Program-made: the position numbers and the translations under genes
The notes under the pieces: generated by a model
Told to the model about the DNA's origin: nothing
The model's input: the letters and a program-made list of their open reading frames with translations, nothing else
Databases searched by the model: none
DNA from: Gammaproteobacteria bacterium
Lineage (GTDB): Bacteria; Pseudomonadota; Gammaproteobacteria; GCA-001735895
Length of the DNA: 64,000 nucleotides
Direction of reading: 5' to 3'
Assembly: GCA_050118655.1 (NCBI GenBank)
Contig: JASFKL010000001.1
Span: 186-64,185, forward strand
Shown here: piece by piece, positions 1 to 64,000 of the stretch
How positions within the stretch are numbered: position 1 is the stretch's first letter
How the letters are laid out: every line of letters begins with the position of its first letter

Positions 1-50
1 ACGGCATTCAGGCAGAGGGTCAGCGGCACGCCGATCAAAATCAGCAGCAT
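1..50 (-). CDS. N-terminus (partial, runs off window start) of a hydrophobic/membrane protein; minus-strand ATG at 48-50 gives MLLILIGVPLTLCLNA...
   Basis: Reverse-complement translation of nt 1-50 is strongly hydrophobic; only 16 codons visible. Confidence 0.25.
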   Translation of the reverse strand, partial: MLLILIGVPLTLCLNA

Positions 51-756
51 AACCGGCCATAGCACCAGTTCATTCAGCACCTGGGGCTGCGAAATGTATG
101 AATACAATAGTCCCGCAACGAGAAATACCGTCGCACAACCCAGCGCGATTCTGCCGAATAGCGGATGGCTATCGAGATTGATGCTTGTATCGGCCTTGTC
201 TTTATTCAATGTCGTTTTCTATCGCGTCTGGGAAGCCGGATTCCGATATTTGCTTGGCAAGGTTGAACGCTGTTCCGAAATGCCTGCTGTTATAGTACTT
301 AACGCTTATGGGCGCAAAAGCCTGGTAACGATGTATTCATAAGTTGACGTAACGATTTCCAATCCTGGAAAAATCGGGGTCGGATCAGAAATTCCGTGAG
401 CGCCCTGCCCATAGCCTTCGAGAGTCGGCGAAGTCCGCGATGCAAGCGCGTTCCGGCGGGCTCGCCGAAGCCGCCGGTTATCCGCTTACCCGGCTCCGGG
501 AAAAAGGTTCCGTAAACCGGAGTCCTTCCGGTAAATCGGATTGGTCCCGGCTCTGCAAAGCTTGTTCAGAATTGTCGATCTTCCCGAAATGTTGCCAGAA
601 TCCGCCCGGTGCGACCTTCGGCCGCACTCGAGGAAGCGTCGAGATGCTTCGCTCTCTTCGAAGGGGACGGAGTTGCTATCGGTAACTGCGGAGACAACAG
701 GAGATGGTCGCCGAAAGCTACTCTGCCCCCCGGCCTCCCGGTTCTGGAACTCTCCC

Positions 757-1455
757 TCACTTCCAGGCGGGATCATCGTGCTGCGTGGCGAGAAACTCGA
801 TATATTCCCGGTTGGCCTGCCTGGCGCTTTCGTCCACCTGCCACAACGGCAGCGGCCGACCCGCCGCGATACGCTGAACCTCGGCTCCGGCGCGCCGGTT
901 CTCGGCGCCCTGCCCGGGCTCGAGCCCGAGACTGGTCTGACCGCCAGTCATCACCAGGTACACGTCCGCGAGTATGCGCGCATCGAGCAGCGCGCCGTGC
1001 AGGCTGCGGCCGCTATTGTCGATTTCGTAACGCTTGCAAAGCGCATCGAGGCTGTTTTTTTGGCCCGGGTGTTTCTGCCGTGCGAGCACCAGCGTATCGA
1101 GAATACTGCAGCTCTCCTCCAGGGTCGCAGGCGGCGGCTGCAGGCGTGCCAGCTCGCGTTCGAGAAACTCGACGTCGAAAGGCGCGTTATGAATCACCAG
1201 CTCGGCGCCGGCGACGTACTCGAGAAAATCCTCGGCAAGCTCGGCGAAGCGCGGCTTGTCCTGCAGGAACTCGCCGCTGATCCCGTGCACCTCGAACGCA
1301 CCCGGATCGATCTCGCGTTCCGGATTAATGTAATGGTGCCAGTGGTTGCCGGTGACTCGCCGGTTAATCAGTTCGACGCAGCCGATCTCGATGATACGGT
1401 GCCCCTGGCTGGCTTCGAGCCCCGTGGTTTCGGTATCGAGAACGATTTGTCTCAT
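757..1455 (-). CDS. dnaQ: DNA polymerase III epsilon subunit (3'-5' proofreading exonuclease)
   Basis: [13 protein letters not shown]...[15 protein letters not shown] exo I-III motifs; the listed ORF has a spurious Arg-rich N-extension, so start is set at MRQ (ATG 1453-1455), a 4-nt overlap with the rnhA stop. Confidence 0.9.
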
Positions 1456-1895
1456 GCGGAACCTCCTGCGTCGATGGCGGCGTTCGCCAGTTGATCGGCC
1501 CGTTCGTTGCCGTGGACCCCGGAATGTCCCTTGACCCATTTCCAGCTAACGCGGTGGCGGGCGGCCTCGTCGTCGAGCCGTTTCCAGAGATCGTAATTCT
1601 TGACCGGCTTGCGGGCCGCGGTTTTCCAGCCGTTACGCTTCCAGGTCTGGATCCACTCGTTGATTCCCTGCATCACGTATTTCGAATCGGTGTGCAATTC
1701 GACCTCGCAGGGACGCTTGAGTGCGCGTAAACCTTCGATCACCGCGGTCAACTCCATGCGGTTGTTGGTGGTTTGCGCCTCGAAACCCTTCAAGGTCTTG
1801 TCGTTGCCGCGGTAATGCAGCACCACGCCCCAGCCGCCCGGACCGGGATTCCCGCGGCAGGCGCCGTCGGTATACATTACGACTTTATCCGCCAT
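1452..1895 (-). CDS. rnhA: Ribonuclease HI
   Basis: [26 protein letters not shown]...[14 protein letters not shown]...[14 protein letters not shown] is canonical RNase H; adjacent and overlapping dnaQ as in Pseudomonas. Confidence 0.92.
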
Positions 1896-1900
1896 CGAAA

Positions 1901-2665
1901 CTAGCGGTCATACTTCATGCTGCGCCCGACGCTGGGCCGGGCCATCTTGCCGGGCAGTATCTTGCGCGCGACCCAGCGATGGCGCACGGGTGTCAGGGGG
2001 GCGATATTCTTGCTGTATACCATCAGGTTGATCGCGCCGAGCAGCGGCGACAGGATACGCGTGCTCTTTTCCAGCCAGCCCAGGTGCCGAATCACCGAAG
2101 GCCGCTGAATCGGCGGCAGATAACCGACCCGGATGTGCCTGTCCTGATCGAAACCGAGCAGTTGCATCCAGTCGTCGATCCGCCGGGCCGTGTAGAGGTG
2201 GCCGGTAAAGGGAACATGCTCGAGCCAGGACTGGCAGTAGTGCCTGAAGCCCCAGAGCGAAACGGGATTGAAATCGATGATCACCAGCTTACCCTCGGGA
2301 ATCAGGACTCGAAAAGCCTCGCGCAGGACCGCGTGCGGTTCATCGGTATTCGCCAGGTGATGCATCAGGATGACCAGGTCGACGCTGTCCGAAGCGACCG
2401 GCAGCATCGAGGGGTTGGCCCTGATCTTGGACCCCGAATCCAGCTCGTCGAGCGTGAACTGGTGCTTGATGCGACAACTCTGTTGCAGGCTGGCTGCCAT
2501 GCCCGGACAACCGATTTGCAGCGAGTAATAGCCGAAAGTCGTCGACAATATCGGATTGATGCGCTCTTCCAGCTCTTTGAACAGATGTTGACCGGTTTCC
2601 GCCTGATACCAGTCGTCCATACAGGCAAATCTTTTGCTATCAGTGCCTTGTCGGTCAAATCTCAT
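1901..2665 (-). CDS. Class I SAM-dependent methyltransferase (YafS-like)
   Basis: Conserved position next to rnhA (E. coli yafS / Pseudomonas PA1814-like); motif [10 protein letters not shown]...[10 protein letters not shown]; alternative start at MDDWYQ (2620). Confidence 0.78.
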
Positions 2666-2730
2666 TTGAAAGTTACGAATCGCGAGTTACAATCAAGTAT
2701 ATTCTAGCCACTAAAAACAATCGATACTAA

Positions 2731-4500
2731 ATGTTTCCCATTTCGAAGCCCCTGCCCGGGGACCGTAATCTGTTGGCCTATCCGCTGTTCGCGCTGTTGG
2801 TGGCGGGATGCGCGAACCTGCAACCCGCGCCCGATGCCGGCGGAGCGGACGCGGAGCCGATCCGGGCTCAGGACGCAGGCGACAACAGGCAGCAAATTGA
2901 CTCGCGCCTCGATGCGGTGGCGCTGGCTTCGGCCGGCTCGGTATATGTCGCTTACGATTTCGATTTCGAAAGCCAGCTGAAAATGGCCGAGACAGAGGCC
3001 GCCGAAAGACAGCGCGCGGCCGAGGCCGAAGCCAGGGCGGAAGCGGAGATCGTCGCCGCGATCAAGGCGGACCTGGAAGCGACCCGCAAGAAACACGATG
3101 CCTGGCTCAGGCTGCAACAGGGCATGCAATTGTCCGAGGTCCACAATGAGCGCGTCAACGCCCAGCTCAAATGGTTCGTCGATCACCCCGGATACATGCA
3201 ACGCGTGATGGAGCGCGCCCGTCCGATCCTGCCGTTCGTGCTCGACGAGCTCGAAGCGCGCAACCTCCCCAGCGAACTGGCCCTGCTGCCGATCGTCGAG
3301 TCGGCTTACCAGGCATTCGCCTATTCCCACGGACGCGCCTCGGGCATGTGGCAAATCATCCCCTCGACCGGCCGCTTCCTCGGGCTCAAGCAAAACTGGT
3401 GGTACGACGGACGTCGAGACATCATCGAGTCGACGCGCGCGGCGATCAATTATCTGCAGCAGTTGTCGCAGGAATTCGACGGCGACTGGGAACTCGCGCT
3501 CGCGGCCTACAACGCGGGGCCCGGCAGGATCCGCAGCGCGGTTCGCTACAACCGCTATCGGGACCGGCCGACCGATTTCTGGAGTCTGACCCGTATTCGC
3601 AAGGAGACCCAGGCTTACGTGCCGAAGATGTTCGCGCTCAAGGAAATGTTTACTCATCCGGAGAAGTACCAGCTCGACCTGTTGCCGATCAACAACCAGG
3701 TCAGTTACGAAATCGTCGAGCTCGACGGCCAGATCGATCTCGCGCTGGCCGCGGACCTGGCCGGAATCTCGGTGAATCAACTCTATCAGTTGAACCCGGC
3801 CTTCAATCGCTGGGCGACCGCGCCCGACGGGCCGCATCGCCTGCTGCTGCCGCGCGGCAAGGCGGATCATTTCAGGCACGAAGTCTCCAAGGTACCGAGT
3901 ACCAAGCGCATCAACTGGGTGCGGCACAAGATCAAGAGCGGTGAAACGCTGAGTGAAATCTCGCGACACTACCGGACTTCGGTGGCGCTGATCAGGGAAG
4001 TCAACAATATCCGCGGCAGCCATATCCGCGCCGGCAAATACCTGATGGTTCCGACGGCCACCAAATCGCTGAGAACCTATACCCTGAGCGCGAGTTCGCG
4101 GCTGGCAGCCCTGCAGAACACCGACCGCGGCGGAACCCGCCAGGAGCACATCGTGCGTCCGGGACAGAGCCTGTGGAGCATCTCGCGGAGCTACGGCGTC
4201 ACCACGCGGGCGCTCGCCAAGTGGAACGGCATGGCGCCGATCGATACCCTGCAGGTGGGACAGAAGCTCGTCGTATGGACCAGCGCCCAGGCGCGCAAGG
4301 TCAGTATCAGTCAGACGCGGCCCAGTAACGCATTACACGCGCTGCGCTACACTGTCCGCAAGGGAGATTCACTGTATCTCATCGCGGATCGCTTCAATGT
4401 CAGCATCGCGGATATCAGGCGCTGGAACCGGCTCGGCAAATATTTGCATCCCGGGCAAAAAATCAAACTTTACGTCGACATCACCAGTCAGTCCGGCTAG
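2731..4500 (+). CDS. mltD: Membrane-bound lytic murein transglycosylase D (lipoprotein, SLT domain + C-terminal LysM repeats)
   Basis: Lipobox LLVAGC; SLT catalytic region ...ESAYQAFAYSHGRASGMWQIIPSTG...; at least three LysM-like repeats in the C-terminal third; synteny with rnhA/dnaQ. Confidence 0.9.
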   Translation: MFPISKPLPGDRNLLAYPLFALLVAGCANLQPAPDAGGADAEPIRAQDAGDNRQQIDSRLDAVALASAGSVYVAYDFDFESQLKMAETEAAERQRAAEAEARAEAEIVAAIKADLEATRKKHDAWLRLQQGMQLSEVHNERVNAQLKWFVDHPGYMQRVMERARPILPFVLDELEARNLPSELALLPIVESAYQAFAYSHGRASGMWQIIPSTGRFLGLKQNWWYDGRRDIIESTRAAINYLQQLSQEFDGDWELALAAYNAGPGRIRSAVRYNRYRDRPTDFWSLTRIRKETQAYVPKMFALKEMFTHPEKYQLDLLPINNQVSYEIVELDGQIDLALAADLAGISVNQLYQLNPAFNRWATAPDGPHRLLLPRGKADHFRHEVSKVPSTKRINWVRHKIKSGETLSEISRHYRTSVALIREVNNIRGSHIRAGKYLMVPTATKSLRTYTLSASSRLAALQNTDRGGTRQEHIVRPGQSLWSISRSYGVTTRALAKWNGMAPIDTLQVGQKLVVWTSAQARKVSISQTRPSNALHALRYTVRKGDSLYLIADRFNVSIADIRRWNRLGKYLHPGQKIKLYVDITSQSG

Positions 4501-4617
4501 ATCCGGCGCTGCCATGGCGTTGCCGCGAGAATTTGTCCGCAGGTAGTTGCTTTATCCCGACCCAGACGCCAAAATAGACTTTTACGTGCGAACGACGAAG
4601 GGTTCCCCAACAAGATT

Positions 4618-5673
4618 ATGAGCCTTGAAATTGATCCCAAACAAATAAAATCCTTCTCTCCGATCAATTCTCTGAATCCAGAAAACGCTCAAGAATTAGT
4701 CAACAAAATTACCGCTACCCCGATCCAGGCGGGCCACTATATCTTCAAGAAAGGTGATATGGACAAGGCGCACGTCTACGTGCTCTCGGGCGAAGTGGAG
4801 CTGGTGCAGGACAAAAAGGTGGTCAAGACCATCAAGGCGGGCTCCCCGGAAGGCATGCAACCGCTGGCGCACGGATTTCCCCGGCCGGTGTCGGCGCGCG
4901 CCAAGGTCGCCTCGGTGGTCACCAAGATCAACAGCGACATGCTCGACATCATGCTGACCTGGGACCAGTCGGGCAGTTACTCGGTAGAACCCGTCGACGA
5001 AGAAGACGAAGAAACCGACTGGATGACCCGCATCCTGCAAACCCGGGCCTTCCATCGCATTCCGCCGGCCAATATCCAGGCGATGTTCATGCGCATGGAA
5101 TCGGTCAGCTTCAAGCCCGGCGAGAAAGTGATCGAACAGGATGCCGAGGGCGATTATTTCTACATCATCAAGGAAGGCCGTTGCCTGGTCACCCGCTCCA
5201 CGCCGGCCAACCCGAATGGCGTCAAGCTGGCGACCCTGTCGGTGGGCGACAGTTTCGGCGAGGAAGCGCTGATCTCCGACAGCAAGCGCAACGCGACGAT
5301 CACGATGCTGTCCGAGGGGCATTTGATGCGCCTCAACAAGGAGGATTTCAACTCGCTGCTGAACGAACCGCTGCTCAACTGGGTCGATTACGACGAGGCC
5401 AGGAAACTGGTCGATGCGGGCGCCGTCTGGTTCGACGTACGCCTGCCTACCGAGCACAAGGCCAAGCACATCAAGGGCAGTATCAATATCCCGCTGATTT
5501 TCCTGCGCATGAAGGCCAATTCGCTCGATACCGAAAAGAAATACGTCATCTATTGCGATACCGGCCGGCGCAGCTCCGCGGCCTCTTTTCTACTCAACGA
5601 AAAGGATATCGAGACCTTCGTATTGCGCGACGGCGTCGATACCGCCGAGCCCTCCGACCTGGTTACCAGCTAA
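4618..5673 (+). CDS. Tandem cyclic-nucleotide-binding (CAP-ED) domains fused to a C-terminal rhodanese domain with catalytic Cys (CDTGRRS)
   Basis: Two cNMP-binding cores (YIFKKGDMDKAHVYVLSGEVELV... and YFYIIKEGRCLV...VGDSFGEEALI with the hallmark FGEEAL); rhodanese motif VWFDVRLPTEH...YVIYCDTGRRSSAAS. Confidence 0.8.
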   Translation: MSLEIDPKQIKSFSPINSLNPENAQELVNKITATPIQAGHYIFKKGDMDKAHVYVLSGEVELVQDKKVVKTIKAGSPEGMQPLAHGFPRPVSARAKVASVVTKINSDMLDIMLTWDQSGSYSVEPVDEEDEETDWMTRILQTRAFHRIPPANIQAMFMRMESVSFKPGEKVIEQDAEGDYFYIIKEGRCLVTRSTPANPNGVKLATLSVGDSFGEEALISDSKRNATITMLSEGHLMRLNKEDFNSLLNEPLLNWVDYDEARKLVDAGAVWFDVRLPTEHKAKHIKGSINIPLIFLRMKANSLDTEKKYVIYCDTGRRSSAASFLLNEKDIETFVLRDGVDTAEPSDLVTS

Positions 5674-5702
5674 CGCGCCTCGACGCCGTCGGATCCCGCC
5701 GC

Positions 5703-7307
5703 TCAGCCGGCGTAGCCCGGGATTAGCGATTCGTCTATTTCGTCGATCTGCTCCGGATCGAGAAACTCCTCGGCGTAGTCGAGGTAAACCCGCTCGCGAA
5801 TGAAGATCTCGAAGATATCGGGATCGATGTGATTGTCCTTTTTCATGAATCCCATGATGCGCAGGCACTCGGACAGTTTCTTGCCATGCTTGTATGGCCG
5901 ATCGCTGGCGGTCAGGGCCTCGAAAATATCGGCCACCGCCATAATCCGGGCCTGTACCGACATTTCCTCCCTTTTGAGCCCGCGCGGGTATCCCGTGCCA
6001 TCCATTTTTTCATGATGTCCGCCGGCATACTCGGGTACGTTTTGCAAATTGCGGGGAAACGGCAGCGATTCCAGCATCTTGATGGTCGCGACGATATGGT
6101 TGTTGATGACTTCCCGCTCTTCATCGTTCAGCGTGCCGCGCTTGATACACAGGTTCATGACCTCGTCGTCGGTCAAAAGCGGCCGCGTCTCGCCGGACCC
6201 GTCCACCCATTCGAGCCCGGCGAGTTGCTTTACCCGGTCGATATCCTCGTCGCTCATGAATTCGCCGCCGACATTGGCCTTGCGCAAAAATTCGAAATCC
6301 TGCCGGTATTGCTCGCGACGGGATTCGAGATCCCTGTCCAGTTGTTCGACATCGGCCTTCGATCCGTTTGCCGCTAGACGTTTTTTCAAGTATTCGATTT
6401 CGGCGTCGCGCTGCAGGATCACGAAACGGGTTTCCAGCGCATTGATACGATCGTAAATCGTTTCCAGCTTGGTGGCCTTGTCCATCACGTACTCGGGGGT
6501 AACCACCTTGCCGCAATCGTGCAACCAGGCAGCGGTCTCGAGTTCGTAGCGATCCTTGTCGGTAATTCTGAAATCCTTCAGCGGCCCCTTGTCGTCCTGG
6601 TGCGCGGCCTCGGCAAGCATCATCGTCAATACCGGAATCCGCCGGCAATGACCGCCGGTATAGGGCGACTTGTCGTCGATCGCCGAGGCGATCATGCGGA
6701 TAAAAGATTCGAACAGGATTTGCAGTTCCGAGATCAGTCTCCGCTGGGTCAGCGCGACGGCTGCCTGGGAAGCCAGTGACTCGGCGAGTTGCTGTTCGAC
6801 GGCGCTGAAAACTTTGACCTCGCCGGTTTGCTCGTTCCTGGCATTGATCAATTGCAGCACGCCGATGATTTCCTTCTCGTGGTCCTTGAGCGGAAAGGTC
6901 AGCATGGAGCGGGTGCGGTAACCGGTCTTTTCGTCGAAGGCCCGCGTGCCCGAGAAATCGAAGCCGTCCTCGTTATAGGCGTCGGCAATGTTGATGGTTT
7001 CTCCGGACAGTACGCAGTGGGAGACGACGTTGGCATGGTTATCCTTGCCTTCGATCGACAGCGGTATCGCCGGAAAAGTGATTTCGTTACCCGAGGTACC
7101 GCCCATCTGTATATCGAGCGAATCGTTGGAAATGATCTCGAATCTGAGTTCGCCGTCGTTCAGAAAATACAGCGAGCCGCCATCCGCGTGGGTGAGCGAT
7201 TTTGCTCCCATCATGATCAGCTCGAGCAGCTTGGGCGTATCGTTTTCCGCCGACAGCGCGATGCCGATTTCATTTAACCGATCAATCCTGTCGAGCAATT
7301 CTGACAT
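5703..7307 (-). CDS. GAF-domain / HD-GYP-domain phosphodiesterase (probable c-di-GMP-specific)
   Basis: N-terminal GAF-like fold; HD motif AAWLHDCGKVVTPEY and GYP motif GGHHEKMDGTGYPRGL. Confidence 0.85.
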   Translation of the reverse strand: MSELLDRIDRLNEIGIALSAENDTPKLLELIMMGAKSLTHADGGSLYFLNDGELRFEIISNDSLDIQMGGTSGNEITFPAIPLSIEGKDNHANVVSHCVLSGETINIADAYNEDGFDFSGTRAFDEKTGYRTRSMLTFPLKDHEKEIIGVLQLINARNEQTGEVKVFSAVEQQLAESLASQAAVALTQRRLISELQILFESFIRMIASAIDDKSPYTGGHCRRIPVLTMMLAEAAHQDDKGPLKDFRITDKDRYELETAAWLHDCGKVVTPEYVMDKATKLETIYDRINALETRFVILQRDAEIEYLKKRLAANGSKADVEQLDRDLESRREQYRQDFEFLRKANVGGEFMSDEDIDRVKQLAGLEWVDGSGETRPLLTDDEVMNLCIKRGTLNDEEREVINNHIVATIKMLESLPFPRNLQNVPEYAGGHHEKMDGTGYPRGLKREEMSVQARIMAVADIFEALTASDRPYKHGKKLSECLRIMGFMKKDNHIDPDIFEIFIRERVYLDYAEEFLDPEQIDEIDESLIPGYAG

Positions 7308-7400
7308 CTACTGGCACCTGCCCCTCGCGGAGGCCGAGCTACGCGAGCTTCGAAAGTCGCTCTATTCTAGGTGAATCCCCGGGCATTTCAATTCCGGGCC

Positions 7401-7416
7401 GGTTAAATTTTTAACC
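7401..7416. promoter_or_regulatory. Inverted repeat GGTTAAA-TT-TTTAACC in the divergent promoter region between the HD-GYP gene and the CHASE2 kinase operon
   Basis: 7-bp perfect arms with 2-bp spacer, seen directly in an AT-rich 327-bp intergenic region. Confidence 0.3.
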
Positions 7417-7634
7417 CCAAGCACTGGTAAAAAAGCGCATTCAACCTTATAGTTTAGAGGCATCACGATTCATAAGAATACCGGGGGGGATCCAAGCTGT
7501 TAACCAGTTCAAGGTGTTCGCATAAACTATTGAATATTATACGAATCGGATTTCTTCATTTTCCGGTCGCACACCCAGTAAAGTACGACTATAACAAGCT
7601 GGGTGACTAATAAGAATCAAACTATGGAGACGGT

Positions 7635-10265
7635 ATGAAAACCCGTTTTTGGAGTAGCGACTGGTTCGCCGGGCTGCTGATTACCATCGTGATTGTGGCG
7701 GTCTCGGGTTCCGGCCCCTTCCAAAGCCTGGAGCGCTCGTTTTACGACTGGGGCGTGCGCTCGACCGACAGGACTCCCTCCGACAAGATTGCGATCATCG
7801 CCATCGACGACGAGAGTATCGACAACCTGGGCCGCTGGCCCTGGCCGCGCGACCTCCACGCCGAATTGATCAACCGGCTTTCCGAGGGCGGAGCCAAGGT
7901 CATCGGTCAAACCGTATTTTTCCTCGAACCCCAGGTCGATCCGGGGTTGACCTATATCCGCGAACTGATCGAGTTTTTCTCTACCGCGAGCTTCGGCGAC
8001 GTTCCCGCCGATATCGATGCGCTGGGCGCGATGCTGGAACTGGGCGGCAACAATCGCAAGATAAACGATATCCTCGAATTCTATCTCCAATCGAGCCTGA
8101 ATACGCGTCTCAACCAGGATATCGAAACCCTGAAATCCCGAATGTTCGAAGCCGAGCAGGCGCTCAACACCGACGCCAAGCTCGCCGAGAGCATGGAAAA
8201 AGCCAAGAACGTCGTGCTGGCGATGGTCTTTTACCTGGGCATCCCGCGCGGCAAGCCCGACGAGGAACTGCCCGACTACGTGCTGAAAAACTCGATCAGC
8301 CAGATCCGTGACCGCGTATCGGCACAACCCAACGGCCTGTTCCCGATTCCGACCATCGATGCGCTGACACCGATTCCGGAAATCGGCCGCTACGCGGCGG
8401 CGATCGGCCATCTCAATACCCTGCCCGATATCGACGGCGGGGTTCGTTCAGAGCCGCTGGTGCTGCAGTACTACGACCGCTTCTTCCCGTCGATATCGCT
8501 GCAAATCGCCGCGCGCAGCCTGAACCTCGACACCAACGACATCCGCGTCAATCTGGCGGAGAGCGTCGAACTCGGCAGTCTGGCAATCAAGACCGATACC
8601 CAGCTGCAGATGAATACCTTTTACTACTCGAATCGCGATGGTTTTCCGGCATTTCCGGTGGATTCGTTTTACGACGTATTCACCGGCAAGATTCCGATCG
8701 AAAAGTATCGCGGCAAGATCGTTTTGATCGGCCCCACCGCCACCGGCGTCGGTACGCCGCAGGTCACTCCCATCGATCCCGCAATGGCGCCGGTACTGAC
8801 GCTCGCACACTCGGTTTCGAGCATCCTCAAGGAGGATTTTTTCATCGAGCCCGAATGGGGCTTCTGGGCGCGCATGGGTACCTTCCTCGTGGTTGCGCTC
8901 TACCTGATGCTGCTGATGCCGCGGTTAAAGGCCGGTGTCGCTTTCGTGGTCACCACGGTGCTGGTGCTGGCACTGATCGCCACCCATTACATACTGATGA
9001 CCGGCAGCACGATGTGGATTCAGTTGATGACCCCGGGGGCCCTGCTGGTGATCGGTTACCTGTTGATCACCACCAAGAGATTCCTGGTCACCGAGCGCGG
9101 CAAGGCCAAATCCGACGTGGAATCGGCCGAGAGCAACCGGATGCTGGGTATCGCATTTCAAACCCAGGGTCAACTCGACATGGCGTTCGAAAAATTCCGC
9201 AAGTGCAGCCCGGTCGACGAACAGGTGCTCGAGGCGATGTACAACCTGGCGCTGGATTTCGAGCGCAAGCGGCAATTCAACAAGGCCACTTCGGTGTACC
9301 AGTACATGGCCAAGCACGACAAGAGCTTCCGTGATATCGAAACCCGTATGAACCGCGCGCAGAAGATGGAAGAAACCGTCATGCTCGGCGGTAGCGGCGG
9401 ACATGCGGGCGGCACCCTGCTGCTCGATGGCAGCGGTGTCGAAAAACCGATGCTGGGCCGTTACGAAGTCGAAAAGGAACTCGGCAAGGGCGCCATGGGT
9501 ATCGTCTACCTGGGCAAGGACCCCAAGATCAGCCGGGTCGTGGCGATCAAGACCATGGCCCTGGCGCAGGAGTTCGAAGCCGACGAACTCGACGAGGTCA
9601 AGGAGCGGTTCTTCCGCGAGGCGGAAACCGCGGGGCGCCTGAATCATCCCAATATCGTAACCATTTACGATGCCGGCGAGGAGCACGATCTCGCCTATAT
9701 CGCGATGGAATTTCTCAAGGGCTACGACCTTACGAAACACTGCAAGCCCGATAACCTGCTGGAAATGAATACCGTGGTCAGCATCGTCCAGCGCGCCGCC
9801 GAGGGCCTCGATTTCGCGCACCGGCAAAACGTCGTGCACCGCGATATCAAGCCGGCCAACATCATGTACGAGCCGGAATCGGATACCATCAAGATTACCG
9901 ATTTCGGTATCGCGAGAATTACCGATTCGAGCAAGACCAAGACCGGGATGGTACTCGGCACGCCCTCTTACATGTCTCCCGAACAACTGGCGGGCAAAAA
10001 AGTCGATGGACGTTCCGACCTGTTTTCACTCGGCGTCATGCTTTACCAGATGCTTTGCGGATCCCTGCCCTTCAAGGCGGATTCGATGGCCAGTCTGATG
10101 TTCAAGATCACCAACGAAGAGGCCCCGGACATTCGCAGCGTGCGCGAGGATATACCCCATGGCCTGGTCGAAGTAATCGCCTTGGCCATGACCAAGGATG
10201 CCGACCAGCGATATCAGACAGGAGCCGATTTTGCCAATGCATTGAAAGCATTTCTGAATAATTGA
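7635..10265 (+). CDS. CHASE2 sensor domain - transmembrane - TPR-like linker - Hanks-type Ser/Thr protein kinase
   Basis: CHASE2 signature IIAIDDESIDNLGRWPWPRDLHAELI; hydrophobic helices around residues 410-470; kinase motifs LGKGAMGIVY, HRDIKPANIM, DFGIA, GTPSYMSPE; RBS GGAGA upstream of the ATG. Confidence 0.85.
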   Translation: MKTRFWSSDWFAGLLITIVIVAVSGSGPFQSLERSFYDWGVRSTDRTPSDKIAIIAIDDESIDNLGRWPWPRDLHAELINRLSEGGAKVIGQTVFFLEPQVDPGLTYIRELIEFFSTASFGDVPADIDALGAMLELGGNNRKINDILEFYLQSSLNTRLNQDIETLKSRMFEAEQALNTDAKLAESMEKAKNVVLAMVFYLGIPRGKPDEELPDYVLKNSISQIRDRVSAQPNGLFPIPTIDALTPIPEIGRYAAAIGHLNTLPDIDGGVRSEPLVLQYYDRFFPSISLQIAARSLNLDTNDIRVNLAESVELGSLAIKTDTQLQMNTFYYSNRDGFPAFPVDSFYDVFTGKIPIEKYRGKIVLIGPTATGVGTPQVTPIDPAMAPVLTLAHSVSSILKEDFFIEPEWGFWARMGTFLVVALYLMLLMPRLKAGVAFVVTTVLVLALIATHYILMTGSTMWIQLMTPGALLVIGYLLITTKRFLVTERGKAKSDVESAESNRMLGIAFQTQGQLDMAFEKFRKCSPVDEQVLEAMYNLALDFERKRQFNKATSVYQYMAKHDKSFRDIETRMNRAQKMEETVMLGGSGGHAGGTLLLDGSGVEKPMLGRYEVEKELGKGAMGIVYLGKDPKISRVVAIKTMALAQEFEADELDEVKERFFREAETAGRLNHPNIVTIYDAGEEHDLAYIAMEFLKGYDLTKHCKPDNLLEMNTVVSIVQRAAEGLDFAHRQNVVHRDIKPANIMYEPESDTIKITDFGIARITDSSKTKTGMVLGTPSYMSPEQLAGKKVDGRSDLFSLGVMLYQMLCGSLPFKADSMASLMFKITNEEAPDIRSVREDIPHGLVEVIALAMTKDADQRYQTGADFANALKAFLNN

Positions 10266-10279
10266 GCCCAGACTGTTTG

Positions 10280-11104
10280 ATGAATTTGCAAAACAAGATA
10301 ACCATCCAGGGCCTGACTGACACGGGGATAGTGCGCGGCAAGAACGAGGACGCGATCGGTTATGACAGCGCGCTGGGTCTCGTGGTTCTCGCCGATGGCA
10401 TGGGAGGTCATCGCGGCGGCGAAATAGCCAGCAGTATGACCGTCGATACGGTTATCAATCTCCTGCAGCAGCGGCTGCCGGAAATCAACTCCGGCGACGT
10501 CGACGAAGCCAGTGGATTTTCGATGGAGTCGATTTGTATCCAGGATGCCGTGGTCGCGGCCAACGAACTGGTCTACAAGACCGCCGAGGCCAATCCCGAA
10601 CACAAGGGAATGGGCACCACGATCGTGGTATTGCAGTTCTACAACAATTCCTTCTCCCTCGCCCATATCGGCGACTCGCGCTGTTATCGTCTGCGCAATG
10701 ACAAGCTCGAACAGATTACCAAGGATCACTCCCTGTTACAGGAACTCATCGACCGCGGCTTCTATACGCCCGAAGAAGCGCGCAATTCGATGAACAAGAA
10801 TCTCGTGACGCGTGCCCTGGGCATCGATCCGATCGTCATGCCGGACATACAGGAGGATATAGTCCTGAAAAATGACATATATTTGCTATGTTCAGATGGG
10901 TTAACGGATTTAGTCGAAGACGAAGATATATACTTAACTATTAAGCAATTTAGTGCTAATCTAGAAGAAGCTGCCAAGCAATTGATTACAAAGGCAAACC
11001 AGAATGGCGGAAAGGATAATATTTCGGTAATGCTGTGCCGGATTGACGATGATTTTTCGTCCCGGCAAGGCTGGTTCAACAAGATTGTCGGCTGGTTCGA
11101 CTAA
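10280..11104 (+). CDS. PP2C-family Ser/Thr protein phosphatase
   Basis: GLTDTGIVRGKNEDA...VLADGMGGHRGGEIAS...LLCSDGLTD; the track ORF starts at TTG 10262, but the ATG at 10280 is preferred; immediately downstream of the kinase stop (10265), within 4 nt of it in the TTG model. Confidence 0.85.
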   Translation: MNLQNKITIQGLTDTGIVRGKNEDAIGYDSALGLVVLADGMGGHRGGEIASSMTVDTVINLLQQRLPEINSGDVDEASGFSMESICIQDAVVAANELVYKTAEANPEHKGMGTTIVVLQFYNNSFSLAHIGDSRCYRLRNDKLEQITKDHSLLQELIDRGFYTPEEARNSMNKNLVTRALGIDPIVMPDIQEDIVLKNDIYLLCSDGLTDLVEDEDIYLTIKQFSANLEEAAKQLITKANQNGGKDNISVMLCRIDDDFSSRQGWFNKIVGWFD

Positions 11105-11150
11105 CGGATTACACACCCAGTACAAACTACTCTACAGGCTGGATAATAAA

Positions 11151-11873
11151 ATGGTCGCAAAACTGATCACTACTTCAAGCACGGGCGAAAAAACCGAGTA
11201 TGAACTGGTCAATGAAACCACCACGATTGGGCGTAAGCCGGGTAACGATATTCAAATCGATAATCTGTCAGTCAGCGGCAGGCATGCGCAGGTAATCACC
11301 ATCCTCGAAGATTCATTTCTGGAAGATCTCGGCAGCACCAACGGCACTTACGTCAACGGCAAACTGGTAAAAAAACACGCGCTCGAAGACGGCGACAGTA
11401 TCACCCTGGGCAAGTATCAAATCACCTACCAGAATAACTCCGGCGGCGGTGAACAGGATTTCGAACAAACCATGATTATCCGCCCCGGCGAAGCGGGCAT
11501 GCCCGAAGAAGCCGGCAGCAAGGAAATCGACAAGTCGGTGCAAAAAATTTCAGCGGCGATCGCCTCGGAGGCAGCCAGCACAGCCTCGTCGCCGATGTCT
11601 AACAAGGAAGCCTGCCTGCAATTGCTCAGCGGCGCCAACGCCGGCAAGGAGCTGGTATTGACCAAGGCCCTGACCACCATCGGCCAGCCGGGTGTGCAGG
11701 TGGCGGCGATCACCCGCCGTCCGCAAGGCTTTTTCCTGATTCACGTCGATGGCGGCCCGAACAACAATGTCCCGAAAGTCGGCGGCTCGGAGATCGGCTC
11801 GAACGCGCACGAACTCAAGAGCCACGACATTATCGAAGTAGCCGGCGTAAAAATGGAGTTCTACCTCAAATAA
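11151..11873 (+). CDS. FHA-domain protein (phospho-Thr reader); second half is FHA-like
   Basis: TTIGRKPGNDIQIDNLSVSGRHAQV...STNGTYVNGKLV is an FHA core; start chosen at MVAKL (11151), after the PP2C stop at 11104. Confidence 0.75.
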   Translation: MVAKLITTSSTGEKTEYELVNETTTIGRKPGNDIQIDNLSVSGRHAQVITILEDSFLEDLGSTNGTYVNGKLVKKHALEDGDSITLGKYQITYQNNSGGGEQDFEQTMIIRPGEAGMPEEAGSKEIDKSVQKISAAIASEAASTASSPMSNKEACLQLLSGANAGKELVLTKALTTIGQPGVQVAAITRRPQGFFLIHVDGGPNNNVPKVGGSEIGSNAHELKSHDIIEVAGVKMEFYLK

Positions 11874-11913
11874 AGCCGTTCCTGCTCGTCCGCATTGAAA
11901 CCGGGGGCAAACA

Positions 11914-14145
11914 ATGCAATTACAGCGCATAGTCAGGCTGGTGCTTAGCGCACTGATCCTGCTGGTCATCCTGCTCGACACCTCCGGAGTTTACAAGTAT
12001 CCATTCATCAAGCAGCTGGAAAACTGGACTTACGACGCGCGGCTGAACTTTACCCGTCCCGATACCGTCGACGATCGCGTGGTTATCGTCGATATCGACG
12101 AAACCTCGCTCGCCGAGGTCGGCCGCTGGCCCTGGGGTCGCGACCAGCTCGCGCGCATCGTCGACAACCTGTTCGACTTTTACGGGGCCGACGTGGTCGC
12201 CTTCGATATCGTATTCGCCGAAAAAGACGAGAGCTCCGGACTGGAACAGTTCGAGCAGCTGGCGCGAACCACGTTGCGCGGCGACGAGGAATATATCGAG
12301 GCGCTCGATAAGATCCGGCCGAGCCTCAAACACGACGAAATTTTCGCGCAGAGCCTGGTCGGTAAAAACGTCGTTCTCGGCTATTACTTCAAGTCCAGGT
12401 TGCAGGAAGGAGAAAGCGGTGTCACCGGCCTCCTGCCCCCCGCATTGACCAGGATGGACAGGCAGTGGAGCGAACGCCTGCCGATCAACAAGGCGGTAGG
12501 CTACGGCGGCAACCTGGAAATACTGCAAACCTCGGCACGCTCCGGCGGCTACTTCGACAACCCCTTCGTCGATGCCGACGGCGTATTTCGCCGCGTGCCG
12601 CTGGTGCAGTCCTACCAGGGCTACCTGTTCGCCTCGCTGGCTCTCGCCACTACCCAGGCGTATCTCGACGCCGACGGTATCGAGCTGGCGATCGAAACCG
12701 AGGGAACGCGCGGCGAGAACGAATATTTCGCGCTGGAGACGATTAACCTGAAGAATCACAAGATTCCCGTGGACGCCAACGGCGCGGTGTTCGTGCCCTA
12801 CCGCGGCAGGCAGGGAAGCTTTCCCTATATCCCCGCCCACGAAGTGCTGAGCCGCAAGACCAACCCGCTGGCGCTAAAGAACAAGATCGTACTGATCGGC
12901 ACCTCGGCACCGGGCCTGCTCGACCTGCGCTCTACTCCAGTACAAAACATTTATCCCGGGGTCGAGGTCCATGCCAATATCATTTCCGGCATCCTCGACG
13001 ATCGTATCAAGCACAAGCCGGCCTGGACGGTGGGTTACGAACTCGTGTTACTGATAGTCATCGCGGTCAGCATGGCCTTGCTGTTGCCGCTGGTTTCGCC
13101 GCTGCTGGCGGCGACCGGGACGCTCGGGATTACCGGCCTGGTGGTCGCCGGAACCTTCGTCGCCTGGAACAACAACCTGATCCTGCCGCTGGCGAGCCCG
13201 CTGCTGCTGATTCTGTTGCTGTTCATGCTGCACATGTCCTACGGATTCTTCATCGAGTCCCGTGGCAAGCGGCAGCTCGCTAACCTGTTCGGGCACTACA
13301 TACCGCCCGAACTGGTCGACGAGATGAGCGAATCGCCCGAGGAATATTCGCTCGAGGGCGAGAACCGTGAAATGACCGTGCTGTTTTCGGACGTGCGCGG
13401 ATTCACGTCGATCTCGGAAGGCATGGACCCGAAACAGTTGACCCAGCTCATGAACGCGCTGTTGACGCCGATGACGCGCGTCATCCACAAGAACCGGGGT
13501 ACGATAGACAAGTACATGGGAGATGCCATCATGGCCTTCTGGGGCGCGCCGCTGGCCAATGCCGAGCATGCCCGGCACGCGCTCTATGCCGCACTCCAGA
13601 TGATGGAAGAACTGAAGATAATGCAGGAAGACTTCAAGCAACGCGGCTGGCCGACGGTCAACATCGGTATCGGCTTGAACACCGGCGACATGAACGTCGG
13701 CAACATGGGATCGGAATTCCGCATGGCTTATACCGTGCTCGGCGACGCGGTCAACCTGGGTTCGAGGCTCGAGGGCCTGACCAAGGAATACGGCGTCAAC
13801 ATCATCGTCAGCGAATCCACCAAGGCGGCGATACCCGAATTCGTATTCCGAGAACTCGACCTGGTCAGGGTGAAAGGCAAGAACGAACCGGTCGCAATTT
13901 TCGAACCGGTCGGGCACAAAAACGATCTCGACAAGTCGGTCACCTCGGAGATCAGCGAATACCGCAAGGCATTGATGAACTTTCGCTCCCAGTCCTGGGA
14001 CAAGGCCGAGCTCGATTTCTTCAACCTCAACCGCATCAACCCGGACCGGCAGCTATACCAGGTCTACCTCGAACGTATCGCGGTCTACCGCAGGGAGCCG
14101 CCCGGAGAGGGCTGGGACGGCGTTTTTACGCACACCACGAAGTAA
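11914..14145 (+). CDS. CHASE2 sensor domain - transmembrane - class III nucleotidyl cyclase (probable adenylate cyclase)
   Basis: CHASE2 signature VVIVDIDETSLAEVGRWPWGRDQLARIV; TM segments around residues 365-440; cyclase core MTVLFSDVRGFTSISE...TIDKYMGDAIMAFWGAP...YTVLGDAVNLGSRLE with Lys in KxxGD. Confidence 0.85.
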   Translation: MQLQRIVRLVLSALILLVILLDTSGVYKYPFIKQLENWTYDARLNFTRPDTVDDRVVIVDIDETSLAEVGRWPWGRDQLARIVDNLFDFYGADVVAFDIVFAEKDESSGLEQFEQLARTTLRGDEEYIEALDKIRPSLKHDEIFAQSLVGKNVVLGYYFKSRLQEGESGVTGLLPPALTRMDRQWSERLPINKAVGYGGNLEILQTSARSGGYFDNPFVDADGVFRRVPLVQSYQGYLFASLALATTQAYLDADGIELAIETEGTRGENEYFALETINLKNHKIPVDANGAVFVPYRGRQGSFPYIPAHEVLSRKTNPLALKNKIVLIGTSAPGLLDLRSTPVQNIYPGVEVHANIISGILDDRIKHKPAWTVGYELVLLIVIAVSMALLLPLVSPLLAATGTLGITGLVVAGTFVAWNNNLILPLASPLLLILLLFMLHMSYGFFIESRGKRQLANLFGHYIPPELVDEMSESPEEYSLEGENREMTVLFSDVRGFTSISEGMDPKQLTQLMNALLTPMTRVIHKNRGTIDKYMGDAIMAFWGAPLANAEHARHALYAALQMMEELKIMQEDFKQRGWPTVNIGIGLNTGDMNVGNMGSEFRMAYTVLGDAVNLGSRLEGLTKEYGVNIIVSESTKAAIPEFVFRELDLVRVKGKNEPVAIFEPVGHKNDLDKSVTSEISEYRKALMNFRSQSWDKAELDFFNLNRINPDRQLYQVYLERIAVYRREPPGEGWDGVFTHTTK

Positions 14146-14151
14146 TACCGT

Positions 14152-15390
14152 TTACCAGCAGGCGCGTAATTCCCGCGCCAGTATGCCGACGCCTTTTTCG
14201 AGTTCCTCCTCGCTCTGCGCATAGTTCATGCGCACGCAACTCTCGGCGTGCGCGGACACGTTCTGCTGCCCGGGAAAGAAGTACTTGCCAGGCACGACCA
14301 GTAAACCGTTGCGCTTGAGCCGCTGGTAGAGTTCGGTAGTGGTCACGCCGAGATCTTCGAACCACAGCCACAGGAACATCGATCCCTCGGGTTTGTGGAT
14401 GTGCAGCCGCGGATCCTCGATCGCCTCGCGCAGCAGCCTGACCGCGAGTTCCGAGCGCTGCAGGTAAAACGGCCGGATGATATCGTCGCAAAGCGGTTGC
14501 AGGGCATCGTCGACGATCAGCTGGCGGACGATTTCGGCGCCGAGACCCGCCGGCGCGAGGCTGGTTATCGCGGTCATGTTGGAAAAATAGCGAATCAACT
14601 CCTCGTTGGCGATCACGATCCCGGTACGCGCGCCGGGCAACCCGAGCTTCGACAGGCTCATGCAAACGATGCAGTTATCGTTCCAGAAGGGATTGACGCC
14701 GGTGAATATGATGTTCGGGAAAGGCGTGCCGTAGGCATTGTCGATCAACAGCGGAACGTCGTGGTCGCGGGCGATCTGGTCGAGTTGCCCGCACTCGGCG
14801 TCGGTGAGCACGTTGCCGCTCGGATTGGTAGGCCGAGAAACGCAAATCAGGCCCACGGAATCGTCGGCCTCGAGCTGCTCGAAGTCGACCTGGTACTTGA
14901 AAAACCCGTCATCGAGGTGCTGAATCCTGGCCTCCTGGCTGGCGAGCAATCCCTCTTCGATACCGACGTCGCAGTAGCCGATATACTCGGGCACCAGCGG
15001 GATCAGAACGCGTTTACGGCCTTGCCTCGAGCGGCCGGCAAAAGAATTGAATAGAATGAAGAACGAACTCTGGCTACCGTGGGTCAAGGCGATATTGCGG
15101 CTGCTGATCGGCCAGCCGTAACGATCCCGGAAGTACTCGGCCAGCGCTTCGAGAAAGCCCGCCCTGCCCTGCGGCGCATCGTAGTTGGAAAGCGCCTCGA
15201 CCAGGGCGCCCGATTCCCGCAGTTTGTCGAGCACCTGGCCCACTATCTTCTTGACCTCGGGGATCGAAGCGGGATTGCCGCCGCCGAGCATGACCACGCC
15301 GGGTTGCGCGAGACCCTCGCTCAAATCGTCCATCAGGTGGGTAATACCGGAGTAACCGTTGAAATGTTCGCCGAATTCAGAAAATTTCAT
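14152..15390 (-). CDS. avtA: Valine--pyruvate aminotransferase (class I/II aminotransferase)
   Basis: Near full-length collinearity with E. coli AvtA: FGEHFNGYSGITHLMDDL...MLGGGNPASIPE...CMSLSKLGLPGARTGIV. Confidence 0.88.
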   Translation of the reverse strand: MKFSEFGEHFNGYSGITHLMDDLSEGLAQPGVVMLGGGNPASIPEVKKIVGQVLDKLRESGALVEALSNYDAPQGRAGFLEALAEYFRDRYGWPISSRNIALTHGSQSSFFILFNSFAGRSRQGRKRVLIPLVPEYIGYCDVGIEEGLLASQEARIQHLDDGFFKYQVDFEQLEADDSVGLICVSRPTNPSGNVLTDAECGQLDQIARDHDVPLLIDNAYGTPFPNIIFTGVNPFWNDNCIVCMSLSKLGLPGARTGIVIANEELIRYFSNMTAITSLAPAGLGAEIVRQLIVDDALQPLCDDIIRPFYLQRSELAVRLLREAIEDPRLHIHKPEGSMFLWLWFEDLGVTTTELYQRLKRNGLLVVPGKYFFPGQQNVSAHAESCVRMNYAQSEEELEKGVGILARELRACW

Positions 15391-15533
15391 TACGCCTGCT
15401 TAGAGTCGATAACAATTACAATTACTGACAGCATTTGAGAAAAATGCAACCGTTTTCGATCCCGCAACAACCACCCGGTTGACTGGCCCGTCCAATCTGG
15501 CAAGATTTGCGCGACGATAAATCCGGTGCGCGC

Positions 15534-15944
15534 ATGCAATATACCCACGATCTGGAATTCAAGGTACGCGATTACGAATGCGACATGCAAGGCGTGGTCA
15601 ACAACGGCGTCTACCAGAATTATCTCGAGCATGCGCGCCACGAGTTCCTGCAGGCCGAGGGTATCAACTTCGCTCAGGTGACTGCTTCGGGAATCAACCT
15701 GGTGGTGATTCGCGCGCAACTGGATTACCGGAAATCGCTGGTTTCGAACGACCGTTTCGTGGTGCGTAGCCTGTTGCGGCGGATATCCAGGGTCCGCTTC
15801 GAATTCCAGCAGGACATTTTTCGCTTGCCGGATGAAGAACTCGTGCTCAACGCGCTGATCACCGGCACCGCGGTCAACCGCAACGGCCGGCCCTGCGTGC
15901 CGGGCGAACTCGAAAAGCTGTTCAGCGCCGCCGAAGACGCCTGA
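15534..15944 (+). CDS. Acyl-CoA thioesterase, 4HBT/YbgC hot-dog family
   Basis: MQYTHDLEFKVRDYECDMQGVVNNGVYQNYLEHARHEF is a typical 4HBT N-terminus; start chosen at the internal Met of the listed ORF. Confidence 0.7.
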   Translation: MQYTHDLEFKVRDYECDMQGVVNNGVYQNYLEHARHEFLQAEGINFAQVTASGINLVVIRAQLDYRKSLVSNDRFVVRSLLRRISRVRFEFQQDIFRLPDEELVLNALITGTAVNRNGRPCVPGELEKLFSAAEDA

Positions 15945-16116
15945 GCCTTGCGGACAGGCTCGCCGGCGCGACGATCGCAAGGAATACTCGCCGCGTCGTG
16001 ATCTTGTCCCGACGGATTACGGCGCGAGGCTCTTCGCCGGTATTCCGTACGCTGCAGTTTGTATTTGCATGCGAACCGGGACGCTGAGAAAATAGTCTTC
16101 ATTTTCGGGAGATGAT

Positions 16117-16902
16117 ATGGGTTTATTATCCGGCAAGAAGGCATTGATCGTCGGCATCGCCAGCAATCGCTCTATCGCTTACGGGATAGCGCAGGCCATG
16201 CATCGCGAAGGCGCCGAACTCGCCTTCAGTTATGCCAATGACAAGCTCAAACCCCGAGTGGAGAAATTCGCCGCCCAATTCGAATCCAGTATCGTGCTTC
16301 CCTGCGACGTCACCATCGACGACGAAATCACCGGCCTGTTCGACCAATTGTCGGATCACTGGTCCAGCCTCGACGTGCTGGTGCACTCGGTGGCTTTCGC
16401 GCCGCGCGAGGCCCTGTCGGGCGACTACCTGAATAATCTCGATCGCGAGGGATTTCGCATCGCCCACGACATCAGTTCCTACAGCCTGGCGGCGCTGGCC
16501 AAGGCAGCCCGGCCGATGATGCAAAATACCCGAGGCGCGATCGTTACCATGTCTTACCTGGGCTCGGAACGCGCACTGCCGAACTACAACATCATGGGGG
16601 TAGCCAAGGCCAGTCTCGAGGCCAACGTGCGTTACCTGTCGGCGGCACTGGGTCCGGAAGGCATCCGCGTGAATTCGATATCCGCGGGACCGATCAAAAC
16701 CCTGGCGGCGGCCGGTATAGGGGATTTCAAGAAGATTCTCGACGAGGTTGCCACCAATGCACCGCTGCGCAGAAACGTCACTATCGAGGACGTGGGCAAC
16801 GCGGCGGCATTTTTGTGCTCGGATTACGCCGCCGGTATCACCGGCGAGAATATCTACGTCGATTCCGGCTATAACATCGTCAGTATGGGGGTGCTCGAGT
16901 AG
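16117..16902 (+). CDS. fabI: Enoyl-[acyl-carrier-protein] reductase (NADH)
   Basis: [27 protein letters not shown]...[24 protein letters not shown]; RBS GGGAGA. Confidence 0.93.
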
Positions 16903-16921
16903 CCGCCGTCGGCGGCGAGGG

Positions 16922-18799
16922 CTATTGCTCCTCCAGAGGCGTCCTGGTGACCTCCGCACGGCTGGTAATCAGATTGACCGTCGATCGGTACTCGGCTGCC
17001 GCTTCGGCCGTTTTAAGCCCTTCCAGGGCCTTCTCGTCGACGTTTGCGTCATTCGACATCACCGCGGACAATTCGACCACCACATATTCCCCTCCGGCCA
17101 GCACGAGGCCATCGTAAACCAGCCCCTGGTCGGGCTTCGGCATACTGAAAGCGAGATTGCGCACCGAGGCGTCGATATCGGCCTGATCGCGGGCGACGAA
17201 ACCGCGGTCCGTGATCTTCGCATTCCATTTGCCGGCCAGCTCTTCCAGCGACTCGCCGTTTTTGAGCGCCGCCAGCGCTTCGCGACCGGTGGTGGTGGCC
17301 AGTTCGCGCATCTTGCTGCGCCTGAGATCCTCGAGCACGAGATCGCGAACTTCCTCCAGAGGCTGTTGCTGCGACGGACGATGCTCGTTGAGGCGGATAA
17401 ATACGATTCGATTTTTATCCAGCTCGATACCCTCGCTATTCAGACCCTTTTGCAGCACCTCGTCGGAAAACGCCTGTTGACGAACCTTCGGCTCGGCGGC
17501 GATACCCTGGCCCGAAAAGCGGCTGAACCAGTCGCTGGTCTGCAATTTCAGCCCGAGTTGGTCGGCCGCCGGTAGCAGCGAATCCGGTTGTTCGTAGGCG
17601 AGATTGGAGACCGTTTCGATCAAATCGTAAATCTGGTTCTCTGCGCGTTGGGTCTTGATCTCGTCCTCGAGTTCCGCCTTGACCTCGTCGAACGGGCGTG
17701 TCTTCCCCCCCTCGATCGAATTCAGTTGGATCAGATGCCAACCGAAACTGGTCTTGACCGGTTCGCTGAGTTCGCCAACCTTCATCGAAAACAGCGCCGA
17801 TTCGAAACTCGGCACCATGTCTCCTTTTTCGATCTCGCCCAGGTTGCCGCCGTCGGCGGCCGATGCCGGATCCTCGGAATATTCCTTCGCCATCTCCGCA
17901 AAGCTTTCTCCATCGACGATCCGTTTACGGATCTTCTCGATTTGCGCGAGCGCCTGTTCGCTGTTCGAATCGTCCGCCTTGATCAGGATATGGCTGGCGG
18001 TTCGGGTCTCGGGCGTGGTGTAGGCAGCGATATTTGCCTCGTAACGGGCGCGAACGTCCTTCTCCGGTACCTCGATCGATTTCTTGACGTTTTCCAGGCT
18101 GAGCTCGATATAGTCGATTTTCACCTCTTCCGGAGTCATGTAGCGCTCCTTCTGGGACTGGTAACGGCTTTCGATTTCCGCATCGTCGATCTCGATACTC
18201 GCCGGGTCGACGCTGTAGCCGAGCGTTCTCAGTTTGCGGGTCTGGTTGCGCAGGCTGGCGAACTGCTTTTGCTCCGCGGGCACCAGAAATGCGGTTGCTT
18301 CCAGTCCCGTCTGAAACTGCTGCCTCGCGCCATTGACTCTCATTTCCTGCTCGAAGCCGAGCGGCGAGTATCCCAGCGAACGGAGCTGGGCCTCGTAAAC
18401 CTGGCTTTCGAATTTACCGTCGCGCTGGAACACGTCCATCGCTCGTATCATGCGGTTCAATTCGGCATCGCCGATTCGGTAGCGTTGCTTCTCGACGTAC
18501 TGGCGCAGCGCGTTTTCCTCGATCATTTGATTGAGAACTTGCTCGCGCAGCATTTGTTCGGTACCGAAGGATGCGGGAATGCTGCCGCCGAACAGGCGGG
18601 ACAGGCGCTGGCGATATCTGCTGTAAGCCTGATCGAGGTCCTGGGTGGTGATTTCCTGGCCGTTGACGGTCGCCGCGGGCGCGGCTTCGCCGCCGCCGAG
18701 ATAGGAATTGACTCCCCACAGGGCGAAGGGGATGCTGATCAGGAAAATAACGCCGTAGGCAATCCAGCCAGTTACTTTTTCTCGAATTGCTTGCAGCAT
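16922..18799 (-). CDS. ppiD: Periplasmic chaperone / peptidyl-prolyl isomerase PpiD
   Basis: N-terminal anchor MLQAIREKVTGWIAYGVIFLISIPFALWG; SurA-like and parvulin-like regions; position after hupB as in E. coli/Pseudomonas. Confidence 0.9.
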   Translation of the reverse strand: MLQAIREKVTGWIAYGVIFLISIPFALWGVNSYLGGGEAAPAATVNGQEITTQDLDQAYSRYRQRLSRLFGGSIPASFGTEQMLREQVLNQMIEENALRQYVEKQRYRIGDAELNRMIRAMDVFQRDGKFESQVYEAQLRSLGYSPLGFEQEMRVNGARQQFQTGLEATAFLVPAEQKQFASLRNQTRKLRTLGYSVDPASIEIDDAEIESRYQSQKERYMTPEEVKIDYIELSLENVKKSIEVPEKDVRARYEANIAAYTTPETRTASHILIKADDSNSEQALAQIEKIRKRIVDGESFAEMAKEYSEDPASAADGGNLGEIEKGDMVPSFESALFSMKVGELSEPVKTSFGWHLIQLNSIEGGKTRPFDEVKAELEDEIKTQRAENQIYDLIETVSNLAYEQPDSLLPAADQLGLKLQTSDWFSRFSGQGIAAEPKVRQQAFSDEVLQKGLNSEGIELDKNRIVFIRLNEHRPSQQQPLEEVRDLVLEDLRRSKMRELATTTGREALAALKNGESLEELAGKWNAKITDRGFVARDQADIDASVRNLAFSMPKPDQGLVYDGLVLAGGEYVVVELSAVMSNDANVDEKALEGLKTAEAAAEYRSTVNLITSRAEVTRTPLEEQ

Positions 18800-18865
18800 T
18801 TAATCTTCGGTCACTTATTCAGGTGCTGCCAAATTGAAGCGCTCGAATGAGAGCGCTTTCAATAT

Positions 18866-18942
18866 TGGCGGAGTGGACGGGACTCGAACCCGCGACCCCC
18901 GGCGTGACAGGCCGGTATTCTAACCAACTGAACTACCACTCC
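18866..18942 (-). tRNA. tRNA-Asp (GTC)
   Basis: Manual fold: 77 nt, anticodon loop cuGUCac, 3' CCA encoded; near-identical to E. coli tRNA-Asp. Confidence 0.85.
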
Positions 18943-18950
18943 AGATTAGG

Positions 18951-19026
18951 TGGTGGGTGCTGACGGGATCGAACCGCCGACCCTCGCCTTGTAAGGGCGA
19001 TGCTCTCCCAGCTGAGCTAAGCACCC
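18951..19026 (-). tRNA. tRNA-Val (TAC)
   Basis: Manual fold: 76 nt, anticodon loop cuUACaa, 3' CCA encoded; close to E. coli tRNA-Val(UAC). Confidence 0.85.
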
Positions 19027-19047
19027 GGTGTCGCTAAAAAAGGGGCG

Positions 19048-19320
19048 CTAGTTTACTGCGTCCTTCAGAGCTTTGCCAGCCTTAAATGCAGGGACTTTCG
19101 AGGCTTTAATCTGGATGGTTTCTCCGGTACGGGGGTTGCGACCCGAACGAGCTTCGCGCTGCCTGACTAAAAAGGTACCAAAGCCGACGATCGTAACCTG
19201 GTCGCCTGATTTCAAAGCTTCCGTCACTGCCGCAATGACACCATCCACTGCACGCGACGCATCGGCTTTGTTCAAATCGGCACCGCTGGCAACAGCATCA
19301 ATCAATTCGGATTTATTCAT
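19048..19320 (-). CDS. hupB: DNA-binding protein HU-beta
   Basis: [11 protein letters not shown]...[45 protein letters not shown]; the true start is the internal Met, and the listed ORF carries a 55-aa artefactual extension. Confidence 0.92.
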
Positions 19321-19528
19321 TAGATTTTTCCATTTGGTTAGGTTGATATATTTATAGCCCGAAGGGCGGACAGGCAACGTAAACAGATCTGTTTGTTGTG
19401 CTCTCTTCGGCGAGTATTTTACTCGCGACATCCCCCGTCCAGAGCGACGAATTAAACCAACAGCAGCCTTTACGGTCAACCACAAAAGCCCAAAAAGATT
19501 AAATAAGTCGCATTATTTCACTGCGCCG

Positions 19529-21967
19529 CTAGTGCGCCCTGACCCGCGAAGACTTCTTGTCCTTCTCTTTCGGTTTCGGCGTTTCGTCGTCGCTGCCCGA
19601 TGCTTTCGGCAGCGGCGTCGGCTGATGCGCCAACGCCACTTCCAGAACCTGGTCGATCCAGCGCACCGGGATAATTTCCAGCTTGGCCTTGATGTTGTCC
19701 GGAATTTCCGCGAGATCCTTTTCGTTTTCTTCCGGGATCAACACCTTGGTGATACCGCCCCGGTGCGCCGCCAGCAACTTCTCCTTGAGTCCGCCGATCG
19801 GCAGCACTTCGCCACGCAGAGTGATCTCGCCGGTCATCGCAACCTCGGCCTTGACCGGGATACCGGTGAGCGCGGAGACCAGCGCCGTGCACATACCGAC
19901 ACCGGCACTCGGGCCGTCTTTCGGGGTCGCGCCCTCGGGAACGTGGATATGTATATCCTTGTTCTCGTTGAAATCCGGGTTTACACCGAGTATCGAAGCG
20001 CGGCTGCGAACCACGGTCATCGCGGCCTGGATCGATTCCTTCATGACATCGCCCAGCTGACCGGTCTGTACGAATTTTCCCTTGCCGTCGACCACCGCCG
20101 ACTCGATCGTCAGCAGTTCGCCCCCGACCTCGGTCCAGGCGAGGCCCGTGACCTGGCCGACCTGATCTTTCTCGTCGGCCGATCCGAAACGGAAGCGTTT
20201 GACGCCGAGATACTTTTCGATGTTCTTGGCACTGACGGTGACCTTTTTGGTACTCGACTTCAACAGCATCGACTTGACCGCCTTGCGGCAGATTTTGGAA
20301 ATTTCGCGCTCGAGGTTACGCACGCCGGCTTCGCGCGTGTAGCGCTGAATGATTTCGCGCACCGCGTTTTGCTTGATATCGATTTCCTCGGGCTTGAGAC
20401 CGTTTTCCTTGATCTGTTTGGGGATCAGGTACTTGAGGGCGATATTGAGTTTTTCGTCCTCGGTATAGCCGGGAATACGAATGACCTCCATGCGGTCGAG
20501 CAGCGGCCCGGGGATGTTCATGCTATTCGAGGTAGCGACGAACATGGTGTCCGAAAGATCGAATTCGACCTCGAGGTAATGATCGGAAAAGGTGTTGTTT
20601 TGCTCCGGGTCGAGGACCTCGAGCAACGCCGAGGCCGGATCGCCGCGGAAATCCATCGCCATCTTGTCGATCTCGTCGAGCAAAAACAGCGGGTTACGAA
20701 CCTTGACCCGTGCCAGGTTTTGAATGATCTTGCCCGGCATCGAACCGATATAAGTCCTGCGGTGACCGCGGATCTCGGACTCGTCGCGCACGCCGCCGAG
20801 CGACATGCGGGAAAACTTGCGGTTGGTGGCCCTGGCGATGGAGCGGCCGATCGAGGTCTTGCCCACGCCCGGCGGACCGACGAGGCACAAAATCGGGCCC
20901 TTGAGCTTGCGCACACGCTGCTGTACGGCGAGATATTCGAGAATCCGTTCCTTGACCTTTTCGAGACCGTAATGATCTTCTTCGAGCACCTTTTCGGCCT
21001 GCGCGAGATCGCGCCTGATCTTGGACTTTTTCTTCCAGGGCACGCTGACCAGCCAGTCGATATAATTGCGCACCACGGTCGCCTCCGCGGACATCGGCGA
21101 CATCATTTTTAATTTGTTGAGTTCCGAATCGGCCTTTTCCCGGGCTTCCTTGGGCATACCCGATTCTTCGATCTTGTTTTGCAGATCCTCGACCTCGTTG
21201 GGCGCATCGTCCATGTCGCCGAGTTCCTTCTGGATCGCCTTCATCTGCTCGTTGAGATAGTATTCCCGCTGGCTTTTCTCCATTTGCTGCTTGACCCGGC
21301 CGCGGATGCGCTTCTCGATCTGCATCAGGTCGATCTCGCCTTCGATCTTGCTCATGATGTGCTCGATACGCTCGCGCGGATCCTGGATTTCGAGGATCTC
21401 CTGCTTTTCATCGAGTTTCAGCGACATGTGCGCGGCGATGGTATCGGCCAGGCGGCTGGGATCGTCGATCCCCGACAGCGAGGTCAGGATTTCCGGCGGA
21501 ACCTTCTTGTTGAGCTTGACGTACTGGTCGAACAGGTTGAGCACCGAGCGCAGCAGCACCTCGGCCTCGCGATCGTCGACCGCACCGGATTTCTCCAGCA
21601 TATTGATCGCCGCGGAGTAGTATTCGTTGGTTTCCAGCAGGCTGTCGACCACCACGCGCTCACCGCCCTCCACGAGCACCTTGATGGTCCCGTCCGGAAG
21701 CTTGAGCATTTGAAGAATCGTCGACAGGGTACCGATCTGGTACAGGTCTGCCTGGCCGGGATCGTCTACCTCGGCATTTTTCTGCGCCAACAGCAGGATT
21801 TTCTTGTTGTCGGCCATCGCCGCTTCGAGCGCGAGTATCGATTTTTCGCGGCCGACGAACAGCGGGATTACCATGTGCGGGTAAACCACCACATCGCGCA
21901 AGGGCAAAACGGGAATCAATTGCCGTTCCTGCGGTTCGGCGAGAAGATTATTCTGAAAGTCTGACAT
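19529..21967 (-). CDS. lon: ATP-dependent Lon protease
   Basis: Lon N-domain, AAA+ Walker [10 protein letters not shown], protease Ser motif PKDGPSAG. Confidence 0.95.
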
Positions 21968-22004
21968 AGATGCCTCGGTACTGGTTGTCGGGACTATATG
22001 GGTG

Positions 22005-22032
22005 TCGACGGTTCGTTTTCAACCCGGCTCTC
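22005..22032 (-). promoter_or_regulatory. Putative sigma-32 (heat-shock) promoter of lon: gTTGAAAA-N13-CCCATATA
   Basis: Minus-strand read GGTTGAAAACGAACCGTCGACACCCATATAGT matches the sigma-32 consensus CTTGAAA-N13-15-CCCCATnT about 35 nt upstream of the lon start. Confidence 0.5.
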
Positions 22033-22057
22033 CGCCCCGCGCACGACCAGCTGAGGC

Positions 22058-23338
22058 TTAATCGTCAGAGGCCACCCGTTGCATATCGCCGCCCTCGTAA
22101 ATCACGTAGGGCTGGGCATGGCCTTCGATAACCGCGGCGTCGACGACGACCTTGCTGACGTTTTCCATCGCGGGCAGGTCGTACATGATTTCCAGCAGGG
22201 TATTTTCGAGAATGGTGCGCAATCCGCGGGCGCCGGTCTTGCGTTCCATGGCTTTCCTGGCCACGGCAGCAAGCGAATCGTTGCGAAACTCGATCTCGCA
22301 GCCCTCGATTTCGAACATTTTCTGGTATTGCTTGGTGATCGCGTTCTTGGGCTCGGTCAGGATCTGCACCAGCGCGTTTTCGTCGAGTTCCTCGAGCGTC
22401 GCCACTACCGGCAACCGGCCGACGAATTCCGGGATTAGCCCGTACTTGATCAGATCTTCGGGCTCGACCTTGGCGATTACCTCGCCGAACAGGTCTTTCT
22501 TGTCCTTGCTCTTGAGGTCGGCGCCGAAGCCGATTCCGCCCTTCTCCGAGCGATTCAGTATGACCTTGTCGAGCCCGGCGAAGGCGCCGCCGCAAATAAA
22601 CAGGATCTTGCCGGTGTCGACCTGCAGGAATTCCTGCTGCGGATGCTTTCTGCCGCCTTGCGGGGGAACCGACGCGATCGTGCCCTCGATCAGTTTCAGC
22701 AGCGCCTGCTGCACGCCTTCCCCGGAAACGTCGCGGGTAATCGACGGGTTATCGGATTTTCGCGAAATCTTGTCGATCTCGTCGATATACACGATTCCGG
22801 TCTGCGCCTTGTCGACGTCGTAGTCGCATTTCTGCAGCAATTTCTGAATGATGTTTTCGACGTCTTCGCCGACATAGCCGGCTTCGGTCAGGGTCGTCGC
22901 ATCGGCGATCGCGAACGGTACGTTGAGCAGTCTCGCGAGCGTCTCGGCGAGCAGCGTCTTGCCCGAACCGGTCGGTCCGATCAGCAGGATATTGCTCTTG
23001 GAAAGCTCGATATCGTCCTTGACATGCCCCACTTCGAGGCGTTTGTAGTGGTTGTATACCGCTACCGAAAGCACCTTTTTGGCGCGACTCTGGCCGATAA
23101 CGTATTCGTCGAGGACCTTGTAGATCTCGTGGGGGATCGGCAGCTTGCTCTCGGCGTCCTCGCCGTTTTCGTGGATTTCCTCACGAATGATGTCGTTGCA
23201 GAGGTCGACGCATTCGTCGCAGATAAACACCGAGGGCCCTGCAATCAGCTTTCTGACTTCGTGCTGGCTCTTGCCGCAGAACGAGCAGTAAAGCAGTTTT
23301 TCGTCCTTATTTTTGGATCTCTCGTCACTCATACACAA
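22058..23338 (-). CDS. clpX: ATP-dependent Clp protease ATP-binding subunit ClpX
   Basis: Zinc-finger [14 protein letters not shown]; Walker [12 protein letters not shown]. Confidence 0.95.
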
Positions 23339-23450
23339 CTACCGGAATCTTTATGCCCACGCTTTGATAATATTAGACCAAACCGCCAAGCACAACCGAA
23401 AAAACCGCTTTTTGATCAACGATTCACAGTTAAATCGGTAGACCGGGAGC

Positions 23451-24125
23451 TTATTCGTCGTCGGCTTTCTCGACCGGTTCGGTACGCGACGTCAGGACTT
23501 TGTCGATGATACCGTATTCGACCGACTCTTCGGCGCTCATGAAGTTGTCCCTTTCGGTATCGCGCTCGATGACGCTCTCCTTCTTGCCGGTGTGCGCGGC
23601 GAGCAATTTATTGAGCCTCGCGCGTACCGCGAGGATTTCCCTGGCATGGATCTCGAAATCGCTGGCCTGTCCCTGGAATCCGCCCAGCGGCTGGTGGATC
23701 ATGACCCGCGAATGCGGCAGTCCGTAACGCTTGCCGTGGCTGCCGCCGGCCAGCAGGATCGCGCCCATGCTGGCGGCCTGGCCGGTGCAGAGCGTACTGA
23801 CGTCGGGCTTGATGAACTGCATGGTGTCGTAAATCGCCAGTCCCGCGGTCACCGAGCCGCCGGGGCTGTTGATATACAGGGAGATATCCTTGTCGGGATT
23901 TTCCGACTCCAGAAACAGGAGCTGGGCGACGATCAGGTTGGCCATGTGGTCCTCGATCGGGCCGACCACGAAAATCACCCGCTCCTTGAGCAGGCGCGAG
24001 TAAATATCGTAGGCACGCTCGCCGCGAGCGGATTGCTCGACGACCATCGGTACCAGATTGGCCTGTATTTCCGGGTAACCGGACAGGATAGCGCTCAGCT
24101 CTGAACTACTGGGGTAATCTTTCAT
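23451..24125 (-). CDS. clpP: ATP-dependent Clp protease proteolytic subunit ClpP
   Basis: [28 protein letters not shown]...[12 protein letters not shown]...IMIHQPLGG (Ser-His-Asp triad context). Confidence 0.93.
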
Positions 24126-24151
24126 GGGTTAGCTTGCAACTCCTCGGTGAA

Positions 24152-25456
24152 TTAGATGTTACCGTTCATCAAGTCTTCGAAACTCGCCTTTTTCTCGGTA
24201 ACCTTTGCCTTGTCCAGGATGTGGTTGACCACCTGATCTTCAAGCACCATGTTCTCGATACCGGTGCGCGCCTGGCGGTTCTGCCGATAGTATTCCCTGA
24301 CCTGCTCCGGCTGTTCGTAGGCGACCGCCATCTCCTCGATGGCTGCGTCGACAAGCGATTGATCCAGCTCGATTTTTTCCTGCCTGATGACTTCGCCGAC
24401 CAGCAATCCGAGCTGCACCCGGCGGTTTGCCTCGGCGATGAACATGTGGTCGGGCAACTGGTTTTCGTCGACCGTGGCCGGATCCTGCCCCATACGCTGC
24501 GCCGCCTGCTGTCGCAGGGCCTTGATCTCCTCGCCGATCAACGCGGTCGGGGCGATGATTTCATTGTGCTCGAGCAGCCCCTCCATGACCTTGTTCTTGA
24601 GATCCATCTTGAGCCGTTCGTTCTTTTCCTTTTCCATGTTGGCGCGGATGTCGGTGCGCATTTTCTCGAGGTCGCCGTCGGCGATGCCGAAACTCCTGGC
24701 GAATTCCTCGTCGAGTTCGGGCAATTGCGGTTCCGACACGCGGCTAGCCCTGAGGGTGAATTTCGCGGTTTTGCCGGCGACGTCCTTACCGTGATAATCC
24801 TCCGGAAAATTGACCTCGACTTCCCGTTCCTCGCCCGCTTTTATACCTTCCAGGCCTTCCTCGAACTCGGGCAGCATCTGCCCGGCGCCGATTTCCACCG
24901 GCATGTCCTTGCCGCTGCCGCCCTCGAATATCTCGCCGTCGATTCGCCCCTCGAAGTCCACCGTCACCTGGTATCCGGATTTGGCCGCGGCATCGACTTC
25001 TTTCCAGGTCTTGCGCTGCTCGCGCAGCTTTTCGAGCATATCCTCGAAATCCGAATCGGTGATTTCGACCTGCGGTTTCTCGATCTCGATGGCTTCGAGT
25101 TCGAGCTTGTCGATCTCGGGATAGACTTCGAAGGTCGCGGTAAAGGACATGTCTTCCTTTTCTTCGCTGCTGATCGAGTCGATGCTGGGCATGCCCGCCG
25201 GGCGTACCTGCTCCTGGATCAGCGCTTCCTGGTAGCTGGATTCGATGACGTCGCCGATGACTTCCTGGCGCACGTGGCCGCCGAACTTCTGCTGCACCAC
25301 CTTCAGCGGCACCTTGCCCGGCCGGAAACCGTCGATTCGCACCGTCTTGCTCAGGTCCCTGAGCTTCTTTTCGACCGCCTCGGTAACTCGCTCGGACGGG
25401 ATCTGCACCGTCATCCTGCGTTCCAGGCCCTCGAGGGTTTCGATTGATACTTGCAT
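24152..25456 (-). CDS. tig: Trigger factor
   Basis: MQVSIETLEGLERRMTVQIPSERV... full-length collinear with trigger factor; classic tig-clpP-clpX-lon order. Confidence 0.93.
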   Translation of the reverse strand: MQVSIETLEGLERRMTVQIPSERVTEAVEKKLRDLSKTVRIDGFRPGKVPLKVVQQKFGGHVRQEVIGDVIESSYQEALIQEQVRPAGMPSIDSISSEEKEDMSFTATFEVYPEIDKLELEAIEIEKPQVEITDSDFEDMLEKLREQRKTWKEVDAAAKSGYQVTVDFEGRIDGEIFEGGSGKDMPVEIGAGQMLPEFEEGLEGIKAGEEREVEVNFPEDYHGKDVAGKTAKFTLRASRVSEPQLPELDEEFARSFGIADGDLEKMRTDIRANMEKEKNERLKMDLKNKVMEGLLEHNEIIAPTALIGEEIKALRQQAAQRMGQDPATVDENQLPDHMFIAEANRRVQLGLLVGEVIRQEKIELDQSLVDAAIEEMAVAYEQPEQVREYYRQNRQARTGIENMVLEDQVVNHILDKAKVTEKKASFEDLMNGNI

Positions 25457-25705
25457 GTCGGAGACTCGTGAATTTACTGAGAGATATTATCTAGATTAGC
25501 GCCGGTCGAAAGCGGCCGACCGCTTCGTGACGACAGTGTTGCAACACTGGGCGATGTCCAAAGTGGCGCGGATTATACCCACGTCGATGCAGGATGTCAG
25601 CCAATTTTTGCCCCTCCACGGCGACGCCCGCGGCGGCTTTCGGGTACCGATTGAACGCGGCCCCAGGCAATTTATCGAGGCCGGTGCATTTGCATTCGAC
25701 GGGGC

Positions 25706-25791
25706 TGGTGCGAAAGGAGAGACTCGAACTCTCACATCGTAAAGATACCAGAACCTAAATCTGGCGCGTCTACCAATTCCGCCACTTTCGC
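25706..25791 (-). tRNA. tRNA-Leu (TAG)
   Basis: Manual fold: 86 nt with long variable arm, begins GCGAAAGTGGCGGAATTGGTAGACGC, anticodon loop uuUAGgu, CCA encoded. Confidence 0.8.
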
Positions 25792-25892
25792 AGTCGTTTC
25801 GTGCCTGCCTGATTACCGGACGCCGTGCCGCGCTCCGCGTCGCCGCGCGGAGTCGAAAACTAACGGCGCCTGCATCGCAGGCGCCGTGTGTA

Positions 25893-25969
25893 TGGGGTGG
25901 ACGATGGGGATCGAACCCACGACAACAAGAATCACAATCTTGCACTCTACCAACTGAGCTACGCCCACC
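25893..25969 (-). tRNA. tRNA-His (GTG)
   Basis: Manual fold: 77 nt including the -1 G, anticodon loop uuGUGau, ends ...CCACCCCA as in E. coli tRNA-His. Confidence 0.85.
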
Positions 25970-25975
25970 ATAATT

Positions 25976-26052
25976 TGGCACGCCCGGCAGGATTCGAACC
26001 TGCTACCCTCGGCTTAGAAGGCCGATGCTCTATCCAAATGAGCTACGGGCGC
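25976..26052 (-). tRNA. tRNA-Arg (TCT)
   Basis: Manual fold: 77 nt, anticodon loop cuUCUaa, CCA encoded. Confidence 0.83.
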
Positions 26053-26055
26053 TTC

Positions 26056-26195
26056 GGATACCTCTCTCACGGCGTATTTTAGCCGATTGCTGCGTTGCCG
26101 CCGTGCTCGGATCCTCATGTATGTCTTTATACACTGCGGTCCTGCGCGCGGCGGCGCCTTGCACTCAACTAAAATACGCCGTGAGAGAGGCATCC
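26056..26195. repeat. About 140-bp element bounded by 27-bp terminal inverted repeats (1 mismatch; 22-bp perfect core CCTCTCTCACGGCGTATTTTAG / CTAAAATACGCCGTGAGAGAGG) with a nested inner IR; MITE-like or large RNA hairpin in the tRNA operon spacer
   Basis: Perfect 22-bp IR at 26061-26082 vs 26169-26190 seen directly; inner IR GCCGCCGTGC / GCGCGGCGGC; abuts the 5' end of tRNA-Arg. Confidence 0.6.
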
Positions 26196-26393
26196 TCCAG
26201 TTCAAATTCCGACCGGTCATCCTAAACCTTTTGTATCCCCGGATTGCCGCCGTAGGGGAGGCAACCTGGATTCGTCTTGCCGGCGATAATTCCATTAATA
26301 TACGCGCCAATCGCGTATTCGGATGCCGGGAACCTGCCGTTTCCTCGAACCCCCGATATCCGGGGTGCAATGATAGCAAATTCCCGACAAAAT

Positions 26394-26470
26394 TGGTCGG
26401 GGTGGAGAGATTCGAACTCCCGACCCACTGCTCCCAAAGCAGTTGCGCTACCAGGCTGCGCTACACCCCG
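26394..26470 (-). tRNA. tRNA-Pro (TGG)
   Basis: Manual fold: 77 nt, anticodon loop uuUGGga, CCA encoded. Confidence 0.85.
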
Positions 26471-26538
26471 TGTCACCCGCGCGGGCAAGGCGCGGAATCA
26501 TACGCCTAAGCCGACAGGCCGTCAATTCGACCCGGTCT

Positions 26539-27924
26539 CTACTTTCGTCTCCAGCGGGTGCCCTCGGGGCCGTCTTCGATCTCGATGCCGGCGGCGGACA
26601 ACCGGTCGCGTATACGGTCGGCCTCGGCCCAGTTCTTTTGCCCGCGCGCCTGCAGGCGTTCCTCTACCAGCGCCTCGATTTCGGCATCGTCGAGACCGCT
26701 CTCCCGGCCCGCCCGGGATTTCAGAAATGCCTCCGGATCGTCCTGCAACAGTCCGATCACGCCGCCGAGGTAACGCAACAGGCTGGCGAGTTCGTGAACC
26801 CGCTCGTCGCCGGCGCGCTTCGCGCGGTTGATATCGCGCACCAGGTCGAACAGCACGGCTACGGCGCCCGCGGTATTGAAATCGTCGCAAAGCGCCGCAT
26901 CGAAACGCTGTTGATATTCGCTCTCGGCCGCTATCTCTGCGCTGCGCGTATCCAGCAACGCCGCGTACAGGCGCTGCAGGGCGGCGCGCGCATGGTCCAG
27001 CTGCTCCTCGGAATAGTTCAGCTGGCTGCGGTAGTGGCTGCTGACGATGAAGTAGCGAATTTCTTCGGCGCGATAACTCTCGAGTACGTCTCGCAGGACG
27101 AAAAAATTACCCAGCGACTTGGACATTTTCTCTTCGTTGACGCGCACGAAGCCATTGTGCATCCAGTAATTGACGAACTTTTCGCCGCTGCAGGCCTCGC
27201 TCTGGGCGATTTCGTTTTCGTGATGGGGAAATTGCAGGTCCTGGCCGCCGCCGTGGATATCGAAGTGATTACCGAGCAGGCTGGTCGACATCGCCGAACA
27301 CTCGATATGCCATCCCGGCCGGCCCGGCCCGTAACGCGAAGGCCAGCTCGGTTCGCCCGGCTTGGCGGCCTTCCAGAGCACGAAGTCGAGCGGATCCCGC
27401 TTGCCGGGATCGACCTCGACTCGCTCGCCGGCGCGCAACTCGTCGAGCTTCTTGCCCGACAGGCGGCCGTACTCGGCAAATTTCGAGACCGAGAAATAAA
27501 CGTCGCCATTGTCCGCCAGGTAAGCGTAGCCGCCTCGCTCGAGCTCCTCGATCATCCCGAGGATCGGTGTAATGGTCTCGGTGGCGCGCGGCTCGCGGTC
27601 GGGGCGCAGGACTCCGAGTGCGTCCGCGTCCTGGTGCATGGCCTCGATGAAGCGCCCGGTCAGGCTGTCGACTGCCTCGCCGTTCTCGCGCGCCCGGTTG
27701 ATGATCTTGTCGTCGATATCGGTAATGTTTCTGACGTAGGTCACGTCGTAACCCAGGTGCTTCAGAAACCGGTAAACGACATCGAACACTACCAGTACGC
27801 GGGCATGACCGATATGGCAATAGTCGTAAACCGTCATCCCGCAGACGTACATCCTGACCTTGCCGGGCTCGATCGGTTCGAAGGCTTCCTTTTGCCTCGT
27901 CAGGCTGTTGTAGATGGTCAGCAT
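26539..27924 (-). CDS. cysS: Cysteine--tRNA ligase
   Basis: HIGH motif [21 protein letters not shown] motif, conserved cysS-ppiB-lpxH neighbourhood. Confidence 0.95.
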
Positions 27925-28081
27925 ATGTCGGTATCACGAGGGCCGCGTAAAAAAGGTGGATTCTAAAAGATGCACTCTGCGAGCGAAACTGTTTATTGCC
28001 GTCGACCGGCGCCTACCCCTCTCCCCTGCTTTCATCCGGGCCGCGAAATCAGTAGAATTCGCAGCCTTGGAAATTGGTGGA

Positions 28082-28696
28082 ATGCTGATGAAAAAAATAC
28101 TGCTCCCGATCGCGGTGGTACTTGCAGCTATTCTGTCGCTGATCCTTTATCCCAACTTCAAAGGTGAAAAATCAATGAATCAGACCCCTGCAGGCAATCC
28201 GACCGTGCTGATCGAAACCACCATGGGCAACATCACCGTCGAACTCGATATGCAAAACGCCCCCAATACCGGCGAGAACTTTCTCGCCTATGTCGACGAC
28301 GGTTATTTCGTCGGCACCACTTTTCACCGCGTGATCCCCAATTTCATGATCCAGGGCGGCGGCCTTACCGCGGACATGCAGGACAAGCCCAGCGGACGTG
28401 CACCGATCCAGAACGAGGCCAACAACGGTCTCGAGAACGACCGCGGCACGCTGGCGATGGCGCGTACCGGCGACCCCCACTCGGCGACCTCGCAATTTTT
28501 CATCAATCTCAAGGATAACGATTTCCTCAATTTCACCGCTGAAACCGTGCAGGGCTGGGGATATGCCGTATTCGCCAGGGTGATCGACGGCATGGACGTG
28601 GTCGACGCGATTGCGCAGGTGCCGACCGGCAACAAGGGCGGCCATCAGAACGTGCCGCTGGAACCGATCACGATCACCGCGGTCAGCCGGCAGTAA
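28082..28696 (+). CDS. ppiB: Cyclophilin-type peptidyl-prolyl cis-trans isomerase (PpiB/PpiA-like) with an N-terminal hydrophobic segment
   Basis: Core [14 protein letters not shown]...[22 protein letters not shown] is collinear with E. coli PpiB/PpiA; start MLMKK with RBS GGTGG; the N-terminal [18 protein letters not shown] looks like a signal peptide or anchor. Confidence 0.85.
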
Positions 28697-28711
28697 CCCG
28701 GACCGTCTTGG

Positions 28712-29431
28712 ATGACGGGCGAAACGCTTTTCATCTCGGATTGCCACCTCGACAGCGGGCGGCCGGATATCACGCAGGCGCTGAGCGAATTTCTCGGCCG
28801 GCGAGCCGCGCGGGCTGATTGTCTCTACATTCTCGGCGACCTGTTCGAGGTCTGGCTCGGAGACGACGACCCGCTAGAGGCGCAGCAACCCGTGGTCGAC
28901 GCACTGCGAAGCCTGGCAAAACGCATCCCGGTTTATTTCATCGCCGGCAACCGGGATTTTCTGCTCGGCAGCGAGTTCGCCGGGAGCGTCGGCCTGCAAC
29001 TGCTCGACGAACCCCGGGTGCTGCAGCTTGACCGCCATCGCGTGCTGTTGATCCACGGCGATACGCTGTGCACGGACGATCACGATTACCAGCGGTTTCG
29101 CGCCCTGGTCCGGTCACCCGAATGGCAGGCCGAATTTCTCGCCCGACCGCTTGCCGAACGCCGGCAGATCGCCGCGCAATTGCGTAGCGAGAGCGCCGGC
29201 GCGATGGCGCAAAAGGCCGCCGAAATCATGGATGTAAACCTGCAGGCCGTCGAATCCTGCTTCCGGGAAAACGGGGTCGATACGATCATCCACGGGCACA
29301 CGCACCGGCCGGCCGTGCACCGCTATCCCGGTGACCTGACCCGTTATGTTCTCGGCGACTGGAATCCGGGACCGAGCTTTCTCTGCTGGCACCCCGATAG
29401 AGGTTTCGACCTGCGGGATCCGCGCGTCTAG
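28712..29431 (+). CDS. lpxH: UDP-2,3-diacylglucosamine hydrolase
   Basis: Metallophosphatase motifs FISDCHLD, GDLFEVW, GNRD, HGHTH; synteny with ppiB. Confidence 0.9.
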   Translation: MTGETLFISDCHLDSGRPDITQALSEFLGRRAARADCLYILGDLFEVWLGDDDPLEAQQPVVDALRSLAKRIPVYFIAGNRDFLLGSEFAGSVGLQLLDEPRVLQLDRHRVLLIHGDTLCTDDHDYQRFRALVRSPEWQAEFLARPLAERRQIAAQLRSESAGAMAQKAAEIMDVNLQAVESCFRENGVDTIIHGHTHRPAVHRYPGDLTRYVLGDWNPGPSFLCWHPDRGFDLRDPRV

Positions 29432-29446
29432 TTTCGCGCCGCGGAA

Positions 29447-30295
29447 TTATCCGGCCCCGTGCCGTTGGCGTTGATTACCGGATCGGGTCGCCGATTTCCG
29501 CCCGCGCCGTTCGAGAGCCTCTAGCTCGGCGCTCTCGAAGCCGGCCTCGATGCGCGCGCTCCAGTTGAAGGGCCCGCGCAGGCCTTCCCCCAGGTATTCG
29601 TCGATCAGGGTTTTGAAGGTCGACATCGGTTCCAGGCCCTGCTGCCGGCATAACTCGCGGTACCAGTAATTGCCGATACGAACGTGCCCGATCTCGTCGC
29701 GGTAAATAACTTCGAGTATCTCCGCGGCCGCCGGATCGCCGAATTGACGAAAGCGCTCGACCATGCCGGGAGTGACATCGAGGCCGCGCGCTTCCATCAC
29801 CCGGGGCACCAGCGCGATGCGATGCAACAGGTTGTCGCGGGTCTTGCAGACCATGTCCCAGAGGCCGCCGTGAGCCGAGAGGGCCCCGTAAAAACTGCCG
29901 CGTCGCCGCAGCTCGGTCTCGAGCATCGCGTAATGCTCCGCTTCCTCGGCGGCCACGCCGAGCCAGTCGCCGATATAGCTTTCCGGCACCTCGCGAAATC
30001 GATATACCGCATCCAGGGCGATGTTGACGGCGTTGAATTCGATGTGCGCGAAGGCATGCAACAGACGCAGGCGCCCCTCCTCGCTGGAAAAACTTCGCCG
30101 CGGCAGGTTTCGCGGATCGACCAGTCGCGGCAGCGGCGGCCTGCCCGGATCGTCGATGGGCAGGATCGGCGATACCGCATCGCGCGCCAGCACGCCCTGC
30201 CGCCAGTCCCGCAACAATCGCCGGGTCTGCTCGCACTTGGCCCGCGCATCGCGCTCGAGAATCGCGGCCTCGGCCCGCCGGTAGAGTTCAGGCAT
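29447..30295 (-). CDS. Ferritin-like domain protein (DUF455 family)
   Basis: Helical, EAEHYAMLE / HAFAHIEFNAVN motifs resemble the ferritin-like DUF455 family; start set at MPELYRR (30295), an 8-nt overlap with the metZ stop; the upstream extension in the listed ORF is rejected. Confidence 0.6.
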   Translation of the reverse strand: MPELYRRAEAAILERDARAKCEQTRRLLRDWRQGVLARDAVSPILPIDDPGRPPLPRLVDPRNLPRRSFSSEEGRLRLLHAFAHIEFNAVNIALDAVYRFREVPESYIGDWLGVAAEEAEHYAMLETELRRRGSFYGALSAHGGLWDMVCKTRDNLLHRIALVPRVMEARGLDVTPGMVERFRQFGDPAAAEILEVIYRDEIGHVRIGNYWYRELCRQQGLEPMSTFKTLIDEYLGEGLRGPFNWSARIEAGFESAELEALERRGRKSATRSGNQRQRHGAG

Positions 30296-31466
30296 CCAGA
30301 CCGCGCGACAGATCGGTAAAAATATCCTCCAGGTTTTCGAGACCCACCGCGACGCGAACCAGTCCCTCGACGATTCCGGCGCGCGCCTTGAGTTCGTCGC
30401 TGACACGGCCGTGGGTGGTCGTGGCGGGATGCGTGATCGTGGTTTTGACATCGCCGAGATTGGCGGTAATCGACAACAAGCGCGTCTCGTCGATGACTCG
30501 CCAGGCCGCCTCGCGGCCGCCCTTGACCACGAAAGAGACCACGCCGCCGAACCCCTGTTGCTGGCGAAGGGCGAGATCGTGCTGGGGATGGGATACGAGA
30601 CCCGGGTGGTAGACCCGCTCGATCGCGGGGTGCTGGCTGAGAAAATCCGCCAGCGACTGCGCCTGCCGGGAAATCGCCTGCATCCGCAGGTTCAGCGTCT
30701 CCAGGCCCTTCAACGCGACCCAGGCATTGAAAGGGCTCAGGCTCGGCCCGGTGGTGCGCAGCACGCCGAAGATCTCCTCGCCGACCAGCTGCCCGGGACC
30801 GACCACGGCGCCGCCGACGATGCGCCCCTGGCCGTCCAGATACTTGGTGGCAGAATGCACCACCAGATCGGCGCCGAAGTTCAGCGGGCGTTGCAACGCC
30901 GGCGTACAGAAACAGTTGTCGACCACCAGCAGGCAGCCGTGCGCATGCGCCAGTTCCGCCAGGCCGGCGATATCGGCGATTTCCATCAACGGATTGGACG
31001 GGGTTTCCAGAAACAACAGCCGCGTATTGGCGCGGATGGCGCGTTCCCAGTCCGCGAGATCGGTCATCGCGACGAAGCTGGTTTCGATACCGTAGCGCGG
31101 CAGGTATTTCTCGAACAGCGTGGTCGTGGTACCGAATATCGACTGCGAACTGACGATGTGGTCGCCCGATTTCAATAGCGCCAGGCAAATGCTGGTAATC
31201 GCGGCCATGCCCGAGGCGGTCGCGACGCAGGCCTCGCCGCCTTCGAGCGCGGCCAGACGTTGCTCGAATGCCCGCGTGGTGGGATTGCTGAACCGGGAGT
31301 AAATGTTGCCGGGATCTTCGCCGGCGAAGCGCGCGGCCGCCTGGGCCGCATTTTCGAACACGAAGCTCGAGGTCGCGAAAATCGCCTCGCTGTGCTCGAG
31401 TTCTGCAGTACGTTGCTGACCGCTCCTGACCGCGAGCGTGTCAAATCCTAGATTGTCGTTGTTCAC
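30288..31466 (-). CDS. metZ: O-succinylhomoserine sulfhydrylase (PLP-dependent Cys/Met metabolism family)
   Basis: FDTLAVRSGQ...SATKYLDGQGRIVGGAVV (PLP-lysine region); GTG start with GGAG RBS; next to purF as in Pseudomonas. Confidence 0.87.
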   Translation of the reverse strand: MNNDNLGFDTLAVRSGQQRTAELEHSEAIFATSSFVFENAAQAAARFAGEDPGNIYSRFSNPTTRAFEQRLAALEGGEACVATASGMAAITSICLALLKSGDHIVSSQSIFGTTTTLFEKYLPRYGIETSFVAMTDLADWERAIRANTRLLFLETPSNPLMEIADIAGLAELAHAHGCLLVVDNCFCTPALQRPLNFGADLVVHSATKYLDGQGRIVGGAVVGPGQLVGEEIFGVLRTTGPSLSPFNAWVALKGLETLNLRMQAISRQAQSLADFLSQHPAIERVYHPGLVSHPQHDLALRQQQGFGGVVSFVVKGGREAAWRVIDETRLLSITANLGDVKTTITHPATTTHGRVSDELKARAGIVEGLVRVAVGLENLEDIFTDLSRGLDA

Positions 31467-31707
31467 GGAGTTTCTCCATAATAGAAAAAACTCGGGAGGG
31501 AATGGGCACGGAAGGACTTCGGAACCACCCTCTTTAGCAAATTTGTTTTCGGATCCGTCCCCGGACCCTGGGCGCCTGCAAGCCGAGTAACAAATCGGCG
31601 CCGATCGCAGAAGATATTACCTCGCCCTAACCATGTCAAGCATCTCCGGGACGGTTTGTGCCGGATCCGGATCGGCGACCGCTTCCGGCGTTGCCGGGCG
31701 CGGGGCT

Positions 31708-32247
31708 CTAGCGGATCAGCACCAGGTCGTCGACCAGGACCTCGTCGAACAATTCGATCACCTCGTCGTTGGTCATGCGGATACAGCCGGCCGACACCGG
31801 CTGGCCGATGCGTTTCTCGTCGCTGGTGCCGTGTATGTAGATGTAACGCGAATAGGTGTCGTTATCGCCGCCGCGATTGACGCCCTCCTCGAGGCCGTCG
31901 AGCCACAGGATCCGCGAGGTGATTTCATCCTTTTCGCGGTTATCCAGGTTGCCGGCTATCCTGCCGGTGGGTTCGCGCGCCTCGAACACCATGCCCCGCG
32001 GTTGCCCGCCGCCGATTTTCTGCCGGATGCGGTGAATACCGAAGGGCGTGCGGAAGGAATCGCTGCGATTGCCGATGCCGTTAGCGGCAGTCGAAATCGT
32101 ATAGCTGCGGTTGTTTTCTTCGTCGGTATCCAGCCAGTGCAAACGTTGCGCGGCGGAATCGACGTAAATGATCGGCCGCTGGTCGGCGAGCGCCGGGTTG
32201 CCGTGCAGCCTGGGCGCGATTTCCCGATTGATATCCTGCCAGCGCAT
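31708..32247 (-). CDS. L,D-transpeptidase (YkuD) catalytic-domain protein without an obvious signal peptide
   Basis: YIYIHGTSDE...GQPVSAGCIRMTNDEV is the YkuD His/Cys motif; start codon overlaps the purF stop (ATGA). Confidence 0.7.
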   Translation of the reverse strand: MRWQDINREIAPRLHGNPALADQRPIIYVDSAAQRLHWLDTDEENNRSYTISTAANGIGNRSDSFRTPFGIHRIRQKIGGGQPRGMVFEAREPTGRIAGNLDNREKDEITSRILWLDGLEEGVNRGGDNDTYSRYIYIHGTSDEKRIGQPVSAGCIRMTNDEVIELFDEVLVDDLVLIR

Positions 32248-33764
32248 CAGGCGTTGTTGTGCAGTTCCATCCCGATCACGGTAACCTGCTCCTCGCCGTT
32301 ATCCTTCGCCGAGTCGCTTCTCAAGTGACTGATTTTATTAAGGTATTCGTCATCGACGGTCTTCGTGACATACTTGCCGTCGAAGCAGGAGCAATCGAAT
32401 TTCTTGATCTGCCGGTTGCCCTTTTGCACCGCGTCGACGAGGTCTTCGAGGTCCTGGTAAATCAGCCAGTCCGCGCCGATGTACTCGGCGATCTCCGCCT
32501 CGCTGCGGTCGTGGGCGACCAGTTCGTCGGCCGCGGGCATGTCGATCCCGTAGACGTTCGGATAGCGCACCGGCGGCGCCGCCGAGGCGATGTAAACTTT
32601 CCTGGCGCCGGCCTCGCGGGCCATCTGGATGATTTGCTGCGAGGTGGTGCCGCGAACGATGGAATCGTCGACCAGCAGCACGTTCTTGCCCTTGAACTCG
32701 ATATCGATCGGGTTCAGTTTCCGCCGTACCGATTTCTTGCGCATGGTCTGGCCCGGCATGATGAAGGTGCGGCCTATATAACGGTTCTTGATGAACCCCT
32801 CGCGAAACTTGACGCCGAGATGAAACGCGAGTTCCATCGCCGCGGGGCGGCTGGTGTCGGGGATCGGAATCACCACGTCGATATCGTGATCCGGCCTTTG
32901 CCGCTGTATCTTGCGCGCCAGCTTGACGCCCATGCGAAGGCGGGCCTTGTAAACATAAATATCGTCGATGATCGAATCGGGGCGCGCGAGGTAGACATAC
33001 TCGAAGATACACGGCCTGAGCTTCGGATTCGCGGCGCACTGGCGACGGTGGACGTTGCCGGAGCTATCGATGTAAACCGCCTCGCCGGGCTGCAGGTCGC
33101 CGATCAGTTCGAAGCCGGAGGCCTGCAGGGCCACGCTCTCGGAAGCGATCATGTATTCCGGGCCATCGCTGGAATCGCGCTTGCCGTAGACCACGGGACG
33201 AATGCCGTGGGGGTCGCGGAAACCCAGTATGCCCTTGCCGGTCAGCATCAGGACGACGGCGTAGGCGCCCTCGATCCGTTTGTGGGTCTCGGTCACGGCG
33301 GTGAAAATTTCGTCGGGAGTCAACTTCAGGCTGCCGCAGCGCTGCAGCTCGTGGGCGAAAACGTTGAGCAATACCTCGGAATCGGACTCGGTATTGATGT
33401 GGCGCAGATCCGACTGATAAAGCTCCGCCTTGAGTTGCTCCATGTTGGTCAGGTTACCGTTGTGGGCCAGGCTGATGCCGTATGGCGAATTGACGTAGAA
33501 CGGCTGCGCCTCGGCTGACGACGAACAGCCGGCGGTCGGGTAGCGGACGTGTCCGATACCCATATTACCGGTCAGCTTGAGCATGTGGCGGGTGTGGAAC
33601 ACGTCGCTGACCTGGCCGTTATCCTTGCGCAGATTCAGCTTCTTGTTCTGGTCGCAGACCACGATTCCGGCCGAATCCTGTCCGCGGTGCTGCAAAACCA
33701 GCAAGGCATCGTAGATTGTCTGCGCCACTTCCTGATAGCTGACGATTCCGACTATTCCACACAT
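32247..33764 (-). CDS. purF: Amidophosphoribosyltransferase
   Basis: MCGIVGIV N-terminal nucleophile; PRPP-binding [13 protein letters not shown]. Confidence 0.95.
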
Positions 33765-33790
33765 ATTGCTCTACCTGGGTTGTAACCCGT

Positions 33791-34279
33791 TCAGAATTTG
33801 AAGCTGTCCGCGGCGGTGTCGGGAATGATTCCCTTGAGCCACCCCGCCAGTTGCTGGAAAAATCCGATCATCGCCGAATCCTGCCACCAGGACGCCTCGG
33901 GCATCGGCGTCAGGCTGGCCAGCAATACGATCATGGTGACGATCAGTACGCCGCGGGCAGCGCCGAAAATGACGCCGAGCGCCTTGTCGGTGCCGCTGAG
34001 GCCGGTTCGATTTACCAGCTGATTCATAATAAAGTTGATGATAGCGCCGATTACAAGGGTGCTGATGAATAAAACCGCGAACGCGGTGATATTACGGATC
34101 GTCGGCGCACCGACGTAAGGTTCGAGTATTTCCGCCAGCGGGGCGAAGTATCGAAACGCGAGGATGCCCGCGACGATCCAGGTAATCAGCGAAATCGTCT
34201 CCTTGACGAAACCGCGAATGACACTGATCAGCGCGGACAGCACGATGATCACGATGATGACGACGTCCAGCCAGCTCAT
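33791..34279 (-). CDS. cvpA: Colicin V production membrane protein CvpA
   Basis: MSWLDVVIIVIIVLSALISVIRGF, four TM helices; cvpA-purF order. Confidence 0.85.
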   Translation of the reverse strand: MSWLDVVIIVIIVLSALISVIRGFVKETISLITWIVAGILAFRYFAPLAEILEPYVGAPTIRNITAFAVLFISTLVIGAIINFIMNQLVNRTGLSGTDKALGVIFGAARGVLIVTMIVLLASLTPMPEASWWQDSAMIGFFQQLAGWLKGIIPDTAADSFKF

Positions 34280-34366
34280 CCGCCTGCTCTCGCCGCAAGC
34301 CGTATCGGGGGCCGAGTCCCGGGGCAACAGTCGCTCAAGGCTTTCCTCCGGACAAAGAAGCGCAGA

Positions 34367-34972
34367 TTATCTTTCATACTTCATAATAATGCCATCGATG
34401 TCGTGCTTGGCCTTGATCTTGTTTTGCGCCACCCGGGTCTGTTCGCGGTTCAGGAAAGGCCCGAGCCGGACCCGATAACTATCCTTGCCCTGGTACTCGA
34501 ATCGCTCGATGAATACCGCGGCGATATTGGACTTGCGCAGTTTGTCGCGCTGCTTGAGCGCCTTGTCGCGATCCTGAAAGCTGCCGACCTGCAATACCCA
34601 GCTCTCGCCGCCGGTCCTGGTGGCGGGCTCGGGCTCGGGCTCGGCTGAGGTCTGGTTCCCGGATGCGGACGTCGCCTTCGCCGTCCGGGCAGGCTCCTCG
34701 GCGGCCCCGGTCCCCGTCTGATCGGCCTGGGGGTCGGAACTCTCGTCGACGAAGCGTGACTCGAGCTCGGGCACATCGTCGACTTTCGACTGCAATTCGA
34801 CGATTTTCGGCTCGAATTCGGGATTGGCGGTAACCAGCGGTTGCGGCGGGATCACCACCTCGTCCTTGTTTTTGCGCATCCCCGAACCGTCGAGGATCAT
34901 CGGCAGGAAGATGACCGCAAGCGCGAAAATAACGATCACGCCAACCAGGCGATTTTTAATATTCGGGTCCAT
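34367..34972 (-). CDS. dedD: SPOR-domain cell-division protein (DedD-like)
   Basis: N-terminal TM segment, Pro/acidic linker, C-terminal SPOR ...WVLQVGSFQDRDKALKQRDKL...YRVRLGPF. Confidence 0.75.
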   Translation of the reverse strand: MDPNIKNRLVGVIVIFALAVIFLPMILDGSGMRKNKDEVVIPPQPLVTANPEFEPKIVELQSKVDDVPELESRFVDESSDPQADQTGTGAAEEPARTAKATSASGNQTSAEPEPEPATRTGGESWVLQVGSFQDRDKALKQRDKLRKSNIAAVFIERFEYQGKDSYRVRLGPFLNREQTRVAQNKIKAKHDIDGIIMKYER

Positions 34973-36254
34973 ATTGGTTCAATTCACGGGAATCGGGTAA
35001 CGCACGCAGGAGCAGTTCGACAGTAACGAAGGAGCCGGTGGCCAGCATTATATCCTTATTGCCCAAAGATGACAGTGCATGAGCCAGCGCGGCGGCCGGA
35101 TTTTCGAATTGCGCCTCGATTTCGGCCGCCGAACCGATTCTTTCCCGCAACCGATCGGCATCGAGGCCGCGGTCGCAGTCCAGCGAGGTCAACCACCAGG
35201 CGTCGACTGTCGGCGCCAGCGCAGCGACGAATTCCCGCGGCAGCTTGTCTTCGAGCATGCCGAGCAGCACCACGATGCGGCCCTGCTCCGGCCTGATTCG
35301 CTCCAGGCTGGCGGCCAGAACCCGGGCGGCGTCGGGGTTGTGTCCGACGTCCAGATACAGGCTGCCGGCGAGCGGACTGCGCACGGACTCGAATCGGCCG
35401 GCCACCCGCATACCTCGAAAATACGCGTTTATCTGCTCGGGCCGATAATCGTCGAGCGACAGGATCTGCGACAACCCGGCGATCACGCCGGCCAGGTTGA
35501 GTTCCTGGTGGGCCCCGGGCAGCACGCAATCGATCTCGATTTCGCACTCGGCGGACTGCCAGCGGAATCGCCCGTCAGTTCCCGGCAAGACCCGGTAATC
35601 CCGGCCCAGCTGCAGGCAGTCGCACCCGCGCCGCTCGATTTCGTCGAGTACGGATTGCGGCGGGTCCGGATCGTTCAATACGACCTTGATACCGTCGCGC
35701 AGCACGCCGGCTTTCTCGAATCCGATTTGCTCCCGCCCCTCGCCGAGCCAGGCCTGGTGATCGATGCCTATCGGCGTCAGGTGAACGAGATCGGCATCGA
35801 TGATATTGACCGCGTCCAGCCGGCCGCCGAGGCCGACCTCCAGCAGTGCGTAGTCGGGCTGCCATTGCTGGAACAGGTAAAGCGCCGCCAGGGTGCCGAA
35901 TTCGAAATAAGTCAGCGTGGTCCCGCCGCGGGCCTCCTCGACTGCGGCGAAAGCCGCGCAAAGCTCGCTATCTCCGACCGCTTCGAGATTGCGCTTGATA
36001 CGCTCGTTATAACGCAACAGGTGCGGCGAGGTATAGCTCGCGACTTCGAAACCGGCCTGCCGCAGCCAGGTTTCGTAAGCGGCAACCGTGGATCCCTTGC
36101 CGTTGGTGCCCGCAACCGTAATTACGTTGCGCGCAATCCGCTCCAGGCCGAGTCGATCGCCGACCCGCCGCACGCGATCGAGCCCCAGGTCGATGGCTTT
36201 GCCGTGCAACTGCATTTGCCATTCGAGCCACTGGTCGAGAGTATCGAAACGCAT
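34956..36254 (-). CDS. folC: Bifunctional dihydrofolate synthase / folylpolyglutamate synthase
   Basis: VAGTNGKGST P-loop; start at MRFDTLDQ (36254); the 136-aa upstream extension of the listed ORF overlaps accD and is rejected. Confidence 0.88.
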   Translation of the reverse strand: MRFDTLDQWLEWQMQLHGKAIDLGLDRVRRVGDRLGLERIARNVITVAGTNGKGSTVAAYETWLRQAGFEVASYTSPHLLRYNERIKRNLEAVGDSELCAAFAAVEEARGGTTLTYFEFGTLAALYLFQQWQPDYALLEVGLGGRLDAVNIIDADLVHLTPIGIDHQAWLGEGREQIGFEKAGVLRDGIKVVLNDPDPPQSVLDEIERRGCDCLQLGRDYRVLPGTDGRFRWQSAECEIEIDCVLPGAHQELNLAGVIAGLSQILSLDDYRPEQINAYFRGMRVAGRFESVRSPLAGSLYLDVGHNPDAARVLAASLERIRPEQGRIVVLLGMLEDKLPREFVAALAPTVDAWWLTSLDCDRGLDADRLRERIGSAAEIEAQFENPAAALAHALSSLGNKDIMLATGSFVTVELLLRALPDSRELNQYGPEY

Positions 36255-36277
36255 CGGCGAGGCCGGAAAACCGGATC

Positions 36278-37144
36278 TTACTGGGGCCGCGCCTGCCCCA
36301 TCATCATGGTGCAAAGCGAGCTGATCTTGTCGCGCATCTTGCGACGGTCGACGATCATGTCGACGGCGCCGTGGTCGAGCAGGAATTCGCTGCGCTGAAA
36401 GCCCTCGGGCAAGGTCTCGCGAACCGTCTGCTCGATGACCCGCGGCCCGGCAAATCCGATCAGCGCCCCGGGTTCGGCGATATGAATGTCGCCGAGCATG
36501 GCAAAACTCGCCGATACCCCTCCCATGGTGGGATCGGTGAGCACGCAGATATACGGCAGTCCGCGTCTCGAGAGGCGTGTCAGGGCGGCACTGGTCTTGG
36601 CCATTTGCAGCAGCGAAAACAGGGCTTCCTGCATGCGCGCGCCGCCGCTGGCGGTAAAGCACACCAGCGGTATTCCGTGCTCCACCGCGGCGTTTGCCGC
36701 GCGCACGAATTTTTCACCGACCACGGATCCCATCGAACCGCCCATGAACCGGAATTCGAATGCCGCGGCAACCATTTCCACGCCCGTCACGGTTCCGCGC
36801 ATCACCACCAGGGCATCTTTCTCGCCGGTTTGTTTCTGCGCCTGGCTAAGGCGTTCGCGATAACGCCGGTCGTCCCGGAATTTGAGAATGTCCTCGGCTT
36901 CGAGTTCGGCACCGATTTCGCTGCGCTCTTCCTCGTCGAAAAACGATTCCAGCCGGCGGCGCGCACCGATACGCATGTGAAAGTCGCACTTGGTGCAAAC
37001 TTCCTGGTTACGCTCGAGTTCGGCACGGTAAATAATCGCATCGCAGGAATCGCATTTTGCCCACAGGCCCTCGGGCACGTTTTTCTTATCGTTGCCGCCC
37101 GAAGTTCTGATTTTCGAGGGTAACAACATTTCGAACCAGTTCAT
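36278..37144 (-). CDS. accD: Acetyl-CoA carboxylase carboxyltransferase beta subunit
   Basis: Zn-ribbon [26 protein letters not shown]; carboxyltransferase domain. Confidence 0.93.
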
Positions 37145-37183
37145 GCAATGCTCCAGTTAACGGGACCGGTGGAACCGATCGGG

Positions 37184-37822
37184 TTATGCGTCATAGCCAT
37201 CGCCGCGTCTGACCTGCTCGATGAAAGCCTCGACCAGGCCGGCGTTTTTGATCCCACTGGAATCTTCCACGCCGCTGCTCACATCCACCCCCCAGGGTTT
37301 GACACGGGAGATAGCCTCGGCAACGTTCGACGGATTCAAACCACCCGCCAGAACCACGGGATAAGCGAATGAAGTGGGGATTTTCGACCATTCAAATGTA
37401 TCACCAGAGCCACCCAGGCGTCCAGCGGCGTTGCTGTCGAGCAGGAAACCCTGCGCTGTCTCGAAACGCGCGGCATACTGCAGCGGATCGTCGATGCTGC
37501 CCATCGGAATCGCCTTCAGATAGGGCAGCCCCCAGGCCGCGCAAAACTCTTCCGACTCGTTGCCGTGAAACTGCAGGCAATCCGGCTTGACGCGATGCAA
37601 AACTTGCGCGATCAGGTCCTCGCTGTCGTCGAGAAACACCGCGGTCGCGGTGACGAAAGGCGGCAGCGAGTGCCTGATTTCGATCGCCCGGTCGAGGGAA
37701 AGCGCGCGTGAACTCGGCGGATGCATCATCAATCCAATCGAATCTGCGCCCGCCGCCGCGGCATGCCGCGCATCCTCGATCCGGGTGATTCCGCAGATTT
37801 TAACTCGTGTACGCTGTTTCAT
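37184..37822 (-). CDS. trpF: N-(5'-phosphoribosyl)anthranilate isomerase
   Basis: VKICGITRIEDA...QFHGNES...LAGGLNPSNV; truA-trpF-accD order as in Pseudomonas. Confidence 0.88.
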   Translation of the reverse strand: MKQRTRVKICGITRIEDARHAAAAGADSIGLMMHPPSSRALSLDRAIEIRHSLPPFVTATAVFLDDSEDLIAQVLHRVKPDCLQFHGNESEEFCAAWGLPYLKAIPMGSIDDPLQYAARFETAQGFLLDSNAAGRLGGSGDTFEWSKIPTSFAYPVVLAGGLNPSNVAEAISRVKPWGVDVSSGVEDSSGIKNAGLVEAFIEQVRRGDGYDA

Positions 37823-38610
37823 GGCCCGAATAATACGGGTTTTTTGCCCCGCGTGGGCAGCTTATATCGAGATTCGTACCAGGCACGCAAAAGGTACAAA
37901 CCCGCGGCGGAGGCGGTTACATCCGCGAGATTACGGTCCCGCGCCGCAAAAACCCCGCGGAACCACTCGCGGTCCTGCTCGCCCTTGCCGACGGCAATCA
38001 GGCTGCCGGCTATATTGCGAACCATGTGGTAAAGGAAAGCATTGGCCTTGACGTCCAGGATAATCAACTCGCCGTGCCGCTGAACGGAAATTTCCTGCAC
38101 TTCGCGTTGCGCGGATTTGGCCTGGCAGCCGACGGCGCGAAAGCTGCTGAAATCGTGCTCGCCGAGCAGCAACTGGGCGCAATCGTGCATCGCCTGGTGA
38201 TCGAGTGGCCGGTGTTCCCAGCTCGCGCGGTCGTGGAAGATAGCGCTCGGCACCGGAGAATTGACGATCAGGTAACGATAGGCACGGGCGCGGGCGCTGA
38301 ACCGGGCGTGGAAATCGTCGTCGACCGGCACTACCCAGAGCAGGCGAATGTCGGCTGGCAAGCGGCAATTGGTGCCGAGCACCCAGGCGCGTTCACTGCG
38401 CTCGGAGTCGCTTTCGAAATGAGCGACCTGTTCTATCGCATGTACTCCGGCGTCGGTGCGTCCGGCGCATACCAGCTCGACGGGATGGTTGGCGACGAAG
38501 CCGAGCGCTGACTCCAGATGCTGCTGGATCGATGCGCAGTGCGGCTGGCGTTGCCAGCCGCAATACGCGCTTCCCGCATATTCGACTCCGACCGCGTATT
38601 TCATGCGCAC
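37819..38610 (-). CDS. truA: tRNA pseudouridine(38-40) synthase
   Basis: YAGSAYCGWQRQP...CAGRTDAGVHA (catalytic Asp). Confidence 0.9.
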   Translation of the reverse strand: MRMKYAVGVEYAGSAYCGWQRQPHCASIQQHLESALGFVANHPVELVCAGRTDAGVHAIEQVAHFESDSERSERAWVLGTNCRLPADIRLLWVVPVDDDFHARFSARARAYRYLIVNSPVPSAIFHDRASWEHRPLDHQAMHDCAQLLLGEHDFSSFRAVGCQAKSAQREVQEISVQRHGELIILDVKANAFLYHMVRNIAGSLIAVGKGEQDREWFRGVFAARDRNLADVTASAAGLYLLRAWYESRYKLPTRGKKPVLFGP

Positions 38611-38803
38611 GCGGTGTGAGCGCCCGCCGCCGGCATCCGGGTCCGGCCACAGGGCTGCTGTAGACAGTGTTTATCGGGTATCACGATTGCGGCGATTCGC
38701 GTGCAGAAAAACGAGGAGCGGAGTCTAGCAAAAACCGCGACTGCTTTGCGGGCCAATTTACGCGCCCGCGGTCCGGCCAGGCTCGGGAGAGGATCTCTCG
38801 AGC

Positions 38804-41800
38804 CTAGATCTGTTCCAGCAGTGCCTGCGCCTCTTCCTTTTGCGCATCGTTGCCTTCGGCGATGACTTCCTCCAGGCTGCCGCGGGCGCCTTCGGTATCG
38901 CCCATGTCGATGAACGCGCGCGCCAGATCGAGCTTGGTCGACACCTCGTCCACGTCGTCCGGCAACATCAGGTCGTCGATATCGTCGAGATCGGCAGCAT
39001 CGGCTACCGCGGTCGGCTCGTCGAAGTCGCCGGGCGCGAAAGTACCGGTCCTGGCTTCCTCGTCGTCATCCTCCATGTCGACATCGATCGACAGGGAATC
39101 GTCGTCGCCGGCGGATTCCACCAGTGCCGTGGGCTCTTCGAAATCGTCGGCGCCGAAATCGAGTATCGATACATCCTCGTCGTCGTCGATATCCCCGTCG
39201 TCATCCGTCGGCAGCTGCAATTCACCGGTATCCAGCGACGGATCGTTGAGATCCATGATTCCGGTATCGTCCATACCGAGATCTATGCCCTCGTCGTCAT
39301 CGCTTTCGGAATCGTCGCCGCCGAGCAACGAGGCTTCCAGCTCATCGGAAGACACCACCGCGGTTGCTTCCAGGAAATCGTCGGCACCGTCTTCTTCGGG
39401 CACCTCCAGTTCGATCGAATCCTCGATTTCGTCACCGCCGTCGTCGTCATCCGCGAAACCCAGGTCTTCACCGAGATCGAAATCGGAGGGATCGTCGTCG
39501 GTGGTGCCGTCATCGAGGTCGAAATCCATCGCCATGTCGAGTTCGTCGTCTGCCTGGTCAGCCGATTCCCCGGCGCCGACGGTATCTTCGTCGTCTATCG
39601 AAAACTCGAGTTCGTCGCCGATATCATCGGGCAAGTCGAGGCCGCTGTCCTCCGGCTCTTCCGCCCGCTGATTCAGATTCGTTTCGTCGTCCTCGCCGAG
39701 GTCGGGGAAATCGCCGACTTGCTGGACCACCTGGGTGGCCGCGACTTCTTCCTCGCCCAATTCCGGCAACTCGTCGACTTGCTGGATGACCTGGGTAGGC
39801 GGTAAGCTGTCGTCGTCACCCCCCGATTCGTCTTCGTTGAAATCCCCTCCGGTATCGTCGGCGCCGAGATCGAAATCGGTAGTCGAGAAGCTGGTATCGT
39901 CATCATCGGCGCCGAGATCGAAATCAGCCTCCTGGGGGTTGGCGATCTCCAGATCCGCGGCACTCAGATCACTGTCCTTGGCCTCCGAGAACAGCGGATT
40001 GTCTGGCGCCAGTTCGTAGCCCATGATTTGCACGCGATCCCAGTAACGTGTCGCCGCATCGCCCATCGACTTGAGTTTTTCCGCTTCCTTGACGAAAGCC
40101 GATTCGTTCTTGGTCGCGAAATAGGTATCGAGCAGTTTCGAGCGGTAATCGGCGCGATCCGGATTATCGGTCAGGCTGCTGTTGAGTAATTCCTCGGCAT
40201 TGTCGTACAGGCCATAGGCGAGGTAGACATCGACCTCGTTGAGCACGTCGTCCTGTTCGGCGGGCTCTGCCGTGGCCGCCGGAGCGGGTGCTTCGGGCTC
40301 CGGCATATCGGTTGCCGAAATGATCGAGGTCTGCGCAAAATCATCCTCGGCTTGGGGCGGCACTTCGGCGGTAACTTCCGCCGTCGAGGTCATCGTATCC
40401 AGTTCGTCGGCGGACGGGATATCCTCGTCCGACGGTGTCTTGATGTCGGTATCTTCGGGGAGTTCGACATCCGCGAGATGAATCGGGGTCAGTTCTTCTT
40501 CGTCGTCGGCGAAAAGATCCTCGTCGCCGCTCGCGGTTATCGTCGATTCGCTGTCACTGCTGTTTTTTTTTCTCTTGATTACCAGCAGGGCCACCAGGAG
40601 CAGGACTACCCCGCCGAGCGCGGCGAGCGTAATCGGGTCGCTGAAGATTCCGCCCATAGAAGGCATCGACGGAATCATGTCGGCGGCGCCGGCCGGGAGA
40701 ATTCCATCCAGGAAGGACGGCTCGCGTTTCGTCTGTTCGGTTACTATTACGGGCGCCGGCGGAGTGGTCTGCTGTGCGGCCTGTCCCTGGTCGTCCGACT
40801 GCCCGCCGGTGGCGGCTTCTTCGCCCTCGTCGGCGGCCATCCCCTCGGTGGAACCCATTTCGGCGGCAGGCGCCTGCCCGGCAGCTTCGTCTTCGACCAT
40901 GCCGCCTGCAGTTCCCTCGTCGCTGACCATGCCGTCGTCGCTGGCCGCCGGGGCTTTCGCAGCCTCTTCCTCGGCCTGGGCCGCGGCCTCTTCGGCAAGT
41001 AATTCCTCGATGAGCGCATCCTCGCTGGACTCCACCTTCCCGTTACCCGCTTCAGCCGGTGGTTCCTCGACAGGCTCGCCACCTTCGGATGCTCCAGCTT
41101 CCGGTTGCTGGGCGGACTGATCGGCCTGCAGCCTGGCCAGGCTGTCATCCTCGATCTCGACCATTTTTTGCAGTTCTTCGACCTTGGACAGGCGTGCCTG
41201 GAGATCCGAGATACGCGATTCGAGTTCGCGATTCTCGATTCGGGAGGCCTCGAGTTCTTCCTCGGCCATCGCCAGCTTGGTGCGTAACTCTTCAACCTCG
41301 GCACCATCGCCGGTTCCCGCCGAATCGCCGCCGCCGTCGGCGGGCAACAGCAGGCTCAATTCGCCACCAGACTCGCCGGTATCGGCGGTCTCGCCGCCGG
41401 CGGATTCGGTGGATTCGGCGGACTCGCCCTGATCGACCGCGGCCGTCGTCGAAACGCCGGTTACCCGTGCGACATACTCGTCCCACAGACCATTCTGGAC
41501 CAGGACTTCCGCGTAGGCTTCCTGCTCACCCATGGCATCGAGTTCGGCGGCATCGGGAGCGCGCAGAATCGCGCCCTCCTTCATATTGTTGATATTACCG
41601 TCATTGAAGGCATCCGGGTTGGCGCGCTGAAAGGCGAGCATAACCTGCGACATGCTGTGACGGTCGTCCTTATAGAGCTTGGCGATACTCCAGAGGGTGT
41701 CGCCCTTATTGACGTATACCTCCTGGTCGAGGCCGGTCTGCGAACTGGAGGGCGTGTACTGGTAACTGCTCGAGTCGGCTATCGGCTCGGGCTCCGGTTG

Positions 41801-42418
41801 GGCTACCGGCTCGGGCGTCGCGATCTCGTTGCCAGAGCCGTCATCCGACAAGGCGATCGGCTCGCTGAGCTGCTCGCCGGTTTCGGCAGACTCGGCGGAT
41901 TCGGATTCCATGGTGCTGGTCACGCCGGTCTGCTCGACGATATCGCTGACACTCGATTCGTCGCTGATCGGTGCGGCGGCCTGCTGGCTGGCAGGCTCTA
42001 CGGGCGGCGGCTGATCGGCATAGAACGGCGGGTCGAGCAAGACCGTGAATTCGCGCAGTACCCTGCCCTTGGCCCAATCGGCCTCGATGAGGAAATTCAG
42101 AAAGGGTTCCTTGACGCCGTCCTTGGTGGACACCACGATGACGGCCTCGTCGCCGGCCTCGTTCTTCCTGACGGAAAAACGCAGGTCCAGAAGATTGCGC
42201 GGGCGTGCCAGGCCGGCGCGGGAAAATGCTTCGCGGGAAGCGAGGCTGACCAGTAAATCGTCGATCTCGCCGGGACGGGCGGAAATAACCGGGATCTCCG
42301 CTTCTAGCGGCTGGTTCAGGAATGACTTGACTTCGATCTCACCCAAACCCAAGGCGAGCGCGTTGGTCGGCAAGATCGCCGTTAGCCACAATGCAACTAT
42401 TAGTCCCAGATTACGCAC
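38804..42418 (-). CDS. fimV: FimV-like peptidoglycan-binding pilus/polar-organisation protein (signal peptide, LysM, hyper-acidic repetitive linker, TM helix, C-terminal FimV TPR motif)
   Basis: LysM YVNKGDTLWSIAKLY...; TM MGGIFSDPITLAALGGVVLLLVALLVI; C-terminal DLARAFIDMGDTEGARGSLEEVIAEG; asd-fimV-truA synteny. Confidence 0.85.
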   Translation of the reverse strand: MRNLGLIVALWLTAILPTNALALGLGEIEVKSFLNQPLEAEIPVISARPGEIDDLLVSLASREAFSRAGLARPRNLLDLRFSVRKNEAGDEAVIVVSTKDGVKEPFLNFLIEADWAKGRVLREFTVLLDPPFYADQPPPVEPASQQAAAPISDESSVSDIVEQTGVTSTMESESAESAETGEQLSEPIALSDDGSGNEIATPEPVAQPEPEPIADSSSYQYTPSSSQTGLDQEVYVNKGDTLWSIAKLYKDDRHSMSQVMLAFQRANPDAFNDGNINNMKEGAILRAPDAAELDAMGEQEAYAEVLVQNGLWDEYVARVTGVSTTAAVDQGESAESTESAGGETADTGESGGELSLLLPADGGGDSAGTGDGAEVEELRTKLAMAEEELEASRIENRELESRISDLQARLSKVEELQKMVEIEDDSLARLQADQSAQQPEAGASEGGEPVEEPPAEAGNGKVESSEDALIEELLAEEAAAQAEEEAAKAPAASDDGMVSDEGTAGGMVEDEAAGQAPAAEMGSTEGMAADEGEEAATGGQSDDQGQAAQQTTPPAPVIVTEQTKREPSFLDGILPAGAADMIPSMPSMGGIFSDPITLAALGGVVLLLVALLVIKRKKNSSDSESTITASGDEDLFADDEEELTPIHLADVELPEDTDIKTPSDEDIPSADELDTMTSTAEVTAEVPPQAEDDFAQTSIISATDMPEPEAPAPAATAEPAEQDDVLNEVDVYLAYGLYDNAEELLNSSLTDNPDRADYRSKLLDTYFATKNESAFVKEAEKLKSMGDAATRYWDRVQIMGYELAPDNPLFSEAKDSDLSAADLEIANPQEADFDLGADDDDTSFSTTDFDLGADDTGGDFNEDESGGDDDSLPPTQVIQQVDELPELGEEEVAATQVVQQVGDFPDLGEDDETNLNQRAEEPEDSGLDLPDDIGDELEFSIDDEDTVGAGESADQADDELDMAMDFDLDDGTTDDDPSDFDLGEDLGFADDDDGGDEIEDSIELEVPEEDGADDFLEATAVVSSDELEASLLGGDDSESDDDEGIDLGMDDTGIMDLNDPSLDTGELQLPTDDDGDIDDDEDVSILDFGADDFEEPTALVESAGDDDSLSIDVDMEDDDEEARTGTFAPGDFDEPTAVADAADLDDIDDLMLPDDVDEVSTKLDLARAFIDMGDTEGARGSLEEVIAEGNDAQKEEAQALLEQI

Positions 42419-42933
42419 GTTATAGTCTCCCAGCTCCCCGACCTATTTGTTATAAAAGTGCCTTAAATTCCATGCACCTATGATTGCAGCCAGAGAATTT
42501 ACTTTAAAGAAAGCACTTTCACAAGTAGATGTAAATACAGATTGTAGAAAAGATTTTAGCAAAATCTCTAAAACATTCACGAAATTATTGGTGAGCCCTG
42601 AAATCGCACTTTCCACGGTCTATCCCGCAGGGCCGCGGGAACGACGGTACGGAGCTTGTTGCAGGAGGCTTATAGCATAGCTAAACAATTGATTCCAATC
42701 GAAATACCCTGTTCTTCGAACCCTGTCACCTGGACCCCGAAAAAGGCTTCCGAGCGCCGTTTAAAGCAGGCCAGGCCGCGAATTCCCGCCAGAATAAGGC
42801 CCCGAGACCGGCGCCGATACCCGCAAACGCGTCGAATCCGGCCTTAACGGCCGCCTGGAATATGAAATATTTCCCAAAAAGGCTTTTCCCGGCGAGAACC
42901 TGACCGCCTCATCGAGGTTCGCGATCCGCTCGC

Positions 42934-44049
42934 CTAGCGTTGTTGCAAAATGTTCAGCATCCGGCGCAACGGCTCGGCGGCGCCCCACAGCAACTGGTCG
43001 CCCACGGTAAAAGCCGCCAGATATTCGCCGCCCATGTTCAGCTTGCGCAGTCTGCCGACCGGTATGTCCAGCGTGCCGGTTACCGCTGCCGGCGACAATG
43101 CATCCAGGGTTATCTGCCTGTCGTTTTCGAGCACCCGCACCCAGTCGTTCGAGGCCGCAAGCATTTCGTGGATCTCGTCGAGCGGCACATCCCGCTTGAG
43201 CTTGACGGTCAGCGCCTGCGAATGACAACGCATCGCGCCGACGCGCACGCACAGCCCGTCGATCGGGATCTGGTCGTCGCCGCGTCCGAGGATCTTGTTC
43301 GCCTCGACGCCCGCCTTCCACTCTTCGCGGCTTTGCCCGTTGTCGAGCTGCGCGTCGATCCAGGGGATCAGGCTGCCGGCCAGCGGCACGCCGAACTCCT
43401 GGCACGGAAAATCCGCCGCGCGCAACTGCTCGGTAACCCGCCGATCGATATCGAGGATCGCCGATGCGGGATCGTCCAGCCGATCGGCCACACTTCGATA
43501 GAGACTGCCCATGCCGGCGATCAGCTCGCGCATGTGGCGGGCGCCGCCGCCGGAAGCAGCCTGGTAAGTCATTACGCTCATCCAGTCGACCAGTTCGTGC
43601 TCGAACAGGCCGCCCATGGCCATCATCATCAGGCTAACCGTACAGTTGCCGCCGATGAAATCTCGGCAGCCGCCGTCGAGCGCCCGGTCGATGACCTTGC
43701 GGTTAACCGGGTCGAGAATGATGATACTGTCGCTTTCCATGCGCAACGCAGAAGCCGCGTCGATCCAGAATCCCTGCCAGCCGCTGCCGCGCAGATCCGC
43801 GTAAACCTGCTTGGTGTAATCCCCGCCCTGGCAGCTGACGATCGCATCCATGGTTTTCAGTTGCGCAAAATCGCCTGCATCCTGAAGCGGCGGTACCTCG
43901 CGGCCTATATCGGGCCCCGGCTCGCCTGCCTGCGAGGTGGTAAAAAATACCGGTTCGTCGATACGATCGAAATCGCGCTCCTCGAGCATGCGTTGCATCA
44001 ACACCGAACCGACCATACCGCGCCAGCCGACAAAACCTACTCTTTTCAT
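42934..44049 (-). CDS. asd: Aspartate-semialdehyde dehydrogenase
   Basis: [21 protein letters not shown]...; catalytic Cys region. Confidence 0.93.
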
Positions 44050-44071
44050 GTTTCAATCTCCGCCGGGCCAT

Positions 44072-45157
44072 TCATTTCCCGTGTTCACCGAGCGCCGCCA
44101 CCACGGCATCCCCCATTGCCGCGGTACCGACTGACTCGCCGTCGCCGGCGATGTCGGCGGTGCGCAGTCCCCGATCGAGCACCGTGCCAACCGCTTCTTC
44201 GATCGCACTTGCGAGTTCGGTTTGTCGCAGGCTGTAACGCAGCATCATAGCCAGGGAAAGAATCGTCGCCAGCGGGTTGGCGAGGCCCTTGCCGGCGATG
44301 TCGGGCGCCGAGCCGTGCACCGGCTCGTAAAGGCCCTTGCCGTTTTCGTCCAGCGATGCCGAAGGCAGCATGCCGATGGATCCGGTCAGCATCGCCGCGG
44401 TGTCCGAGAGAATATCGCCGAACATGTTGCTGGTGACGATGACATCGAATTGCTTCGGCGCTCGCACCAGTTGCATGGATGCGTTGTCGACATACATGTG
44501 GCTCAGCTCGACGTCGGGATAATCGCCGGCGACCCGCTCGACCACCTCGCGCCAGAGCTCGGATACCTCGAGGACGTTGGCCTTGTCGACCGAGCACAGG
44601 CGGCGGTTGCGCAGCATCGCGGCCTCGAGCGCCGCGCGCGCGATGCGCTCGACTTCGTGCTCGGCATAGACCAGCGTGTTGTAGCCCTGGCGTTCTCCGT
44701 TGTCGAGTTCTCGAATACCGCGCGGCTCGCCGAAATAGATACCGCCGGTCAGCTCCCGCACGATCAGGATATTGAGCCCCGAGACCAGCCCGGGCTTGAG
44801 GCTGGACGCCTCGGCGAGCTGCGGGTACAGGATCGCGGGTCGCAGGTTGGCGAACAGGTCCAGCGACGAGCGCAACTGGAGCAAGCCTTTTTCCGGCCGC
44901 AGCTCGCGCGGCAGCGAATCGTACTGCGGCCCGCCGATCGCGCCGAACAGGATGGCGTCCGCTTGCCGGCAAATTTCCAGGGTCTCGTCGGGCAGCGGTT
45001 TGCCGGATTGATCGTAGCCCGCGCCGCCGATGGCCGCGGGTTCGAGCTCGGCGTCGAAACGGAACTGCCGCTGCAGGCATTCGACGACCTTGACGGCCTC
45101 GGCGACGATTTCCGTTCCTATGCCGTCGCCTGCGAGTACTGCAATCTTGTGAGTCAT
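44072..45157 (-). CDS. leuB: 3-isopropylmalate dehydrogenase
   Basis: [15 protein letters not shown]...NLFGDILSD. Confidence 0.93.
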
Positions 45158-45166
45158 GGTTTTATC

Positions 45167-45802
45167 CTATTTCAGCCAGGGCATCGACTGGTAATACTGC
45201 TGCTCGAATTCGCGGATCTCGTCGGCATGCTGCATGGTCAGGCCGATATCGTCGAGGCCGTTCAACAGGCAATACTTGCGGAACTCGTCGATTTCGAATC
45301 TCATCTCCTCGCCGTCGGGAGTGCGCACCAGCTGGTTCTCGAGATCCACCGTCAGCCGGTAACCCTCGTTCTGCGCGACCGCGGCGAACAGCCGATCGAC
45401 CTCTTCGCCCGTCAGCGCCACGGGCAGCAAGCCGTTCTTGAACGAATTATTGTAAAAGATATCGGCGTAGCTCGGTGCGATGACGACCTTGATACCGAAA
45501 TCGAGCAGCGCCCAGACGGCGTGCTCGCGTGACGAGCCGCAAGCGAAGTTTTCGCGCGCCAGCAAAATCTGCGCCTGCCGGTAGGGTTCGCGATTGAGCA
45601 CGAAATCCGGATTCTTTCGCCGGGCCTCGTTATCCTGCCCGGGTTCGCCGGGGTCCAGGTAGCGCCAGTCGTCGAACAGGTTGATACCGAAGCCGGAGCG
45701 TTTGATCGACTTCAGGTATTGCTTCGGAATAATCGCGTCGGTATCGATATTGGCGCGATCGATCGCGGCGACGATGGCGGAAAAGGTTTCGAATTTATCC
45801 AT
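45167..45802 (-). CDS. leuD: 3-isopropylmalate dehydratase small subunit
   Basis: [14 protein letters not shown]...; directly downstream of leuC. Confidence 0.92.
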
Positions 45803-45814
45803 TACGACCTCGGC

Positions 45815-47218
45815 TCAAAAATTGCGTACATCGACGAAATGGCCCTCTACCGCGGCCGCGGCGGCCATCGCCGGCGATACCAGGTGAGTGCGCCCGCCCT
45901 GCCCTTGCCGGCCCTCGAAGTTGCGGTTCGAAGTCGAGGCGCAACGCTCTCCCGGCTCGAGCCGGTCGGCGTTCATACCCAGGCACATCGAGCAACCGGG
46001 TTCGCGCCATTCGAATCCGGCATCGATGAAAATCCGGTCCAGACCCTCGGACTCGGCCTGTTCCTTGACCAGCCCGGACCCCGGCACTACCAGCGCGAGC
46101 TTGATATTGTCCGCGATCTTGCGCCCCTTGACGACGCCGGCGGCGGCGCGCAGGTCTTCGATCCGCGAATTGGTGCAGGAACCGATGAATATCTTGTCCA
46201 GCCGGACCTGCTCAAGCGGCGTGTTGGGCTCGAGGCCCATGTAAGCGAGCGCGTTGCGGATACTCCCGGCCCGGGTGGGATCGGTTTCGGCGGCGGGATC
46301 GGGTACCTTGCCGCCGATACCACAAACCATTTCCGGGGAGGTTCCCCAGGTCACCTGCGGTGAAATATCGGCAGCGTCGATCTCGACTTCGCGGTCGAAC
46401 CGCGCATCGTCGTCCGAATGCAGATCGCTCCAGAATTCGACTGCACGGTCCCAGGTCTCTCCGCGGGGCGCGAACGGACGGCCCTTGATGTAATCGAGCG
46501 TGGTCTGATCGCAGGCAATCAGACCTGCACGGGCGCCGGCTTCTATGGTCATGTTGCAGACCGTCATGCGGCCTTCCATCGACAGATCGGTAATTGCATC
46601 GCCGGCGAATTCGATCGTGCAACCGGTGCCGCCGGCGGTGCCGATGACACCGATGATATGCAGCACGATATCCTTCGCGGTAATTCCCTCGGCTACCGAC
46701 CCCCTGACGCGCACGCGCATGTTTTTCGACTTTTTCTGAATCAGGCACTGGGTAGCCATGACATGCTCGACCTCGGAAGTGCCGATGCCGAAAGCCAGCG
46801 CCGCGAAAGCCCCGTGCGTCGAGGTGTGCGAATCCCCGCATACCACGGTCATGCCCGGCAGGGTCGCGCCCTGTTCCGGACCGATGACGTGCACGATGCC
46901 CTGGCGCACGTCGCCCATCTTGAATTCGGTGAGCGCATGCTTGTCGCAATTGGCGTTCAGCGTATCCACCTGCAGACGCGCGACCGGGTCGGTAATACCG
47001 TATTCGAGACCCGTGGTCGGTACGTTGTGATCGGGAACCGCGAGAATCGAGCGCTTGCGCCACAGCGGACGATGCGCGATTTCGAGTCCCTCGAAGGCCT
47101 GCGGCGAGGTAACCTCGTGAACCAGGTGACGGTCGATATACAGCAACGCGGTGCCGTCTTCGTCGAGGCGCACCTGGTGCAAATCCCAGATCTTGTCGTA
47201 CAGGGTCTTTCCGGACAT
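45815..47218 (-). CDS. leuC: 3-isopropylmalate dehydratase large subunit
   Basis: [14 protein letters not shown]...[20 protein letters not shown]; aconitase-family Cys ligands; start at the second Met (47218). Confidence 0.92.
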
Positions 47219-47314
47219 GTCGATTACCCGCAATAAAACTTGAGCGATTTTACGCCTGCATTTAAAATAACTCTAATTCATTATTTTCATAAATTTGATT
47301 CTATTTAGGAATAC

Positions 47315-48232
47315 ATGCAGCTCAACCAGATCCGCGCTTTTCTCGCTGTCGCCGAACTCGAGTCGTTTTCGCTCGCCGCCGAGCGCCTGCACGTCACCCA
47401 GCCCGCGGTCAGCAAGCGTGTCCGCCAACTCGAAAACAACCTGCGGGTGGAGCTGTTCGACCGTATCGGCAAGCGCAGCATCCTGACGCCCAACGGCCTC
47501 GCCTTCAAACCCCGCGCCGAGCGCATCCTCGAAGAATTGCAATCCTACCGCCAGGATCTCGCCCGGCAGCTGGGAACGCCCTCGGGCAGTCTGAGTTTCG
47601 CGACCAGCCACCACGTCGGGCTGCACCGCCTGCCGCAGGTGTTGCGCGAATTCAAGATCCGCTACCCGCAGGTCGACCTCGACCTGCAGTTCATGGATTC
47701 GGAGGATGCCTGCAGCGCGATCGCCGCCAACCAGCTGGAGCTGGCGATCGTCACCCTGCCCGAGGTCGTCGACGACAGGCTGATTTGCGAAACCGTCTGG
47801 ATAGACGAACTGGTCGCGGTCACCGCACCCGATCACGAACTCGCCGCGAGCGACGTGATCGATGCCGAAGAATTACTGCGCTACCCCGCCATCCTGCCGT
47901 CGCACGAAACCTTCACTCGCCGAATCATCGACAACCTGTTTGCCGACAACGACCGTCGGCTCGATATCATTCTCGAAACCAATTACCTGGAAACCATCAA
48001 GGTCATGGTGTCTGCCAACCTGGGATGGAGCATACTGCCGCGCAGCATGATCGACGCGAGCCTCATCGGGCATCGACTCGCCGGGCTCGACGCGCACCGT
48101 CGGCTGGGCATGGTGACGCGCAGGCATCGCAGCCTGTCCCCGGGTTCGAGCGCGATGCAGGAATTTTTGCGCGAGCTTGCCGCGACCCCGTCGCCGGCGG
48201 CCAATACGGCCGCCGGCCGGTCTACTGCATAA
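47315..48232 (+). CDS. LysR-family transcriptional regulator, divergent from leuC
   Basis: N-terminal wHTH LNQIRAFLAVAELESFSLAAERLHVTQPAVSKRV; LysR substrate-binding domain. Confidence 0.85.
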   Translation: MQLNQIRAFLAVAELESFSLAAERLHVTQPAVSKRVRQLENNLRVELFDRIGKRSILTPNGLAFKPRAERILEELQSYRQDLARQLGTPSGSLSFATSHHVGLHRLPQVLREFKIRYPQVDLDLQFMDSEDACSAIAANQLELAIVTLPEVVDDRLICETVWIDELVAVTAPDHELAASDVIDAEELLRYPAILPSHETFTRRIIDNLFADNDRRLDIILETNYLETIKVMVSANLGWSILPRSMIDASLIGHRLAGLDAHRRLGMVTRRHRSLSPGSSAMQEFLRELAATPSPAANTAAGRSTA

Positions 48233-48281
48233 CCCCTGGTTTGTTGCTATAGTCAGGACGTCACCATTCAAGGAGACTTCA

Positions 48282-48665
48282 ATGCGTCCTTTAATGAAAG
48301 TATCGATTCTTGTCGCTGCCATACTGCTCAGCGGCAACAGTTTCGCGGGTGAAGTCAGCCGGGCCATGTTCACCATCGGCATCGACAATCGCGAGCCCGT
48401 CATCATGGTCGACAGCATCGACAGCAGCGCCTACAACTCGATTTCTTTTTTCACCGAGTTGAAAGATCTCGAAGGTCATAACGTCACCCATCAATGGAAA
48501 TTCGACGGCAAGGTGATGTTCGAAAAAACCTTCGAGGTCAAGGGCGCCCGCTGGCGCGTGTGGACCAGCAAGACGCTGCTGCCTTCCTGGACCGGCGAGT
48601 GGACCGTCAACGTGCTCGATACCGATCGCACGGTACTCGCCAGCAAGACTTTCGAGTACCTGTAA
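48282..48665 (+). CDS. Secreted DUF2914-like protein
   Basis: Signal peptide MRPLMKVSILVAAILLSGNSFAG; RBS AAGGAGA 6 nt upstream; HQWKF...ARWRVWTSK...GEWTVNV pattern resembles DUF2914. Confidence 0.55.
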   Translation: MRPLMKVSILVAAILLSGNSFAGEVSRAMFTIGIDNREPVIMVDSIDSSAYNSISFFTELKDLEGHNVTHQWKFDGKVMFEKTFEVKGARWRVWTSKTLLPSWTGEWTVNVLDTDRTVLASKTFEYL

Positions 48666-48671
48666 ACTGTT

Positions 48672-48685
48672 CACGGCATGCCGTG
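48672..48685 (+). terminator. Short palindromic hairpin CACGGCATGCCGTG just after the DUF2914 stop (weak intrinsic-terminator candidate)
   Basis: Perfect 14-bp palindrome 7 nt after the stop; the downstream tract is only moderately U-rich. Confidence 0.25.
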
Positions 48686-48702
48686 CTTCATTCCCTGCCG
48701 GA

Positions 48703-49236
48703 GTGGAGAACGGCCCGCCGTTTCTGCCGTTTGCCGCGCTGACGACGATGTACTGGCCGAAGAAAATTTTCATCGCGTTGACCGCGATCGTCCTGCTGCA
48801 GTCGGTCTTCTACTACCCGAAGATGCCGGCGGTGGTCGCCTCGCATTTCGATGCGCAGGGCGCGGCCAACGGCTGGTCCGGCAAGGAAGTTTTCTTCGGG
48901 CTTTACCTGGCTATCGTCCTGTTGCTGTTCGGGGTCTTCGGCTGGGTACCGAAGTGGATCGAATCACGCCCCGGCAAAAGCGTTAACATTCCCAATCGCG
49001 ATTACTGGCTGGCCCCGGAACGCAGGGCCGAAACCTGGGCCTTCTTCCGCCGCCAGATGATGCTGATGGGTGACCTGCATCTGTTGCTGGCGATTTTCGC
49101 CTTCCAGCTGGCGATCCTCGCCAACTTCGATCGGCCTCCTCGATTGCATCCGGCGATCGGCTGGGCGCTGGCTTTTTACTTCATCGTTTTCACCGCCTGG
49201 CTGATCCACTTTTTCCTGCATTTCAAAAGGCCGTGA
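48703..49236 (+). CDS. DUF1648/SdpI-like integral membrane protein
   Basis: Four predicted TM helices; [14 protein letters not shown] motif; GTG start (ATG alternative at 48748); stop overlaps the start of the next gene (GTGA). Confidence 0.55.
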
Positions 49237-50264
49237 AGAGCCGCAAGATCATTCACGTGGTTTCCTGTCACGCCGAGGGCGAGGTCGGCGACGTTATCGT
49301 CGGCGGCGTCGCCCCGCCTCCCGGCGATAGCCTCTGGGAACAGTCGAGGTGGATCGACCGCGACGGCCGGCTGCGAAATTTCATGCTCAACGAACCCCGC
49401 GGCGGCGTGTTCAGGCATGTCAACCTGTTGCTGCCCGCGAGGCATCCCGACGCCGACTTCGGCTTCATCATCATGGAGCCCGAGCACACCCCGCCGATGT
49501 CCGGCTCCAACGCGATCTGCGTGGCGACCGTGCTGCTGGACAGCGGGCTGATCGAGATGCAGGAACCGGTCACCGAGTTTACGCTCGAAGCACCGGGCGG
49601 ACTGGTGCCGGTGAAGGCATTTTGCGAATACGGCAAGGCGCAGAGCATCGAGGTTGAAAACGTCGCGTGCTTCGCCGGGCGGCTCGATGCGCCGCTGGAA
49701 GTCGAAGGCGTCGGCACGCTCCGCGTCGACACCGCTTATGGCGGTGACAGTTTCGTCATCGTCGACGCCGCCGGCCTGGGCTTCGAGATTCGTCCCGAGG
49801 AGGCCGCCGAACTGGCGCGGACAGGCGGGCGCATCACGCGCGCGGCCAACGAACAGCTGGGCTTCGAACACCCGGAAAATCCGGACTGGTCGCATATCTC
49901 TTTTTGCCAGTTCGCATCGCCGATCGAGCAGGACGACGGCGTCCTGGTCAGCCGCAATGCCGTGGTCATCGACCCGGGCAAGCTGGACCGCTCTCCGACC
50001 GGCACCGGCTGCTCCGCGCGGATGGCGGTATTGCATGCCAGGGGCATGATGGGCACGGGCGACCGGCTGGTCGGCAAATCGATCCTCGGTTCGCGATTCG
50101 ATTGTCGTATCGTCGGCGAAACCCGGGTCGGCAGCAGGCCGGCGATCCTGCCCGCGATCCGCGGTCGCGCATGGATCACGGGCACCCATCAGTTATTGCT
50201 GGACCCCGACGATCCCTGGCCGGAGGGATACCGGCTCAGCGATACCTGGCCGCTGAAAACCTGA
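49233..50264 (+). CDS. Proline racemase / 4-hydroxyproline epimerase superfamily protein with a non-canonical Ser/Thr catalytic pair (possible hydroxyproline dehydratase or epimerase-like)
   Basis: [21 protein letters not shown]-terminus; MSGSNAIC aligns to the family MCGHN motif; [14 protein letters not shown] aligns to DRSPCGTG. Confidence 0.8.
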
Positions 50265-50392
50265 TGACCGCCGGGTATCGAAGCGGGACGCCGCGGATCG
50301 CCTTGATCCCGGTCAAATTGTATCCGCGGGTCATGCCGATATAATTGCGCATTCTCGAAACCGGAATACCGGATTCATTATCGTGCCCTGAA

Positions 50393-51820
50393 ATGCCCGA
50401 ATCGCCAATGGAAAAAAACGTCAGCAGCCGCAACACCCACGATAAGGCGCTGCGCATCAATCTCGACGAAAAGAAATACGGCACCATCGTCGAGATCGGC
50501 GCCGGCCAGGAAGTCGCGCGCCAGTTTTTCAAGGCCGGGGCGGCCGCGGGAACCATCGCCAAGACCATGTCGGCATACGACATGCAGTTTTCCGATGCGA
50601 TTTACGGGGTCCAGGAAGACCGCCGCTACGTCAGCCACAGCCGGGTGGAGGCGATGCTGAAAAAGGAATTCCAGCTGGTCATCGACCGGGTCAGCAAAAT
50701 TCGCTCGGCCTCGTCGCGCTATTTTTCCTATGCCGCCACGGTGGCCGCCAAGAGTTTCAAGGGCAACAACGAGTGCCATGCCTGGTGCGGTATCCGGGTG
50801 CAGATGTATCCGGGCGCGGAGCCGTCCGACATCGTCATCCACGTACGCATGCGCGACGGCGACGCGGATCGCCAGCAGCAGGCGCTGGGTGTGTTCGGTG
50901 TCAACGTGATTTACGCGGCCTATTACTACTTCGAAAACCCGCAAACCCTGATCGATTCGCTGACCGATAACCTCGAGCAGGGGCGCATCGAAATCGACTC
51001 GATCGAATTTCAGGGCCCCTACTTCGAAGAAGTCGACAATCGCGCCATCAACCTGCACCTGATCCGCAGCTGGAAAACCCGCGCCATCATGTTCCGGCCC
51101 GACGGTTCGGTCGCCGTTCCGGCCGAAATGCTTCACAAGAAAAACGTGCTCACGATTCGCGGTACCTTCAAACCGGTAACCCGCCTCAACGTGGACATGA
51201 TCGAGCAGGGCCTGAAGGCTTTCACGGGCATGGACGGCGTGACCGTGGAAAACAGCGTCGCACTGGCCGAAATATCGCTCAACGACATGCAGGGTAACGA
51301 TCTCGGGGTATCCGGAGAAGACTTGATCGAGCGCGTCAGCCTGCTGAACAAGCTCGGCTACAGCGTGATGGTTTCGGATTACACGCGGTACTTTTCGCTG
51401 CGCGCCTATTTCCGCCAGTTCACCAAGCTGCAGATCGGCATCGTCCTCGGGATCATGAACATCCGGCAGATTTTCGACGAGAACAGCTACCGCGGGGTCG
51501 AAGGCGGTATCCTCGAAGGTTTCGGCAAGCTGTTCCCCGATAATACGCGGCTGCTGGTTTACCCCGAAATCGACAACGCCGGGGAATATGTGGACTATCA
51601 AAGCGTCGTTTTACCGACGAATCTGCAATACCTGTATCGCCACCTGCTGGAGAACCATTTCATCTTCGGCATCGAAGCCAGCGACCGCGAACTGTTCAAG
51701 ATTCATTCGCGCGAGGTGCTCAAGCAATTGCCGGACGGCAGGGGCGACTGGGAAGCCTGTCTGCCCGAGGGTATAGCCGAGGAAATCATCGAGCGAAGGC
51801 TGTTCGGCTACCGGGACTGA
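50393..51820 (+). CDS. Conserved hypothetical protein (~470 aa), no family recognised
   Basis: Long uninterrupted ORF with coding-like composition; start ambiguous (TTG 50345, ATG 50393 or 50408); I could assign no diagnostic motif. Confidence 0.55.
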   Translation: MPESPMEKNVSSRNTHDKALRINLDEKKYGTIVEIGAGQEVARQFFKAGAAAGTIAKTMSAYDMQFSDAIYGVQEDRRYVSHSRVEAMLKKEFQLVIDRVSKIRSASSRYFSYAATVAAKSFKGNNECHAWCGIRVQMYPGAEPSDIVIHVRMRDGDADRQQQALGVFGVNVIYAAYYYFENPQTLIDSLTDNLEQGRIEIDSIEFQGPYFEEVDNRAINLHLIRSWKTRAIMFRPDGSVAVPAEMLHKKNVLTIRGTFKPVTRLNVDMIEQGLKAFTGMDGVTVENSVALAEISLNDMQGNDLGVSGEDLIERVSLLNKLGYSVMVSDYTRYFSLRAYFRQFTKLQIGIVLGIMNIRQIFDENSYRGVEGGILEGFGKLFPDNTRLLVYPEIDNAGEYVDYQSVVLPTNLQYLYRHLLENHFIFGIEASDRELFKIHSREVLKQLPDGRGDWEACLPEGIAEEIIERRLFGYRD

Positions 51821-51847
51821 AACGCCCGCGCACGGATTTGCCGGGGT

Positions 51848-53062
51848 TCAGGCGATAATCCCCGCAGCGCGGAGTTTTTCGAGATCTCCGGCGTCCAGCT
51901 CGAGCAATCGCGAGAGAACCTCGTCGGTGTGCTGGCCGAGCAACGGCGGGGCCTGCCGATAGTCGATCGGCGTACGCGACAGCCGGATCGGGTTGGCGAC
52001 GCTGGCGACGCTGCCGGCCGACGGGTGATCGAGCTGCAGCTGCAGACCGCGTGCCTTGACCTGCGGATCGTCGAAAACCTGATCGATTTCATTGATCGGT
52101 CCGCAGGGAATCCCCTCGGAGTTGAGTGCCTCCAGCCACGCGGCGGCGGATTTTTCACGCATGATTTCGGCGACCCGGGGAACCAGCAGGTCGCGATGCT
52201 CGACGCGCGCGCGATTGCTGCGAAAACGGGGGTCCTCCGCGAGTTCGGAGCGACCGGCGAGAGCGCAGAAGCGCGCGAACTGGGAATCGTTACCGACCGC
52301 CAGGATGATATAGCCGTCGCTGGTCTGAAACGCCTGGTAAGGGACGATATTGGGATGCGCATTGCCGAGCCGGCGCGGGTTTTCGCCGCTGGCGAGATAA
52401 TTCATCGCCTGGTTGGCGAGCGCGGCCACCTGCACGTCGAGCAGGGCCATATCGATATATTGTCCCTCGCCCGTCGCGCGCTGGTGAAGCAATGCCGCCT
52501 GGATCGCGTTGGCCGCGTACAGGCCGGTCAGGATGTCGGCCAGCGCCACGCCGATCTTCATCGGCTGACCGTCGGCCTCGCCGGTGACGCTCATCAATCC
52601 GCCCATCGCCTGGATCATGAAATCGTAGCCGGCGCGCGCCGCGTAAGGGCCGTCCTGGCCGAAACCGGTGATCGAGCAATACACCAGGGAAGGATTGATT
52701 TCTTGCAGGCTGTCGTAGTCGAGGCCGTATTTTTCCAGACCGCCGACCTTGAAGTTTTCGATCAATACGTCGGCGAGACGGGCGAGCTCGCGGATCAACT
52801 CCTGCCCGCCGGGTTGCGACATGTCGATGCATACCGACTGCTTGCCGCGGTTGGCGCTGTGAAAATAGGCCGATTCTGAACCCGGTTTGCCGTCGCGATC
52901 CGGCATGTAGGGCGGACCCCAGCCGCGCGTATCGTCGCCGCTGCCGGGACGCTCGACCTTGATCACCTCGGCGCCGAGATCGGCGAGCATCTGGCTGGCC
53001 CAGGGCCCGGCGAGGATGCGGCTCAGATCCAGTACCCGCACGCCGGCGAGTGGTCCAGACAT
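51848..53062 (-). CDS. Family III CoA-transferase (CaiB/BaiF; glutarate/succinate-type)
   Basis: GVRVLDLSRILAGPWASQMLADLGAEVIKVE...; start codon adjoins the gcdH stop. Confidence 0.85.
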   Translation of the reverse strand: MSGPLAGVRVLDLSRILAGPWASQMLADLGAEVIKVERPGSGDDTRGWGPPYMPDRDGKPGSESAYFHSANRGKQSVCIDMSQPGGQELIRELARLADVLIENFKVGGLEKYGLDYDSLQEINPSLVYCSITGFGQDGPYAARAGYDFMIQAMGGLMSVTGEADGQPMKIGVALADILTGLYAANAIQAALLHQRATGEGQYIDMALLDVQVAALANQAMNYLASGENPRRLGNAHPNIVPYQAFQTSDGYIILAVGNDSQFARFCALAGRSELAEDPRFRSNRARVEHRDLLVPRVAEIMREKSAAAWLEALNSEGIPCGPINEIDQVFDDPQVKARGLQLQLDHPSAGSVASVANPIRLSRTPIDYRQAPPLLGQHTDEVLSRLLELDAGDLEKLRAAGIIA

Positions 53063-54247
53063 CTAGAAGAATGCCTGGATGCCGGTTTGCGCCCTGCCCA
53101 GGATCAGGGCGTGGATATCGTGGGTACCCTCGTAGGTATTGACCGCCTCGAGGTTCATCGCGTGGCGGATGACGTGATACTCGTCGGCGACCCCGTTACC
53201 GCCGTGCATGTCGCGTGCGACGCGGGCGATGTCGAGCGCCTTGCCGCAGTTATTGCGTTTCATCATCGACACCAGCTCCACCGGGCAGTTGCCGGCATCC
53301 ATCAGGCGCCCCATTTGCAGGCAACCCTGCAACCCCAGGGTGATCTCGGTCTGCATGTCGGCGAGCTTCTTTTGCACCAGCTGGGTCGCCGCCAGCGGCC
53401 GGCCGAACTGGTTGCGGTCGAGCGTGTACTGGCGCGCGGCGTGCCAGCAGAATTCGGCCGCGCCCATGCTACCCCAGGCGATACCGAAACGCGCCCGCGT
53501 CAGGCAGCCGAAAGGCCCCTTCAGGCCCTCGACGTTCGGCAACAGGTTTTCCTCCGGCACGAAAACGTCCTGCATCGCGATTTCACCGGTTACCGAGGCG
53601 CGCAGCGAAAACTTGCCTTCGATCCCGGGTGTCGTCAATCCGTCCATGCCGCGCTCGAGGATAAAACCGCGAATCACGTCGTCGAGCTTGGCCCAGACAA
53701 CGAAAACGTCGGCGATCGGCGAATTGGTGATCCACATTTTGGCTCCCTTGAGCCGATATCCGCCGTCGACCGCGGTGGCCGTGGTTTTCATGCTCGCGGG
53801 ATCCGATCCGGCATCGGGTTCGGTGAGCCCGAAACATCCCACCAGCTCGCCGCTGGCGAGCCCGGGCAGATACTTGCCGCGCTGTTCGTCGCTACCGTAG
53901 GCATAAATCGGATACATGACCAGCGACGACTGCACGCTCATCGCCGAGCGGTAACCGCTGTCGACGCGCTCGACCTCGCGCGCGATCAACCCATAGGACA
54001 CGTAGTTGACGCCGGCACAGCCGTATTCCTCGGGAAGCGTCGCTCCCAGCAATCCCAGCTGGCCGAATTCGTTCATGATTTCGCGATCGAACACCTCGTC
54101 GCGATTGGCCCTGCGGATGCGCGGCATCAATTGCTGCTGGCAGTAGTCGCGGGCCGCATCGCGGATCAGGCGCTCCTCGTCGGCGAGCTGCTGCTCGAAA
54201 AACATCGGATCCTGCCAGTCGAAAGTTACGCGTTTTGCTTGGGTCAT
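53063..54247 (-). CDS. gcdH: Glutaryl-CoA dehydrogenase
   Basis: Acyl-CoA dehydrogenase fold with GcdH-type N-terminus [13 protein letters not shown]..., [13 protein letters not shown]; paired with a CoA-transferase as in Pseudomonas. Confidence 0.87.
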
Positions 54248-54306
54248 GGGTTATAGAGGCTCGAAGACGGAGACCAGATTTTATCGCCGTGCGCGCAGAT
54301 TGCCAG

Positions 54307-55638
54307 TCAATTTCCGCTCCCCGCGTTCGAACTCGCGGCACCGGGCCCGCGCCGATCGGCGATTTGCAACGCCAGGGTTCCGTAGTTGTAATAAGCGGCG
54401 CGAAGCTTGCGCCAGTGCTCGCGATGGACCGCCTCCACGGGAAACGGAAAATCGCGCAAATCGTCCCTGACCAGGGCCTCGGCCAGGTGTTTGCCGATCA
54501 CCGTGCCCGGACCGATACCGCGCCCGTTGTAACCCGCCGGCGCATAGATTCCCGGGGCGATCAGCTGCACGCGCAGAATCTTGCTGTCGGTAACCCCGAC
54601 CTGCCCGCTCCAGCGATACACCCAGCGCAGGCCCCGGGTTTGCGGAAACAGGCGGTTGCGATTGCGCGTCATCCAGTTTTCGCGCGGCGCGCGCTGGTAT
54701 CCGGCCAGTCTCCCCGCACTACTCATGATCAGCCTTCCGGCCGAATCGACCCGCGACGACGTCATCAGGCTCTGCGTATCCCAGAGACCCTGTCGCTGCG
54801 GGATGATGCGCGCGGCGAGCTCGGGCGACAGCGGTTCGCTGGCGCACTGGAAGATGAACACCGGCAGGGTCGACGCACGCACCTGCGCGTTATTTCGATC
54901 GGCATAGGCATTGGTCGCGAGGATGACCCGCGACGCGGAAACTTCGCCGGCGGCGGTGCTTGCCAGCCAGCGATCCTGCCTGCGCTCGAGACTCGATATA
55001 GCGGAGTCCTGGAAGATCCGCGCCCCCGCACCGAGCGCGGCCGCGGCCAGCGAGCGAGCGTAATTGAGCGGATGAATGGTGCCGGCACCGGGATCGAGGA
55101 TACCCCCATAGCGATAGCAGGGCGACGCCGATATCCTCGACGCGGCCGGGCCGTCGATCAGTTCGACCGCGGCGCCCAGCGCCTGCAGTTGGCTACAGCG
55201 ATCCTCGAGCGTCTTCATCGCCGCGGCACTGTGCGCGATATGTACCGTGCCGGCGCGCCGCGCTTCGCAGTTCATCGAAAACCGTTCGATCAGCTCGAAG
55301 ACCAGCGCCGGCGAGTCCCTTAGCGCCCGGTAGAATCGCTCGCCCTTGTCCGCGCCGAGTTGCCGGGCCACGTGACGCGGATCTTTCCACACTCCCGCGT
55401 TAACCAGGCCGGCGTTGCGCCCCGACCCGCCGAAGCCGATCGACCTGGCCTCCAGCAAGACCACGTCGACACCCTGCTCGGCGAGGTGCAGGGCGCTCGA
55501 CAGGCCCGTATACCCGCCGCCGACGACGAGCACGTCCGCGCGCAGCGATTCCCGCAGGCGATCGTCGACCGGGTTGTCGATTGCAGTTGCTCCCCAGAGC
55601 GAGTTTTCTCCGGGATCCTGCGGTAAAAAGTCTGCCAT
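54307..55638 (-). CDS. FAD-dependent oxidoreductase (DadA/PuuB-like amine oxidase family)
   Basis: Rossmann motif VLVVGGGYTGLSSALHLAEQG; start set at MADFLPQ (55638). Confidence 0.8.
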   Translation of the reverse strand: MADFLPQDPGENSLWGATAIDNPVDDRLRESLRADVLVVGGGYTGLSSALHLAEQGVDVVLLEARSIGFGGSGRNAGLVNAGVWKDPRHVARQLGADKGERFYRALRDSPALVFELIERFSMNCEARRAGTVHIAHSAAAMKTLEDRCSQLQALGAAVELIDGPAASRISASPCYRYGGILDPGAGTIHPLNYARSLAAAALGAGARIFQDSAISSLERRQDRWLASTAAGEVSASRVILATNAYADRNNAQVRASTLPVFIFQCASEPLSPELAARIIPQRQGLWDTQSLMTSSRVDSAGRLIMSSAGRLAGYQRAPRENWMTRNRNRLFPQTRGLRWVYRWSGQVGVTDSKILRVQLIAPGIYAPAGYNGRGIGPGTVIGKHLAEALVRDDLRDFPFPVEAVHREHWRKLRAAYYNYGTLALQIADRRGPGAASSNAGSGN

Positions 55639-55808
55639 GGCGTTGCTTCTGTGGACGACGCCGGAATTGTCCGCGATCCGTGGTTTTATTGCCAGTCCGC
55701 GCATTATATCAGCATTGCGCATGCACTCATTCGGCTCATGCGATATACGGGCTAGCCAAGGCAGGAAAAATCGATAAGAATCCGGGAATTGAAATCAGTG
55801 GAGCCTTC

Positions 55809-57245
55809 ATGAGCGTCGACGAGTTGTGTTATCTGACCGCCGCGCAGGCGATCGGCAAATTTACCGACGGCAGCCTGTCGCCGGTCGACCTGATGCAGGC
55901 GATAGCCAGCCGCACCGATGCCGTCGAGCCGTCGGTCAATGCCTTCACCGAAACCTGGTTCGAAGACGCGCTGGAAAAGGCGCGCGAGGCCGAGGCGCGT
56001 TACCGCAACGGAACCCAGCGCCCGCTCGAAGGCATTCCGCTCGCGGTCAAGGATGAATTCAAGCTCGCGGGCCGGCGGCGTACTTCGGGTTCGCTGGTTT
56101 ACCGCGATCGGGTCGACGACGAAAGCGACGTCATTATTCAACGATTGCTCGACGCCGGCGCGATCGCGCATGCGAAAACCGTGACACCCGAATTCTGCCT
56201 GCTGGGCTCCTGCCATTCGCGCCTCTGGGGGGTGACCCGAAACCCGTGGAACCTCGATATCACCAGCGGCGGTTCGTCCGGGGGTTCGGGAGTCTCGCTC
56301 GCCGCCGGCACCACGATCATCGCCACCGGCACCGATATCGGCGGATCGATTCGCATCCCGTCGGCACTCTGCGGAACCGTCGGTTACAAACCGCCTTACG
56401 GCAGGAACCCGGAAATCCCCGTATTCAACCTCGATTTCTACAGCCATTCGGGACCGATGACACGCAGTGTCGGCGATGCCGCGATGATGCAGAATATCGT
56501 CTCGGGCGTGCACAACCGCGATATCGCCAGTCTGCGCGAAAAACTGGTGCTCGACGCCTCGATCCCGGCCGATCTCTCGGGCTGGAAAATCGGCTATTCG
56601 CTCGATCTCGGCTTCATGGAAGTCGATGCCTCGGTGCGCGACAATACCCTCGCCGCGCTGGATATCCTGCGCGGACTCGGCGCGCAGGTCGACGAGGTCG
56701 AACTCGGCTGGGACGAAGCGATCATCCAGGCGGCGCACAGCTACTGGGCGCACGGCTGGGCCGCGCCGATGGAACGCCTGCTCGACGAACATCGCGATCA
56801 ACTCTGCGACTACACGGTCTGGTTCGTCGAAAACTCCCGCCGCTCGACGCCGCGCGACTACCTCGAATCGATCGAGACCGCGGTAGGTATGTACGACCGC
56901 TTCGGTCCGCTGATGGATGAGCTCGACCTGTTCGTCTGCCCGACCCTGATGACCACCGGGATACCGAACGACAGTACCTGGCCCGATAACGAGGTCGAAA
57001 TCAACGGCCGGATTCACCGGCTCAGCGAAGAGCACTGGTCGGCGACTTATCCGTTCAATATGCTGAGCCGTTGCCCGGTGATTTCGATGCCCAGCGGCCT
57101 GGCCGCCAACGGGGTGCCCACCGCGGTACAATTCGTCGCCCGGACTTACGACGATCAGCGGGTTTTCAGTGCCGCGCTGGCTTACGAGCAGGCCTTCGAG
57201 CGCCCCCTTTACCAACTCGATAAACGCATTTCAGCCGGAGAATAG
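55809..57245 (+). CDS. Amidase-signature family amidase
   Basis: GGSSGGSGVSLAAG Gly/Ser-rich amidase signature; Ser-cisSer-Lys context; RBS GGAG. Confidence 0.85.
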   Translation: MSVDELCYLTAAQAIGKFTDGSLSPVDLMQAIASRTDAVEPSVNAFTETWFEDALEKAREAEARYRNGTQRPLEGIPLAVKDEFKLAGRRRTSGSLVYRDRVDDESDVIIQRLLDAGAIAHAKTVTPEFCLLGSCHSRLWGVTRNPWNLDITSGGSSGGSGVSLAAGTTIIATGTDIGGSIRIPSALCGTVGYKPPYGRNPEIPVFNLDFYSHSGPMTRSVGDAAMMQNIVSGVHNRDIASLREKLVLDASIPADLSGWKIGYSLDLGFMEVDASVRDNTLAALDILRGLGAQVDEVELGWDEAIIQAAHSYWAHGWAAPMERLLDEHRDQLCDYTVWFVENSRRSTPRDYLESIETAVGMYDRFGPLMDELDLFVCPTLMTTGIPNDSTWPDNEVEINGRIHRLSEEHWSATYPFNMLSRCPVISMPSGLAANGVPTAVQFVARTYDDQRVFSAALAYEQAFERPLYQLDKRISAGE

Positions 57246-57247
57246 CG

Positions 57248-58279
57248 ATGCTTACGGTGTTTAGCGAAAAACACGCCCTGCGCGACGCCAAAACCGAACT
57301 CTACGGCGGCAAACTGGTGCCCCCGTTCGAATGCCCGGTGCGCGCCGAGCACGTACTCGATCGCGTGCGCGAGGTCGGGCTCGGCGAAATCCTTGCGCCG
57401 CGGGAATTCGGCATCGAGGCCGTGACTCGCGTGCACGATGCCGACTTCGTGCGTTTCCTCGAGACTTGCTGGAAGGAATGGACCGCGCTGGGTTACGACG
57501 GCGAGGCGATCGCCAACTGCTGGCCGGCGCGCGGCATGCATCTGGATCGGGTACCGCGGCATATCGAGGGTAAGCTCGGACATTATGCGATGGCCGCGGA
57601 AACCTCGATATCCAGCGGCACCTGGGAAGCGGCGCGCGCCAGCGTCGACGTCGCTTTGACCGCGCAGGCGGCGATACGGGACGGCGCCAGGGAAGCCTTT
57701 GCCCTGTGCCGGCCGCCGGGTCACCACGCGGCGGAGGATATGTTCGGCGGTTACTGCTTCATCAACAATGCCGCGGTTGCCTCGCAGGCATTCCTCGACC
57801 AGGGGGCCTCGAGGATCGCATTGCTCGACGTCGACTTTCACCACGGCAACGGCAGCCAGGCGATTTTTTATCAGCGCGACGACGTCATGTTCCTGTCGCT
57901 GCACGGCCACCCCGAAGATGCTTTCCCGCACTTCCTCGGTTACGCGGACGAAACCGGCGCCGGCGCCGGTGAGGGTTATAATCATAATTACCCGATGGGT
58001 CCGGGTACCAATTTCAGGACCTGGGGCAGCGCGCTCGACGACGCTTGCAAAAAAATCGCCGCCTATGCGCCCGATGCATTGCTGGTCTCGCTCGGTGTCG
58101 ACACTTTCGAGCACGACCCGATATCCTTTTTCAAGCTGACCAGCGACGACTTCAAGCGCTACGGAGCAACCCTCGGCCGGCTCGGTCTGCCGACACTGTT
58201 TTTGATGGAAGGCGGTTACGCGGTCGAGGAAATCGGCGTCAACGCGGTCAACGTGCTCGAAGGCTACGAGGGCCGGTGA
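57248..58279 (+). CDS. Histone-deacetylase-family amidohydrolase (acetylpolyamine amidohydrolase / AcuC-like)
   Basis: CRPPGHHA, DVDFHHGNG and EGGY motifs typical of the arginase/deacetylase fold. Confidence 0.85.
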   Translation: MLTVFSEKHALRDAKTELYGGKLVPPFECPVRAEHVLDRVREVGLGEILAPREFGIEAVTRVHDADFVRFLETCWKEWTALGYDGEAIANCWPARGMHLDRVPRHIEGKLGHYAMAAETSISSGTWEAARASVDVALTAQAAIRDGAREAFALCRPPGHHAAEDMFGGYCFINNAAVASQAFLDQGASRIALLDVDFHHGNGSQAIFYQRDDVMFLSLHGHPEDAFPHFLGYADETGAGAGEGYNHNYPMGPGTNFRTWGSALDDACKKIAAYAPDALLVSLGVDTFEHDPISFFKLTSDDFKRYGATLGRLGLPTLFLMEGGYAVEEIGVNAVNVLEGYEGR

Positions 58280-58340
58280 CCGGCGGCGCCTTTCGCCGAC
58301 TTACCGACCGCGCCTTTCCCGCGGTCGCGATACCCGGGGT

Positions 58341-59303
58341 ATGAAAAGCCTCGCCCTGCTCAGTCCCAATACTCGCGGCGTGCTCTGCCTGGTCGTCGCA
58401 ATCGCCTGCCTGACGGTCAGCGACGCGATCATCAAGTGGCTCAGTCCGGAGCTGGCACTGCACCAGATCACCCTGCTGCGCTCGTTAATCGCGCTGTTGC
58501 TGGTATTTCTGATCGCGTATCTCGAAGGTGGATGGCATACCCTGAAGACCCGCCGCCCGGTACTGCATTTCATCCGCGGATCGCTGCTGGTGCTGGCCAA
58601 CATGTTCTTTTTCACCGCCCTCGCGGCCCTGCCTTTGGCGGAAACCGTGACCCTGTTTTACACCGCGCCGCTGTTCATCTGCCTGCTGTCCTGGCCGGTA
58701 CTCGGCGAACGCGTCGGCGCATCGCGCTGGATCGCGATCGCGGCCGGAATGGCCGGGGTGGTGATCATGATGCGCCCGGGAGCCGAACTGTTTCGCTATA
58801 CCAGCCTGTTGCCGGTGCTGGCGGCACTCAGTTACGCGGCGATGACGATGCTGACGCGCAAGCTCGGGCTGCGAGAAACCGCGGGGGCGCTGACTTTTTA
58901 CATCCAGCTCGCGTTCATCTTCGTCAGCGCCGCGGCGGGGATTTTGATCGGCGACGGCGAATACGATATCTACGCAAACCCGTCGCTGCAATTCCTGCTG
59001 CGCGAGTGGCGCTGGCCCGACGCGACGCAACTGCAGCTGATCGCTGCCTGCGGAGTCATCGTCGCCTTCGGGGGCTACCTGATTTCACAGGCCTATCGGA
59101 TCGGCGAAGCCTCCGCCGTGGCGCCGTTCGAATACGCCTCGCTGCCGTTCGCGCTGCTGGTCGGCTATTACCTGTGGGCGGACTGGCCCGAGCCGCGCGC
59201 CTTTCTCGGCACCGGCCTGATCATCGGCAGCGGCCTGGTGGTCGTCTATCTCGACAACCGCGCATGGCGAAAATCGATGCGCCCGGCACAAATCGACTTT
59301 TAA
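58341..59303 (+). CDS. EamA/DMT-superfamily transporter
   Basis: 10 predicted TM helices in two EamA-like repeats. Confidence 0.8.
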   Translation: MKSLALLSPNTRGVLCLVVAIACLTVSDAIIKWLSPELALHQITLLRSLIALLLVFLIAYLEGGWHTLKTRRPVLHFIRGSLLVLANMFFFTALAALPLAETVTLFYTAPLFICLLSWPVLGERVGASRWIAIAAGMAGVVIMMRPGAELFRYTSLLPVLAALSYAAMTMLTRKLGLRETAGALTFYIQLAFIFVSAAAGILIGDGEYDIYANPSLQFLLREWRWPDATQLQLIAACGVIVAFGGYLISQAYRIGEASAVAPFEYASLPFALLVGYYLWADWPEPRAFLGTGLIIGSGLVVVYLDNRAWRKSMRPAQIDF

Positions 59304-59391
59304 CTTGTCCAACGTCAATGCTTACCGCGATCCGTAGCGCGATACTCGGATCGTTAAACCTTTCAAGTCAAATGCCAGTCCAACGGAGAAA

Positions 59392-59727
59392 TTGATGACC
59401 GACGAAGCCCGATTCAGACAGACCCTGCTCGATATGAAAAACGATCTGACCCGGCGTATAGACTCGATCGACAAGACCATTCGCCACGAGGGCATGTCCG
59501 CGGACTGGAGCGAACAGGCCAGCGAACGCGAAAACGACGAAGTCCTCGAGTCGCTGGGCAGCAATTCGGAAAAGGAATTGCAGATGATCAAATACGCGCT
59601 GAAACGAATCGAGGACGGCAGCTATTTCCTCTGCGACCGCTGCGGCGCGAAAATTCCCGAAGCCAGGCTGGAGCTGCTGCCTTTCACGCCTTACTGCGTC
59701 GACTGCGCCGAGAAAATCGAACCCTGA
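59392..59727 (+). CDS. DksA/TraR-family C4 zinc-finger protein
   Basis: C-terminal CDRCGAKIPEARLELLPFTPYCVDCA with an upstream coiled-coil-like region; RBS GGAGA. Confidence 0.7.
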   Translation: MMTDEARFRQTLLDMKNDLTRRIDSIDKTIRHEGMSADWSEQASERENDEVLESLGSNSEKELQMIKYALKRIEDGSYFLCDRCGAKIPEARLELLPFTPYCVDCAEKIEP

Positions 59728-59737
59728 GAAACTTATC

Positions 59738-59977
59738 ATGTTGACCGACAAGCACGATTTACTGCACGAGTTCCCCGAGTACAAGGACAAAATTCACGAT
59801 CTCAAGCTGAGCGACTCGCATTTCGCCAGGCTTTTCGACGAGTACCACGACCTCGACCACGAGGTGCATCGCATCGAGACCGGGGTCGAGAATACGTCCG
59901 ACGAATATCTCGAGGGACGCAAACTGCGCCGTCTGCACCTCAAGGACGAACTCTACCGGATAATCCGGGAAGACTGA
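59738..59977 (+). CDS. DUF465 (YdcH-like) small protein
   Basis: LLHEFPEYKDKIHDLKLSDSHFARLFDEYHDLDHEV matches the DUF465 pattern. Confidence 0.6.
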   Translation: MLTDKHDLLHEFPEYKDKIHDLKLSDSHFARLFDEYHDLDHEVHRIETGVENTSDEYLEGRKLRRLHLKDELYRIIRED

Positions 59978-60026
59978 CCTGCATACTGCCGGGTCATACC
60001 GGAGAACGGGGTAAAACGGCGTTCGC

Positions 60027-60046
60027 CCGGCCCAGCCACGGGCCGG
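60027..60046. terminator. GC-rich hairpin CCGGCCC-AGCCAC-GGGCCGG between convergent genes (possible bidirectional terminator)
   Basis: 7-bp perfect stem seen directly; no clear U-tract. Confidence 0.25.
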
Positions 60047-60090
60047 CAGCCTCGACTATGTCGGAAGCCGGGGCCCGGGCGGCAGGCCGG

Positions 60091-60447
60091 CTAATCGACG
60101 GACTTGCTGTCCGGCAGGTAGCAGACGACGATACAGCCGTTCTCGCTATAGGTCGTATGCTGGGTTCCGGATTTCAGCCACACCAGGTCGCCGGGGCGGT
60201 AAACCGTGCCGTCGTTATCCCTGGCATCGCCCCTGATCACGTAGAACTCCTCGGCGCCGAGATGCTCGTGCGGCAGCGTGGTGTATCCGGGGTCCATCTT
60301 GTAAAGGTGAAAACCCGTGCCCGGCGGCTTGCTCTTGTCGAGTTGCATGACATAACCGTCATGCTGGCCGCGATCGTTGACGAAGGGCTCGAATTCGTCC
60401 TCGTCGATATTGGCGATCAAACGCTCGCCTTCGGCGACTGCTTTCAT
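60091..60447 (-). CDS. Cupin-domain protein
   Basis: Beta-barrel motif HEHLGAEEFYVIRGD...GDLVWLKSGTQHTT. Confidence 0.65.
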   Translation of the reverse strand: MKAVAEGERLIANIDEDEFEPFVNDRGQHDGYVMQLDKSKPPGTGFHLYKMDPGYTTLPHEHLGAEEFYVIRGDARDNDGTVYRPGDLVWLKSGTQHTTYSENGCIVVCYLPDSKSVD

Positions 60448-60457
60448 ACTGCATACC

Positions 60458-60877
60458 TCATTTTTCGGATTCGGGTATTACGGCGATCACATCGATCTCC
60501 ATCAGCCATTCGGGCTGGCCGAGACCGGCGACTACGAGTCCCGTGGATATCGGGAAAACTCCCTTGAGCCACTTGCCGACCTCCTGGTATACCGGTTCGC
60601 GATAACGCGGATCGGTGATATAGGTCGTGGTCTTGACGACGTGACCGAGCTCGCTGCCACATTCGGTAAGCAGCTGGCTGACGTTTTTCATCGCCTGCTC
60701 GGCCTGCGCGCGGGGATCTCCGAGGCCCACCAGCTTACCGTCGAAGTCGGTACCCACCTGGCCGCGCAGATAGACCGTGTTGCCGGCGACTACCGCCTGG
60801 CAAAGGTCGTTGTCGAGCGACTGGTTCGGATAGGTATCCCGCGTGTTGAACATGCGGATGCGTTTGTGAGTCGGCAT
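60458..60877 (-). CDS. RidA/YjgF-family protein
   Basis: VYLRGQVGTD...NVSQLLTECGSELGHVVKTTTYITD...EIDVIAV; start set at MPTHK; the Arg-rich upstream extension is rejected. Confidence 0.72.
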   Translation of the reverse strand: MPTHKRIRMFNTRDTYPNQSLDNDLCQAVVAGNTVYLRGQVGTDFDGKLVGLGDPRAQAEQAMKNVSQLLTECGSELGHVVKTTTYITDPRYREPVYQEVGKWLKGVFPISTGLVVAGLGQPEWLMEIDVIAVIPESEK

Positions 60878-61113
60878 CGAGTCTCCGGACGGGAGGCTGA
60901 CGACGGACAGCCGCCGACTGCGCCTCCGGTTAACATGACTGTTTTCGAAACCTGGAATTCTAAAGCAAATCCCGGATTCGCGCAGCTTTCGATCGCGCAC
61001 CGACAAGACGCGATAGACGAAAACAAAAGGCCCTGCCCCCGAATCGGCGCGGATGAATTCGACCGTCGCCATGTTATCCTTCGTTATTACGGTCCTGGTA
61101 ACGAGGAATTGAA

Positions 61114-61785
61114 ATGACCCTGTCCATCGCCGCGTGGGACGAACGGAGCGGCCAGCTCGGCGCGGCAATCGCCTCGTCGAGCATCAGCGTCGCCGCGCGC
61201 TGCCTGCACTGGCGCTCCGGCGTCGGCATCGCGCTGAGCCAGAATATCACCGACCCGAGGCTCGGCCCGCGCCTGCTCGCGCTGCTCGCCGACGGCGTCG
61301 ATGCGAATGCCGCGATGGACGCCGTCAGGCACAGCACGCCCCATATCGCCTATCGACAGCTCGGCCTCGTCGACAATACTGGAAATACCAGCCGGTTCAC
61401 GGGTGACGCGGTACTCGGCTGCTTCGCTTCGGGCGAGGGCAGGCACTGCGTGGCCGTCGGCAACCTGCTCGAAAACGACGGCGTTCCCGCGGCCATGATC
61501 CGCGCCTTCGAACAGGCTTCGGGTTCCCTCGGCGCGCGCCTGCTCGAAGCGCTGCGAGCCGGTGCCGAGGCCGGCGGAGAAGCGGGTCCTCTGCACTCGG
61601 CGGGACTGCTCCTCGGCGGCGAACCGAGCTGGCCGCTGGCGGAACTGCGCATCGACTGGAGCCCGGACCCGATCGCCGCCATAGTCGAGGGATGGGCGGT
61701 CTACGAACCGCAAATCGACGACTATGTGCTGCGCGCCTACAACCCCGTCGAGGCACCGTCTTACGGTGTACCGGGGGACCCTTAA
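61114..61785 (+). CDS. DUF1028-family protein (Ntn-hydrolase-like)
   Basis: MTLSIAAWDERSGQLGAAIASSS is a characteristic DUF1028 N-terminus; stop overlaps the next gene's start (TAAATG). Confidence 0.68.
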   Translation: MTLSIAAWDERSGQLGAAIASSSISVAARCLHWRSGVGIALSQNITDPRLGPRLLALLADGVDANAAMDAVRHSTPHIAYRQLGLVDNTGNTSRFTGDAVLGCFASGEGRHCVAVGNLLENDGVPAAMIRAFEQASGSLGARLLEALRAGAEAGGEAGPLHSAGLLLGGEPSWPLAELRIDWSPDPIAAIVEGWAVYEPQIDDYVLRAYNPVEAPSYGVPGDP

Positions 61786-62949
61786 ATGAACAGCCAGGAA
61801 ATTCTCGCGCGCCTGGTCGCCTTCGATACCACGAGCACGAAATCGAATCTGGAGTTGATCGACTTCGTGCGCAACCTGCTCGACGACCACGGCATCGAAT
61901 CGCAACTGGTACACAACGACGAGCAAACCTGCGCCAACCTCTATGCCACCATCGGTCCCGACGACCGCGGCGGGATCATGCTCTCCGGTCATACAGACGT
62001 CGTGCCGACCGCCGGACAGGACTGGCACAGCGATCCCTATCGGATGAAAACCGGCGACGATCGACTCTTCGGACGCGGTTGCTGCGATATGAAAGGCTTT
62101 ATCGCCTGCACGCTCGCGGCCCTGCCCCGCCTCGCGGCCGAACCGCTGCAGACGCCCGTGCACCTCGCGTTTTCCTATGACGAGGAAATCGGCTGCGTCG
62201 GCGCCAGGCGCCTGGCCGCGGCGATGTCGGGTTTCGAGGTCAGACCGCGGCTGGGATTGATCGGCGAACCCACCGGCATGAAACTGGTGCTCGGCCACAA
62301 GGGCAAGGTTTCCTATCGCGTCACGGTCGGCGGCCTGTCCTGCCATTCGGCCTATATCGACCAGGGCGTCAACGCGGTCGAATACGCAGCCGAACTGATC
62401 GCCTTTATTCGCTCCATGAACGAGCGGGCAAGCGAACTCCTCCGCGACCCGTCCTACTCGGTACCCCATACGACCTTCCACGTCGGCAACATCATCGGCG
62501 GCACGGCGCTCAATATCGTCCCCAGACAATGCAGCTTCGAATTCGAAATCCGCAACCTGCCGCAACAGGACCTCGAATCGCTGGTCCACGAAATCCGCCA
62601 TTATGCCGACGATACGCTGTTGCCGGACATGCAGTCGCGTTATCCCGAAAGCCGTATCGACTTCGAGGAAATCGCTTCCTACCCGGGCCTGCACACCGAC
62701 CCGACCGCCGCCATCATCGGCTACACCAGCGCCATCAACCCGGTTGCCGAGATCGGCGATAACGTAAGCTTCGGTACCGAGGCCGGGCTGTTCGACGGCA
62801 TCGGCGTGGAGTGCCTGGTCTGCGGTCCGGGCAGTATCGAGCAAGCGCACAAGCCCGACGAGTTCGTCAGCCGCGAGCAATTGCAGCATTGCGACCGCAT
62901 GCTGGAAAATCTTGCGCAACGCTGTCGCGAAACGGCAGAATTCGATTAA
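61786..62949 (+). CDS. M20-family metallopeptidase / acetylornithine-deacetylase-like (ArgE/DapE family)
   Basis: LSGHTDVVP, GRGCCDMKG, GEPTG and HSAY motifs. Confidence 0.85.
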   Translation: MNSQEILARLVAFDTTSTKSNLELIDFVRNLLDDHGIESQLVHNDEQTCANLYATIGPDDRGGIMLSGHTDVVPTAGQDWHSDPYRMKTGDDRLFGRGCCDMKGFIACTLAALPRLAAEPLQTPVHLAFSYDEEIGCVGARRLAAAMSGFEVRPRLGLIGEPTGMKLVLGHKGKVSYRVTVGGLSCHSAYIDQGVNAVEYAAELIAFIRSMNERASELLRDPSYSVPHTTFHVGNIIGGTALNIVPRQCSFEFEIRNLPQQDLESLVHEIRHYADDTLLPDMQSRYPESRIDFEEIASYPGLHTDPTAAIIGYTSAINPVAEIGDNVSFGTEAGLFDGIGVECLVCGPGSIEQAHKPDEFVSREQLQHCDRMLENLAQRCRETAEFD

Positions 62950-62971
62950 ATCCGCAGATTAAAAAGGTCCC

Positions 62972-63445
62972 ATGCCGACAGACACCGACAAGCTTTGTAT
63001 CGGATGGCGCGAATGGGTCGCGCTGCCCGATCTTAACCTGCCCGCGATCAAGGCCAAGGTCGATACCGGCGCGCGCACCTCGGCACTGCACGCCTTCCTG
63101 ATCGAACCCTACACGCGCGACGGCACCGACATGCTGCGCTTCATGATTCACCCGATACAGCGAAACCAGGAGCTGGCCATCGAATGCCATTGCCCGGTTT
63201 TCGACTACCGCGAGGTAACGGATTCCGGCGGCCATCGCGAGATGCGCTACGTAATCCAGAGCCTGATCGAAATCGGCGGCCGGCAATGGCCCATTGAACT
63301 CACCCTGACCAACCGTGATACAATGCGCTTTCGCATGCTGCTGGGGCGGCGCGCCATGGAAGACCGTTTCATCGTCGATCCGGGCGCGTCTTACGTCAAT
63401 GGCAGATTGAGACCCCGCCAACTCTACGGGATCCACCAAGGATAA
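62972..63445 (+). CDS. RimK-associated retropepsin-like/ATP-dependent zinc protease family protein (DUF785, RimB-like)
   Basis: [16 protein letters not shown] (Asp-Thr-Gly) motif; immediately upstream of rimK. Confidence 0.72.
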
Positions 63446-63449
63446 CTGC

Positions 63450-64000
63450 ATGAAAATCGCCCTCCTCTCGCGCAACCGGAAGCTTTATTCCTCTCGTCGG
63501 ATCATCGAGGCCGCCGAAGAGCACGGGCACGAAATCGTCGTCATCGACGTGCTGCGCGCCTACATGAATATCGCCGCGCACAAGCCGTCGATCCATTACA
63601 AGGGCGAAGCTCTCGAAGGTTTCGATGCCGTGATACCCCGTATCGGTGCCTCGGTAACCAGCTACGGTACCGCGGTTCTGCGGCAGTTCGAAATGATGGG
63701 CGTGGTGTCGCTCAACGAATCCGTGGCGATTACCCGCTCGCGCGACAAGCTGCGCTCGCTGCAGCTGCTGTCGCGCCGCGGCATCGGCATGCCGCTGACC
63801 GGTTATGCCAATAAACCCGACGATATCAAGGACGTGATCGAGATGGTCGGCGGCGCGCCCGTGGTGATCAAGCTGCTGCAGGGCACCCAGGGTATCGGCG
63901 TGGTGCTCGCGGAAACGCGCAAGGCCGCCGAAAGCGTGATCGAGGGTTTCATGGGCGTCAAGGCCGACATCCTGATCCAGGAATTCATCAAGGAGGCCGG
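63450..64000 (+). CDS. rimK: Ribosomal protein S6--L-glutamate ligase RimK (ATP-grasp), 3'-truncated by the window end
   Basis: [34 protein letters not shown]...[17 protein letters not shown]; runs to the last base, so not in the ORF track. Confidence 0.88.

Follow-up and report, generated by a model that had tools for sequence, protein, structure and literature searches.

A conserved two-sensor locus of Gammaproteobacteria that may join threonine phosphorylation, cyclic AMP and cyclic di-GMP, with type IV pili as its candidate ancestral output

The H1 type VI secretion system (T6SS) of Pseudomonas aeruginosa has a threonine-phosphorylation pathway consisting of PpkA, PppA and Fha1. In the same bacterium, cAMP controls type IV pili via CyaB, CpdA, Vfr and FimV. 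The MshEN domains of MshE/PilB ATPases bind c-di-GMP. The actinobacterial FHA proteins GarA and OdhI carry an N-terminal ETTS phospho-motif and inhibit 2-oxoglutarate dehydrogenase.

The Sinorhizobium meliloti cyclases CyaD1, CyaD2 and CyaK share a CHASE2-TM-class III cyclase architecture, convert an extracytoplasmic signal into cAMP and act via the CRP-type regulator Clr and the outer-membrane protein NsrA (PMC13001267). Tlr0485 of Thermosynechococcus and PmGH of Persephonella have a GAF-HD-GYP architecture, and cAMP at the GAF domain of Tlr0485 is reportedly needed for c-di-GMP hydrolysis (10.1101/2021.11.05.467447). ArnA (an FHA protein), ArnB, the ArnC-D kinases and PP2A control the archaellum of Sulfolobus (bioRxiv 10.64898/2026.08.11.744115).

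In this study, we analyzed a window of 64,000 nucleotides from a gammaproteobacterium (contig JASFKL010000001.1). Six neighboring genes at 4618-14145 were confirmed by Pfam and NCBIfam to encode signaling proteins only:

4618..5673, plus strand: gene for a protein with two cNMP-binding domains and a rhodanese domain (351 aa; Pfam/NCBIfam)
5703..7307, minus strand: gene for a predicted GAF-HD-GYP phosphodiesterase (534 aa; Pfam)
7308..7634: intergenic region separating the divergent HD-GYP and kinase genes (327 nt, AT-rich)
7635..10265, plus strand: gene for a Hanks-type Ser/Thr kinase with CHASE2, three TM segments and a TPR-like linker (876 aa)
10280..11104, plus strand: gene for a PP2C Ser/Thr phosphatase (274 aa)
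10820..11060: AT-rich rare-codon patch within the PP2C coding sequence (core 10947-10999)
11151..11873, plus strand: gene for an FHA adaptor (240 aa)
11914..14145, plus strand: gene for a predicted class IIIb adenylate cyclase with CHASE2 and three TM segments (743 aa)

The true ATG codons of the PP2C and FHA genes are at 10280 and 11151, respectively (the open reading frames as listed begin at 10262 and 11043). An earlier note, made from this sequence alone, had given the gaps from kinase to FHA gene as 15-47 nt and the gap before the cyclase gene as 40 nt; the sequence gives 14, 46 and 40 nt, a difference of no more than 1 nt. The single kinase-PP2C-FHA-cyclase transcription unit proposed there is plausible, given these short gaps (14-46 nt), the conserved gene order and the lack of terminator-like sites in the gaps. 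The 327-nt divergent region presumably holds promoters, and one sigma-70-like site (10/12) was found in it on the minus strand at 7391-7364. Neither a CRP box nor a CRP gene was found at the locus. The flanks are as had been described, with dnaQ, rnhA, a methyltransferase gene and mltD on the left and avtA followed by fabI, ppiD, lon, clpX, clpP and tig on the right.

The Pfam search that the earlier note had asked for, extended here by NCBIfam, bore out all six of its domain assignments, and each catalytic or ligand-binding motif checked across the six genes is intact. The kinase (CHASE2 5e-51, Pkinase 2.7e-56) is of Hanks type with a complete set of catalytic motifs (GKGAMG, VAIK, HRDIKPAN, DFG and SPE). 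Both the kinase and the cyclase have 1+3 TM segments by hydropathy, the architecture of a CHASE2 sensor (an N-terminal TM segment, an extracytoplasmic CHASE2 domain of ~350-400 aa, three TM helices and an output domain). The two CHASE2 inputs are paralogous, as had been claimed, yet the duplication is old (22-26% identity). The phosphatase belongs to the Stp1/IreP family (NF033484, 248.6 bits, above the cutoff of 230) and retains the metal-binding motifs RGKNED, DGMGG, CSDG and GGKDN.

The cyclase (CHASE2 4e-60, Guanylate_cyc 4e-23) was aligned with CyaB (3r5g), a Slr1991-type enzyme (2w01) and CyaC (1wc0) and has the features of class IIIb: metal-binding Asp residues (FSDV, DKYMGD), YTVLG, NLGSRLE and a Lys-Thr substrate pair. 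Its product should be cAMP because it is a class IIIb enzyme with this pair. The closest solved cyclase is CyaB of P. aeruginosa (3r5g, 1.4e-35). No conserved extra Ser/Thr was found in the cyclase outside the catalytic core. Unlike CyaD1, CyaD2 and CyaK, which act via a CRP-type regulator, the window locus offers a CNB-rhodanese protein and GAF proteins as predicted cAMP readers, and its cyclase is coupled to the kinase-PP2C-FHA trio.

In the first of these candidate readers (two cNMP_binding stretches at 1.9e-28, Rhodanese at 1.5e-12), the second CNB domain has an intact phosphate-binding cassette of CAP/PKA type (FGE213 and RNAT224). The first CNB domain is degenerate and has neither the FGE nor the RNAT motif, and is therefore probably non-binding. 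The rhodanese domain has a six-residue active-site loop with the catalytic Cys (CDTGRRS, residue 313).

The second candidate, the HD-GYP protein (GAF 5e-12, HD_5/HD 1.6e-44), carries HDCGK and HHEKMDGTGYP and is thus a predicted c-di-GMP phosphodiesterase. Its best solved-structure match is PmGH (4mcw, 6.8e-36), although an insertion of ~110 aa, extra relative to both PmGH and Tlr0485, splits the HD-GYP domain. The best matches of its GAF domain outside HD-GYP proteins are the GAF domains of PDE5 (1e-18), PDE2, PDE10 and CyaB2. The link from cAMP to c-di-GMP raised in the earlier note is plausible on the strength of this resemblance to cNMP-binding GAF domains, of the similarity of the GAF domain to PmGH and of the Tlr0485 precedent.

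The FHA adaptor (Pfam FHA 1.7e-21) belongs to a large family, with 347 representatives at 50% clustering (E<=1e-30). Its N-terminal FHA domain is predicted to be of the canonical phosphothreonine-binding type by its Gly-Arg, Ser-x-x-His and Asn-Gly loops; G27, R28, S42, H45, T63, N64 and G65 are invariant among 77 sequences. Only ~12 residues C-terminal to this domain, the linker carries the motif E105-x-T107-M108-x-I110 (ExTMxI), in which E105, T107 and M108 are invariant in the 77 family members. Residues ~150-240 make up a second, degenerate FHA domain, which keeps the fold but not the canonical loops. The AF2 model of the N-terminal domain is of low confidence. The best solved-structure matches of the window FHA domain are GarA and OdhI, and the FHA domain of ArnA (5a8i) is also among the structural matches of the adaptor.

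The combination of canonical FHA domain, invariant Thr motif and degenerate FHA domain suggests a GarA-like phospho-switch. As in GarA and OdhI, a small single protein would act as a switch, and its own FHA domain could bind a conserved Thr motif located elsewhere in the chain. However, the motif of the window adaptor is C-terminal to the FHA domain, a pseudo-FHA effector domain is added, and the genomic context does not point to TCA-cycle enzymes. An OdhI equivalog was rejected by the position of the motif and by score (NF041660, 65.6 bits against a cutoff of 200).

We read the six genes as a single conserved signaling module rather than as an accessory island. We compared 25 informative species-level relatives, all uncultured Gammaproteobacteria and including the Olavius Gamma3 symbiont. 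The cyclase gene adjoins avtA in all 25, the FHA and PP2C genes precede it in every locus that reaches far enough, and 11 of the 25 have all six genes in the window arrangement. Median identities are 94.2% for FHA, 90.5% for PP2C, 88.3% for cNMP-rhodanese, 84.2% for the kinase, 84.1% for the cyclase and 81.5% for HD-GYP, all above that of the flanking AvtA (76.9%); flanking MltD is likewise less conserved. Neither an integrase nor an adjacent tRNA was found at the cluster, whose GC content (0.52-0.60) is like that of the flanks except for one 200-nt patch, so that there is no general shift in composition. The accessory insertion supposed in the earlier note is therefore not supported, in view of synteny, conservation and the lack of signs of mobility. 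That note would have given up its proposal had the same genes stood at this locus in all relatives and been characterized already; the genes are indeed there in relatives, but no characterization was found. The juxtaposition is not due to chance, as it recurs both within the clade and in distant Burkholderiales-type loci.

At 40-50% FHA identity, the cassette genes recur co-directionally in Burkholderiales-type metagenome loci. The extended order is CHASE2-kinase, PP2C, FHA, CHASE2-cyclase, an MBL-fold cAMP-phosphodiesterase-like gene, cNMP-rhodanese, a GAF-MshEN-PilB-like ATPase and GAF-HD-GYP, and the complete row of eight is present in L068, L074, L077, L084, L093, L136 and L142 (domains by Pfam; taxon Burkholderiales). 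The cNMP-rhodanese orthologs in these cassettes are 34-36% identical to the window protein, and in L068 the rhodanese loop reads CQSGRRS and the HD-GYP ortholog has 59% identity. Across the metagenome sample, whose FHA proteins have a median identity of 45% to that of the window, PP2C is directly upstream of the FHA gene in 59/59 loci and the kinase is present in 34/42. Downstream, the CHASE2-cyclase gene follows directly in 23/52, and 33/52 have a cNMP or c-di-GMP gene of some kind. Judged by these sequences, the cassette is old and found in many Beta- and Gammaproteobacteria. No publication on it was found in the literature.

The earlier note had called the target of the module unknown; the distant cassettes supply a candidate in their PilB-like ATPase and type IVa pilin neighbors. 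A type IVa pilin gene often lies ~200 nt downstream of them, and a pilin N-terminal motif was found on the same strand 185-934 nt past the last cassette gene in 13/42 loci, compared with none in 214 kb of upstream flanks. Since the distant cassettes carry a PilB-type ATPase and adjoin pilA, the ancestral output was most likely the assembly of type IV pili or some surface behavior. However, this output may not hold for the clade of the window, because neither the phosphodiesterase nor the PilB-like ATPase has a homolog in the window and no pilin motif was found there.

Several features are shared with pilus control in P. aeruginosa. The class IIIb cyclase is nearest to CyaB, the window encodes a FimV homolog, and the extended cassette has a cAMP phosphodiesterase-like gene, an MshEN PilB-type ATPase and pilA. 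On the other hand, control would be post-translational, through GAF and CNB readers and phosphothreonine, rather than by Vfr-dependent transcription. The ATPase also differs from PilB by an additional N-terminal GAF domain and by a score below the equivalog cutoff (480.8 against 675.65), and the ATPase, phosphodiesterase and pilin genes are not encoded in the window. The Arn network resembles the cassette in that a filament related to type IV pili is controlled by Ser/Thr kinases and a phosphatase together with an FHA protein; the network differs in being archaeal, in acting at the level of transcription without cyclic nucleotides and in having non-orthologous proteins.

We propose that the locus is a conserved two-sensor hub joining phosphothreonine, cAMP and c-di-GMP, with type IV pili as its probable ancestral output, and give this reading a probability of roughly 0.5. 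Two extracytoplasmic CHASE2 sensors in the membrane would feed two cytoplasmic writers, the Hanks kinase, countered by the PP2C phosphatase, and the cyclase, which would produce cAMP. The kinase would phosphorylate the invariant Thr107 in the adaptor linker, and the N-terminal FHA domain would bind phospho-Thr107 in cis or between molecules, as in a GarA/OdhI-type switch. Binding would alter what the degenerate C-terminal domain holds, and PP2C would reset the switch. In the cNMP-rhodanese protein, the second CNB domain would read cAMP, and the GAF domain of the HD-GYP protein would probably do so too, turning the cAMP signal into hydrolysis of c-di-GMP or a related dinucleotide such as cGAMP. 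The distant cassettes, just upstream of pilA, add a GAF-MshEN-PilB-type ATPase and, as a putative eraser, an MBL-fold protein resembling cAMP phosphodiesterases. From sequence we infer the kinase substrate, Thr107 phosphorylation, what the cyclase makes, and which molecules the GAF domain binds and the HD-GYP domain cleaves. Three relatives (L002, L011 and L021) have a truncated or deleted kinase gene but retain PP2C, FHA and cyclase, which is awkward for a strict kinase-to-adaptor relay, although all three genomes are MAGs.

A bolder form of this proposal is possible but tentative. The cassette would be an undescribed system, widespread in Beta- and Gammaproteobacteria, in which a CHASE2 kinase, PP2C and a double-FHA adaptor with its phosphothreonine switch at the ExTMxI motif are hard-wired to cAMP signaling. 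The cAMP side would comprise a CHASE2 class IIIb adenylate cyclase, a phosphodiesterase, and CNB-rhodanese, GAF-HD-GYP and GAF-MshEN-PilB proteins as its three readers, and all of these together would decide pilus assembly post-translationally. The clade of the window would have a rearranged six-gene version with a nucleotide-level regulatory element in the PP2C gene. If true, the cassette would be a third route of pilus control, merging phosphothreonine, cAMP and c-di-GMP.

The locus is unlikely to be just a neighborhood of two or three separate systems. These would be the trio with an unrelated target, for example in the cell envelope or metabolism (cf. GarA, FhaA), a CHASE2 cyclase working on its own with its cAMP readers, and an HD-GYP enzyme that has nothing to do with either. 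In several lineages the trio does stand by itself between radA and alr-dnaB. The adaptor C-terminal domain is equally conserved at these trio-only loci, and the cyclase therefore cannot be its sole partner. The genes for HD-GYP and the kinase can also go missing while the others persist (HD-GYP is absent or decayed in L001, L002, L011, L017 and L021). Against this, fixed order, a common strand and adjacency are kept across Beta- and Gammaproteobacteria at 40-50% protein identity, and even in the minimal versions a cAMP-phosphodiesterase-like gene is found beside the trio or in its vicinity (L106, L108, L124, L127, L132, L134, L137, L138 and L141; L060, L061 and L102).

Some class IIIb cyclases are stimulated by bicarbonate, and the nearest solved relatives of the window cyclase are of this class. 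The locus might thus be a regulator of sulfur or inorganic carbon in sulfur-oxidizing chemoautotrophs, in which cAMP from a bicarbonate-responsive cyclase gates the rhodanese sulfurtransferase. The intact catalytic Cys loop and the presence of the sulfur-oxidizing Olavius Gamma3 symbiont among the relatives fit this idea, which we nevertheless consider improbable. The cNMP-rhodanese fusion is also part of this cassette in soil Burkholderiales MAGs, beside the PilB-like ATPase and pilin, and therefore is not specific to sulfur oxidizers. Moreover, sulfur- or carbon-fixation genes adjoin none of the loci examined.

The trio is of the same three protein types as PpkA, PppA and Fha1: a sensor-bearing membrane Hanks kinase, a PP2C and a small FHA adaptor encoded together, forming a reversible phosphothreonine switch. 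In one source, a protein of the adaptor family bears the name 'predicted component of type VI protein secretion system'. Gating of a T6SS encoded elsewhere in the genome is nonetheless very improbable. The match of the adaptor to the TagH/Fha1 model is weak (TIGR03354, 45.7 bits against a cutoff of 120.25), and this assignment was rejected; the protein has 240 aa, and its C-terminal part, the degenerate second FHA domain, differs. The kinase sensor is CHASE2, and the partners in the window are cAMP and c-di-GMP enzymes. In agreement with the earlier note, no T6SS family matched in the ~47 of 51 window ORFs scanned, nor were T6SS genes found in ~85 related loci, where the recurrent neighbors are cyclase, phosphodiesterase, PilB-like ATPase and pilin genes.

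Least credible of all is cyclic-nucleotide anti-phage defense with a Pycsar-like cyclase, a cNMP-binding effector and a PD-T4-6-type kinase. PADLOC matches the kinase to PD-T4-6 (306 bits), the cyclase to PycC (114 bits) and the CNB domain to Pycsar effectors, and the phosphodiesterase of distant loci weakly matches the Apyc1 family. However, the PADLOC matches span generic catalytic or binding domains only. A Pycsar system would have a soluble pyrimidine cyclase and a toxic effector gated by cNMP, whereas the window enzyme is a sensor in the membrane whose Lys-Thr pair specifies adenine. The core pattern did not turn up among viral contigs. Defense systems are patchily distributed and sit in variable defense islands, whereas this locus keeps its synteny amid housekeeping genes, with strong purifying selection in every relative; membership was thus rejected.

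A separate observation concerns the PP2C gene. The patch inside it is nearly invariant at the nucleotide level, with a third-codon-position identity of 0.87-0.97 compared with ~0.62 elsewhere.

Six signalling genes lie between mltD and avtA at the positions given in the earlier note, and profile searches confirmed every domain assignment that it had made:

4618-5673, + strand: two cNMP-binding (CNB) stretches and a rhodanese domain (cNMP-rhodanese)
5703-7307, - strand: GAF and HD-GYP domains
7635-10265, + strand: CHASE2 and a Hanks kinase domain
10280-11104, + strand: PP2C phosphatase (Stp1/IreP model, 248.6 bits vs a cutoff of 230)
11151-11873, + strand: FHA protein
11914-14145, + strand: CHASE2 and a class III cyclase domain

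As mechanically called ORFs, PP2C and FHA begin at TTG codons upstream of the ATGs at 10280 and 11151; counted from these ATGs, the gaps within the kinase-PP2C-FHA-cyclase series are 14, 46 and 40 nt, in agreement with the spacing first reported. The housekeeping flanks were also as described, with dnaQ, rnhA, a methyltransferase gene and mltD on the left and avtA, fabI, ppiD, lon, clpX, clpP and tig on the right, and no type VI secretion (T6SS) gene was found among the ~47/51 window ORFs scanned. Three long ORFs, at 61087-62919 (-), 50345-51820 (+) and 54235-55323 (+), encode 610, 491 and 362 aa without a Pfam match at E<=1e-6.

All of the catalytic and ligand-binding motifs examined are intact in the six proteins. 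They include GKGAMG, VAIK, HRDIKPAN, DFG and SPE in the kinase, RGKNED, DGMGG, CSDG and GGKDN in PP2C, HDCGK and HHEKMDGTGYP in the HD-GYP protein, FGE and RNAT in the second CNB domain, the rhodanese loop CDTGRRS, and FSDV, DKYMGD, YTVLG and NLGSRLE in the cyclase. The kinase and the cyclase each have one N-terminal transmembrane helix, ~380 extracytoplasmic residues (CHASE2) and three more transmembrane helices. The cyclase aligned best with P. aeruginosa CyaB, a Synechocystis Cya1-type enzyme and Spirulina CyaC, and it is classified by sequence as class IIIb because it has the Lys-Thr substrate pair common to these enzymes. From this assignment we would expect the enzyme to make cAMP and possibly to respond to bicarbonate. 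Both domains of the HD-GYP protein align with PmGH, and its HD-GYP domain is split relative to PmGH by an insertion of ~110 residues (residues ~275-387), which resembles the GAF-associated HD-GYP insertion of Leptospira LIC_11189 (PMC12943098). The GAF domain of this protein has matches among cNMP-binding GAFs, namely those of PDE5, PDE2, PDE10 and CyaB2, and a cAMP-dependent GAF-HD-GYP enzyme, Tlr0485, has been reported (10.1101/2021.11.05.467447).

The conservation of the locus was assessed by an AvtA scan with one genome per species, which returned 26 loci (AvtA identity 68-82%), all from uncultured Gammaproteobacteria and one of them from the Olavius algarvensis Gamma3 endosymbiont. The contig of one relative (L018) ends too early and was left out. 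In all 25 informative loci the CHASE2 cyclase gene is tail-to-tail with avtA, exactly as in the window; FHA and PP2C genes lie upstream of the cyclase in every locus whose contig reaches far enough, and in 11 loci the complete six-gene set is arranged as in the window. Conservation is higher for the signalling proteins than for the housekeeping proteins encoded beside them: median identities to the window are 94.2% for FHA, 90.5% for PP2C, 88.3% for cNMP-rhodanese, 84.2% for the kinase, 84.1% for the cyclase and 81.5% for HD-GYP, against 76.9% for AvtA and 68% for MltD (two full-length hits only). The borders of the six-gene cluster carry no tRNA, integrase or general composition shift. The cluster had been proposed to be an accessory insertion, and this was not borne out, given the same locus in 25/25 relatives, the stronger conservation of the signalling proteins and borders free of mobility marks. 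Two tRNA clusters, at 18866-19026 and 25706-26470 (-), occur in the window away from the borders of the signalling cluster; the first (Asp, Val) separates ppiD from lon, and the second (Leu, His, Arg, Pro) is upstream of tig.

The HD-GYP gene is present only as fragments in three relatives (L001, L017, L002), and the kinase gene is deleted or truncated in three (L002, L011, L021). PP2C, FHA, cyclase and cNMP-rhodanese genes are intact in all five of these, so the phosphatase and the reader persist without an adjacent kinase where the kinase gene is deleted or truncated. On a complete MAG chromosome (CP070646.1, L008:17800-21236), the region upstream of the kinase lacks the cNMP-rhodanese and HD-GYP genes and instead has FAD-oxidoreductase and aldehyde-dehydrogenase gene fragments and an aldo-keto reductase gene, a sign that the left border has been rearranged. 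Since HD-GYP, the kinase and the left part vary among relatives, the stable core is PP2C-FHA-cyclase.

The 240-aa FHA protein, called the adaptor here, belongs to a large family with 347 representatives at E<=1e-30 (50% clustering), mostly full-length proteins of 230-260 aa. In one representative (P0121, 457 aa), two complete FHA/linker/pseudo-FHA units are fused in tandem. The adaptor's N-terminal domain is a canonical FHA with invariant GR, SxxH and TNG, and its best solved matches are GarA and OdhI. The sole conserved element of the linker lies 12 residues past this domain; across 77 sequences of 45-95% identity, its residues E105, T107 and M108 never vary and I110 hardly does. The ligand preferred by many FHA domains is of the kind pT-x-x-I, and by its sequence the linker motif fits this pattern. 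The C-terminal ~90 residues are strongly conserved (LxVLSGxxAGKELxLTKALTTLGxPGVQVAAITRR) and fold confidently as a beta-sandwich in an AF2 model (pLDDT about 80), which is confident only for this domain, the inter-domain geometry being outside its reach. Profile-profile comparison matched this domain to the family's own N-terminal domain (97% probability, E 8.8e-11), with the SxxH and STNG loops deleted. These domain and linker features make the adaptor a reader domain followed by a probable phospho-acceptor and by a degenerate FHA whose partner is presumably bound without phosphate.

Metagenome contigs were scanned with the family alignment, and the 80 loci returned were searched with the window domains. 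Their FHA proteins have a median identity of 45% to that of the window. The gene immediately upstream of FHA is PP2C in 59/59 loci, and the kinase was found in 34 of 42. The CHASE2 cyclase gene is directly downstream of FHA in 23/52, and at least one cyclic-nucleotide gene is downstream on the same strand in 33/52. Six loci (L068, L074, L077, L084, L093, L136), and L142 likewise, contain all window genes and two extra genes in one co-directional row: CHASE2-kinase, PP2C, FHA, CHASE2-cyclase, MBL-fold protein, cNMP-rhodanese, GAF-MshEN-T2SSE ATPase and GAF-HD-GYP. The MBL-fold protein (234-255 aa) matches the class II cAMP phosphodiesterase family. The best NCBIfam model for the ~790-aa ATPase is PilB, at 480.8 bits, which is below the equivalog cutoff of 675.65. 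Its GAF is 27-31% identical to that of the HD-GYP protein, a sequence similarity compatible with a common ligand. Names on near-identical ATPases place the full-row loci in Burkholderiales. Reduced versions combine the kinase-PP2C-FHA trio with the phosphodiesterase, with HD-GYP or with the ATPase, and a further one has the trio alone between radA and alr-dnaB. Three loci of this last setting without the cyclase (L060, L061, L102) have an MBL-fold class-II-phosphodiesterase/Apyc1-like gene four genes upstream on the opposite strand. Identities to the window are ~49% for FHA, 69-75% for the kinase domain, 49-66% for the cyclase domain, ~59-62% for HD-GYP and ~34% for CNB. The similar identity across orthologs suggests that the gene set evolved together, and this set is much older than the window's clade.

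L142 has a type IVa pilin gene and a TPR/PMT_2 (glycosyltransferase-like) gene after its HD-GYP gene. All loci were searched for the N-terminal motif of pilins (typically [20 protein letters not shown]). Among the 42 loci with at least 1.5 kb of downstream sequence, 13 have it on the same strand, 185-934 nt beyond the last gene of the cassette; the 214 kb of upstream flanks contained none. Both minimal cassettes (trio and phosphodiesterase) and full ones are among these loci. The downstream pilin motif and the PilB-like ATPase together suggest that the ancestral target was type IV pili. The window has no homolog of the ATPase or the phosphodiesterase and no pilin motif. It does encode a FimV homolog (38804-42418, -, 1204 aa; FimV_N 3.6e-37) in the usual asd-fimV-truA-trpF context. 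In Pseudomonas, FimV is a hub protein for the type IV pilus and cAMP (CyaB), and by this analogy the window organism is probably piliated, though no pilin gene is in the window.

We propose that the two CHASE2 receptors would drive two processes, a pThr switch on the adaptor and the synthesis of cAMP. Both the CNB-rhodanese and the GAF-HD-GYP protein would read the cAMP, and the latter would lower c-di-GMP. In full cassettes the phosphodiesterase would erase cAMP, and the GAF-MshEN-PilB-like motor would integrate cAMP and c-di-GMP. The cyclase and the phosphodiesterase are the first candidates for contact between the adaptor and the cAMP branch, because the FHA gene is flanked by PP2C and the cyclase, and no other extra neighbour is as persistent as the phosphodiesterase. 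No convincing extra conserved Ser/Thr was seen as a kinase target in the cyclase outside the catalytic core. That the genes are independent systems which happen to be neighbours is weakened by a gene order conserved across two classes. As to a gate on a remote T6SS, the FHA protein scores below the cutoff of the TagH model, and T6SS neighbours were found at none of the loci examined. For a Pycsar-like defence system, PADLOC gave generic domain matches only, and the locus belongs to the slowly evolving core genome. The presence of the cassette in soil Burkholderiales, beside pilus genes, speaks against a role in sulfur or carbon regulation confined to chemoautotrophs.

Each protein of the linked signalling cassette is a new member of a known family. 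Its distinctive features are the kinase/PP2C/double-FHA trio joined to cAMP and c-di-GMP enzymes, the two paralogous CHASE2 receptors, the cNMP-rhodanese fusion and the GAF-MshEN-PilB ATPase. Kinase/PP2C/FHA trios of Gram-negative bacteria are known mainly as type VI secretion gates, and the cassette is a threonine-phosphorylation module with a new partner set. No published description of it was found in full text, most subscription journals being outside reach. To our knowledge, CHASE2 is among the commonest bacterial sensor domains and only one CHASE2 set, that of S. meliloti cyclases, has a known signal; the cassette brings together, in a single operon found in hundreds of lineages, two CHASE2 receptors that differ in output. 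It also suggests a testable tie between protein threonine phosphorylation and cAMP turnover, offers a genomic hypothesis for the merging of cAMP and c-di-GMP at a PilB-type motor, and gives context to the otherwise unexplained cNMP-rhodanese fusion. The proposed steps are directly testable in vitro because the adaptor, PP2C, CNB-rhodanese and HD-GYP proteins are small, soluble and highly conserved.

Regulatory searches covered several scales. No CRP/Vfr box (TGTGA-N6-TCACA, <=2 mismatches) was found in the island, and the window count was below that of shuffles. A gathering-threshold Rfam search of the whole window returned only six tRNAs, with no c-di-GMP or other riboswitch. Promoter and terminator matches at 4400-14400 were not enriched over shuffles, and the operon gaps contain no terminator-like site.

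A patch inside the PP2C gene (10820-11060), 150-330 nt upstream of the FHA start codon, is AT-rich (GC 0.35-0.44 vs ~0.58 window-wide) and uses rare codons (relative codon frequency 0.26-0.31 vs about 0.45-0.5). It is nearly invariant in nucleotides, with a third-position identity of 0.87-0.97 across 17 aligned relatives. Elsewhere in PP2C and FHA this identity is mostly 0.54-0.70, excluding the bins beside the patch and those around the start and end of FHA; five other genes gave a median of about 0.62 and a maximum of 0.82. A 53-nt core (10947-10999) has at most five substitutions in 22 clade loci. Neither strand of the patch gives a stable RNA fold (z +1.15 and +0.79), and no match to sigma-70 or sigma-54 promoters exceeds 8/12. 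The patch is not repeated in the window and has no counterpart in viral contigs. A conserved antisense ORF (106 aa, 10762-11082) was considered and rejected, as stop codons break it in most relatives. Our guess is that the patch might be a regulatory element for FHA-cyclase expression. Three MAG contigs (L006, L015, L020) end at the patch or within 66 nt of it, a pattern to be expected if co-occurring species share the sequence and assemblers handle it as a repeat.

Follow-up and report, generated by a model that had tools for sequence, protein, structure and literature searches.

The window (the whole 64,000-nt stretch of DNA analysed here) carries at 4618..5673, on the + strand and with the stop codon included, a complete open reading frame with an ATG start that encodes a protein of 351 amino acids. 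The homologues share the initiator methionine of this reading frame, and an identical protein (P0001) is present in public data under the name 'cyclic nucleotide-binding domain-containing protein'. Pfam assigns two domain families to it. PF00027 (cNMP_binding) matches with an E-value of 1.9e-28 and 98.7 bits for the whole protein, in two stretches, the better of which spans residues 163-249; PF00581 (Rhodanese) matches residues 259-340 with an E-value of 1.5e-12 and 48.2 bits, against a cut-off of 22.2. When the N-terminal 129 residues are scanned alone, they reach 39.2 bits and thus pass the cNMP_binding cut-off of 27.5, so that the protein contains two cNMP-binding (CNB) domains ahead of the rhodanese. 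Pfam and NCBIfam scans of the 351-aa sequence revealed no output domain besides the rhodanese, DNA-binding domains included. A transcription factor of the CRP/FNR type was rejected: no helix-turn-helix family occurs among the Pfam matches, and the sole CRP/FNR match in NCBIfam reaches 15.9 bits where the cut-off is 274. The product is a small, soluble, cytoplasmic protein.

The first domain, CNB1 (residues ~20-117, 4675..4968, + strand; Pfam match 36-109), is a non-canonical cNMP-binding domain and the least conserved of the three. Its phosphate-binding cassette (AGSPEGMQPLAHGFPRPVSARA, 4837..4902, + strand) is altered, as seen in an alignment of 144 family modules that are 40-56% identical to the query and on which all conservation counts reported here are based. 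Pro88 is kept in 142 and Arg89 in 137 of these modules; where canonical cassettes have Gly-Glu, the window protein has Gly-Met and the family consensus has Ala-Arg. The cassette therefore retains the Arg and lacks the ribose-binding Glu. By analogy with the regulatory subunit of PKA, whose tandem A and B domains cooperate as is proposed here for CNB1 and CNB2, CNB1 probably acts alongside CNB2 in a structural or regulatory role, and not as another canonical cNMP site. It is followed by an acidic linker (residues 118-133, SGSYSVEPVDEEDEET, 4969..5016, + strand), probably disordered (pLDDT <50), which varies in both sequence and length among relatives.

The second domain, CNB2 (residues 134-255, 5017..5382, + strand), includes conserved N-terminal helices (DWMT...IPPANIQ) and a C-terminal helix at residues 241-252. 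Its phosphate-binding cassette (GDSFGEEALISDSKRNATITM, 5245..5307, + strand) is intact in the 144-module alignment and conforms to the canonical pattern F-G-E...R-[STAN]-A-[TS] (FGEEALISDSKRNAT), with FGEEAL at residues 213-218 (5254-5271). Gly214 and Glu215 are found in all 144 modules, Phe213 in 142, Arg224 in 141, Ala226 in 135 and Asn225 in 130; the extended motif G-D-x-F-G-E-E-A-L...R-N-A-T is essentially invariant. In such cassettes the Glu contacts the ribose 2'-OH and the Arg contacts the phosphate. CNB2 is complete in its canonical nucleotide-contacting residues, and its ligand is probably cAMP. Its sequence matches in the PDB are the cNMP-binding domains of PKG and of the PKA regulatory subunit (PKA-R). 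The residue that follows the cassette Arg is Asn (RNAT), which corresponds to neither the PKA nor the PKG pattern and counts against a fixed ligand identity.

The third domain is a single-domain rhodanese (residues 256-340, 5383..5637, + strand), in which both the DVR...E and N-x-P-L motifs are present and whose PDB matches are PspE, the rhodanese domain of CoA-disulfide reductase and YgaP. Its active-site loop, Cys313-Asp-Thr-Gly-Arg-Arg-Ser319 (5554..5574, + strand), aligns without gaps to the CNAGRQS loop of PspE. Cys313 (TGC, 5554-5556), within YCDTGRRS, pairs with the catalytic Cys of PspE (YCNAGRQS) and with that of the rhodanese domains of CoA-disulfide and CoA-persulfide reductases. 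The conservation is not confined to the Cys (140/144 modules) and extends to Gly316 (133/144), Arg318 (126/144) and Ser319 (139/144). The loop is of the short C-X5-S type, in which the catalytic Cys opens a six-residue active-site loop. On the basis of the fold match and the Cys loop, the rhodanese is assigned to the catalytic type and is predicted to transfer sulfur. The PspE/GlpE equivalog models reach 39.0 bits against a cut-off of 102 (NF007627) and 36.3 bits against 126.3 (TIGR02981), and such low scores indicate that it is an orthologue of neither PspE nor GlpE. The residue next to the Cys, Asp314, is unusual for an electropositive persulfide pocket and counts against sulfur transfer. 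Collectively, these findings uphold most of the architecture proposed in an earlier note made from the DNA letters: two CNB domains do precede a rhodanese, the second of them does carry FGEEAL, and the rhodanese does keep its Cys at 5554-5556, so that careful alignment does not turn it into a Cys-less variant. The two CAP effector domains that the note names are not equivalent: CNB2 is canonical, and CNB1, which is without the Gly-Glu pair, is not to be taken for a canonical cNMP site.

Conservation is highest in CNB2 and the rhodanese, with mean identities of 96% and 91% to close relatives and of 53% and 46% to distant ones, compared with 84% and 35% for CNB1. The AlphaFold2 model, built from an alignment of 31 sequences (mean pLDDT 82.8, pTM 0.49), places the disordered linker between two beta-barrel CNB domains, the CNB1 barrel being followed by a helix. 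The helix at residues 241-252 runs straight into the rhodanese, which starts at about residue 256 and is modelled as an alpha/beta domain with pLDDT mostly in the range of 80-96. With a pTM of 0.49, the packing of the domains and the occlusion of Cys313 are left undefined by the model. In the PDB, Foldseek gives its best matches to the tandem CNB-A/B modules of PKG and of PKA regulatory subunits (E ~1e-19, ~250-285 aligned columns). At an RMSD of 12-19 A, however, the way in which the domains are arranged there is not reproduced, and this high RMSD and the low pTM do not establish an arrangement for the window protein.

Upstream of the gene, on the - strand, are dnaQ (757-1539), rnhA (1452-1895) and a methyltransferase gene with a Pfam match (1901-2665). 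An open reading frame on the opposite strand (1721-2707, +) was rejected as a shadow of the latter; it has no Pfam match, and in close relatives the overlapping methyltransferase is conserved at ~76% as against 50%. The next gene, 2731..4500 (+ strand), encodes an MltD-type lytic transglycosylase (SLT plus three LysM domains) and is separated by 117 nt from the CNB-rhodanese gene, an adjacency that persists among relatives as low as 54% in identity. On the other side, a gene for a GAF and HD-GYP phosphodiesterase (5703..7307, - strand), with the motifs HD263, HHE431 and GYP439 intact, is convergent with the CNB-rhodanese gene, the two stop codons being 29 nt apart. Beyond it, an operon on the + strand (7635..14145) comprises four genes identified by Pfam: a CHASE2-Ser/Thr kinase (7635-10265), a PP2C phosphatase (10262-11104), an FHA protein (11043-11873, start uncertain) and, in last position, a CHASE2-class III cyclase (11914-14145). 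A scan for promoters and terminators across 4300-7800 gave nothing above the shuffled expectation, and no hit either between mltD and the CNB-rhodanese gene or after the latter.

This gene order is conserved in ~58 species-level genomes, in which the orthologues are 69-92% identical; the set consists of uncultured Gammaproteobacteria and the sulfur-oxidising Gamma 3 symbiont of Olavius algarvensis (L047). The HD-GYP gene is present in most syntenic loci. It has no match in 13 related genomes that keep the CNB-rhodanese gene, and in eight of these (L003, L004, L006, L016, L018, L022, L028 and L052) flanking sequence is available on both sides, which indicates that the gene is truly missing. The kinase gene, too, has no match in four genomes (L016, L018, L028 and L029), where the CNB-rhodanese gene is followed by PP2C. 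Two lineages at 54-56% identity retain the order mltD, CNB-rhodanese, HD-GYP, kinase, PP2C, FHA, and in both the cyclase is absent after FHA. Relatives at 40-45% identity have other neighbours (an MltF-like transglycosylase, dnaX, a Band 7 protein), with neither cyclase nor kinase among the scanned neighbours of three of them. Synteny that includes the cyclase is thus limited to the clade at >=69% identity.

The cyclase itself is informative about the likely ligand. Its substrate-selecting positions hold Lys (GTIDKYMGD) and Thr (AYTVLGD), the pair found in the Pseudomonas aeruginosa adenylate cyclase CyaB (3R5G), and not Glu and Gly as in the guanylate cyclase Cya2 (2W01). The Lys/Thr pair suggests that it makes cAMP, and on these sequence features cAMP is the likely ligand of the CNB-rhodanese protein, with this class III adenylate cyclase, 6 kb downstream, as one likely source. 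A conserved functional link between the two was considered and downgraded, since the cyclase belongs to a separate transcription unit and is missing from the corresponding position in the relatives at 54-56% identity. Adjacency is also weak evidence for such a link, because the whole region, housekeeping genes included, is collinear in this lineage. The CNB-rhodanese gene had been described as sitting next to a cyclase-encoding operon: the operon is nearby, at 7635-14145, but it is not adjacent, the convergent GAF/HD-GYP gene lying in between.

The same description had called the architecture uncommon, which does not agree with its distribution. The protein has matches at E <= 1e-5 in more than 7,000 clusters formed at 90% identity, each of the best 120 having both Pfam domains, and the rhodanese homology domain appears, as a table entry, among the partners of bacterial CNB domains in the survey of Kannan et al. 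2007. Literature searches for a functional study of a cNMP-rhodanese fusion returned that table entry and unrelated encapsulin papers, and none on function. The fusion is therefore both abundant and catalogued. A search against representatives clustered at 50% identity gave 1,321 matches at E <= 1e-30, and of the best 150 almost every one covers the full module (query residues ~5-345), at 40-56% identity. Family members share a collinear three-domain match, the DWMT linker motif, the RNAT cassette and a C[DN][TS]GxRS loop.

Only 25 of these best 150 representatives are stand-alone proteins of 340-375 aa. Some 62 are proteins of 1,040-1,808 aa: the module forms their N-terminus, a very long coiled coil and then a single hydrophobic membrane helix come next, and an FGE-sulfatase domain makes up the C-terminus. 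They are annotated by NCBI as 'SUMF1/EgtB/PvdO family nonheme iron enzyme' (for example MBZ0070909.1) and come from Gammaproteobacteria such as Thiohalobacteraceae. The N-terminal 350 aa of these proteins can be aligned from end to end with the window protein, to which they are 40-51% identical, and share with it the conserved Cys and the CNB2 cassette; the window protein, in contrast, ends directly after the rhodanese, where the long forms continue towards the FGE-sulfatase domain. Relatives of 400-1,000 aa in the same best 150 mostly miss their C-terminal parts and are probably fragments. No separately encoded FGE-sulfatase and no second copy of the module was found in the window or in 72 related loci. 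The new observation here is that in most relatives at 40-50% identity the three-domain module heads proteins of 1,000-1,800 aa.

The conserved CNB2 cassette and Cys313 fit a nucleotide-binding domain coupled to a cysteine-dependent rhodanese. The reading favoured here, held at somewhat less than even confidence, is that the protein may be a cAMP receptor whose CNB2 domain gates Cys313. It is preferred because there is no other output domain and because the most constrained parts of the protein are a canonical CNB domain and a catalytic-type loop. CNB2 would bind cAMP, of which the downstream class III adenylate cyclase is a likely source. In known CNB domains, the C-terminal helix is the element that moves upon ligand binding. 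Nucleotide binding would shift the corresponding helix of CNB2 (241-252), which is joined straight to the rhodanese, and this movement would be expected to alter the exposure or reactivity of the Cys313 loop. Acceptance of sulfane sulfur as a Cys313 persulfide, and its hand-over to a partner, would then be gated by the nucleotide. The genomic setting and the relatives also supply arguments against this scheme: the cyclase is in a separate transcription unit and is absent at its position in more distant relatives, and in most distant relatives the module is joined to a coiled coil, a membrane helix and an FGE-sulfatase domain, a design that resembles the head of a signalling or scaffolding protein more than it does a metabolic enzyme.

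Among known systems, the protein can be expected, by analogy, to work most like bacterial CNB-regulated enzymes such as mycobacterial Pat (Rv0998/MSMEG_5458), a cAMP-dependent lysine acetyltransferase in which a single CNB domain is fused to a GNAT domain and which serves as a model for allosteric relief or gating. In both proteins a CNB domain is joined directly to a catalytic domain, GNAT in Pat and rhodanese here, and CNB2 gives a weak match to the NCBIfam model of Pat (E 2.4e-9). CbpA of P. aeruginosa reportedly has two CNB domains as well, the N-terminal one degenerate and the C-terminal one conserved, but it is without a rhodanese. It is a cAMP receptor other than a transcription factor (Endoh and Engel 2009, J Bacteriol 191:7193, as cited in PMC11139211). 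The rhodanese domain shares fold and size with E. coli PspE, GlpE and the rhodanese domain of YgaP, and differs from them in its position behind two CNB domains and in the Asp beside its Cys.

The main rival of the cAMP-gated rhodanese is a signalling adaptor or sensor with no enzymatic role, in which Cys313, through its persulfidation or oxidation, would serve as a sensor of sulfane sulfur or of the redox state, or would form part of an interaction surface, and this input, combined with cAMP, would be relayed by partner binding. This is a possible reading, although a doubtful one. It accommodates the long forms well, the ~62 of the best 150 representatives in which the module sits on a membrane-anchored coiled coil with an FGE-sulfatase domain, as well as the gene order beside GAF/HD-GYP and kinase/PP2C/FHA, kept down to 54-56% identity, and the inclusion of a sulfur-oxidising symbiont, Olavius algarvensis Gamma 3, in the lineage. 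It accounts less readily for the conservation of the whole catalytic-type loop (Cys, Gly, Arg and Ser) beyond the Cys alone, as expected for real sulfur transfer. Moreover, the adjacency to signalling genes may reflect descent and not function, as the region is syntenic in the lineage together with dnaQ, rnhA and mltD.

A constitutive housekeeping sulfurtransferase or sulfur carrier, with nucleotide-blind CNB domains of purely structural value, is improbable. The location beside dnaQ, rnhA and mltD and the clearly altered CNB1 would agree with it, but CNB2 is the best conserved domain and its canonical ligand-contacting residues are invariant or nearly so, which is hard to explain without ligand binding.

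It is likewise quite improbable that the protein acts, in the manner of a PKA regulatory subunit, as an inhibitor of the neighbouring CHASE2 Ser/Thr kinase that is released by cAMP. It is true that the tandem CNB part finds its best matches, in sequence as in fold, among PKA regulatory subunits and PKG, that it shares with them a succession of two CNB domains in which the C-terminal helix of the first leads into the second, and that a eukaryotic-type kinase gene lies 2 kb away. The window protein, however, has no dimerisation/docking domain; the ~20 residues that precede CNB1 contain no pseudosubstrate or inhibitor sequence (RRxS/A), the first cassette is non-canonical, and the output is a rhodanese instead of a kinase. 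The four genomes named above keep the CNB-rhodanese gene where the kinase gene has no match, no kinase was detected among the checked neighbours of the relatives at 40-45% identity, and the conserved rhodanese Cys would be left unexplained.

A Cdc25- or ArsC-like phosphatase or arsenate reductase on the rhodanese fold would suit the nearby kinase/PP2C phospho-signalling genes and the relatedness of the rhodanese and Cdc25 folds (Bordo and Bork 2002, as cited in PMC2887360), but it is very improbable, given that the CE[F/Y]SxxR motif of the phosphatases, with its longer, seven-residue C-X5-R loop (PMC2887360), is absent and that C-D-T-G-R-R-S has a Ser at position +6 and aligns to PspE without gaps.

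Returning to the cAMP-gated rhodanese, control of sulfur transfer by cAMP is a plausible hypothesis; the regulation by cAMP or cGMP that the earlier note predicted is an inference drawn from the domain architecture. A wider proposal, speculative and rather unlikely, is that the CNB-CNB-rhodanese unit constitutes an unrecognised switch that couples cAMP to cysteine persulfide chemistry in sulfur-cycling Gammaproteobacteria. It would act as a cAMP-gated protein persulfidase or as a cAMP/sulfane-sulfur coincidence detector, used both as a free protein and as the cytoplasmic head of giant coiled-coil proteins that are anchored in the membrane and carry an FGE-sulfatase-like domain outside the cytoplasm. 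If this were true, the long form would connect events at the envelope with the state of the second messenger and of sulfur.

Apart from the transcription factors of the CRP type, the bacterial cAMP effectors that have been characterised are few (review PMC11139211). A cAMP-controlled rhodanese, if true, would add a post-translational route from a second messenger to sulfur trafficking or persulfide signalling, in a lineage that includes marine-sediment Gammaproteobacteria and the sulfur-oxidising Olavius Gamma 3 symbiont, whose metabolism centres on the status of sulfur. The long-form relatives suggest a further and as yet unexplored use for the CNB-CNB-rhodanese module.

The signalling genes downstream of the CNB-CNB-rhodanese gene form a single, tightly packed operon (window 7635-14145, + strand). 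Two of its products are CHASE2-sensor proteins of different kinds, one being a Ser/Thr kinase and the other a class III cyclase; the PP2C phosphatase and FHA genes lie between theirs, and the PP2C gene has a 4-nt overlap with the kinase stop. In L073 and L075, the loci of relatives at 54-56% identity, the operon ends without the cyclase. The catalytic domain of the window cyclase (11914-14145, + strand) carries the motifs GTIDK-YMGD and AYT-VLGD. Because the resulting Lys/Thr pair is that of P. aeruginosa CyaB (3R5G) and differs from the Glu/Gly pair of the guanylate cyclase Cya2, the enzyme is predicted to be an adenylate cyclase of the class IIIb type. In soluble-AC-like enzymes, the Thr of this pair has been reported to predict regulation by bicarbonate (PMC3383692). 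The window also encodes a FimV homologue of 1,204 aa with a FimV_N domain (38804-42418, - strand). In Pseudomonas, activation of the adenylate cyclase CyaB is tied to FimV.

Between this operon and the CNB-CNB-rhodanese gene lies a gene for a GAF + HD-GYP phosphodiesterase (5703-7307, - strand), which converges with the CNB-CNB-rhodanese gene, leaving 29 nt between the stop codons. The HD263, HHE431 and GYP439 motifs of this protein are intact. The gene is unmatched in 13 related genomes, eight of which have sequence flanking the gap on both sides. GAF domains can have cNMPs as ligands, and the protein may therefore be a second cAMP-responsive protein of the locus.

Immediately upstream of the CNB-rhodanese gene lies a lytic transglycosylase gene, the type of which varies by clade. 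In the window clade, as well as in L073 and L075, it is of the MltD type (LysM + SLT; window 2731-4500, + strand); in Acidiferrobacterales and Muproteobacteria relatives, the neighbour is a divergent MltF type (SBP_bac_3 + SLT), as at L064:5721-7229 and L067:8129-9904, both on the - strand. This adjacency may be a coincidence or an envelope link. Further upstream, the 328-aa ORF at 1721-2707 (+ strand) was rejected as a real gene and taken as a shadow, being without a Pfam match, poorly conserved and antisense to a conserved 254-aa methyltransferase (1901-2665, - strand; about 76% identity in relatives).

Most relatives of the CNB-CNB-rhodanese protein at 40-50% identity are much longer, at 1,040-1,808 aa (P0124, P0127, P0137, P0147 and others; loci L076:8001-13016 and L077:8001-12770). 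In these, CNB-CNB-rhodanese is followed by a coiled coil of about 700-1,000 aa and a single membrane helix, and an FGE-sulfatase domain forms the C-terminus; this architecture was not found described in the literature searched. The surrounding genes include HU, TerB and ExeA/T2SSB-like genes and one for an ABC transporter. At L076, a separate rhodanese and a GGDEF gene also lie close downstream.

The Olavius algarvensis Gamma 3 endosymbiont scaffold (L047, 869103-890155) carries an orthologue 90% identical to the CNB-CNB-rhodanese protein within a completely syntenic neighbourhood. The source of the window is thus a close relative, either free-living or symbiotic, belonging to the same marine gammaproteobacterial clade.

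Follow-up and report, generated by a model that had tools for sequence, protein, structure and literature searches.

A GAF–HD-GYP gene divergent from a CHASE2 kinase–cyclase cluster: probable cAMP control of c-di-GMP hydrolysis and an AT-rich palindrome between two predicted promoters

A gene for a GAF–HD-GYP protein lies back to back with a gene cluster that includes CHASE2 receptors. The arrangement raises the question of whether the product of the cyclase encoded in that cluster could control the hydrolysis of a cyclic dinucleotide by the HD-GYP domain, and whether a palindrome in the shared intergenic region is the site of a dimeric regulator; an earlier note on this DNA had suggested both. 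If the first is true, the locus is a compact case of two second messengers acting on one another: an extracytoplasmic signal received by CHASE2 domains would be converted through cAMP into a change in c-di-GMP.

The GAF–HD-GYP gene and its neighborhood

We analyzed a contiguous stretch of 64 kb (the window). The GAF–HD-GYP gene is present at 5703-7307 on the minus strand, as described earlier, and encodes 534 amino acids (ORF list, Pfam, and translation); an identical protein is called on six metagenome contigs. In Pfam, the protein matches GAF over residues 26-186 (5e-12) and, over residues 381-498, HD_5/HD (1.6e-44), and its translation contains WLHDCGK and GGHHEKMDGTGYP. The GAF domain (residues about 23-186; 6750-7241, minus strand) was located with Pfam GAF, GAF_2, and GAF_3, a PDB sequence search, and Foldseek. 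Alignment to PmGH from Persephonella marina divides the HD-GYP domain into an N-terminal half (residues about 200-276; 6480-6710, minus strand), which contains H220, H263-D264, and K267, and a C-terminal half (residues 387-505; 5793-6149, minus strand; Pfam HD_5 positions 58-170), which contains H404, H431-H432, G439-Y440-P441, D460, and R470..K473. The two halves are separated by a family-specific insertion of about 110 amino acids inside the HD-GYP domain (residues 277-386; 6150-6479, minus strand). In the AlphaFold2 model (mean pLDDT 86), the GAF domain is followed by a helix (169-213) and then by HD-GYP; the best Foldseek match of this model is PmGH (E 1.6e-19, TM 0.71 on the target). The protein is probably a fairly ordinary bacterial signaling enzyme, namely a cytoplasmic phosphodiesterase regulated through its GAF domain.

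On one side, a gene for a protein with two cNMP-binding domains and a rhodanese domain (4618-5673, plus strand; Pfam cNMP_binding x2 and Rhodanese) converges on the HD-GYP gene, with 29 bp between the stop codons. On the other side, four genes follow one another on the plus strand. The first of them diverges from the HD-GYP gene and encodes a CHASE2 Ser/Thr protein kinase (7635-10265; Pfam CHASE2 5e-51, Pkinase 2.7e-56); the others encode a PP2C-type protein phosphatase (10280-11104; Pfam PP2C, with the start taken from the gene call on the identical contig L001), an FHA-domain protein (11151-11873; Pfam FHA 1.7e-21, a called gene on L001), and a CHASE2 class III nucleotide cyclase, for which adenylate cyclase activity is predicted (11914-14145; Pfam CHASE2 and Guanylate_cyc). 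No intrinsic terminator or promoter-like site was found between the four genes of this cluster. The earlier note had described a CHASE2 operon divergent from the HD-GYP gene, which agrees with this arrangement, and had taken the cyclase for the neighboring gene, which does not: the divergent gene encodes the kinase, and the cyclase gene comes fourth in the cluster, at a distance of 4.3 kb.

The best PDB match of the cyclase is CyaB of P. aeruginosa (1.4e-35). Class III adenylate cyclases specify their substrate through Lys plus Asp/Thr, and guanylate cyclases through Glu plus Cys/Gly. Like CyaB, the cyclase has a Lys in GTIDKYMGD and a Thr in AYTVLG; in the guanylate cyclase Cya2, these places are taken by Glu and Gly. 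Both residues are also found in 14 cyclases that adjoin orthologues of the HD-GYP gene; in a fifteenth (locus L142), whose match is cut by the contig end, only the Lys is seen. These comparisons support an adenylate-cyclase-like enzyme, whose predicted product is cAMP.

The kinase–PP2C–FHA–cyclase, HD-GYP, and cNMP-rhodanese genes are syntenic in all loci of the clade with long enough flanks. The HD-GYP gene has the cNMP-rhodanese gene as its neighbor in the whole clade as well as in loci L020, L021, L022, L025, and L103. Orthologues with 54-58% identity, from Alteromonadales and Burkholderiaceae, form clusters, all on one strand, with genes for a CHASE2 adenylate cyclase and for an MBL hydrolase. 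The same-strand cyclase adjoins the orthologue in Catenovulum, Marinifaba, Gayadomonas, Algicola, Pseudoalteromonas, Rheinheimera, and Burkholderiaceae, and the gaps between the two genes range from about 10 to about 185 nt. The MBL protein of Burkholderiaceae passes the Pfam threshold for class-II cAMP phosphodiesterases (PDEase_II; 52.7 bits against a cut-off of 23.7). For its Alteromonadales counterpart, the PDB search gave only weak matches to RNase Z and BA1088, and Pfam only the generic Lactamase_B_2; its reading as a cNMP phosphodiesterase is based on a 24-27% tblastn match to the MBL gene region of Burkholderiaceae. Alphaproteobacterial orthologues adjoin a gene for a cNMP-gated channel.

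The intergenic region and its palindrome

The intergenic region between the HD-GYP gene and the kinase gene, which starts at 7635 on the plus strand, comprises 327 bp (7308-7634) and is AT-rich, as had been reported; its G+C content is 46%, lower than that of the flanking genes (56-58%) and of the window as a whole (60%). A consensus scan places a sigma-70-like promoter of the HD-GYP gene, TTGAAA-16-TAGAAT, at 7364-7391 on the minus strand (10 of 12 matches), with a predicted start at about 7357. Both hexamers are kept in the closer relatives, which make up about two thirds of the orthologous regions. A second minus-strand promoter from the scan, TTAACA-17-TATTCT, was set aside, as relatives do not keep its -10 hexamer.

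Most of the invariant columns in the alignment of the orthologous regions (alignment A1) fall into a 32-bp element, CACTGGTAAAAA-N8-CAACCTTATAGT, at 7422-7453 on the plus strand; its 8-nt spacing does not vary among 28 distinct orthologous intergenic regions. Read as a promoter, this element would consist of TGGTAA (7425-7430), a 17-nt spacer, and TATAGT (7448-7453), with a predicted start at about 7460, and would probably drive the kinase–phosphatase–FHA–cyclase cluster. The proposed -35 hexamer matches the consensus at just three of its six bases, and the strict conservation of TGGTAA could alternatively reflect a protein-binding site. A sigma-54 reading of the CTGGTAA/CTGGCAA box was rejected, since no GC dinucleotide lies where this reading would require one and the spacer varies. 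A search of the window for further copies of CTGGTAA-N17-TATAGT returned 10 loose matches, against 2.5 expected, none of them convincing. The search of the intergenic region for riboswitches and other known RNAs (Rfam, E up to 10) gave only meaningless snoRNA and lncRNA matches, and the predicted leaders fold no better than shuffled sequences (z = -0.8 and +1.6).

The -35 hexamers of the two predicted back-to-back promoters are 33 bp apart, and midway between them lies GGTTAAATTTTTAACC (7401-7416, unstranded), the AT-rich 7-2-7 palindrome to which the earlier note had drawn attention; on direct reading of the sequence, the dyad is perfect. It occupies positions -44 to -59 of both predicted promoters. 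In sigma-70 promoters, the zone of A/T-rich UP elements extends from about -40 to -60; the palindrome resembles UP elements in position and composition, but it matches the UP consensus only in part. Across the 28 orthologous regions, only an A5/T5 tract is conserved, at a fixed distance from the 7422-7453 element, which is itself far better conserved than the palindrome. Judged from these alignments, the palindrome is most likely an AT-rich promoter element, either UP-like or a curved A/T tract, rather than a conserved operator.

Two alternatives were weighed against this reading. The first, which we consider rather unlikely, is that the dyad arose by chance in AT-rich promoter DNA and has no function of its own. 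The window contains 94 perfect inverted repeats with 7-nt arms and spacers of 0-10 (12 with a spacer of 2). Of dinucleotide shuffles of the 327-bp region, 2.4% yield a repeat with a spacer of 2, and 17% yield one when all spacers of 0-10 are allowed, so that the palindrome barely exceeds what chance would give. The outer positions of the arms have already changed in relatives whose protein is 92-94% identical. However, chance does not readily explain why the A/T tract keeps its distance from the 7422-7453 element in the whole clade, or why the center of the dyad coincides with the midpoint of the two promoters.

The second alternative, which we think unlikely, follows the suggestion of a dimeric regulator: the palindrome would be the operator of a dimeric transcription factor, possibly cAMP-responsive, that co-regulates both promoters in this lineage. 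A perfect dyad exactly midway between the predicted -35 hexamers would suit such a site. In the closest relatives, the inner 5-6 pairs are intact, and the closest of all (locus L170) shows a compensatory change of pair 3/14 from T-A to C-G; because of this partial retention and the one compensatory change, an operator specific to the lineage has some plausibility. Upstream of the HD-GYP gene in a distant locus, L025, there is a perfect dyad of related sequence, GGGTAAATATTTACCC, at a position that does not align. Dyads with 6-7 of 7 pairs and differing arms occur at the same aligned position in four of the 28 distinct regions (the window, L006, L013, and L091). Counted over the orthologues, dyads with at least 6 of 7 pairs occupy the aligned position in 18%, compared to 1.6% of shuffles, although the shuffled null ignores the conserved AAA..TTT core, which supplies three pairs for free. 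The recurring dyads and the compensatory change favor some selection for symmetry.

Set against an operator is the variation of the arm sequence from locus to locus, which a sequence-specific protein would not tolerate. The arms are unconserved in 24 of the 28 distinct regions, where no more than 4 of the 7 pairs remain at the aligned position, and the window contains no second copy of GGTTAAATTTTTAACC at up to two mismatches. Like the operators of CRP and FNR, the palindrome is a dyad in a divergent promoter region, but it matches neither the CRP (TGTGA-N6-TCACA) nor the FNR (TTGAT-N4-ATCAA) consensus, and the half-sites GGTTA/TAACC agree with CRP at two of five positions on direct reading; the earlier note had itself called the match to CRP/FNR-like spacing inexact. 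The sites of CRP, FNR, NtcA, CpxR, IHF, and Fis were compared by eye to the palindrome and to the conserved boxes, and none was convincing. The Fis consensus, GnnYAwwwwwTRnnC, fits the palindrome of the window with one mismatch and does not fit in L170. The center of the dyad lies at about -51.5 of both promoters; judging by class I and class II CRP promoters, this is not a usual position for an activator. In addition, the conserved cluster contains no transcription-factor gene. The palindrome is thus a weak candidate for a regulator site, and by itself it has less claim on further work than the 7422-7453 element. What holds of the original suggestion is the perfect dyad; as to conservation in orthologous loci, the A/T core is kept and the arms in most regions are not.

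The ligand of the GAF domain and the substrate of the HD-GYP domain

The best match of the GAF domain among PDB sequences (phmmer) is GAF-A of PDE5 (2.6e-20), followed by GAF-B of PDE2 and by CyaB2. In Foldseek, PmGH is followed by PDE2A, PDE5A, CyaB2, PDE10A, PDE6, and Lcd1 with cAMP. The window GAF and PDE5 GAF-A have the pattern DAY..D.RF...D..TGY[KR]T.S.L..P...H..E..GV.Q.IN in common, apart from a 4-residue insertion in the window GAF within this stretch. The proteins with the nearest GAF domains in sequence and fold (PDE5, PDE2, PDE6, PDE10, and CyaB2) differ in that these are fused to unrelated catalytic domains. Both the sequence and the predicted fold support a GAF domain of the cyclic-nucleotide-binding type, for which binding is predicted, in line with the sensor role assigned to it in the earlier note. 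The top matches, PDE5 and PDE2, bind cGMP, whereas the cyclase of the cluster looks cAMP-specific; for this reason, a preference for cAMP or cGMP is not readable from similarity.

GAF domains bind many different ligands, and that of PmGH is without an established one. Most of the retrieved orthologues also have no cNMP gene nearby: none was detected in the flanks of about 100 of the roughly 170 loci. These observations would suit a GAF domain that senses a ligand other than cAMP or cGMP, or none at all, in which case the link to the cyclase would be one of co-expression, or the enzyme would act upstream of the cyclase. We doubt this explanation. After PmGH, the leading matches of the GAF domain are cNMP binders by structure as well as by sequence, and three gene arrangements join the family to adenylate cyclases, while two more join it to other cNMP proteins.

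In the catalytic domain, H220, H263-D264, H404, H431-H432, and D460 align with H189, H221, D222, H250, H276, H277, and D305 of PmGH. Among 86-154 family members, there is no variation in these seven core metal ligands, in GYP, or in RxxK; the HHExxDGxGYP-type motif at residues 429-441 and K267, which aligns with the catalytic K225 of PmGH, are invariant in 86 members. Two further residues that are invariant in the family differ from PmGH: Ser214 aligns with the catalytic D183, and Tyr216 with the metal ligand E185. An invariant Asp211, three residues before Ser214, might stand in for D183. The bridging carboxylate of the trinuclear PmGH-type subgroup (E/D-T-G triplet) is absent, with Y216-T-G in its place; this triplet assigns the protein to the Tyr/Phe subgroup of Bellini et al., a recognized large branch of HD-GYP proteins predicted to be without the bridging carboxylate. 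The insertion is found in 154 of 154 family sequences, and both of its flanks align to a single position of the PmGH chain (239). AlphaFold2 folds it into two long helices (277-312 and 317-344), a helix, a small beta hairpin, and another helix. Given S214, Y216, and a catalytic domain split by 110 amino acids, the activity or the substrate could differ from the PmGH type.

R470-P-Y-K473 is invariant in the family alignment and has the form of the c-di-GMP-type signature Rxx(K/R), which recognizes guanine in c-di-GMP-specific HD-GYP enzymes; Rxx(Q/N), which marks cGAMP-specific enzymes, is absent from the alignment (86 members). We therefore reject the cGAMP specificity that had been offered as an alternative to c-di-GMP. 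A wider form of this doubt is that the enzyme does not hydrolyze c-di-GMP at all and acts on cGAMP, pGpG, or the cyclase's own cyclic mononucleotide, or is an inert receptor. The substitutions at Ser214 and Tyr216, the insertion in the catalytic domain, and the fact that the family is without a name in NCBIfam would fit such an enzyme, but we regard it as quite improbable, considering that the seven metal ligands, K267, GYP, and RxxK are all invariant, that RxxQ/N is absent, and that the Tyr/Phe subgroup is an established branch. Moreover, a cAMP-degrading role would be redundant in operons that encode a further protein homologous to class-II cAMP phosphodiesterases, and in nine loci a GGDEF gene is no more than two genes away from the orthologue (a motif search found none in the window).

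A possible cAMP module and its known counterparts

We lean, with some reserve, towards a GAF–HD-GYP phosphodiesterase that is the output of a local cAMP module, with back-to-back promoters and a palindrome that is a UP-like A/T tract. The source of cAMP would be the CHASE2 adenylate cyclase encoded by the last gene of the divergent cluster, an enzyme whose activity the CHASE2 Ser/Thr kinase, the PP2C phosphatase, and the FHA protein would probably tune. cAMP would be bound by the N-terminal GAF domain, and the signal would travel through the long connecting helix to change c-di-GMP hydrolysis by the HD-GYP domain, as in Tlr0485; the cNMP-binding/rhodanese protein next door would be a second likely receptor of cAMP. 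The two gene sets would be transcribed from the back-to-back promoters, and the AT-rich stretch exactly between them would most likely serve one or both as a UP-like or curved A/T tract. The domains, motifs, gene order, and patterns of conservation behind this model are observed; we infer which ligand is bound, the direction of regulation, the substrate, where transcription starts, and what the A/T tract does.

That the product of the cyclase regulates c-di-GMP hydrolysis, as the earlier note had suggested, is probably the best reading of the locus because of the cNMP-type GAF domain, the adenylate-cyclase-like residues of the cyclase, and the gene order in distant genomes; Tlr0485 offers a precedent. 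We give little credence to a more far-reaching version, in which the insertion-bearing subfamily is the dedicated output of a widespread, undescribed CHASE2 cyclase/MBL phosphodiesterase cAMP module, its chemistry or substrate differs, and the dyad co-regulates both arms here.

The subfamily with the insertion is large and uncharacterized (at least 580 matching stretches among species-representative genomes) and recurs beside adenylate cyclases and homologues of cAMP phosphodiesterases. A single biochemical study could therefore inform the annotation of hundreds of genes from marine Gammaproteobacteria, Alteromonadales, and Burkholderiaceae. Tlr0485, Bd1971, and Lcd1 already establish the principle; the gain would be one of breadth and mechanistic detail rather than a new concept.

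Bd1971 (cNMP-binding and EAL), Lcd1 (GAF and GGDEF), and GacB (GAF and Hypr GGDEF) are enzymes of cross-talk between cAMP and cyclic dinucleotides. As proposed for the window protein, a sensor of cyclic mononucleotides is joined to a catalytic domain for the synthesis or breakdown of a cyclic dinucleotide; however, their catalytic domains are different, and no report places any of them in one operon with a CHASE2 cyclase. PmGH (PDB 4MCW/4MDZ) is the structural archetype and the best sequence match (6.8e-36, 23% identity). The two proteins have in common the layout of GAF, long helix, and HD-GYP, the seven metal ligands, GYP, and RxxK, whereas the window protein differs in its 110-aa insertion after the GKxxxP motif, in Tyr for Glu185, and in Ser for the catalytic Asp183. 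Tlr0485 from Thermosynechococcus vulcanus (GenBank BAC08037.1) is a GAF–HD-GYP c-di-GMP phosphodiesterase activated by cAMP (Enomoto et al. 2020, as cited in PMC8846402, PMC10124867, and bioRxiv 10.1101/2021.11.05.467447). The accounts of Tlr0485 in these sources do not mention a conserved cyclase neighborhood, unlike that of the window family; by its published description, Tlr0485 has the same two-domain architecture and the same logic of a GAF domain responding to cAMP as the window protein.

The GAF–HD-GYP protein and its catalytic domain

The minus-strand frame at 5703-7307 in the ORF list encodes a protein of 534 residues, in which Pfam recognized GAF at residues 26-186 (E 5e-12) and the C-terminal portion of an HD_5/HD domain at residues 381-498 (E 1.6e-44). 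The translation contains WLHDCGK and GGHHEKMDGTGYP; the HD-GYP assignment made in an earlier note on this DNA is therefore correct. A specific model for this GAF–HD-GYP family was not found in NCBIfam. The top solved relative was PmGH from Persephonella marina (6.8e-36), an archetypal c-di-GMP phosphodiesterase of the same architecture. An AlphaFold2 model (86 homologues as input, mean pLDDT 86) places a long connecting helix (residues 169-213) between the GAF and HD-GYP domains. In a Foldseek search of this model against the PDB, PmGH ranked first (E 1.6e-19, TM 0.71 on the target), followed by cyclic-nucleotide-binding GAF domains: PDE2A, PDE5A, CyaB2, PDE10A, PDE6, and Lcd1 with cAMP. In line with this ranking, the GAF domain alone as sequence query matched PDE5 GAF-A (2.6e-20).

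The assembled family set comprised 154 distinct sequences (51-100% identity). The alignment of the window protein to PmGH falls into two pieces, both abutting position 239 of the PmGH chain; therefore, about 110 residues (277-386; 6150-6479, minus strand) are inserted inside the catalytic domain. This insertion directly follows the GKxxxP motif and interrupts the HD-GYP domain. All 154 sequences have it; PmGH and the Pfam HD_5 model lack it. AlphaFold2 predicts two long helices, a short helix, a beta hairpin, and a further helix, so that most of the insertion would be a long helical hairpin. The insertion is flanked by two K.(G/T)KL..E-like motifs.

The family shows no variation at seven of the eight PmGH metal ligands, in the GYP motif, or at K267 (PmGH K225) and R470-x-x-K473 (PmGH R314/K317). 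In PmGH, R314 and K317 contact guanine (Bellini et al.), and cGAMP-specific HD-GYP enzymes are marked by RxxQ/N. Given the invariant RxxK signature, the substrate is predicted to be c-di-GMP and not cGAMP, which the earlier note had also entertained. Tyr216 occupies the position of PmGH Glu185 and assigns the protein to the Tyr/Phe subgroup of Bellini et al. The catalytic Asp183 of PmGH aligns with an invariant Ser214; Asp211, three residues upstream, is invariant as well. In the PmGH and family alignments these residues lie in the invariant stretch DxKSPYTGGH (residues 211-220, nt 6648-6677, minus strand).

Neighbouring genes and gene order among relatives

The HD-GYP gene is indeed divergent from a CHASE2 operon; however, the adjacent gene is not the cyclase that the earlier note called neighbouring. 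The next plus-strand gene, starting at 7635, encodes a CHASE2 domain with a Ser/Thr protein kinase, and in the Pfam annotation a PP2C phosphatase, an FHA protein, and a CHASE2 class III cyclase follow in that order (gene starts were taken from the identical metagenome contig L001). Two CHASE2 receptors, a kinase fusion and an adenylate cyclase fusion, thus bracket PP2C and FHA within 7635-14145 (plus strand). No terminator-like or promoter-like site was found between the four genes, so they probably form one operon.

For the catalytic domain encoded at 11914-14145, the best match was P. aeruginosa CyaB, an adenylate cyclase (1.4e-35). The substrate-specifying positions of the window domain hold Lys (GTIDKYMGD) and Thr (AYTVLG); in Cya2, a CHASE2 guanylate cyclase, they are Glu and Gly. 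Given this likeness and these residues, cAMP is the expected product.

Convergent with the HD-GYP gene, a plus-strand gene at 4618-5673 encodes two cyclic mononucleotide (cNMP)-binding domains and a rhodanese domain; NCBIfam lists no named family with this unusual effector architecture. Clade members share 81-98% identity in the second cNMP domain of this protein. Two minus-strand tRNA clusters, Asp-Val (18866-19026) and Leu-His-Arg plus Pro (25706-26470), are unrelated to the locus.

Scans of species-representative genomes and of metagenomes returned at least 584 and at least 578 relatives of the HD-GYP protein, respectively. Among the matches listed, the Olavius algarvensis Gamma 3 endosymbiont is the nearest named genome (82% identity). 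A clade of uncultured marine Gammaproteobacteria keeps the arrangement throughout: a mltD-like gene, the cNMP-rhodanese gene, the HD-GYP gene, and the divergent kinase–PP2C–FHA–cyclase cluster. Orthologues at 54-58% identity also carry the insertion, and there a CHASE2 adenylate cyclase adjoins on the same strand, with a catalytic domain 49-62% identical and Lys/Thr kept. The genes run MBL hydrolase, cyclase, HD-GYP in Catenovulum, Marinifaba, Gayadomonas, Algicola, Pseudoalteromonas viridis, and Rheinheimera (Alteromonadales orthologue loci L032, L033, L061, L070, L077, L080, and L166-L169), and MBL hydrolase, HD-GYP, cyclase in Burkholderiaceae (Burkholderiaceae-like loci L053, L059, L156, and L160). 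Thus, three gene orders join the family to cAMP synthesis. The Burkholderiaceae MBL protein matches class-II cAMP phosphodiesterases in Pfam (52.7 bits vs. a cut-off of 23.7); the Alteromonadales protein matches the generic MBL fold only. The window has no MBL homologue. At L056, L114 (two copies), and L123, there is an MBL gene before the orthologue but no cyclase.

In alphaproteobacterial loci L062, L124, L130, L141, and L144, a cNMP-gated ion channel gene (Ion_trans plus cNMP_binding) directly adjoins the orthologue, and at nine loci a GGDEF gene lies within two genes of it. At about 100 loci no cNMP gene was detected in the flanks, and the conserved genes there have housekeeping functions (e.g., htpG). 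The association thus recurs without being universal. Comparative gene order is the strongest new evidence for the cyclic-nucleotide link, and the orthologues at 54-58% identity are its more telling part. The searched literature yielded neither a description of the four-gene cluster nor a paper describing the cyclase/HD-GYP operons.

Predicted promoters and palindrome in the divergent region

The 327-bp intergenic region (7308-7634) is AT-rich as the earlier note held, at 46% G+C; the flanking genes have 56-58% and the window as a whole 60%. No Rfam family and no unusually stable RNA fold were found in it. A consensus scan gave a sigma-70-like promoter for the HD-GYP gene, TTGAAA-16-TAGAAT (7391..7364, minus strand), from which a start near 7357 and a leader of 50 nt are predicted; about two thirds of the orthologous regions retain both hexamers. 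A 32-bp plus-strand sequence, CACTGGTAAAAA-N8-CAACCTTATAGT (7422-7453), is far better conserved than any other intergenic element; its 8-nt spacing is invariant in 28 distinct orthologous regions, even where nothing else aligns. The sequence reads TGGTAA-17-TATAGT, with an invariant -10-like hexamer and canonical spacing, and we infer that it is the kinase operon promoter, with a start predicted near 7460. TGGTAA has three of six consensus bases; so weak a box may owe its strict conservation to recognition by a further bound factor or an alternative sigma factor.

In the predicted kinase operon leader, a hairpin (CACCCAG...CTGGGTG, 7572-7606, plus strand) lies about 28 nt before the start codon, with a conserved CTAATAATAA 3' of it; L006, L007, L009, and L012 also form a hairpin there, whose stems differ in sequence yet remain complementary. 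A block at 7490-7545 (containing CAAGCTGTTAACCAGTTCAAGG and CTATTGAATATTATACG) is conserved in closer relatives only, and holds a third GGTTAA/TTAACC half-site (7500-7505) and a perfect minus-strand TATAAT without a matching -35.

The palindrome GGTTAAATTTTTAACC is present at 7401-7416 exactly as first described, and the window has no second copy, even at two mismatches. It is real but statistically unremarkable: the window contains 94 perfect inverted repeats with 7-nt arms and spacers of 0-10, and shuffles of the intergenic region produced a spacer-2 repeat in 2.4% of trials and one of any spacer (0-10) in 17%. It is much less conserved than the 32-bp element. The two predicted -35 hexamers are 33 bp apart. 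The centre of the palindrome coincides with their midpoint, and the repeat spans -44 to -59 relative to either predicted start. What is conserved at the site is the A5/T5 tract, whose distance to the -35-like box is constant; the dyad is kept in few loci. The site is most simply read as an UP-like or curved A/T tract for one or both promoters, whose symmetry would be a by-product of working both ways or a lineage-specific addition.

A role as regulator site, suggested in the earlier note, is unsupported. A specific operator in the window's immediate lineage appears unlikely: the closest relatives (protein identity 94% and 92%) lose the two outer pairs and keep the inner dyad, in which L170 has one compensatory change (T-A to C-G), but all seven pairs occur at the aligned position in the window sequence only, L006, L013, and L091 reach six of seven with different arm sequences, and the remaining 24 distinct regions have at most four. 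The region fits neither CRP nor FNR half-sites. GGGTAAATATTTACCC is present at the distant locus L025.

Comparison with known cAMP-controlled systems

The proposal that the cyclase product regulates c-di-GMP hydrolysis is supported by the cNMP-type GAF domain, the adenylate-type cyclase, and the recurrent gene order, and can be sharpened: the CHASE2 adenylate cyclase would make cAMP, the GAF domain would sense it, and the GAF domain would in turn control c-di-GMP hydrolysis by the HD-GYP domain. Where an operon contains a dedicated cAMP phosphodiesterase homologue, the HD-GYP protein is more plausibly a cAMP effector than an enzyme that degrades cAMP.

The architecture itself is recognised from the PmGH family. 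The same architecture and the same proposed logic are found in Tlr0485 of Thermosynechococcus vulcanus, whose c-di-GMP phosphodiesterase activity needs cAMP bound to the GAF domain, according to Enomoto et al. 2020 as cited in PMC8846402, PMC10124867, and bioRxiv 10.1101/2021.11.05.467447. Bd1971, Lcd1, and GacB are further cases of cAMP control of cyclic-dinucleotide enzymes. Secondary features of interest are the family-specific insertion, the replacements at Ser214 and Tyr216, the recurrence of cyclase/phosphodiesterase operons, and the promoter-like element with its strong conservation. Given the precedents of Tlr0485, Bd1971, Lcd1, and GacB, the functional idea is sound, but the kind of system is already known.

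Follow-up and report, generated by a model that had tools for sequence, protein, structure and literature searches.

In type VI secretion systems (T6SS), the threonine phosphorylation pathway (PpkA/PppA/Fha of P. aeruginosa and A. tumefaciens) groups the genes for a membrane Hanks kinase that carries a periplasmic sensor, for a PP2C phosphatase, and for a stand-alone FHA protein. A Thr residue phosphorylated by the kinase is afterwards read by an FHA domain (PMC3953482, PMC5995506); PpkA acts in this way on a membrane partner, to which Fha then binds (PMC3953482). The small actinobacterial FHA proteins GarA and OdhI have a conserved Thr motif of their own on the N-terminal side of the FHA domain. 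This motif is phosphorylated by a Hanks kinase, and the FHA domain is able to bind it; the targets of GarA and OdhI are TCA-cycle enzymes. In Synechocystis Cya1, an FHA domain is fused to a class III cyclase. Bdellovibrio DgcB (FHA-GGDEF) is a nucleotide cyclase gated by its FHA domain, being activated when that domain binds a phosphorylated peptide (PMC6733907). CHASE2 sensors followed by TM helices and a class III cyclase occur in Sinorhizobium meliloti CyaD1, CyaD2, and CyaK, which make cAMP on an external (plant) signal and whose reported partners are NsrA, in the outer membrane, and Clr, a Crp-like regulator (PMC13001267); a kinase-PP2C-FHA partner has not been reported for this system. 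In the cyanobacterial proteins alr1869, all4838, and tlr1540, an N-terminal CHASE2 domain is followed by a Hanks kinase (PMC2176072). These kinases are uncharacterized, and the survey that describes them mentions no link to a PP2C, FHA, or cyclase gene.

The window (the whole 64,000-nucleotide stretch of DNA from an uncultured gammaproteobacterium analyzed here) contains four genes on the forward strand whose predicted products are a CHASE2 receptor Hanks-type Ser/Thr kinase (7635..10265, 876 aa), a PP2C/PPM Ser/Thr phosphatase (10280..11104, about 274 aa), a two-domain FHA adaptor (11151..11873, 240 aa), and a CHASE2 receptor class IIIb adenylate cyclase (11914..14145, 743 aa). The intergenic gaps are 14, 46, and 40 nt and contain no terminator-like sites, a layout consistent with a single predicted operon. 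A 327-bp intergenic region (7308..7634) separates the kinase gene from a divergent gene on the reverse strand, and is presumed to hold the promoters of both. Promoter-like matches in this region are weak and confined to the minus strand, and it contains no Rfam family and no CRP-like site. Scans of the operon and its surroundings for a riboswitch, a CRP-like site, and internal terminators or promoters gave nothing above chance. An initial sequence-only reading had described two paralogous CHASE2 membrane sensors in one operon, one ending in a Hanks kinase and the other in a class III cyclase, with only PP2C and FHA genes between them. Both ORFs are present with exactly the ends given there, Pfam identifies these domains in them, the gene layout agrees, and the linkage is evolutionarily conserved.

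The kinase ORF matches CHASE2 over aa 17-422 (174.2 bits, cut-off 26.3) and Pkinase over aa 610-859 (191 bits). Hydropathy predicts TM1 within aa 5-32, a periplasmic CHASE2 region extending to about aa 408, and a TM cluster (aa 409-480) with three predicted TM helices between CHASE2 and the Hanks kinase domain; a conserved TPR-like linker (around aa 500-585) connects this cluster to the kinase domain. The Gly-rich loop (GKGAMG, 617-622), K639, HRDIKPAN (735-742), DFG (756-758), and SPE (781-783) are all in place, as expected of a Hanks-type Ser/Thr kinase, and the catalytic and activation-loop residues (the latter including T768/T770) are nearly invariant among 70 family members. The cyanobacterial CHASE2 Ser/Thr kinases have the same domain order, a likeness of architecture.

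The second gene matches PP2C (55 bits, cut-off 20.3) and PP2C_2 (43 bits), and the motifs RGKNED, DGMGG, GDSR, SDGL, and KDN, assigned by eye, identify its product as a probable PP2C/PPM phosphatase. Its start is ambiguous, the candidates being TTG at 10262, ATG at 10280, or a site further downstream, as called in relatives. In almost every CHASE2-kinase locus, the kinase gene is followed by a PP2C ortholog.

The adaptor, whose gene starts at 11151, comprises a canonical FHA domain (FHA1, aa 1-95), a variable Ala/Pro-rich linker, and a degenerate FHA-like domain (aa 150-240). FHA1 matches the Pfam FHA profile at 76.9 bits, and its pThr-contacting residues R28, S42, H45, and N64 are invariant across 16 diverse orthologs; fold and contact residues thus both predict a pThr-binding FHA domain. 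FHA1 is followed by the motif D-F-E-(K/Q)-T107-M108 (nt 11457-11474), in which T107 and M108 are conserved in at least 90% of sequences, including those from loci in which the kinase, PP2C, and FHA genes (the triad) occur without the cyclase. Profile comparison by hhalign relates the C-terminal domain to FHA1 (probability 96.8%, E = 3e-10), and in the AF2 model this domain is a β-sandwich with pLDDT 74-90; FHA1 and the linker are modeled with low confidence (mean pLDDT 60). In the C-terminal domain the S-x-x-H loop is deleted and the Arg is replaced by Gln or Lys, so that these pThr-contact residues are missing; the domain is FHA-like and probably does not bind pThr. Foldseek matches the model to the FHA domains of GarA, OdhI, FhaA, and DgcB, with GarA and OdhI the best. 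Like these two, the adaptor is a small FHA protein with its own conserved Thr motif; unlike them, it carries this motif after the FHA domain and has a second, degenerate FHA domain.

The cyclase ORF matches CHASE2 over aa 15-385 (204 bits, cut-off 26.3) and Guanylate_cyc over aa 485-658 (82 bits). Its predicted layout comprises TM1 within aa 1-28, a periplasmic CHASE2 region to about aa 368, three TM helices (aa 369-449), a cyclase-transducer-like linker, the catalytic domain (aa 485-658), and a helical C-terminal tail. An AF2 model of aa 1-460 (pLDDT 82.8, pTM 0.82) shows TM1, an α/β domain, and three long helices. Class IIIb cyclases have a substrate-defining Lys and Thr besides two metal-binding Asp and a transition-state Asn and Arg. 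All six residues are present (D493, D537, K533, T607, N614, and R618) and align with those of P. aeruginosa CyaB (3r5g, E = 7e-35), in which the adenylate-specific class IIIb pair corresponding to K533/T607 is also found. The protein is thus predicted to be a subclass IIIb adenylate cyclase of the homodimeric type, with the full set in one chain, and we infer that its product is cAMP; the class II cAMP phosphodiesterase and cNMP-binding proteins encoded beside its orthologs lend this indirect support. The architecture is that of CyaD1, CyaD2, and CyaK; plasmid-borne CHASE2 cyclases from rhizobia and other alphaproteobacteria share 30-36% identity with the protein over about 86-92% of its length. 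No NsrA- or Clr-like gene was seen among the genes flanking the operon, although such genes may lie elsewhere in the genome. Homology between the helical C-terminal tail and the TPR-like linker of the kinase, considered as a sign of a possible shared docking site, found no support (hhalign probability 14%).

The gene order STK-PP2C-FHA-AC is kept in close relatives and in Burkholderiales/betaproteobacterial MAGs, in which the kinase is 56-60% and the cyclase 45-50% identical to the proteins of the window. Among 60 cyclase-anchored metagenome loci with enough upstream DNA, the FHA gene lies directly upstream of the cyclase in 39, in the four-gene order and at a distance of about 40 nt. In three further loci the CHASE2 kinase is still adjacent to the cyclase but rearranged: in L114 and L126 the whole triad is convergent and downstream of the cyclase, and in L110 the kinase stands beside the cyclase with no PP2C or FHA gene. 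An intermediate ORF in L110 was considered as an FHA candidate; it is not FHA-like, and by eye is FecR-like. The remaining 18 loci have a cyclase with no triad nearby. Conversely, the triad occurs alone among housekeeping genes, with no cyclase, in MAGs of Terriglobia, Desulfobacteraceae, Elusimicrobia, and Woeseiaceae, and the adaptor must therefore have at least one other type of partner. All homologs come from uncultured organisms and bear generic names. A scan of genome contigs by kinase motifs found a CHASE2 kinase in at least 16 of at least 80 loci; among the matches listed, none was a cultured organism carrying all four genes. Among environmental beta- and gammaproteobacteria the module is both abundant and conserved.

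The flanking genes examined encode a CNB-rhodanese protein, a GAF-HD-GYP protein, an aminotransferase, and housekeeping proteins. The CNB-rhodanese protein (4618..5673, forward strand, 351 aa) has two cyclic-nucleotide-binding domains and a rhodanese domain (cNMP_binding, 98.7 bits over two stretches; Rhodanese, 48 bits). Its second CNB domain contains the phosphate-binding cassette FGEEAL...RNAT and its rhodanese loop is CDTGRRS, both read by eye, and it is a candidate cAMP reader. The divergent gene (5703..7307, reverse strand, 534 aa) encodes a predicted GAF and HD-GYP phosphodiesterase (GAF, 46.9 bits; HD_5, 152 bits) with intact HD...HHExxDGxGYP motifs and an insert of about 170 aa between them. 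These cAMP-related genes usually adjoin the four-gene set. Close relatives have a CNB-rhodanese ortholog adjoining the operon; in beta-type loci it lies downstream of the cyclase, and GAF-HD-GYP orthologs (55-61% identity) recur beside the operon. In 46 beta-type loci a class II cAMP phosphodiesterase gene directly follows the cyclase, and a GAF-MshEN-T2SSE ATPase and a pilin are encoded in 35 and 15 beta-type loci, respectively. The window has no ortholog of any of these three, and the single match in the search for them was the GAF domain of the HD-GYP gene.

Comparison with the T6SS pathway suggests how the four products may work together. The adaptor, with its intact pThr-binding residues and conserved Thr motif, resembles Fha, but has the additional degenerate FHA domain; the sensor of the kinase is CHASE2 rather than the PpkA periplasmic domain. 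No T6SS gene was found among the flanking genes examined, and the locus does not qualify as a type VI cluster; the linked output here is instead a receptor adenylate cyclase with cAMP-related genes. By analogy, the triad would work like a threonine phosphorylation pathway outside the T6SS. The position of the adaptor and PP2C genes between the two sensor genes suggests a wired connection between the branches, not two independent outputs. We lean, by a modest measure, toward the reading that the conserved operon re-uses a T6SS-like Thr-phosphorylation triad to modulate a receptor cyclase, with two periplasmic inputs converging on cAMP. Each CHASE2 domain would read its own periplasmic cue and set the dimerization-dependent activity of its cytoplasmic enzyme. 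The active kinase would autophosphorylate and phosphorylate Thr107 of the adaptor, the PP2C phosphatase reversing this, and cyclase output would rise or fall with the phospho-state of the adaptor, FHA1 binding pThr and the pseudo-FHA domain making protein contacts. The two inputs would be integrated by cAMP. Its readers would be the CNB-rhodanese protein and, probably, the HD-GYP enzyme through its GAF domain, providing a link to c-di-GMP; in betaproteobacterial versions the GAF-MshEN pilus-type ATPase would probably read cAMP too. The sequences themselves show the domain content, the intact catalytic and pThr-binding residues, the membrane topology from hydropathy, the separate ancestry of the two CHASE2 domains, and the conserved linkage; that proteins are phosphorylated or bound at each step, which way control runs, and that the product is cAMP, we infer.

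It is possible, and we suggest it only tentatively, that the two-FHA adaptor is a phospho-switch that, once the CHASE2 kinase has phosphorylated its Thr107, directly gates the neighboring cyclase, making the operon a coincidence detector for two different periplasmic cues. As with DgcB and Cya1, a pThr-reading FHA domain would control a nucleotide cyclase, and the adaptor model matches the DgcB FHA domain in structure; in those proteins, however, FHA and cyclase are fused, whereas the adaptor is a separate protein whose tie to the cyclase is drawn from gene order. Several observations count against the preferred reading as a whole. Comparison of triad-linked with triad-less cyclase orthologs revealed no distinguishing residue, Ser/Thr included, and nothing in the cyclase sequence marks a target of the adaptor or kinase; the triad does without a cyclase in other phyla, 18 of the 60 cyclase loci have no triad nearby, and the adaptor model is of low confidence in FHA1 and the linker.

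Both sensors are CHASE2 (PF05226) proteins by profile match above the cut-off and by predicted topology (an N-terminal TM helix, an extracytoplasmic region, and a TM cluster). Their CHASE2 regions align with each other over 430 columns (BLASTP E = 2e-16, 23% identity), and a lack of similarity to one another or to CHASE2 HMMs, which would have spoken against the sequence-only reading, was not observed. That reading had also placed a D-x-D...GRWPW-x-RD signature at residue 55 of both proteins. The GRWPW-x-RD motif is present in both, but at residues 66-73 of the kinase and 70-77 of the cyclase; a literal D-x-D occurs in the cyclase only (D60-I-D62), the kinase having A56-I-D58-D59 at the aligned positions. 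The further suggestion of internal duplication and domain swapping does not hold, as local duplication of CHASE2 is rejected by the low pairwise identity (23-25%) and by neighbor-joining bootstraps. In a tree of 185 CHASE2 domains, the cyclase-type clade (bootstrap 100/100) joins beside distant kinase-type CHASE2 domains and is united with the operon-type kinase clade in 0/100 replicates; this tree covers relatives of the two families only, histidine-kinase and GGDEF-type CHASE2 being left out, and cannot say whether the two are mutual nearest relatives among all CHASE2 domains. The separate clades, together with the existence of the triad without the cyclase and of the cyclase without the triad, imply that the operon was assembled from two pre-existing modules.

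The sequence-only reading took one extracellular cue to be broadcast in parallel into phospho-Thr and cNMP signals, and parallel broadcast of a single cue is somewhat disfavored by these comparisons. In its full form, with both CHASE2 domains binding the same periplasmic cue, no cross-wiring, and PP2C and FHA serving the kinase branch only, we regard this explanation as unlikely. Both are bona fide CHASE2 domains with a common invariant polar core, and in 47 periplasmic alignment columns one and the same residue is conserved by both families. Against this stand 24 columns in which the families conserve different residues and 116 in which just one family is conserved (140 in all), as do the low identity, the deep separation of the clades, and a helical insert of about 45-65 aa in the kinase CHASE2 that is absent from the cyclase. 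No solved CHASE2 structure was found by sequence search, and a literature search yielded nothing relevant. In favor of the parallel explanation, kinase and cyclase are probably co-transcribed, and since the triad manages on its own in other lineages, contact between adaptor and cyclase is not a necessity; yet it is the FHA gene that directly precedes the cyclase gene in the 39 loci noted above.

Two further explanations fare worse. Kinase and cyclase might pair through their CHASE2 and TM regions, the heterodimers silencing both enzymes and so giving mutual inhibition or ratio sensing. Class III cyclases with six catalytic residues in one chain are homodimers, and Hanks receptor kinases are activated by dimerization; both outputs therefore need homodimers, as such silencing presupposes. 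The two proteins also belong to one domain family with a common 1+3 TM topology, and are likely to be co-expressed from one operon. Low identity and family-specific conservation, however, do not suggest a preserved common interface, and each protein is found without the other in many lineages, making a heteromeric receptor improbable. Equally hard to credit is that two independent signaling systems became neighbors by chance and were inherited together: both modules are autonomous elsewhere and the cyclase bears no triad-specific signature, but gamma- and betaproteobacterial lineages keep the linkage even where CHASE2 identity has fallen to about 42-47%, and it survives inversion of the triad in L114 and L126 while the flanking genes differ.

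On the preferred reading, in which the triad modulates the cyclase, the four-gene set probably links protein phosphorylation to cAMP signaling; it is widespread among environmental bacteria and has so far escaped study. Without real coupling, what remains is an ordinary pairing of receptor architectures already known. If the phospho-switch is true, it would be the first described bacterial Hanks kinase pathway that uses a separate FHA protein to control a receptor class III cyclase, and its cAMP would enter c-di-GMP turnover and, in betaproteobacteria, type IV pilus-like machinery. The neighboring genes (CNB-rhodanese, GAF-HD-GYP, class II phosphodiesterase, GAF-MshEN ATPase, and pilin) point to control of surface behavior, and suggest a route joining the cAMP and c-di-GMP networks. 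With two different CHASE2 receptors and easily assayed outputs (cAMP and adaptor Thr phosphorylation), the operon would be a practical system for finding CHASE2 signals, and the module could test whether Ser/Thr phosphorylation and cAMP signaling are hard-wired together in bacteria.

Four co-oriented genes occupy window 7635-14145. The first (7635-10265) encodes an 876-residue CHASE2 kinase, in which Pfam identifies a CHASE2 domain (residues 17-422) and a protein kinase domain (residues 610-859), and the last (11914-14145) a 743-residue CHASE2 cyclase (CHASE2, residues 15-385; class III cyclase domain, residues 485-658). These assignments confirm the sequence-only reading that two CHASE2 proteins with kinase and cyclase outputs are separated only by PP2C phosphatase and FHA protein genes. 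Both intervening genes were assigned by Pfam; from the sequence, the PP2C gene most likely starts at ATG 10280 (alternative starts exist), and the gene for the 240-residue FHA protein starts at ATG 11151. A GRWPW-x-RD signature, previously placed at residue 55 of both receptors, is indeed present in both, but at residues 66-73 of the kinase and 70-77 of the cyclase. The intergenic gaps are 14, 46, and 40 nt, with no terminator-like site in any of the three (consensus scans were at chance level overall), and it is likely that the four genes form one operon. Neither a riboswitch nor a CRP-like site was found near it. The window proteins correspond to NCBI MAG proteins with generic names.

Elsewhere in the window, tRNA clusters of two and four genes (18869-19026 and 25709-26470, - strand) flank a block of four ORFs that, by size and order, resemble lon, clpX, clpP, and trigger factor; of these, only Lon was identified by Pfam, in the syntenic locus L001. 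None of three long ORFs, of 491, 487, and 610 residues at 50345-51820 (+), 55752-57215 (-), and 61087-62919 (-), matches a Pfam family at E <= 1e-5, and some may not be genes because they overlap opposite-strand ORFs.

The N-terminal halves of the two receptors align with each other (E = 2e-16, 23% identity), bearing out their proposed paralogy. The accompanying proposal of internal duplication and domain swapping is unsupported. CHASE2 regions were gathered from related loci and by searching 1.84 billion representative proteins, and those of the two receptors in the window were added; 206 regions were aligned, and the 185 non-redundant ones were used for neighbor-joining trees with 100 bootstraps. 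In these trees, limited to CHASE2 relatives of the kinase and cyclase families, all cyclase-type domains fall into one clade (100/100) that joins next to distant kinase-type domains (L018, a deltaproteobacterial MAG, and P0226) and is united with the kinase domains sharing the cyclase operon in 0/100 bootstraps. In Desulfobacteraceae and Terriglobia MAGs there are CHASE2 kinases that match the CHASE2 domain of the window cyclase better (E = 1e-30 to 1e-35) than its own neighbor does. Judged from sequence, the paralogy is real but ancient.

Close relatives (77-96% identity) are all uncultured Gammaproteobacteria, in which six genes stay together: CNB-rhodanese, GAF-HD-GYP, kinase, PP2C, FHA, and cyclase. 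A genome scan covered one genome per species, with matches mostly drawn by kinase motifs. Among the matches listed, the four-gene order occurs in Burkholderiales and betaproteobacterial MAGs (kinase 56-60%, cyclase 45-50% identity) but in no cultured host, and MAGs of Terriglobia, Desulfobacteraceae, Elusimicrobia, and Woeseiaceae have the kinase-PP2C-FHA triad with unrelated housekeeping genes, and no cyclase, after it. All relatives are metagenomic. A metagenome scan anchored on the cyclase CHASE2 domain yielded 80 loci (42-82% identity), 60 of which have at least 900 bp upstream and were counted. The FHA gene lies directly upstream of the cyclase on the same strand in 39 of the 60; three retain an adjacent but rearranged CHASE2 kinase (in L114 and L126 the entire triad is downstream of the cyclase and convergent, and L110 has the kinase without a PP2C or FHA gene); and the other 18 lack a nearby triad. 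Cyclases without the triad form in part separate subclades and are in part nested among triad-linked cyclases, which argues that the operon is a fusion of two modules, each able to stand alone, kept over long evolutionary distances.

Some CHASE2 receptors appear to have a different partner set. In L018 (4621-5658) and L110 (9096-9689), a gene directly upstream of a distant CHASE2 kinase stands in place of the downstream PP2C/FHA pair; the L018 product contains FecR and LysM domains (Pfam), and that of L110 is FecR-like by eye only. In a Zixibacteria MAG (L020:3368-4809), a two-FHA protein and a calcineurin-like (Metallophos) phosphoesterase, replacing PP2C, precede the kinase.

The window kinase retains the Gly loop, K639, HRDIKPAN, DFG, SPE, and activation-loop threonines, and these motif residues are nearly invariant among 70 full-length family members; the TPR-like linker between membrane and kinase domain is conserved in the same alignment, and no homology of this linker to the cyclase tail was found. 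PPM motifs are retained in the PP2C. The catalytic set of the window cyclase (D493, D537, K533, T607, N614, and R618) matches Pseudomonas aeruginosa CyaB (3r5g) residue for residue (E = 7e-35). Its Lys/Thr pair is the signature by which class IIIb enzymes, among class III cyclases, are recognized as adenylate-specific, and because one chain carries all six residues the cyclase should act as a homodimer. By hydropathy, each receptor has a single TM segment near the N-terminus and a TM cluster further along. An AF2 model covering residues 1-460 of the cyclase (pLDDT 82.8, pTM 0.82), in which TM1, an alpha/beta domain, and three long helices are seen, agrees with a predicted periplasmic CHASE2 domain.

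The FHA protein, here termed the adaptor, shows high conservation: 455 proteins make up its 90% cluster, and a profile search gave at least 8000 candidates, with 120/120 of the matches listed full length. Across 16 diverse orthologues the FHA domain is canonical, with R28, S42, H45, and N64 invariant, and is directly followed by a nearly invariant D-F-E-(K/Q)-T107-M108 motif. This motif is present in three of four cyclase-less triads, being absent only from the Elusimicrobia locus (L015). A variable Ala/Pro-rich linker then leads to a conserved C-terminal domain, identified by profile comparison as a degenerate FHA domain that has lost the S-x-x-H loop (probability 96.8%, E = 3e-10). In the AF2 model this domain is a beta-sandwich (pLDDT 74-90) and the linker is disordered; the best structural matches are FHA domains of GarA, OdhI, FhaA, EmbR, and DgcB.

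Each receptor architecture has been described on its own: a survey lists CHASE2 kinases of cyanobacteria (PMC2176072), and in Sinorhizobium meliloti the CHASE2 cyclases CyaD1, CyaD2, and CyaK function together with NsrA and Clr (PMC13001267). The window cyclase shares 30-36% identity with plasmid-borne homologues from rhizobia and other alphaproteobacteria. Full-text searching of the literature on CHASE2, and on FHA with adenylate cyclase and Hanks kinases, turned up no account of the operon, subscription journals lying outside this search. The triad would work like the T6SS threonine phosphorylation pathway, in which TssL is phosphorylated by PpkA and the resulting pThr is bound by Fha (PMC3953482), but it does not belong to T6SS, since the flanking genes examined include no T6SS gene.

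On balance, we lean slightly toward a reading in which the two modules are coupled. Each CHASE2 domain would read its own periplasmic cue and control a dimerization-dependent enzyme; the kinase would phosphorylate adaptor T107, PP2C would reverse this, and the adaptor phospho-state may tune the cyclase, both by pThr binding at FHA1 and via the pseudo-FHA surface. In DgcB, phosphopeptide binding by an FHA domain activates a GGDEF cyclase (PMC6733907), and the GarA/OdhI-type self-binding switches, as structural matches of the adaptor model, offer a further precedent. That the adaptor gates the cyclase directly is a tentative proposal, and on the doubtful side. Parallel broadcast of one cue, as first suggested, is unlikely; in the periplasmic part, the two families share the same conserved residue at 47 columns and have different conserved residues at 24, and at 116 columns conservation is confined to one family. 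A kinase-cyclase hetero-receptor is improbable. Two points count against coupling, namely that no mark of triad linkage was found in the cyclase sequence, and that the triad clearly has other targets where the cyclase is absent. Mere adjacency of the two modules is improbable.

In the coupled-module reading, the CNB-rhodanese protein and enzymes with GAF domains would be the readers of cAMP. CNB-rhodanese (4618-5673, +) fuses two cNMP-binding domains, only the second with a canonical phosphate-binding cassette, to a rhodanese domain that keeps the active-site Cys loop CDTGRRS. This architecture is conserved beside the cyclase in many loci, and no characterized example was found. GAF-HD-GYP (5703-7307, -) has intact HD and HHExxDGxGYP motifs; a predicted helical insert of ~170 residues lies between them, so that Pfam HD_5 covers only the second half of the domain. 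A FimV homologue (FimV_N domain, 1204 residues; 38804-42418, -) is encoded amid housekeeping genes, at a distance of 25 kb from the operon. FimV is a type IV pilus polar hub protein needed for CyaB activation in P. aeruginosa, and a link to the operon is only a thought. In betaproteobacterial versions of the operon, downstream of the cyclase come genes for a class II cAMP phosphodiesterase (MBL fold; 46 loci), CNB-rhodanese, a GAF-MshEN-T2SSE (PilB/MshE-like) ATPase (35 loci), GAF-HD-GYP, and, in many cases, a pilin (15 loci) and a TPR protein (L003:18340-20748; L130:12223-12987, 14087-16483, and 18332-18784; and many other such loci). Together these genes make up a larger cAMP/c-di-GMP/pilus island; the phosphodiesterase, ATPase, and pilin are all absent from the window. 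This gene context supports cAMP as the probable cyclase product, and suggests that the output may bear on c-di-GMP turnover and pilus-like machinery.
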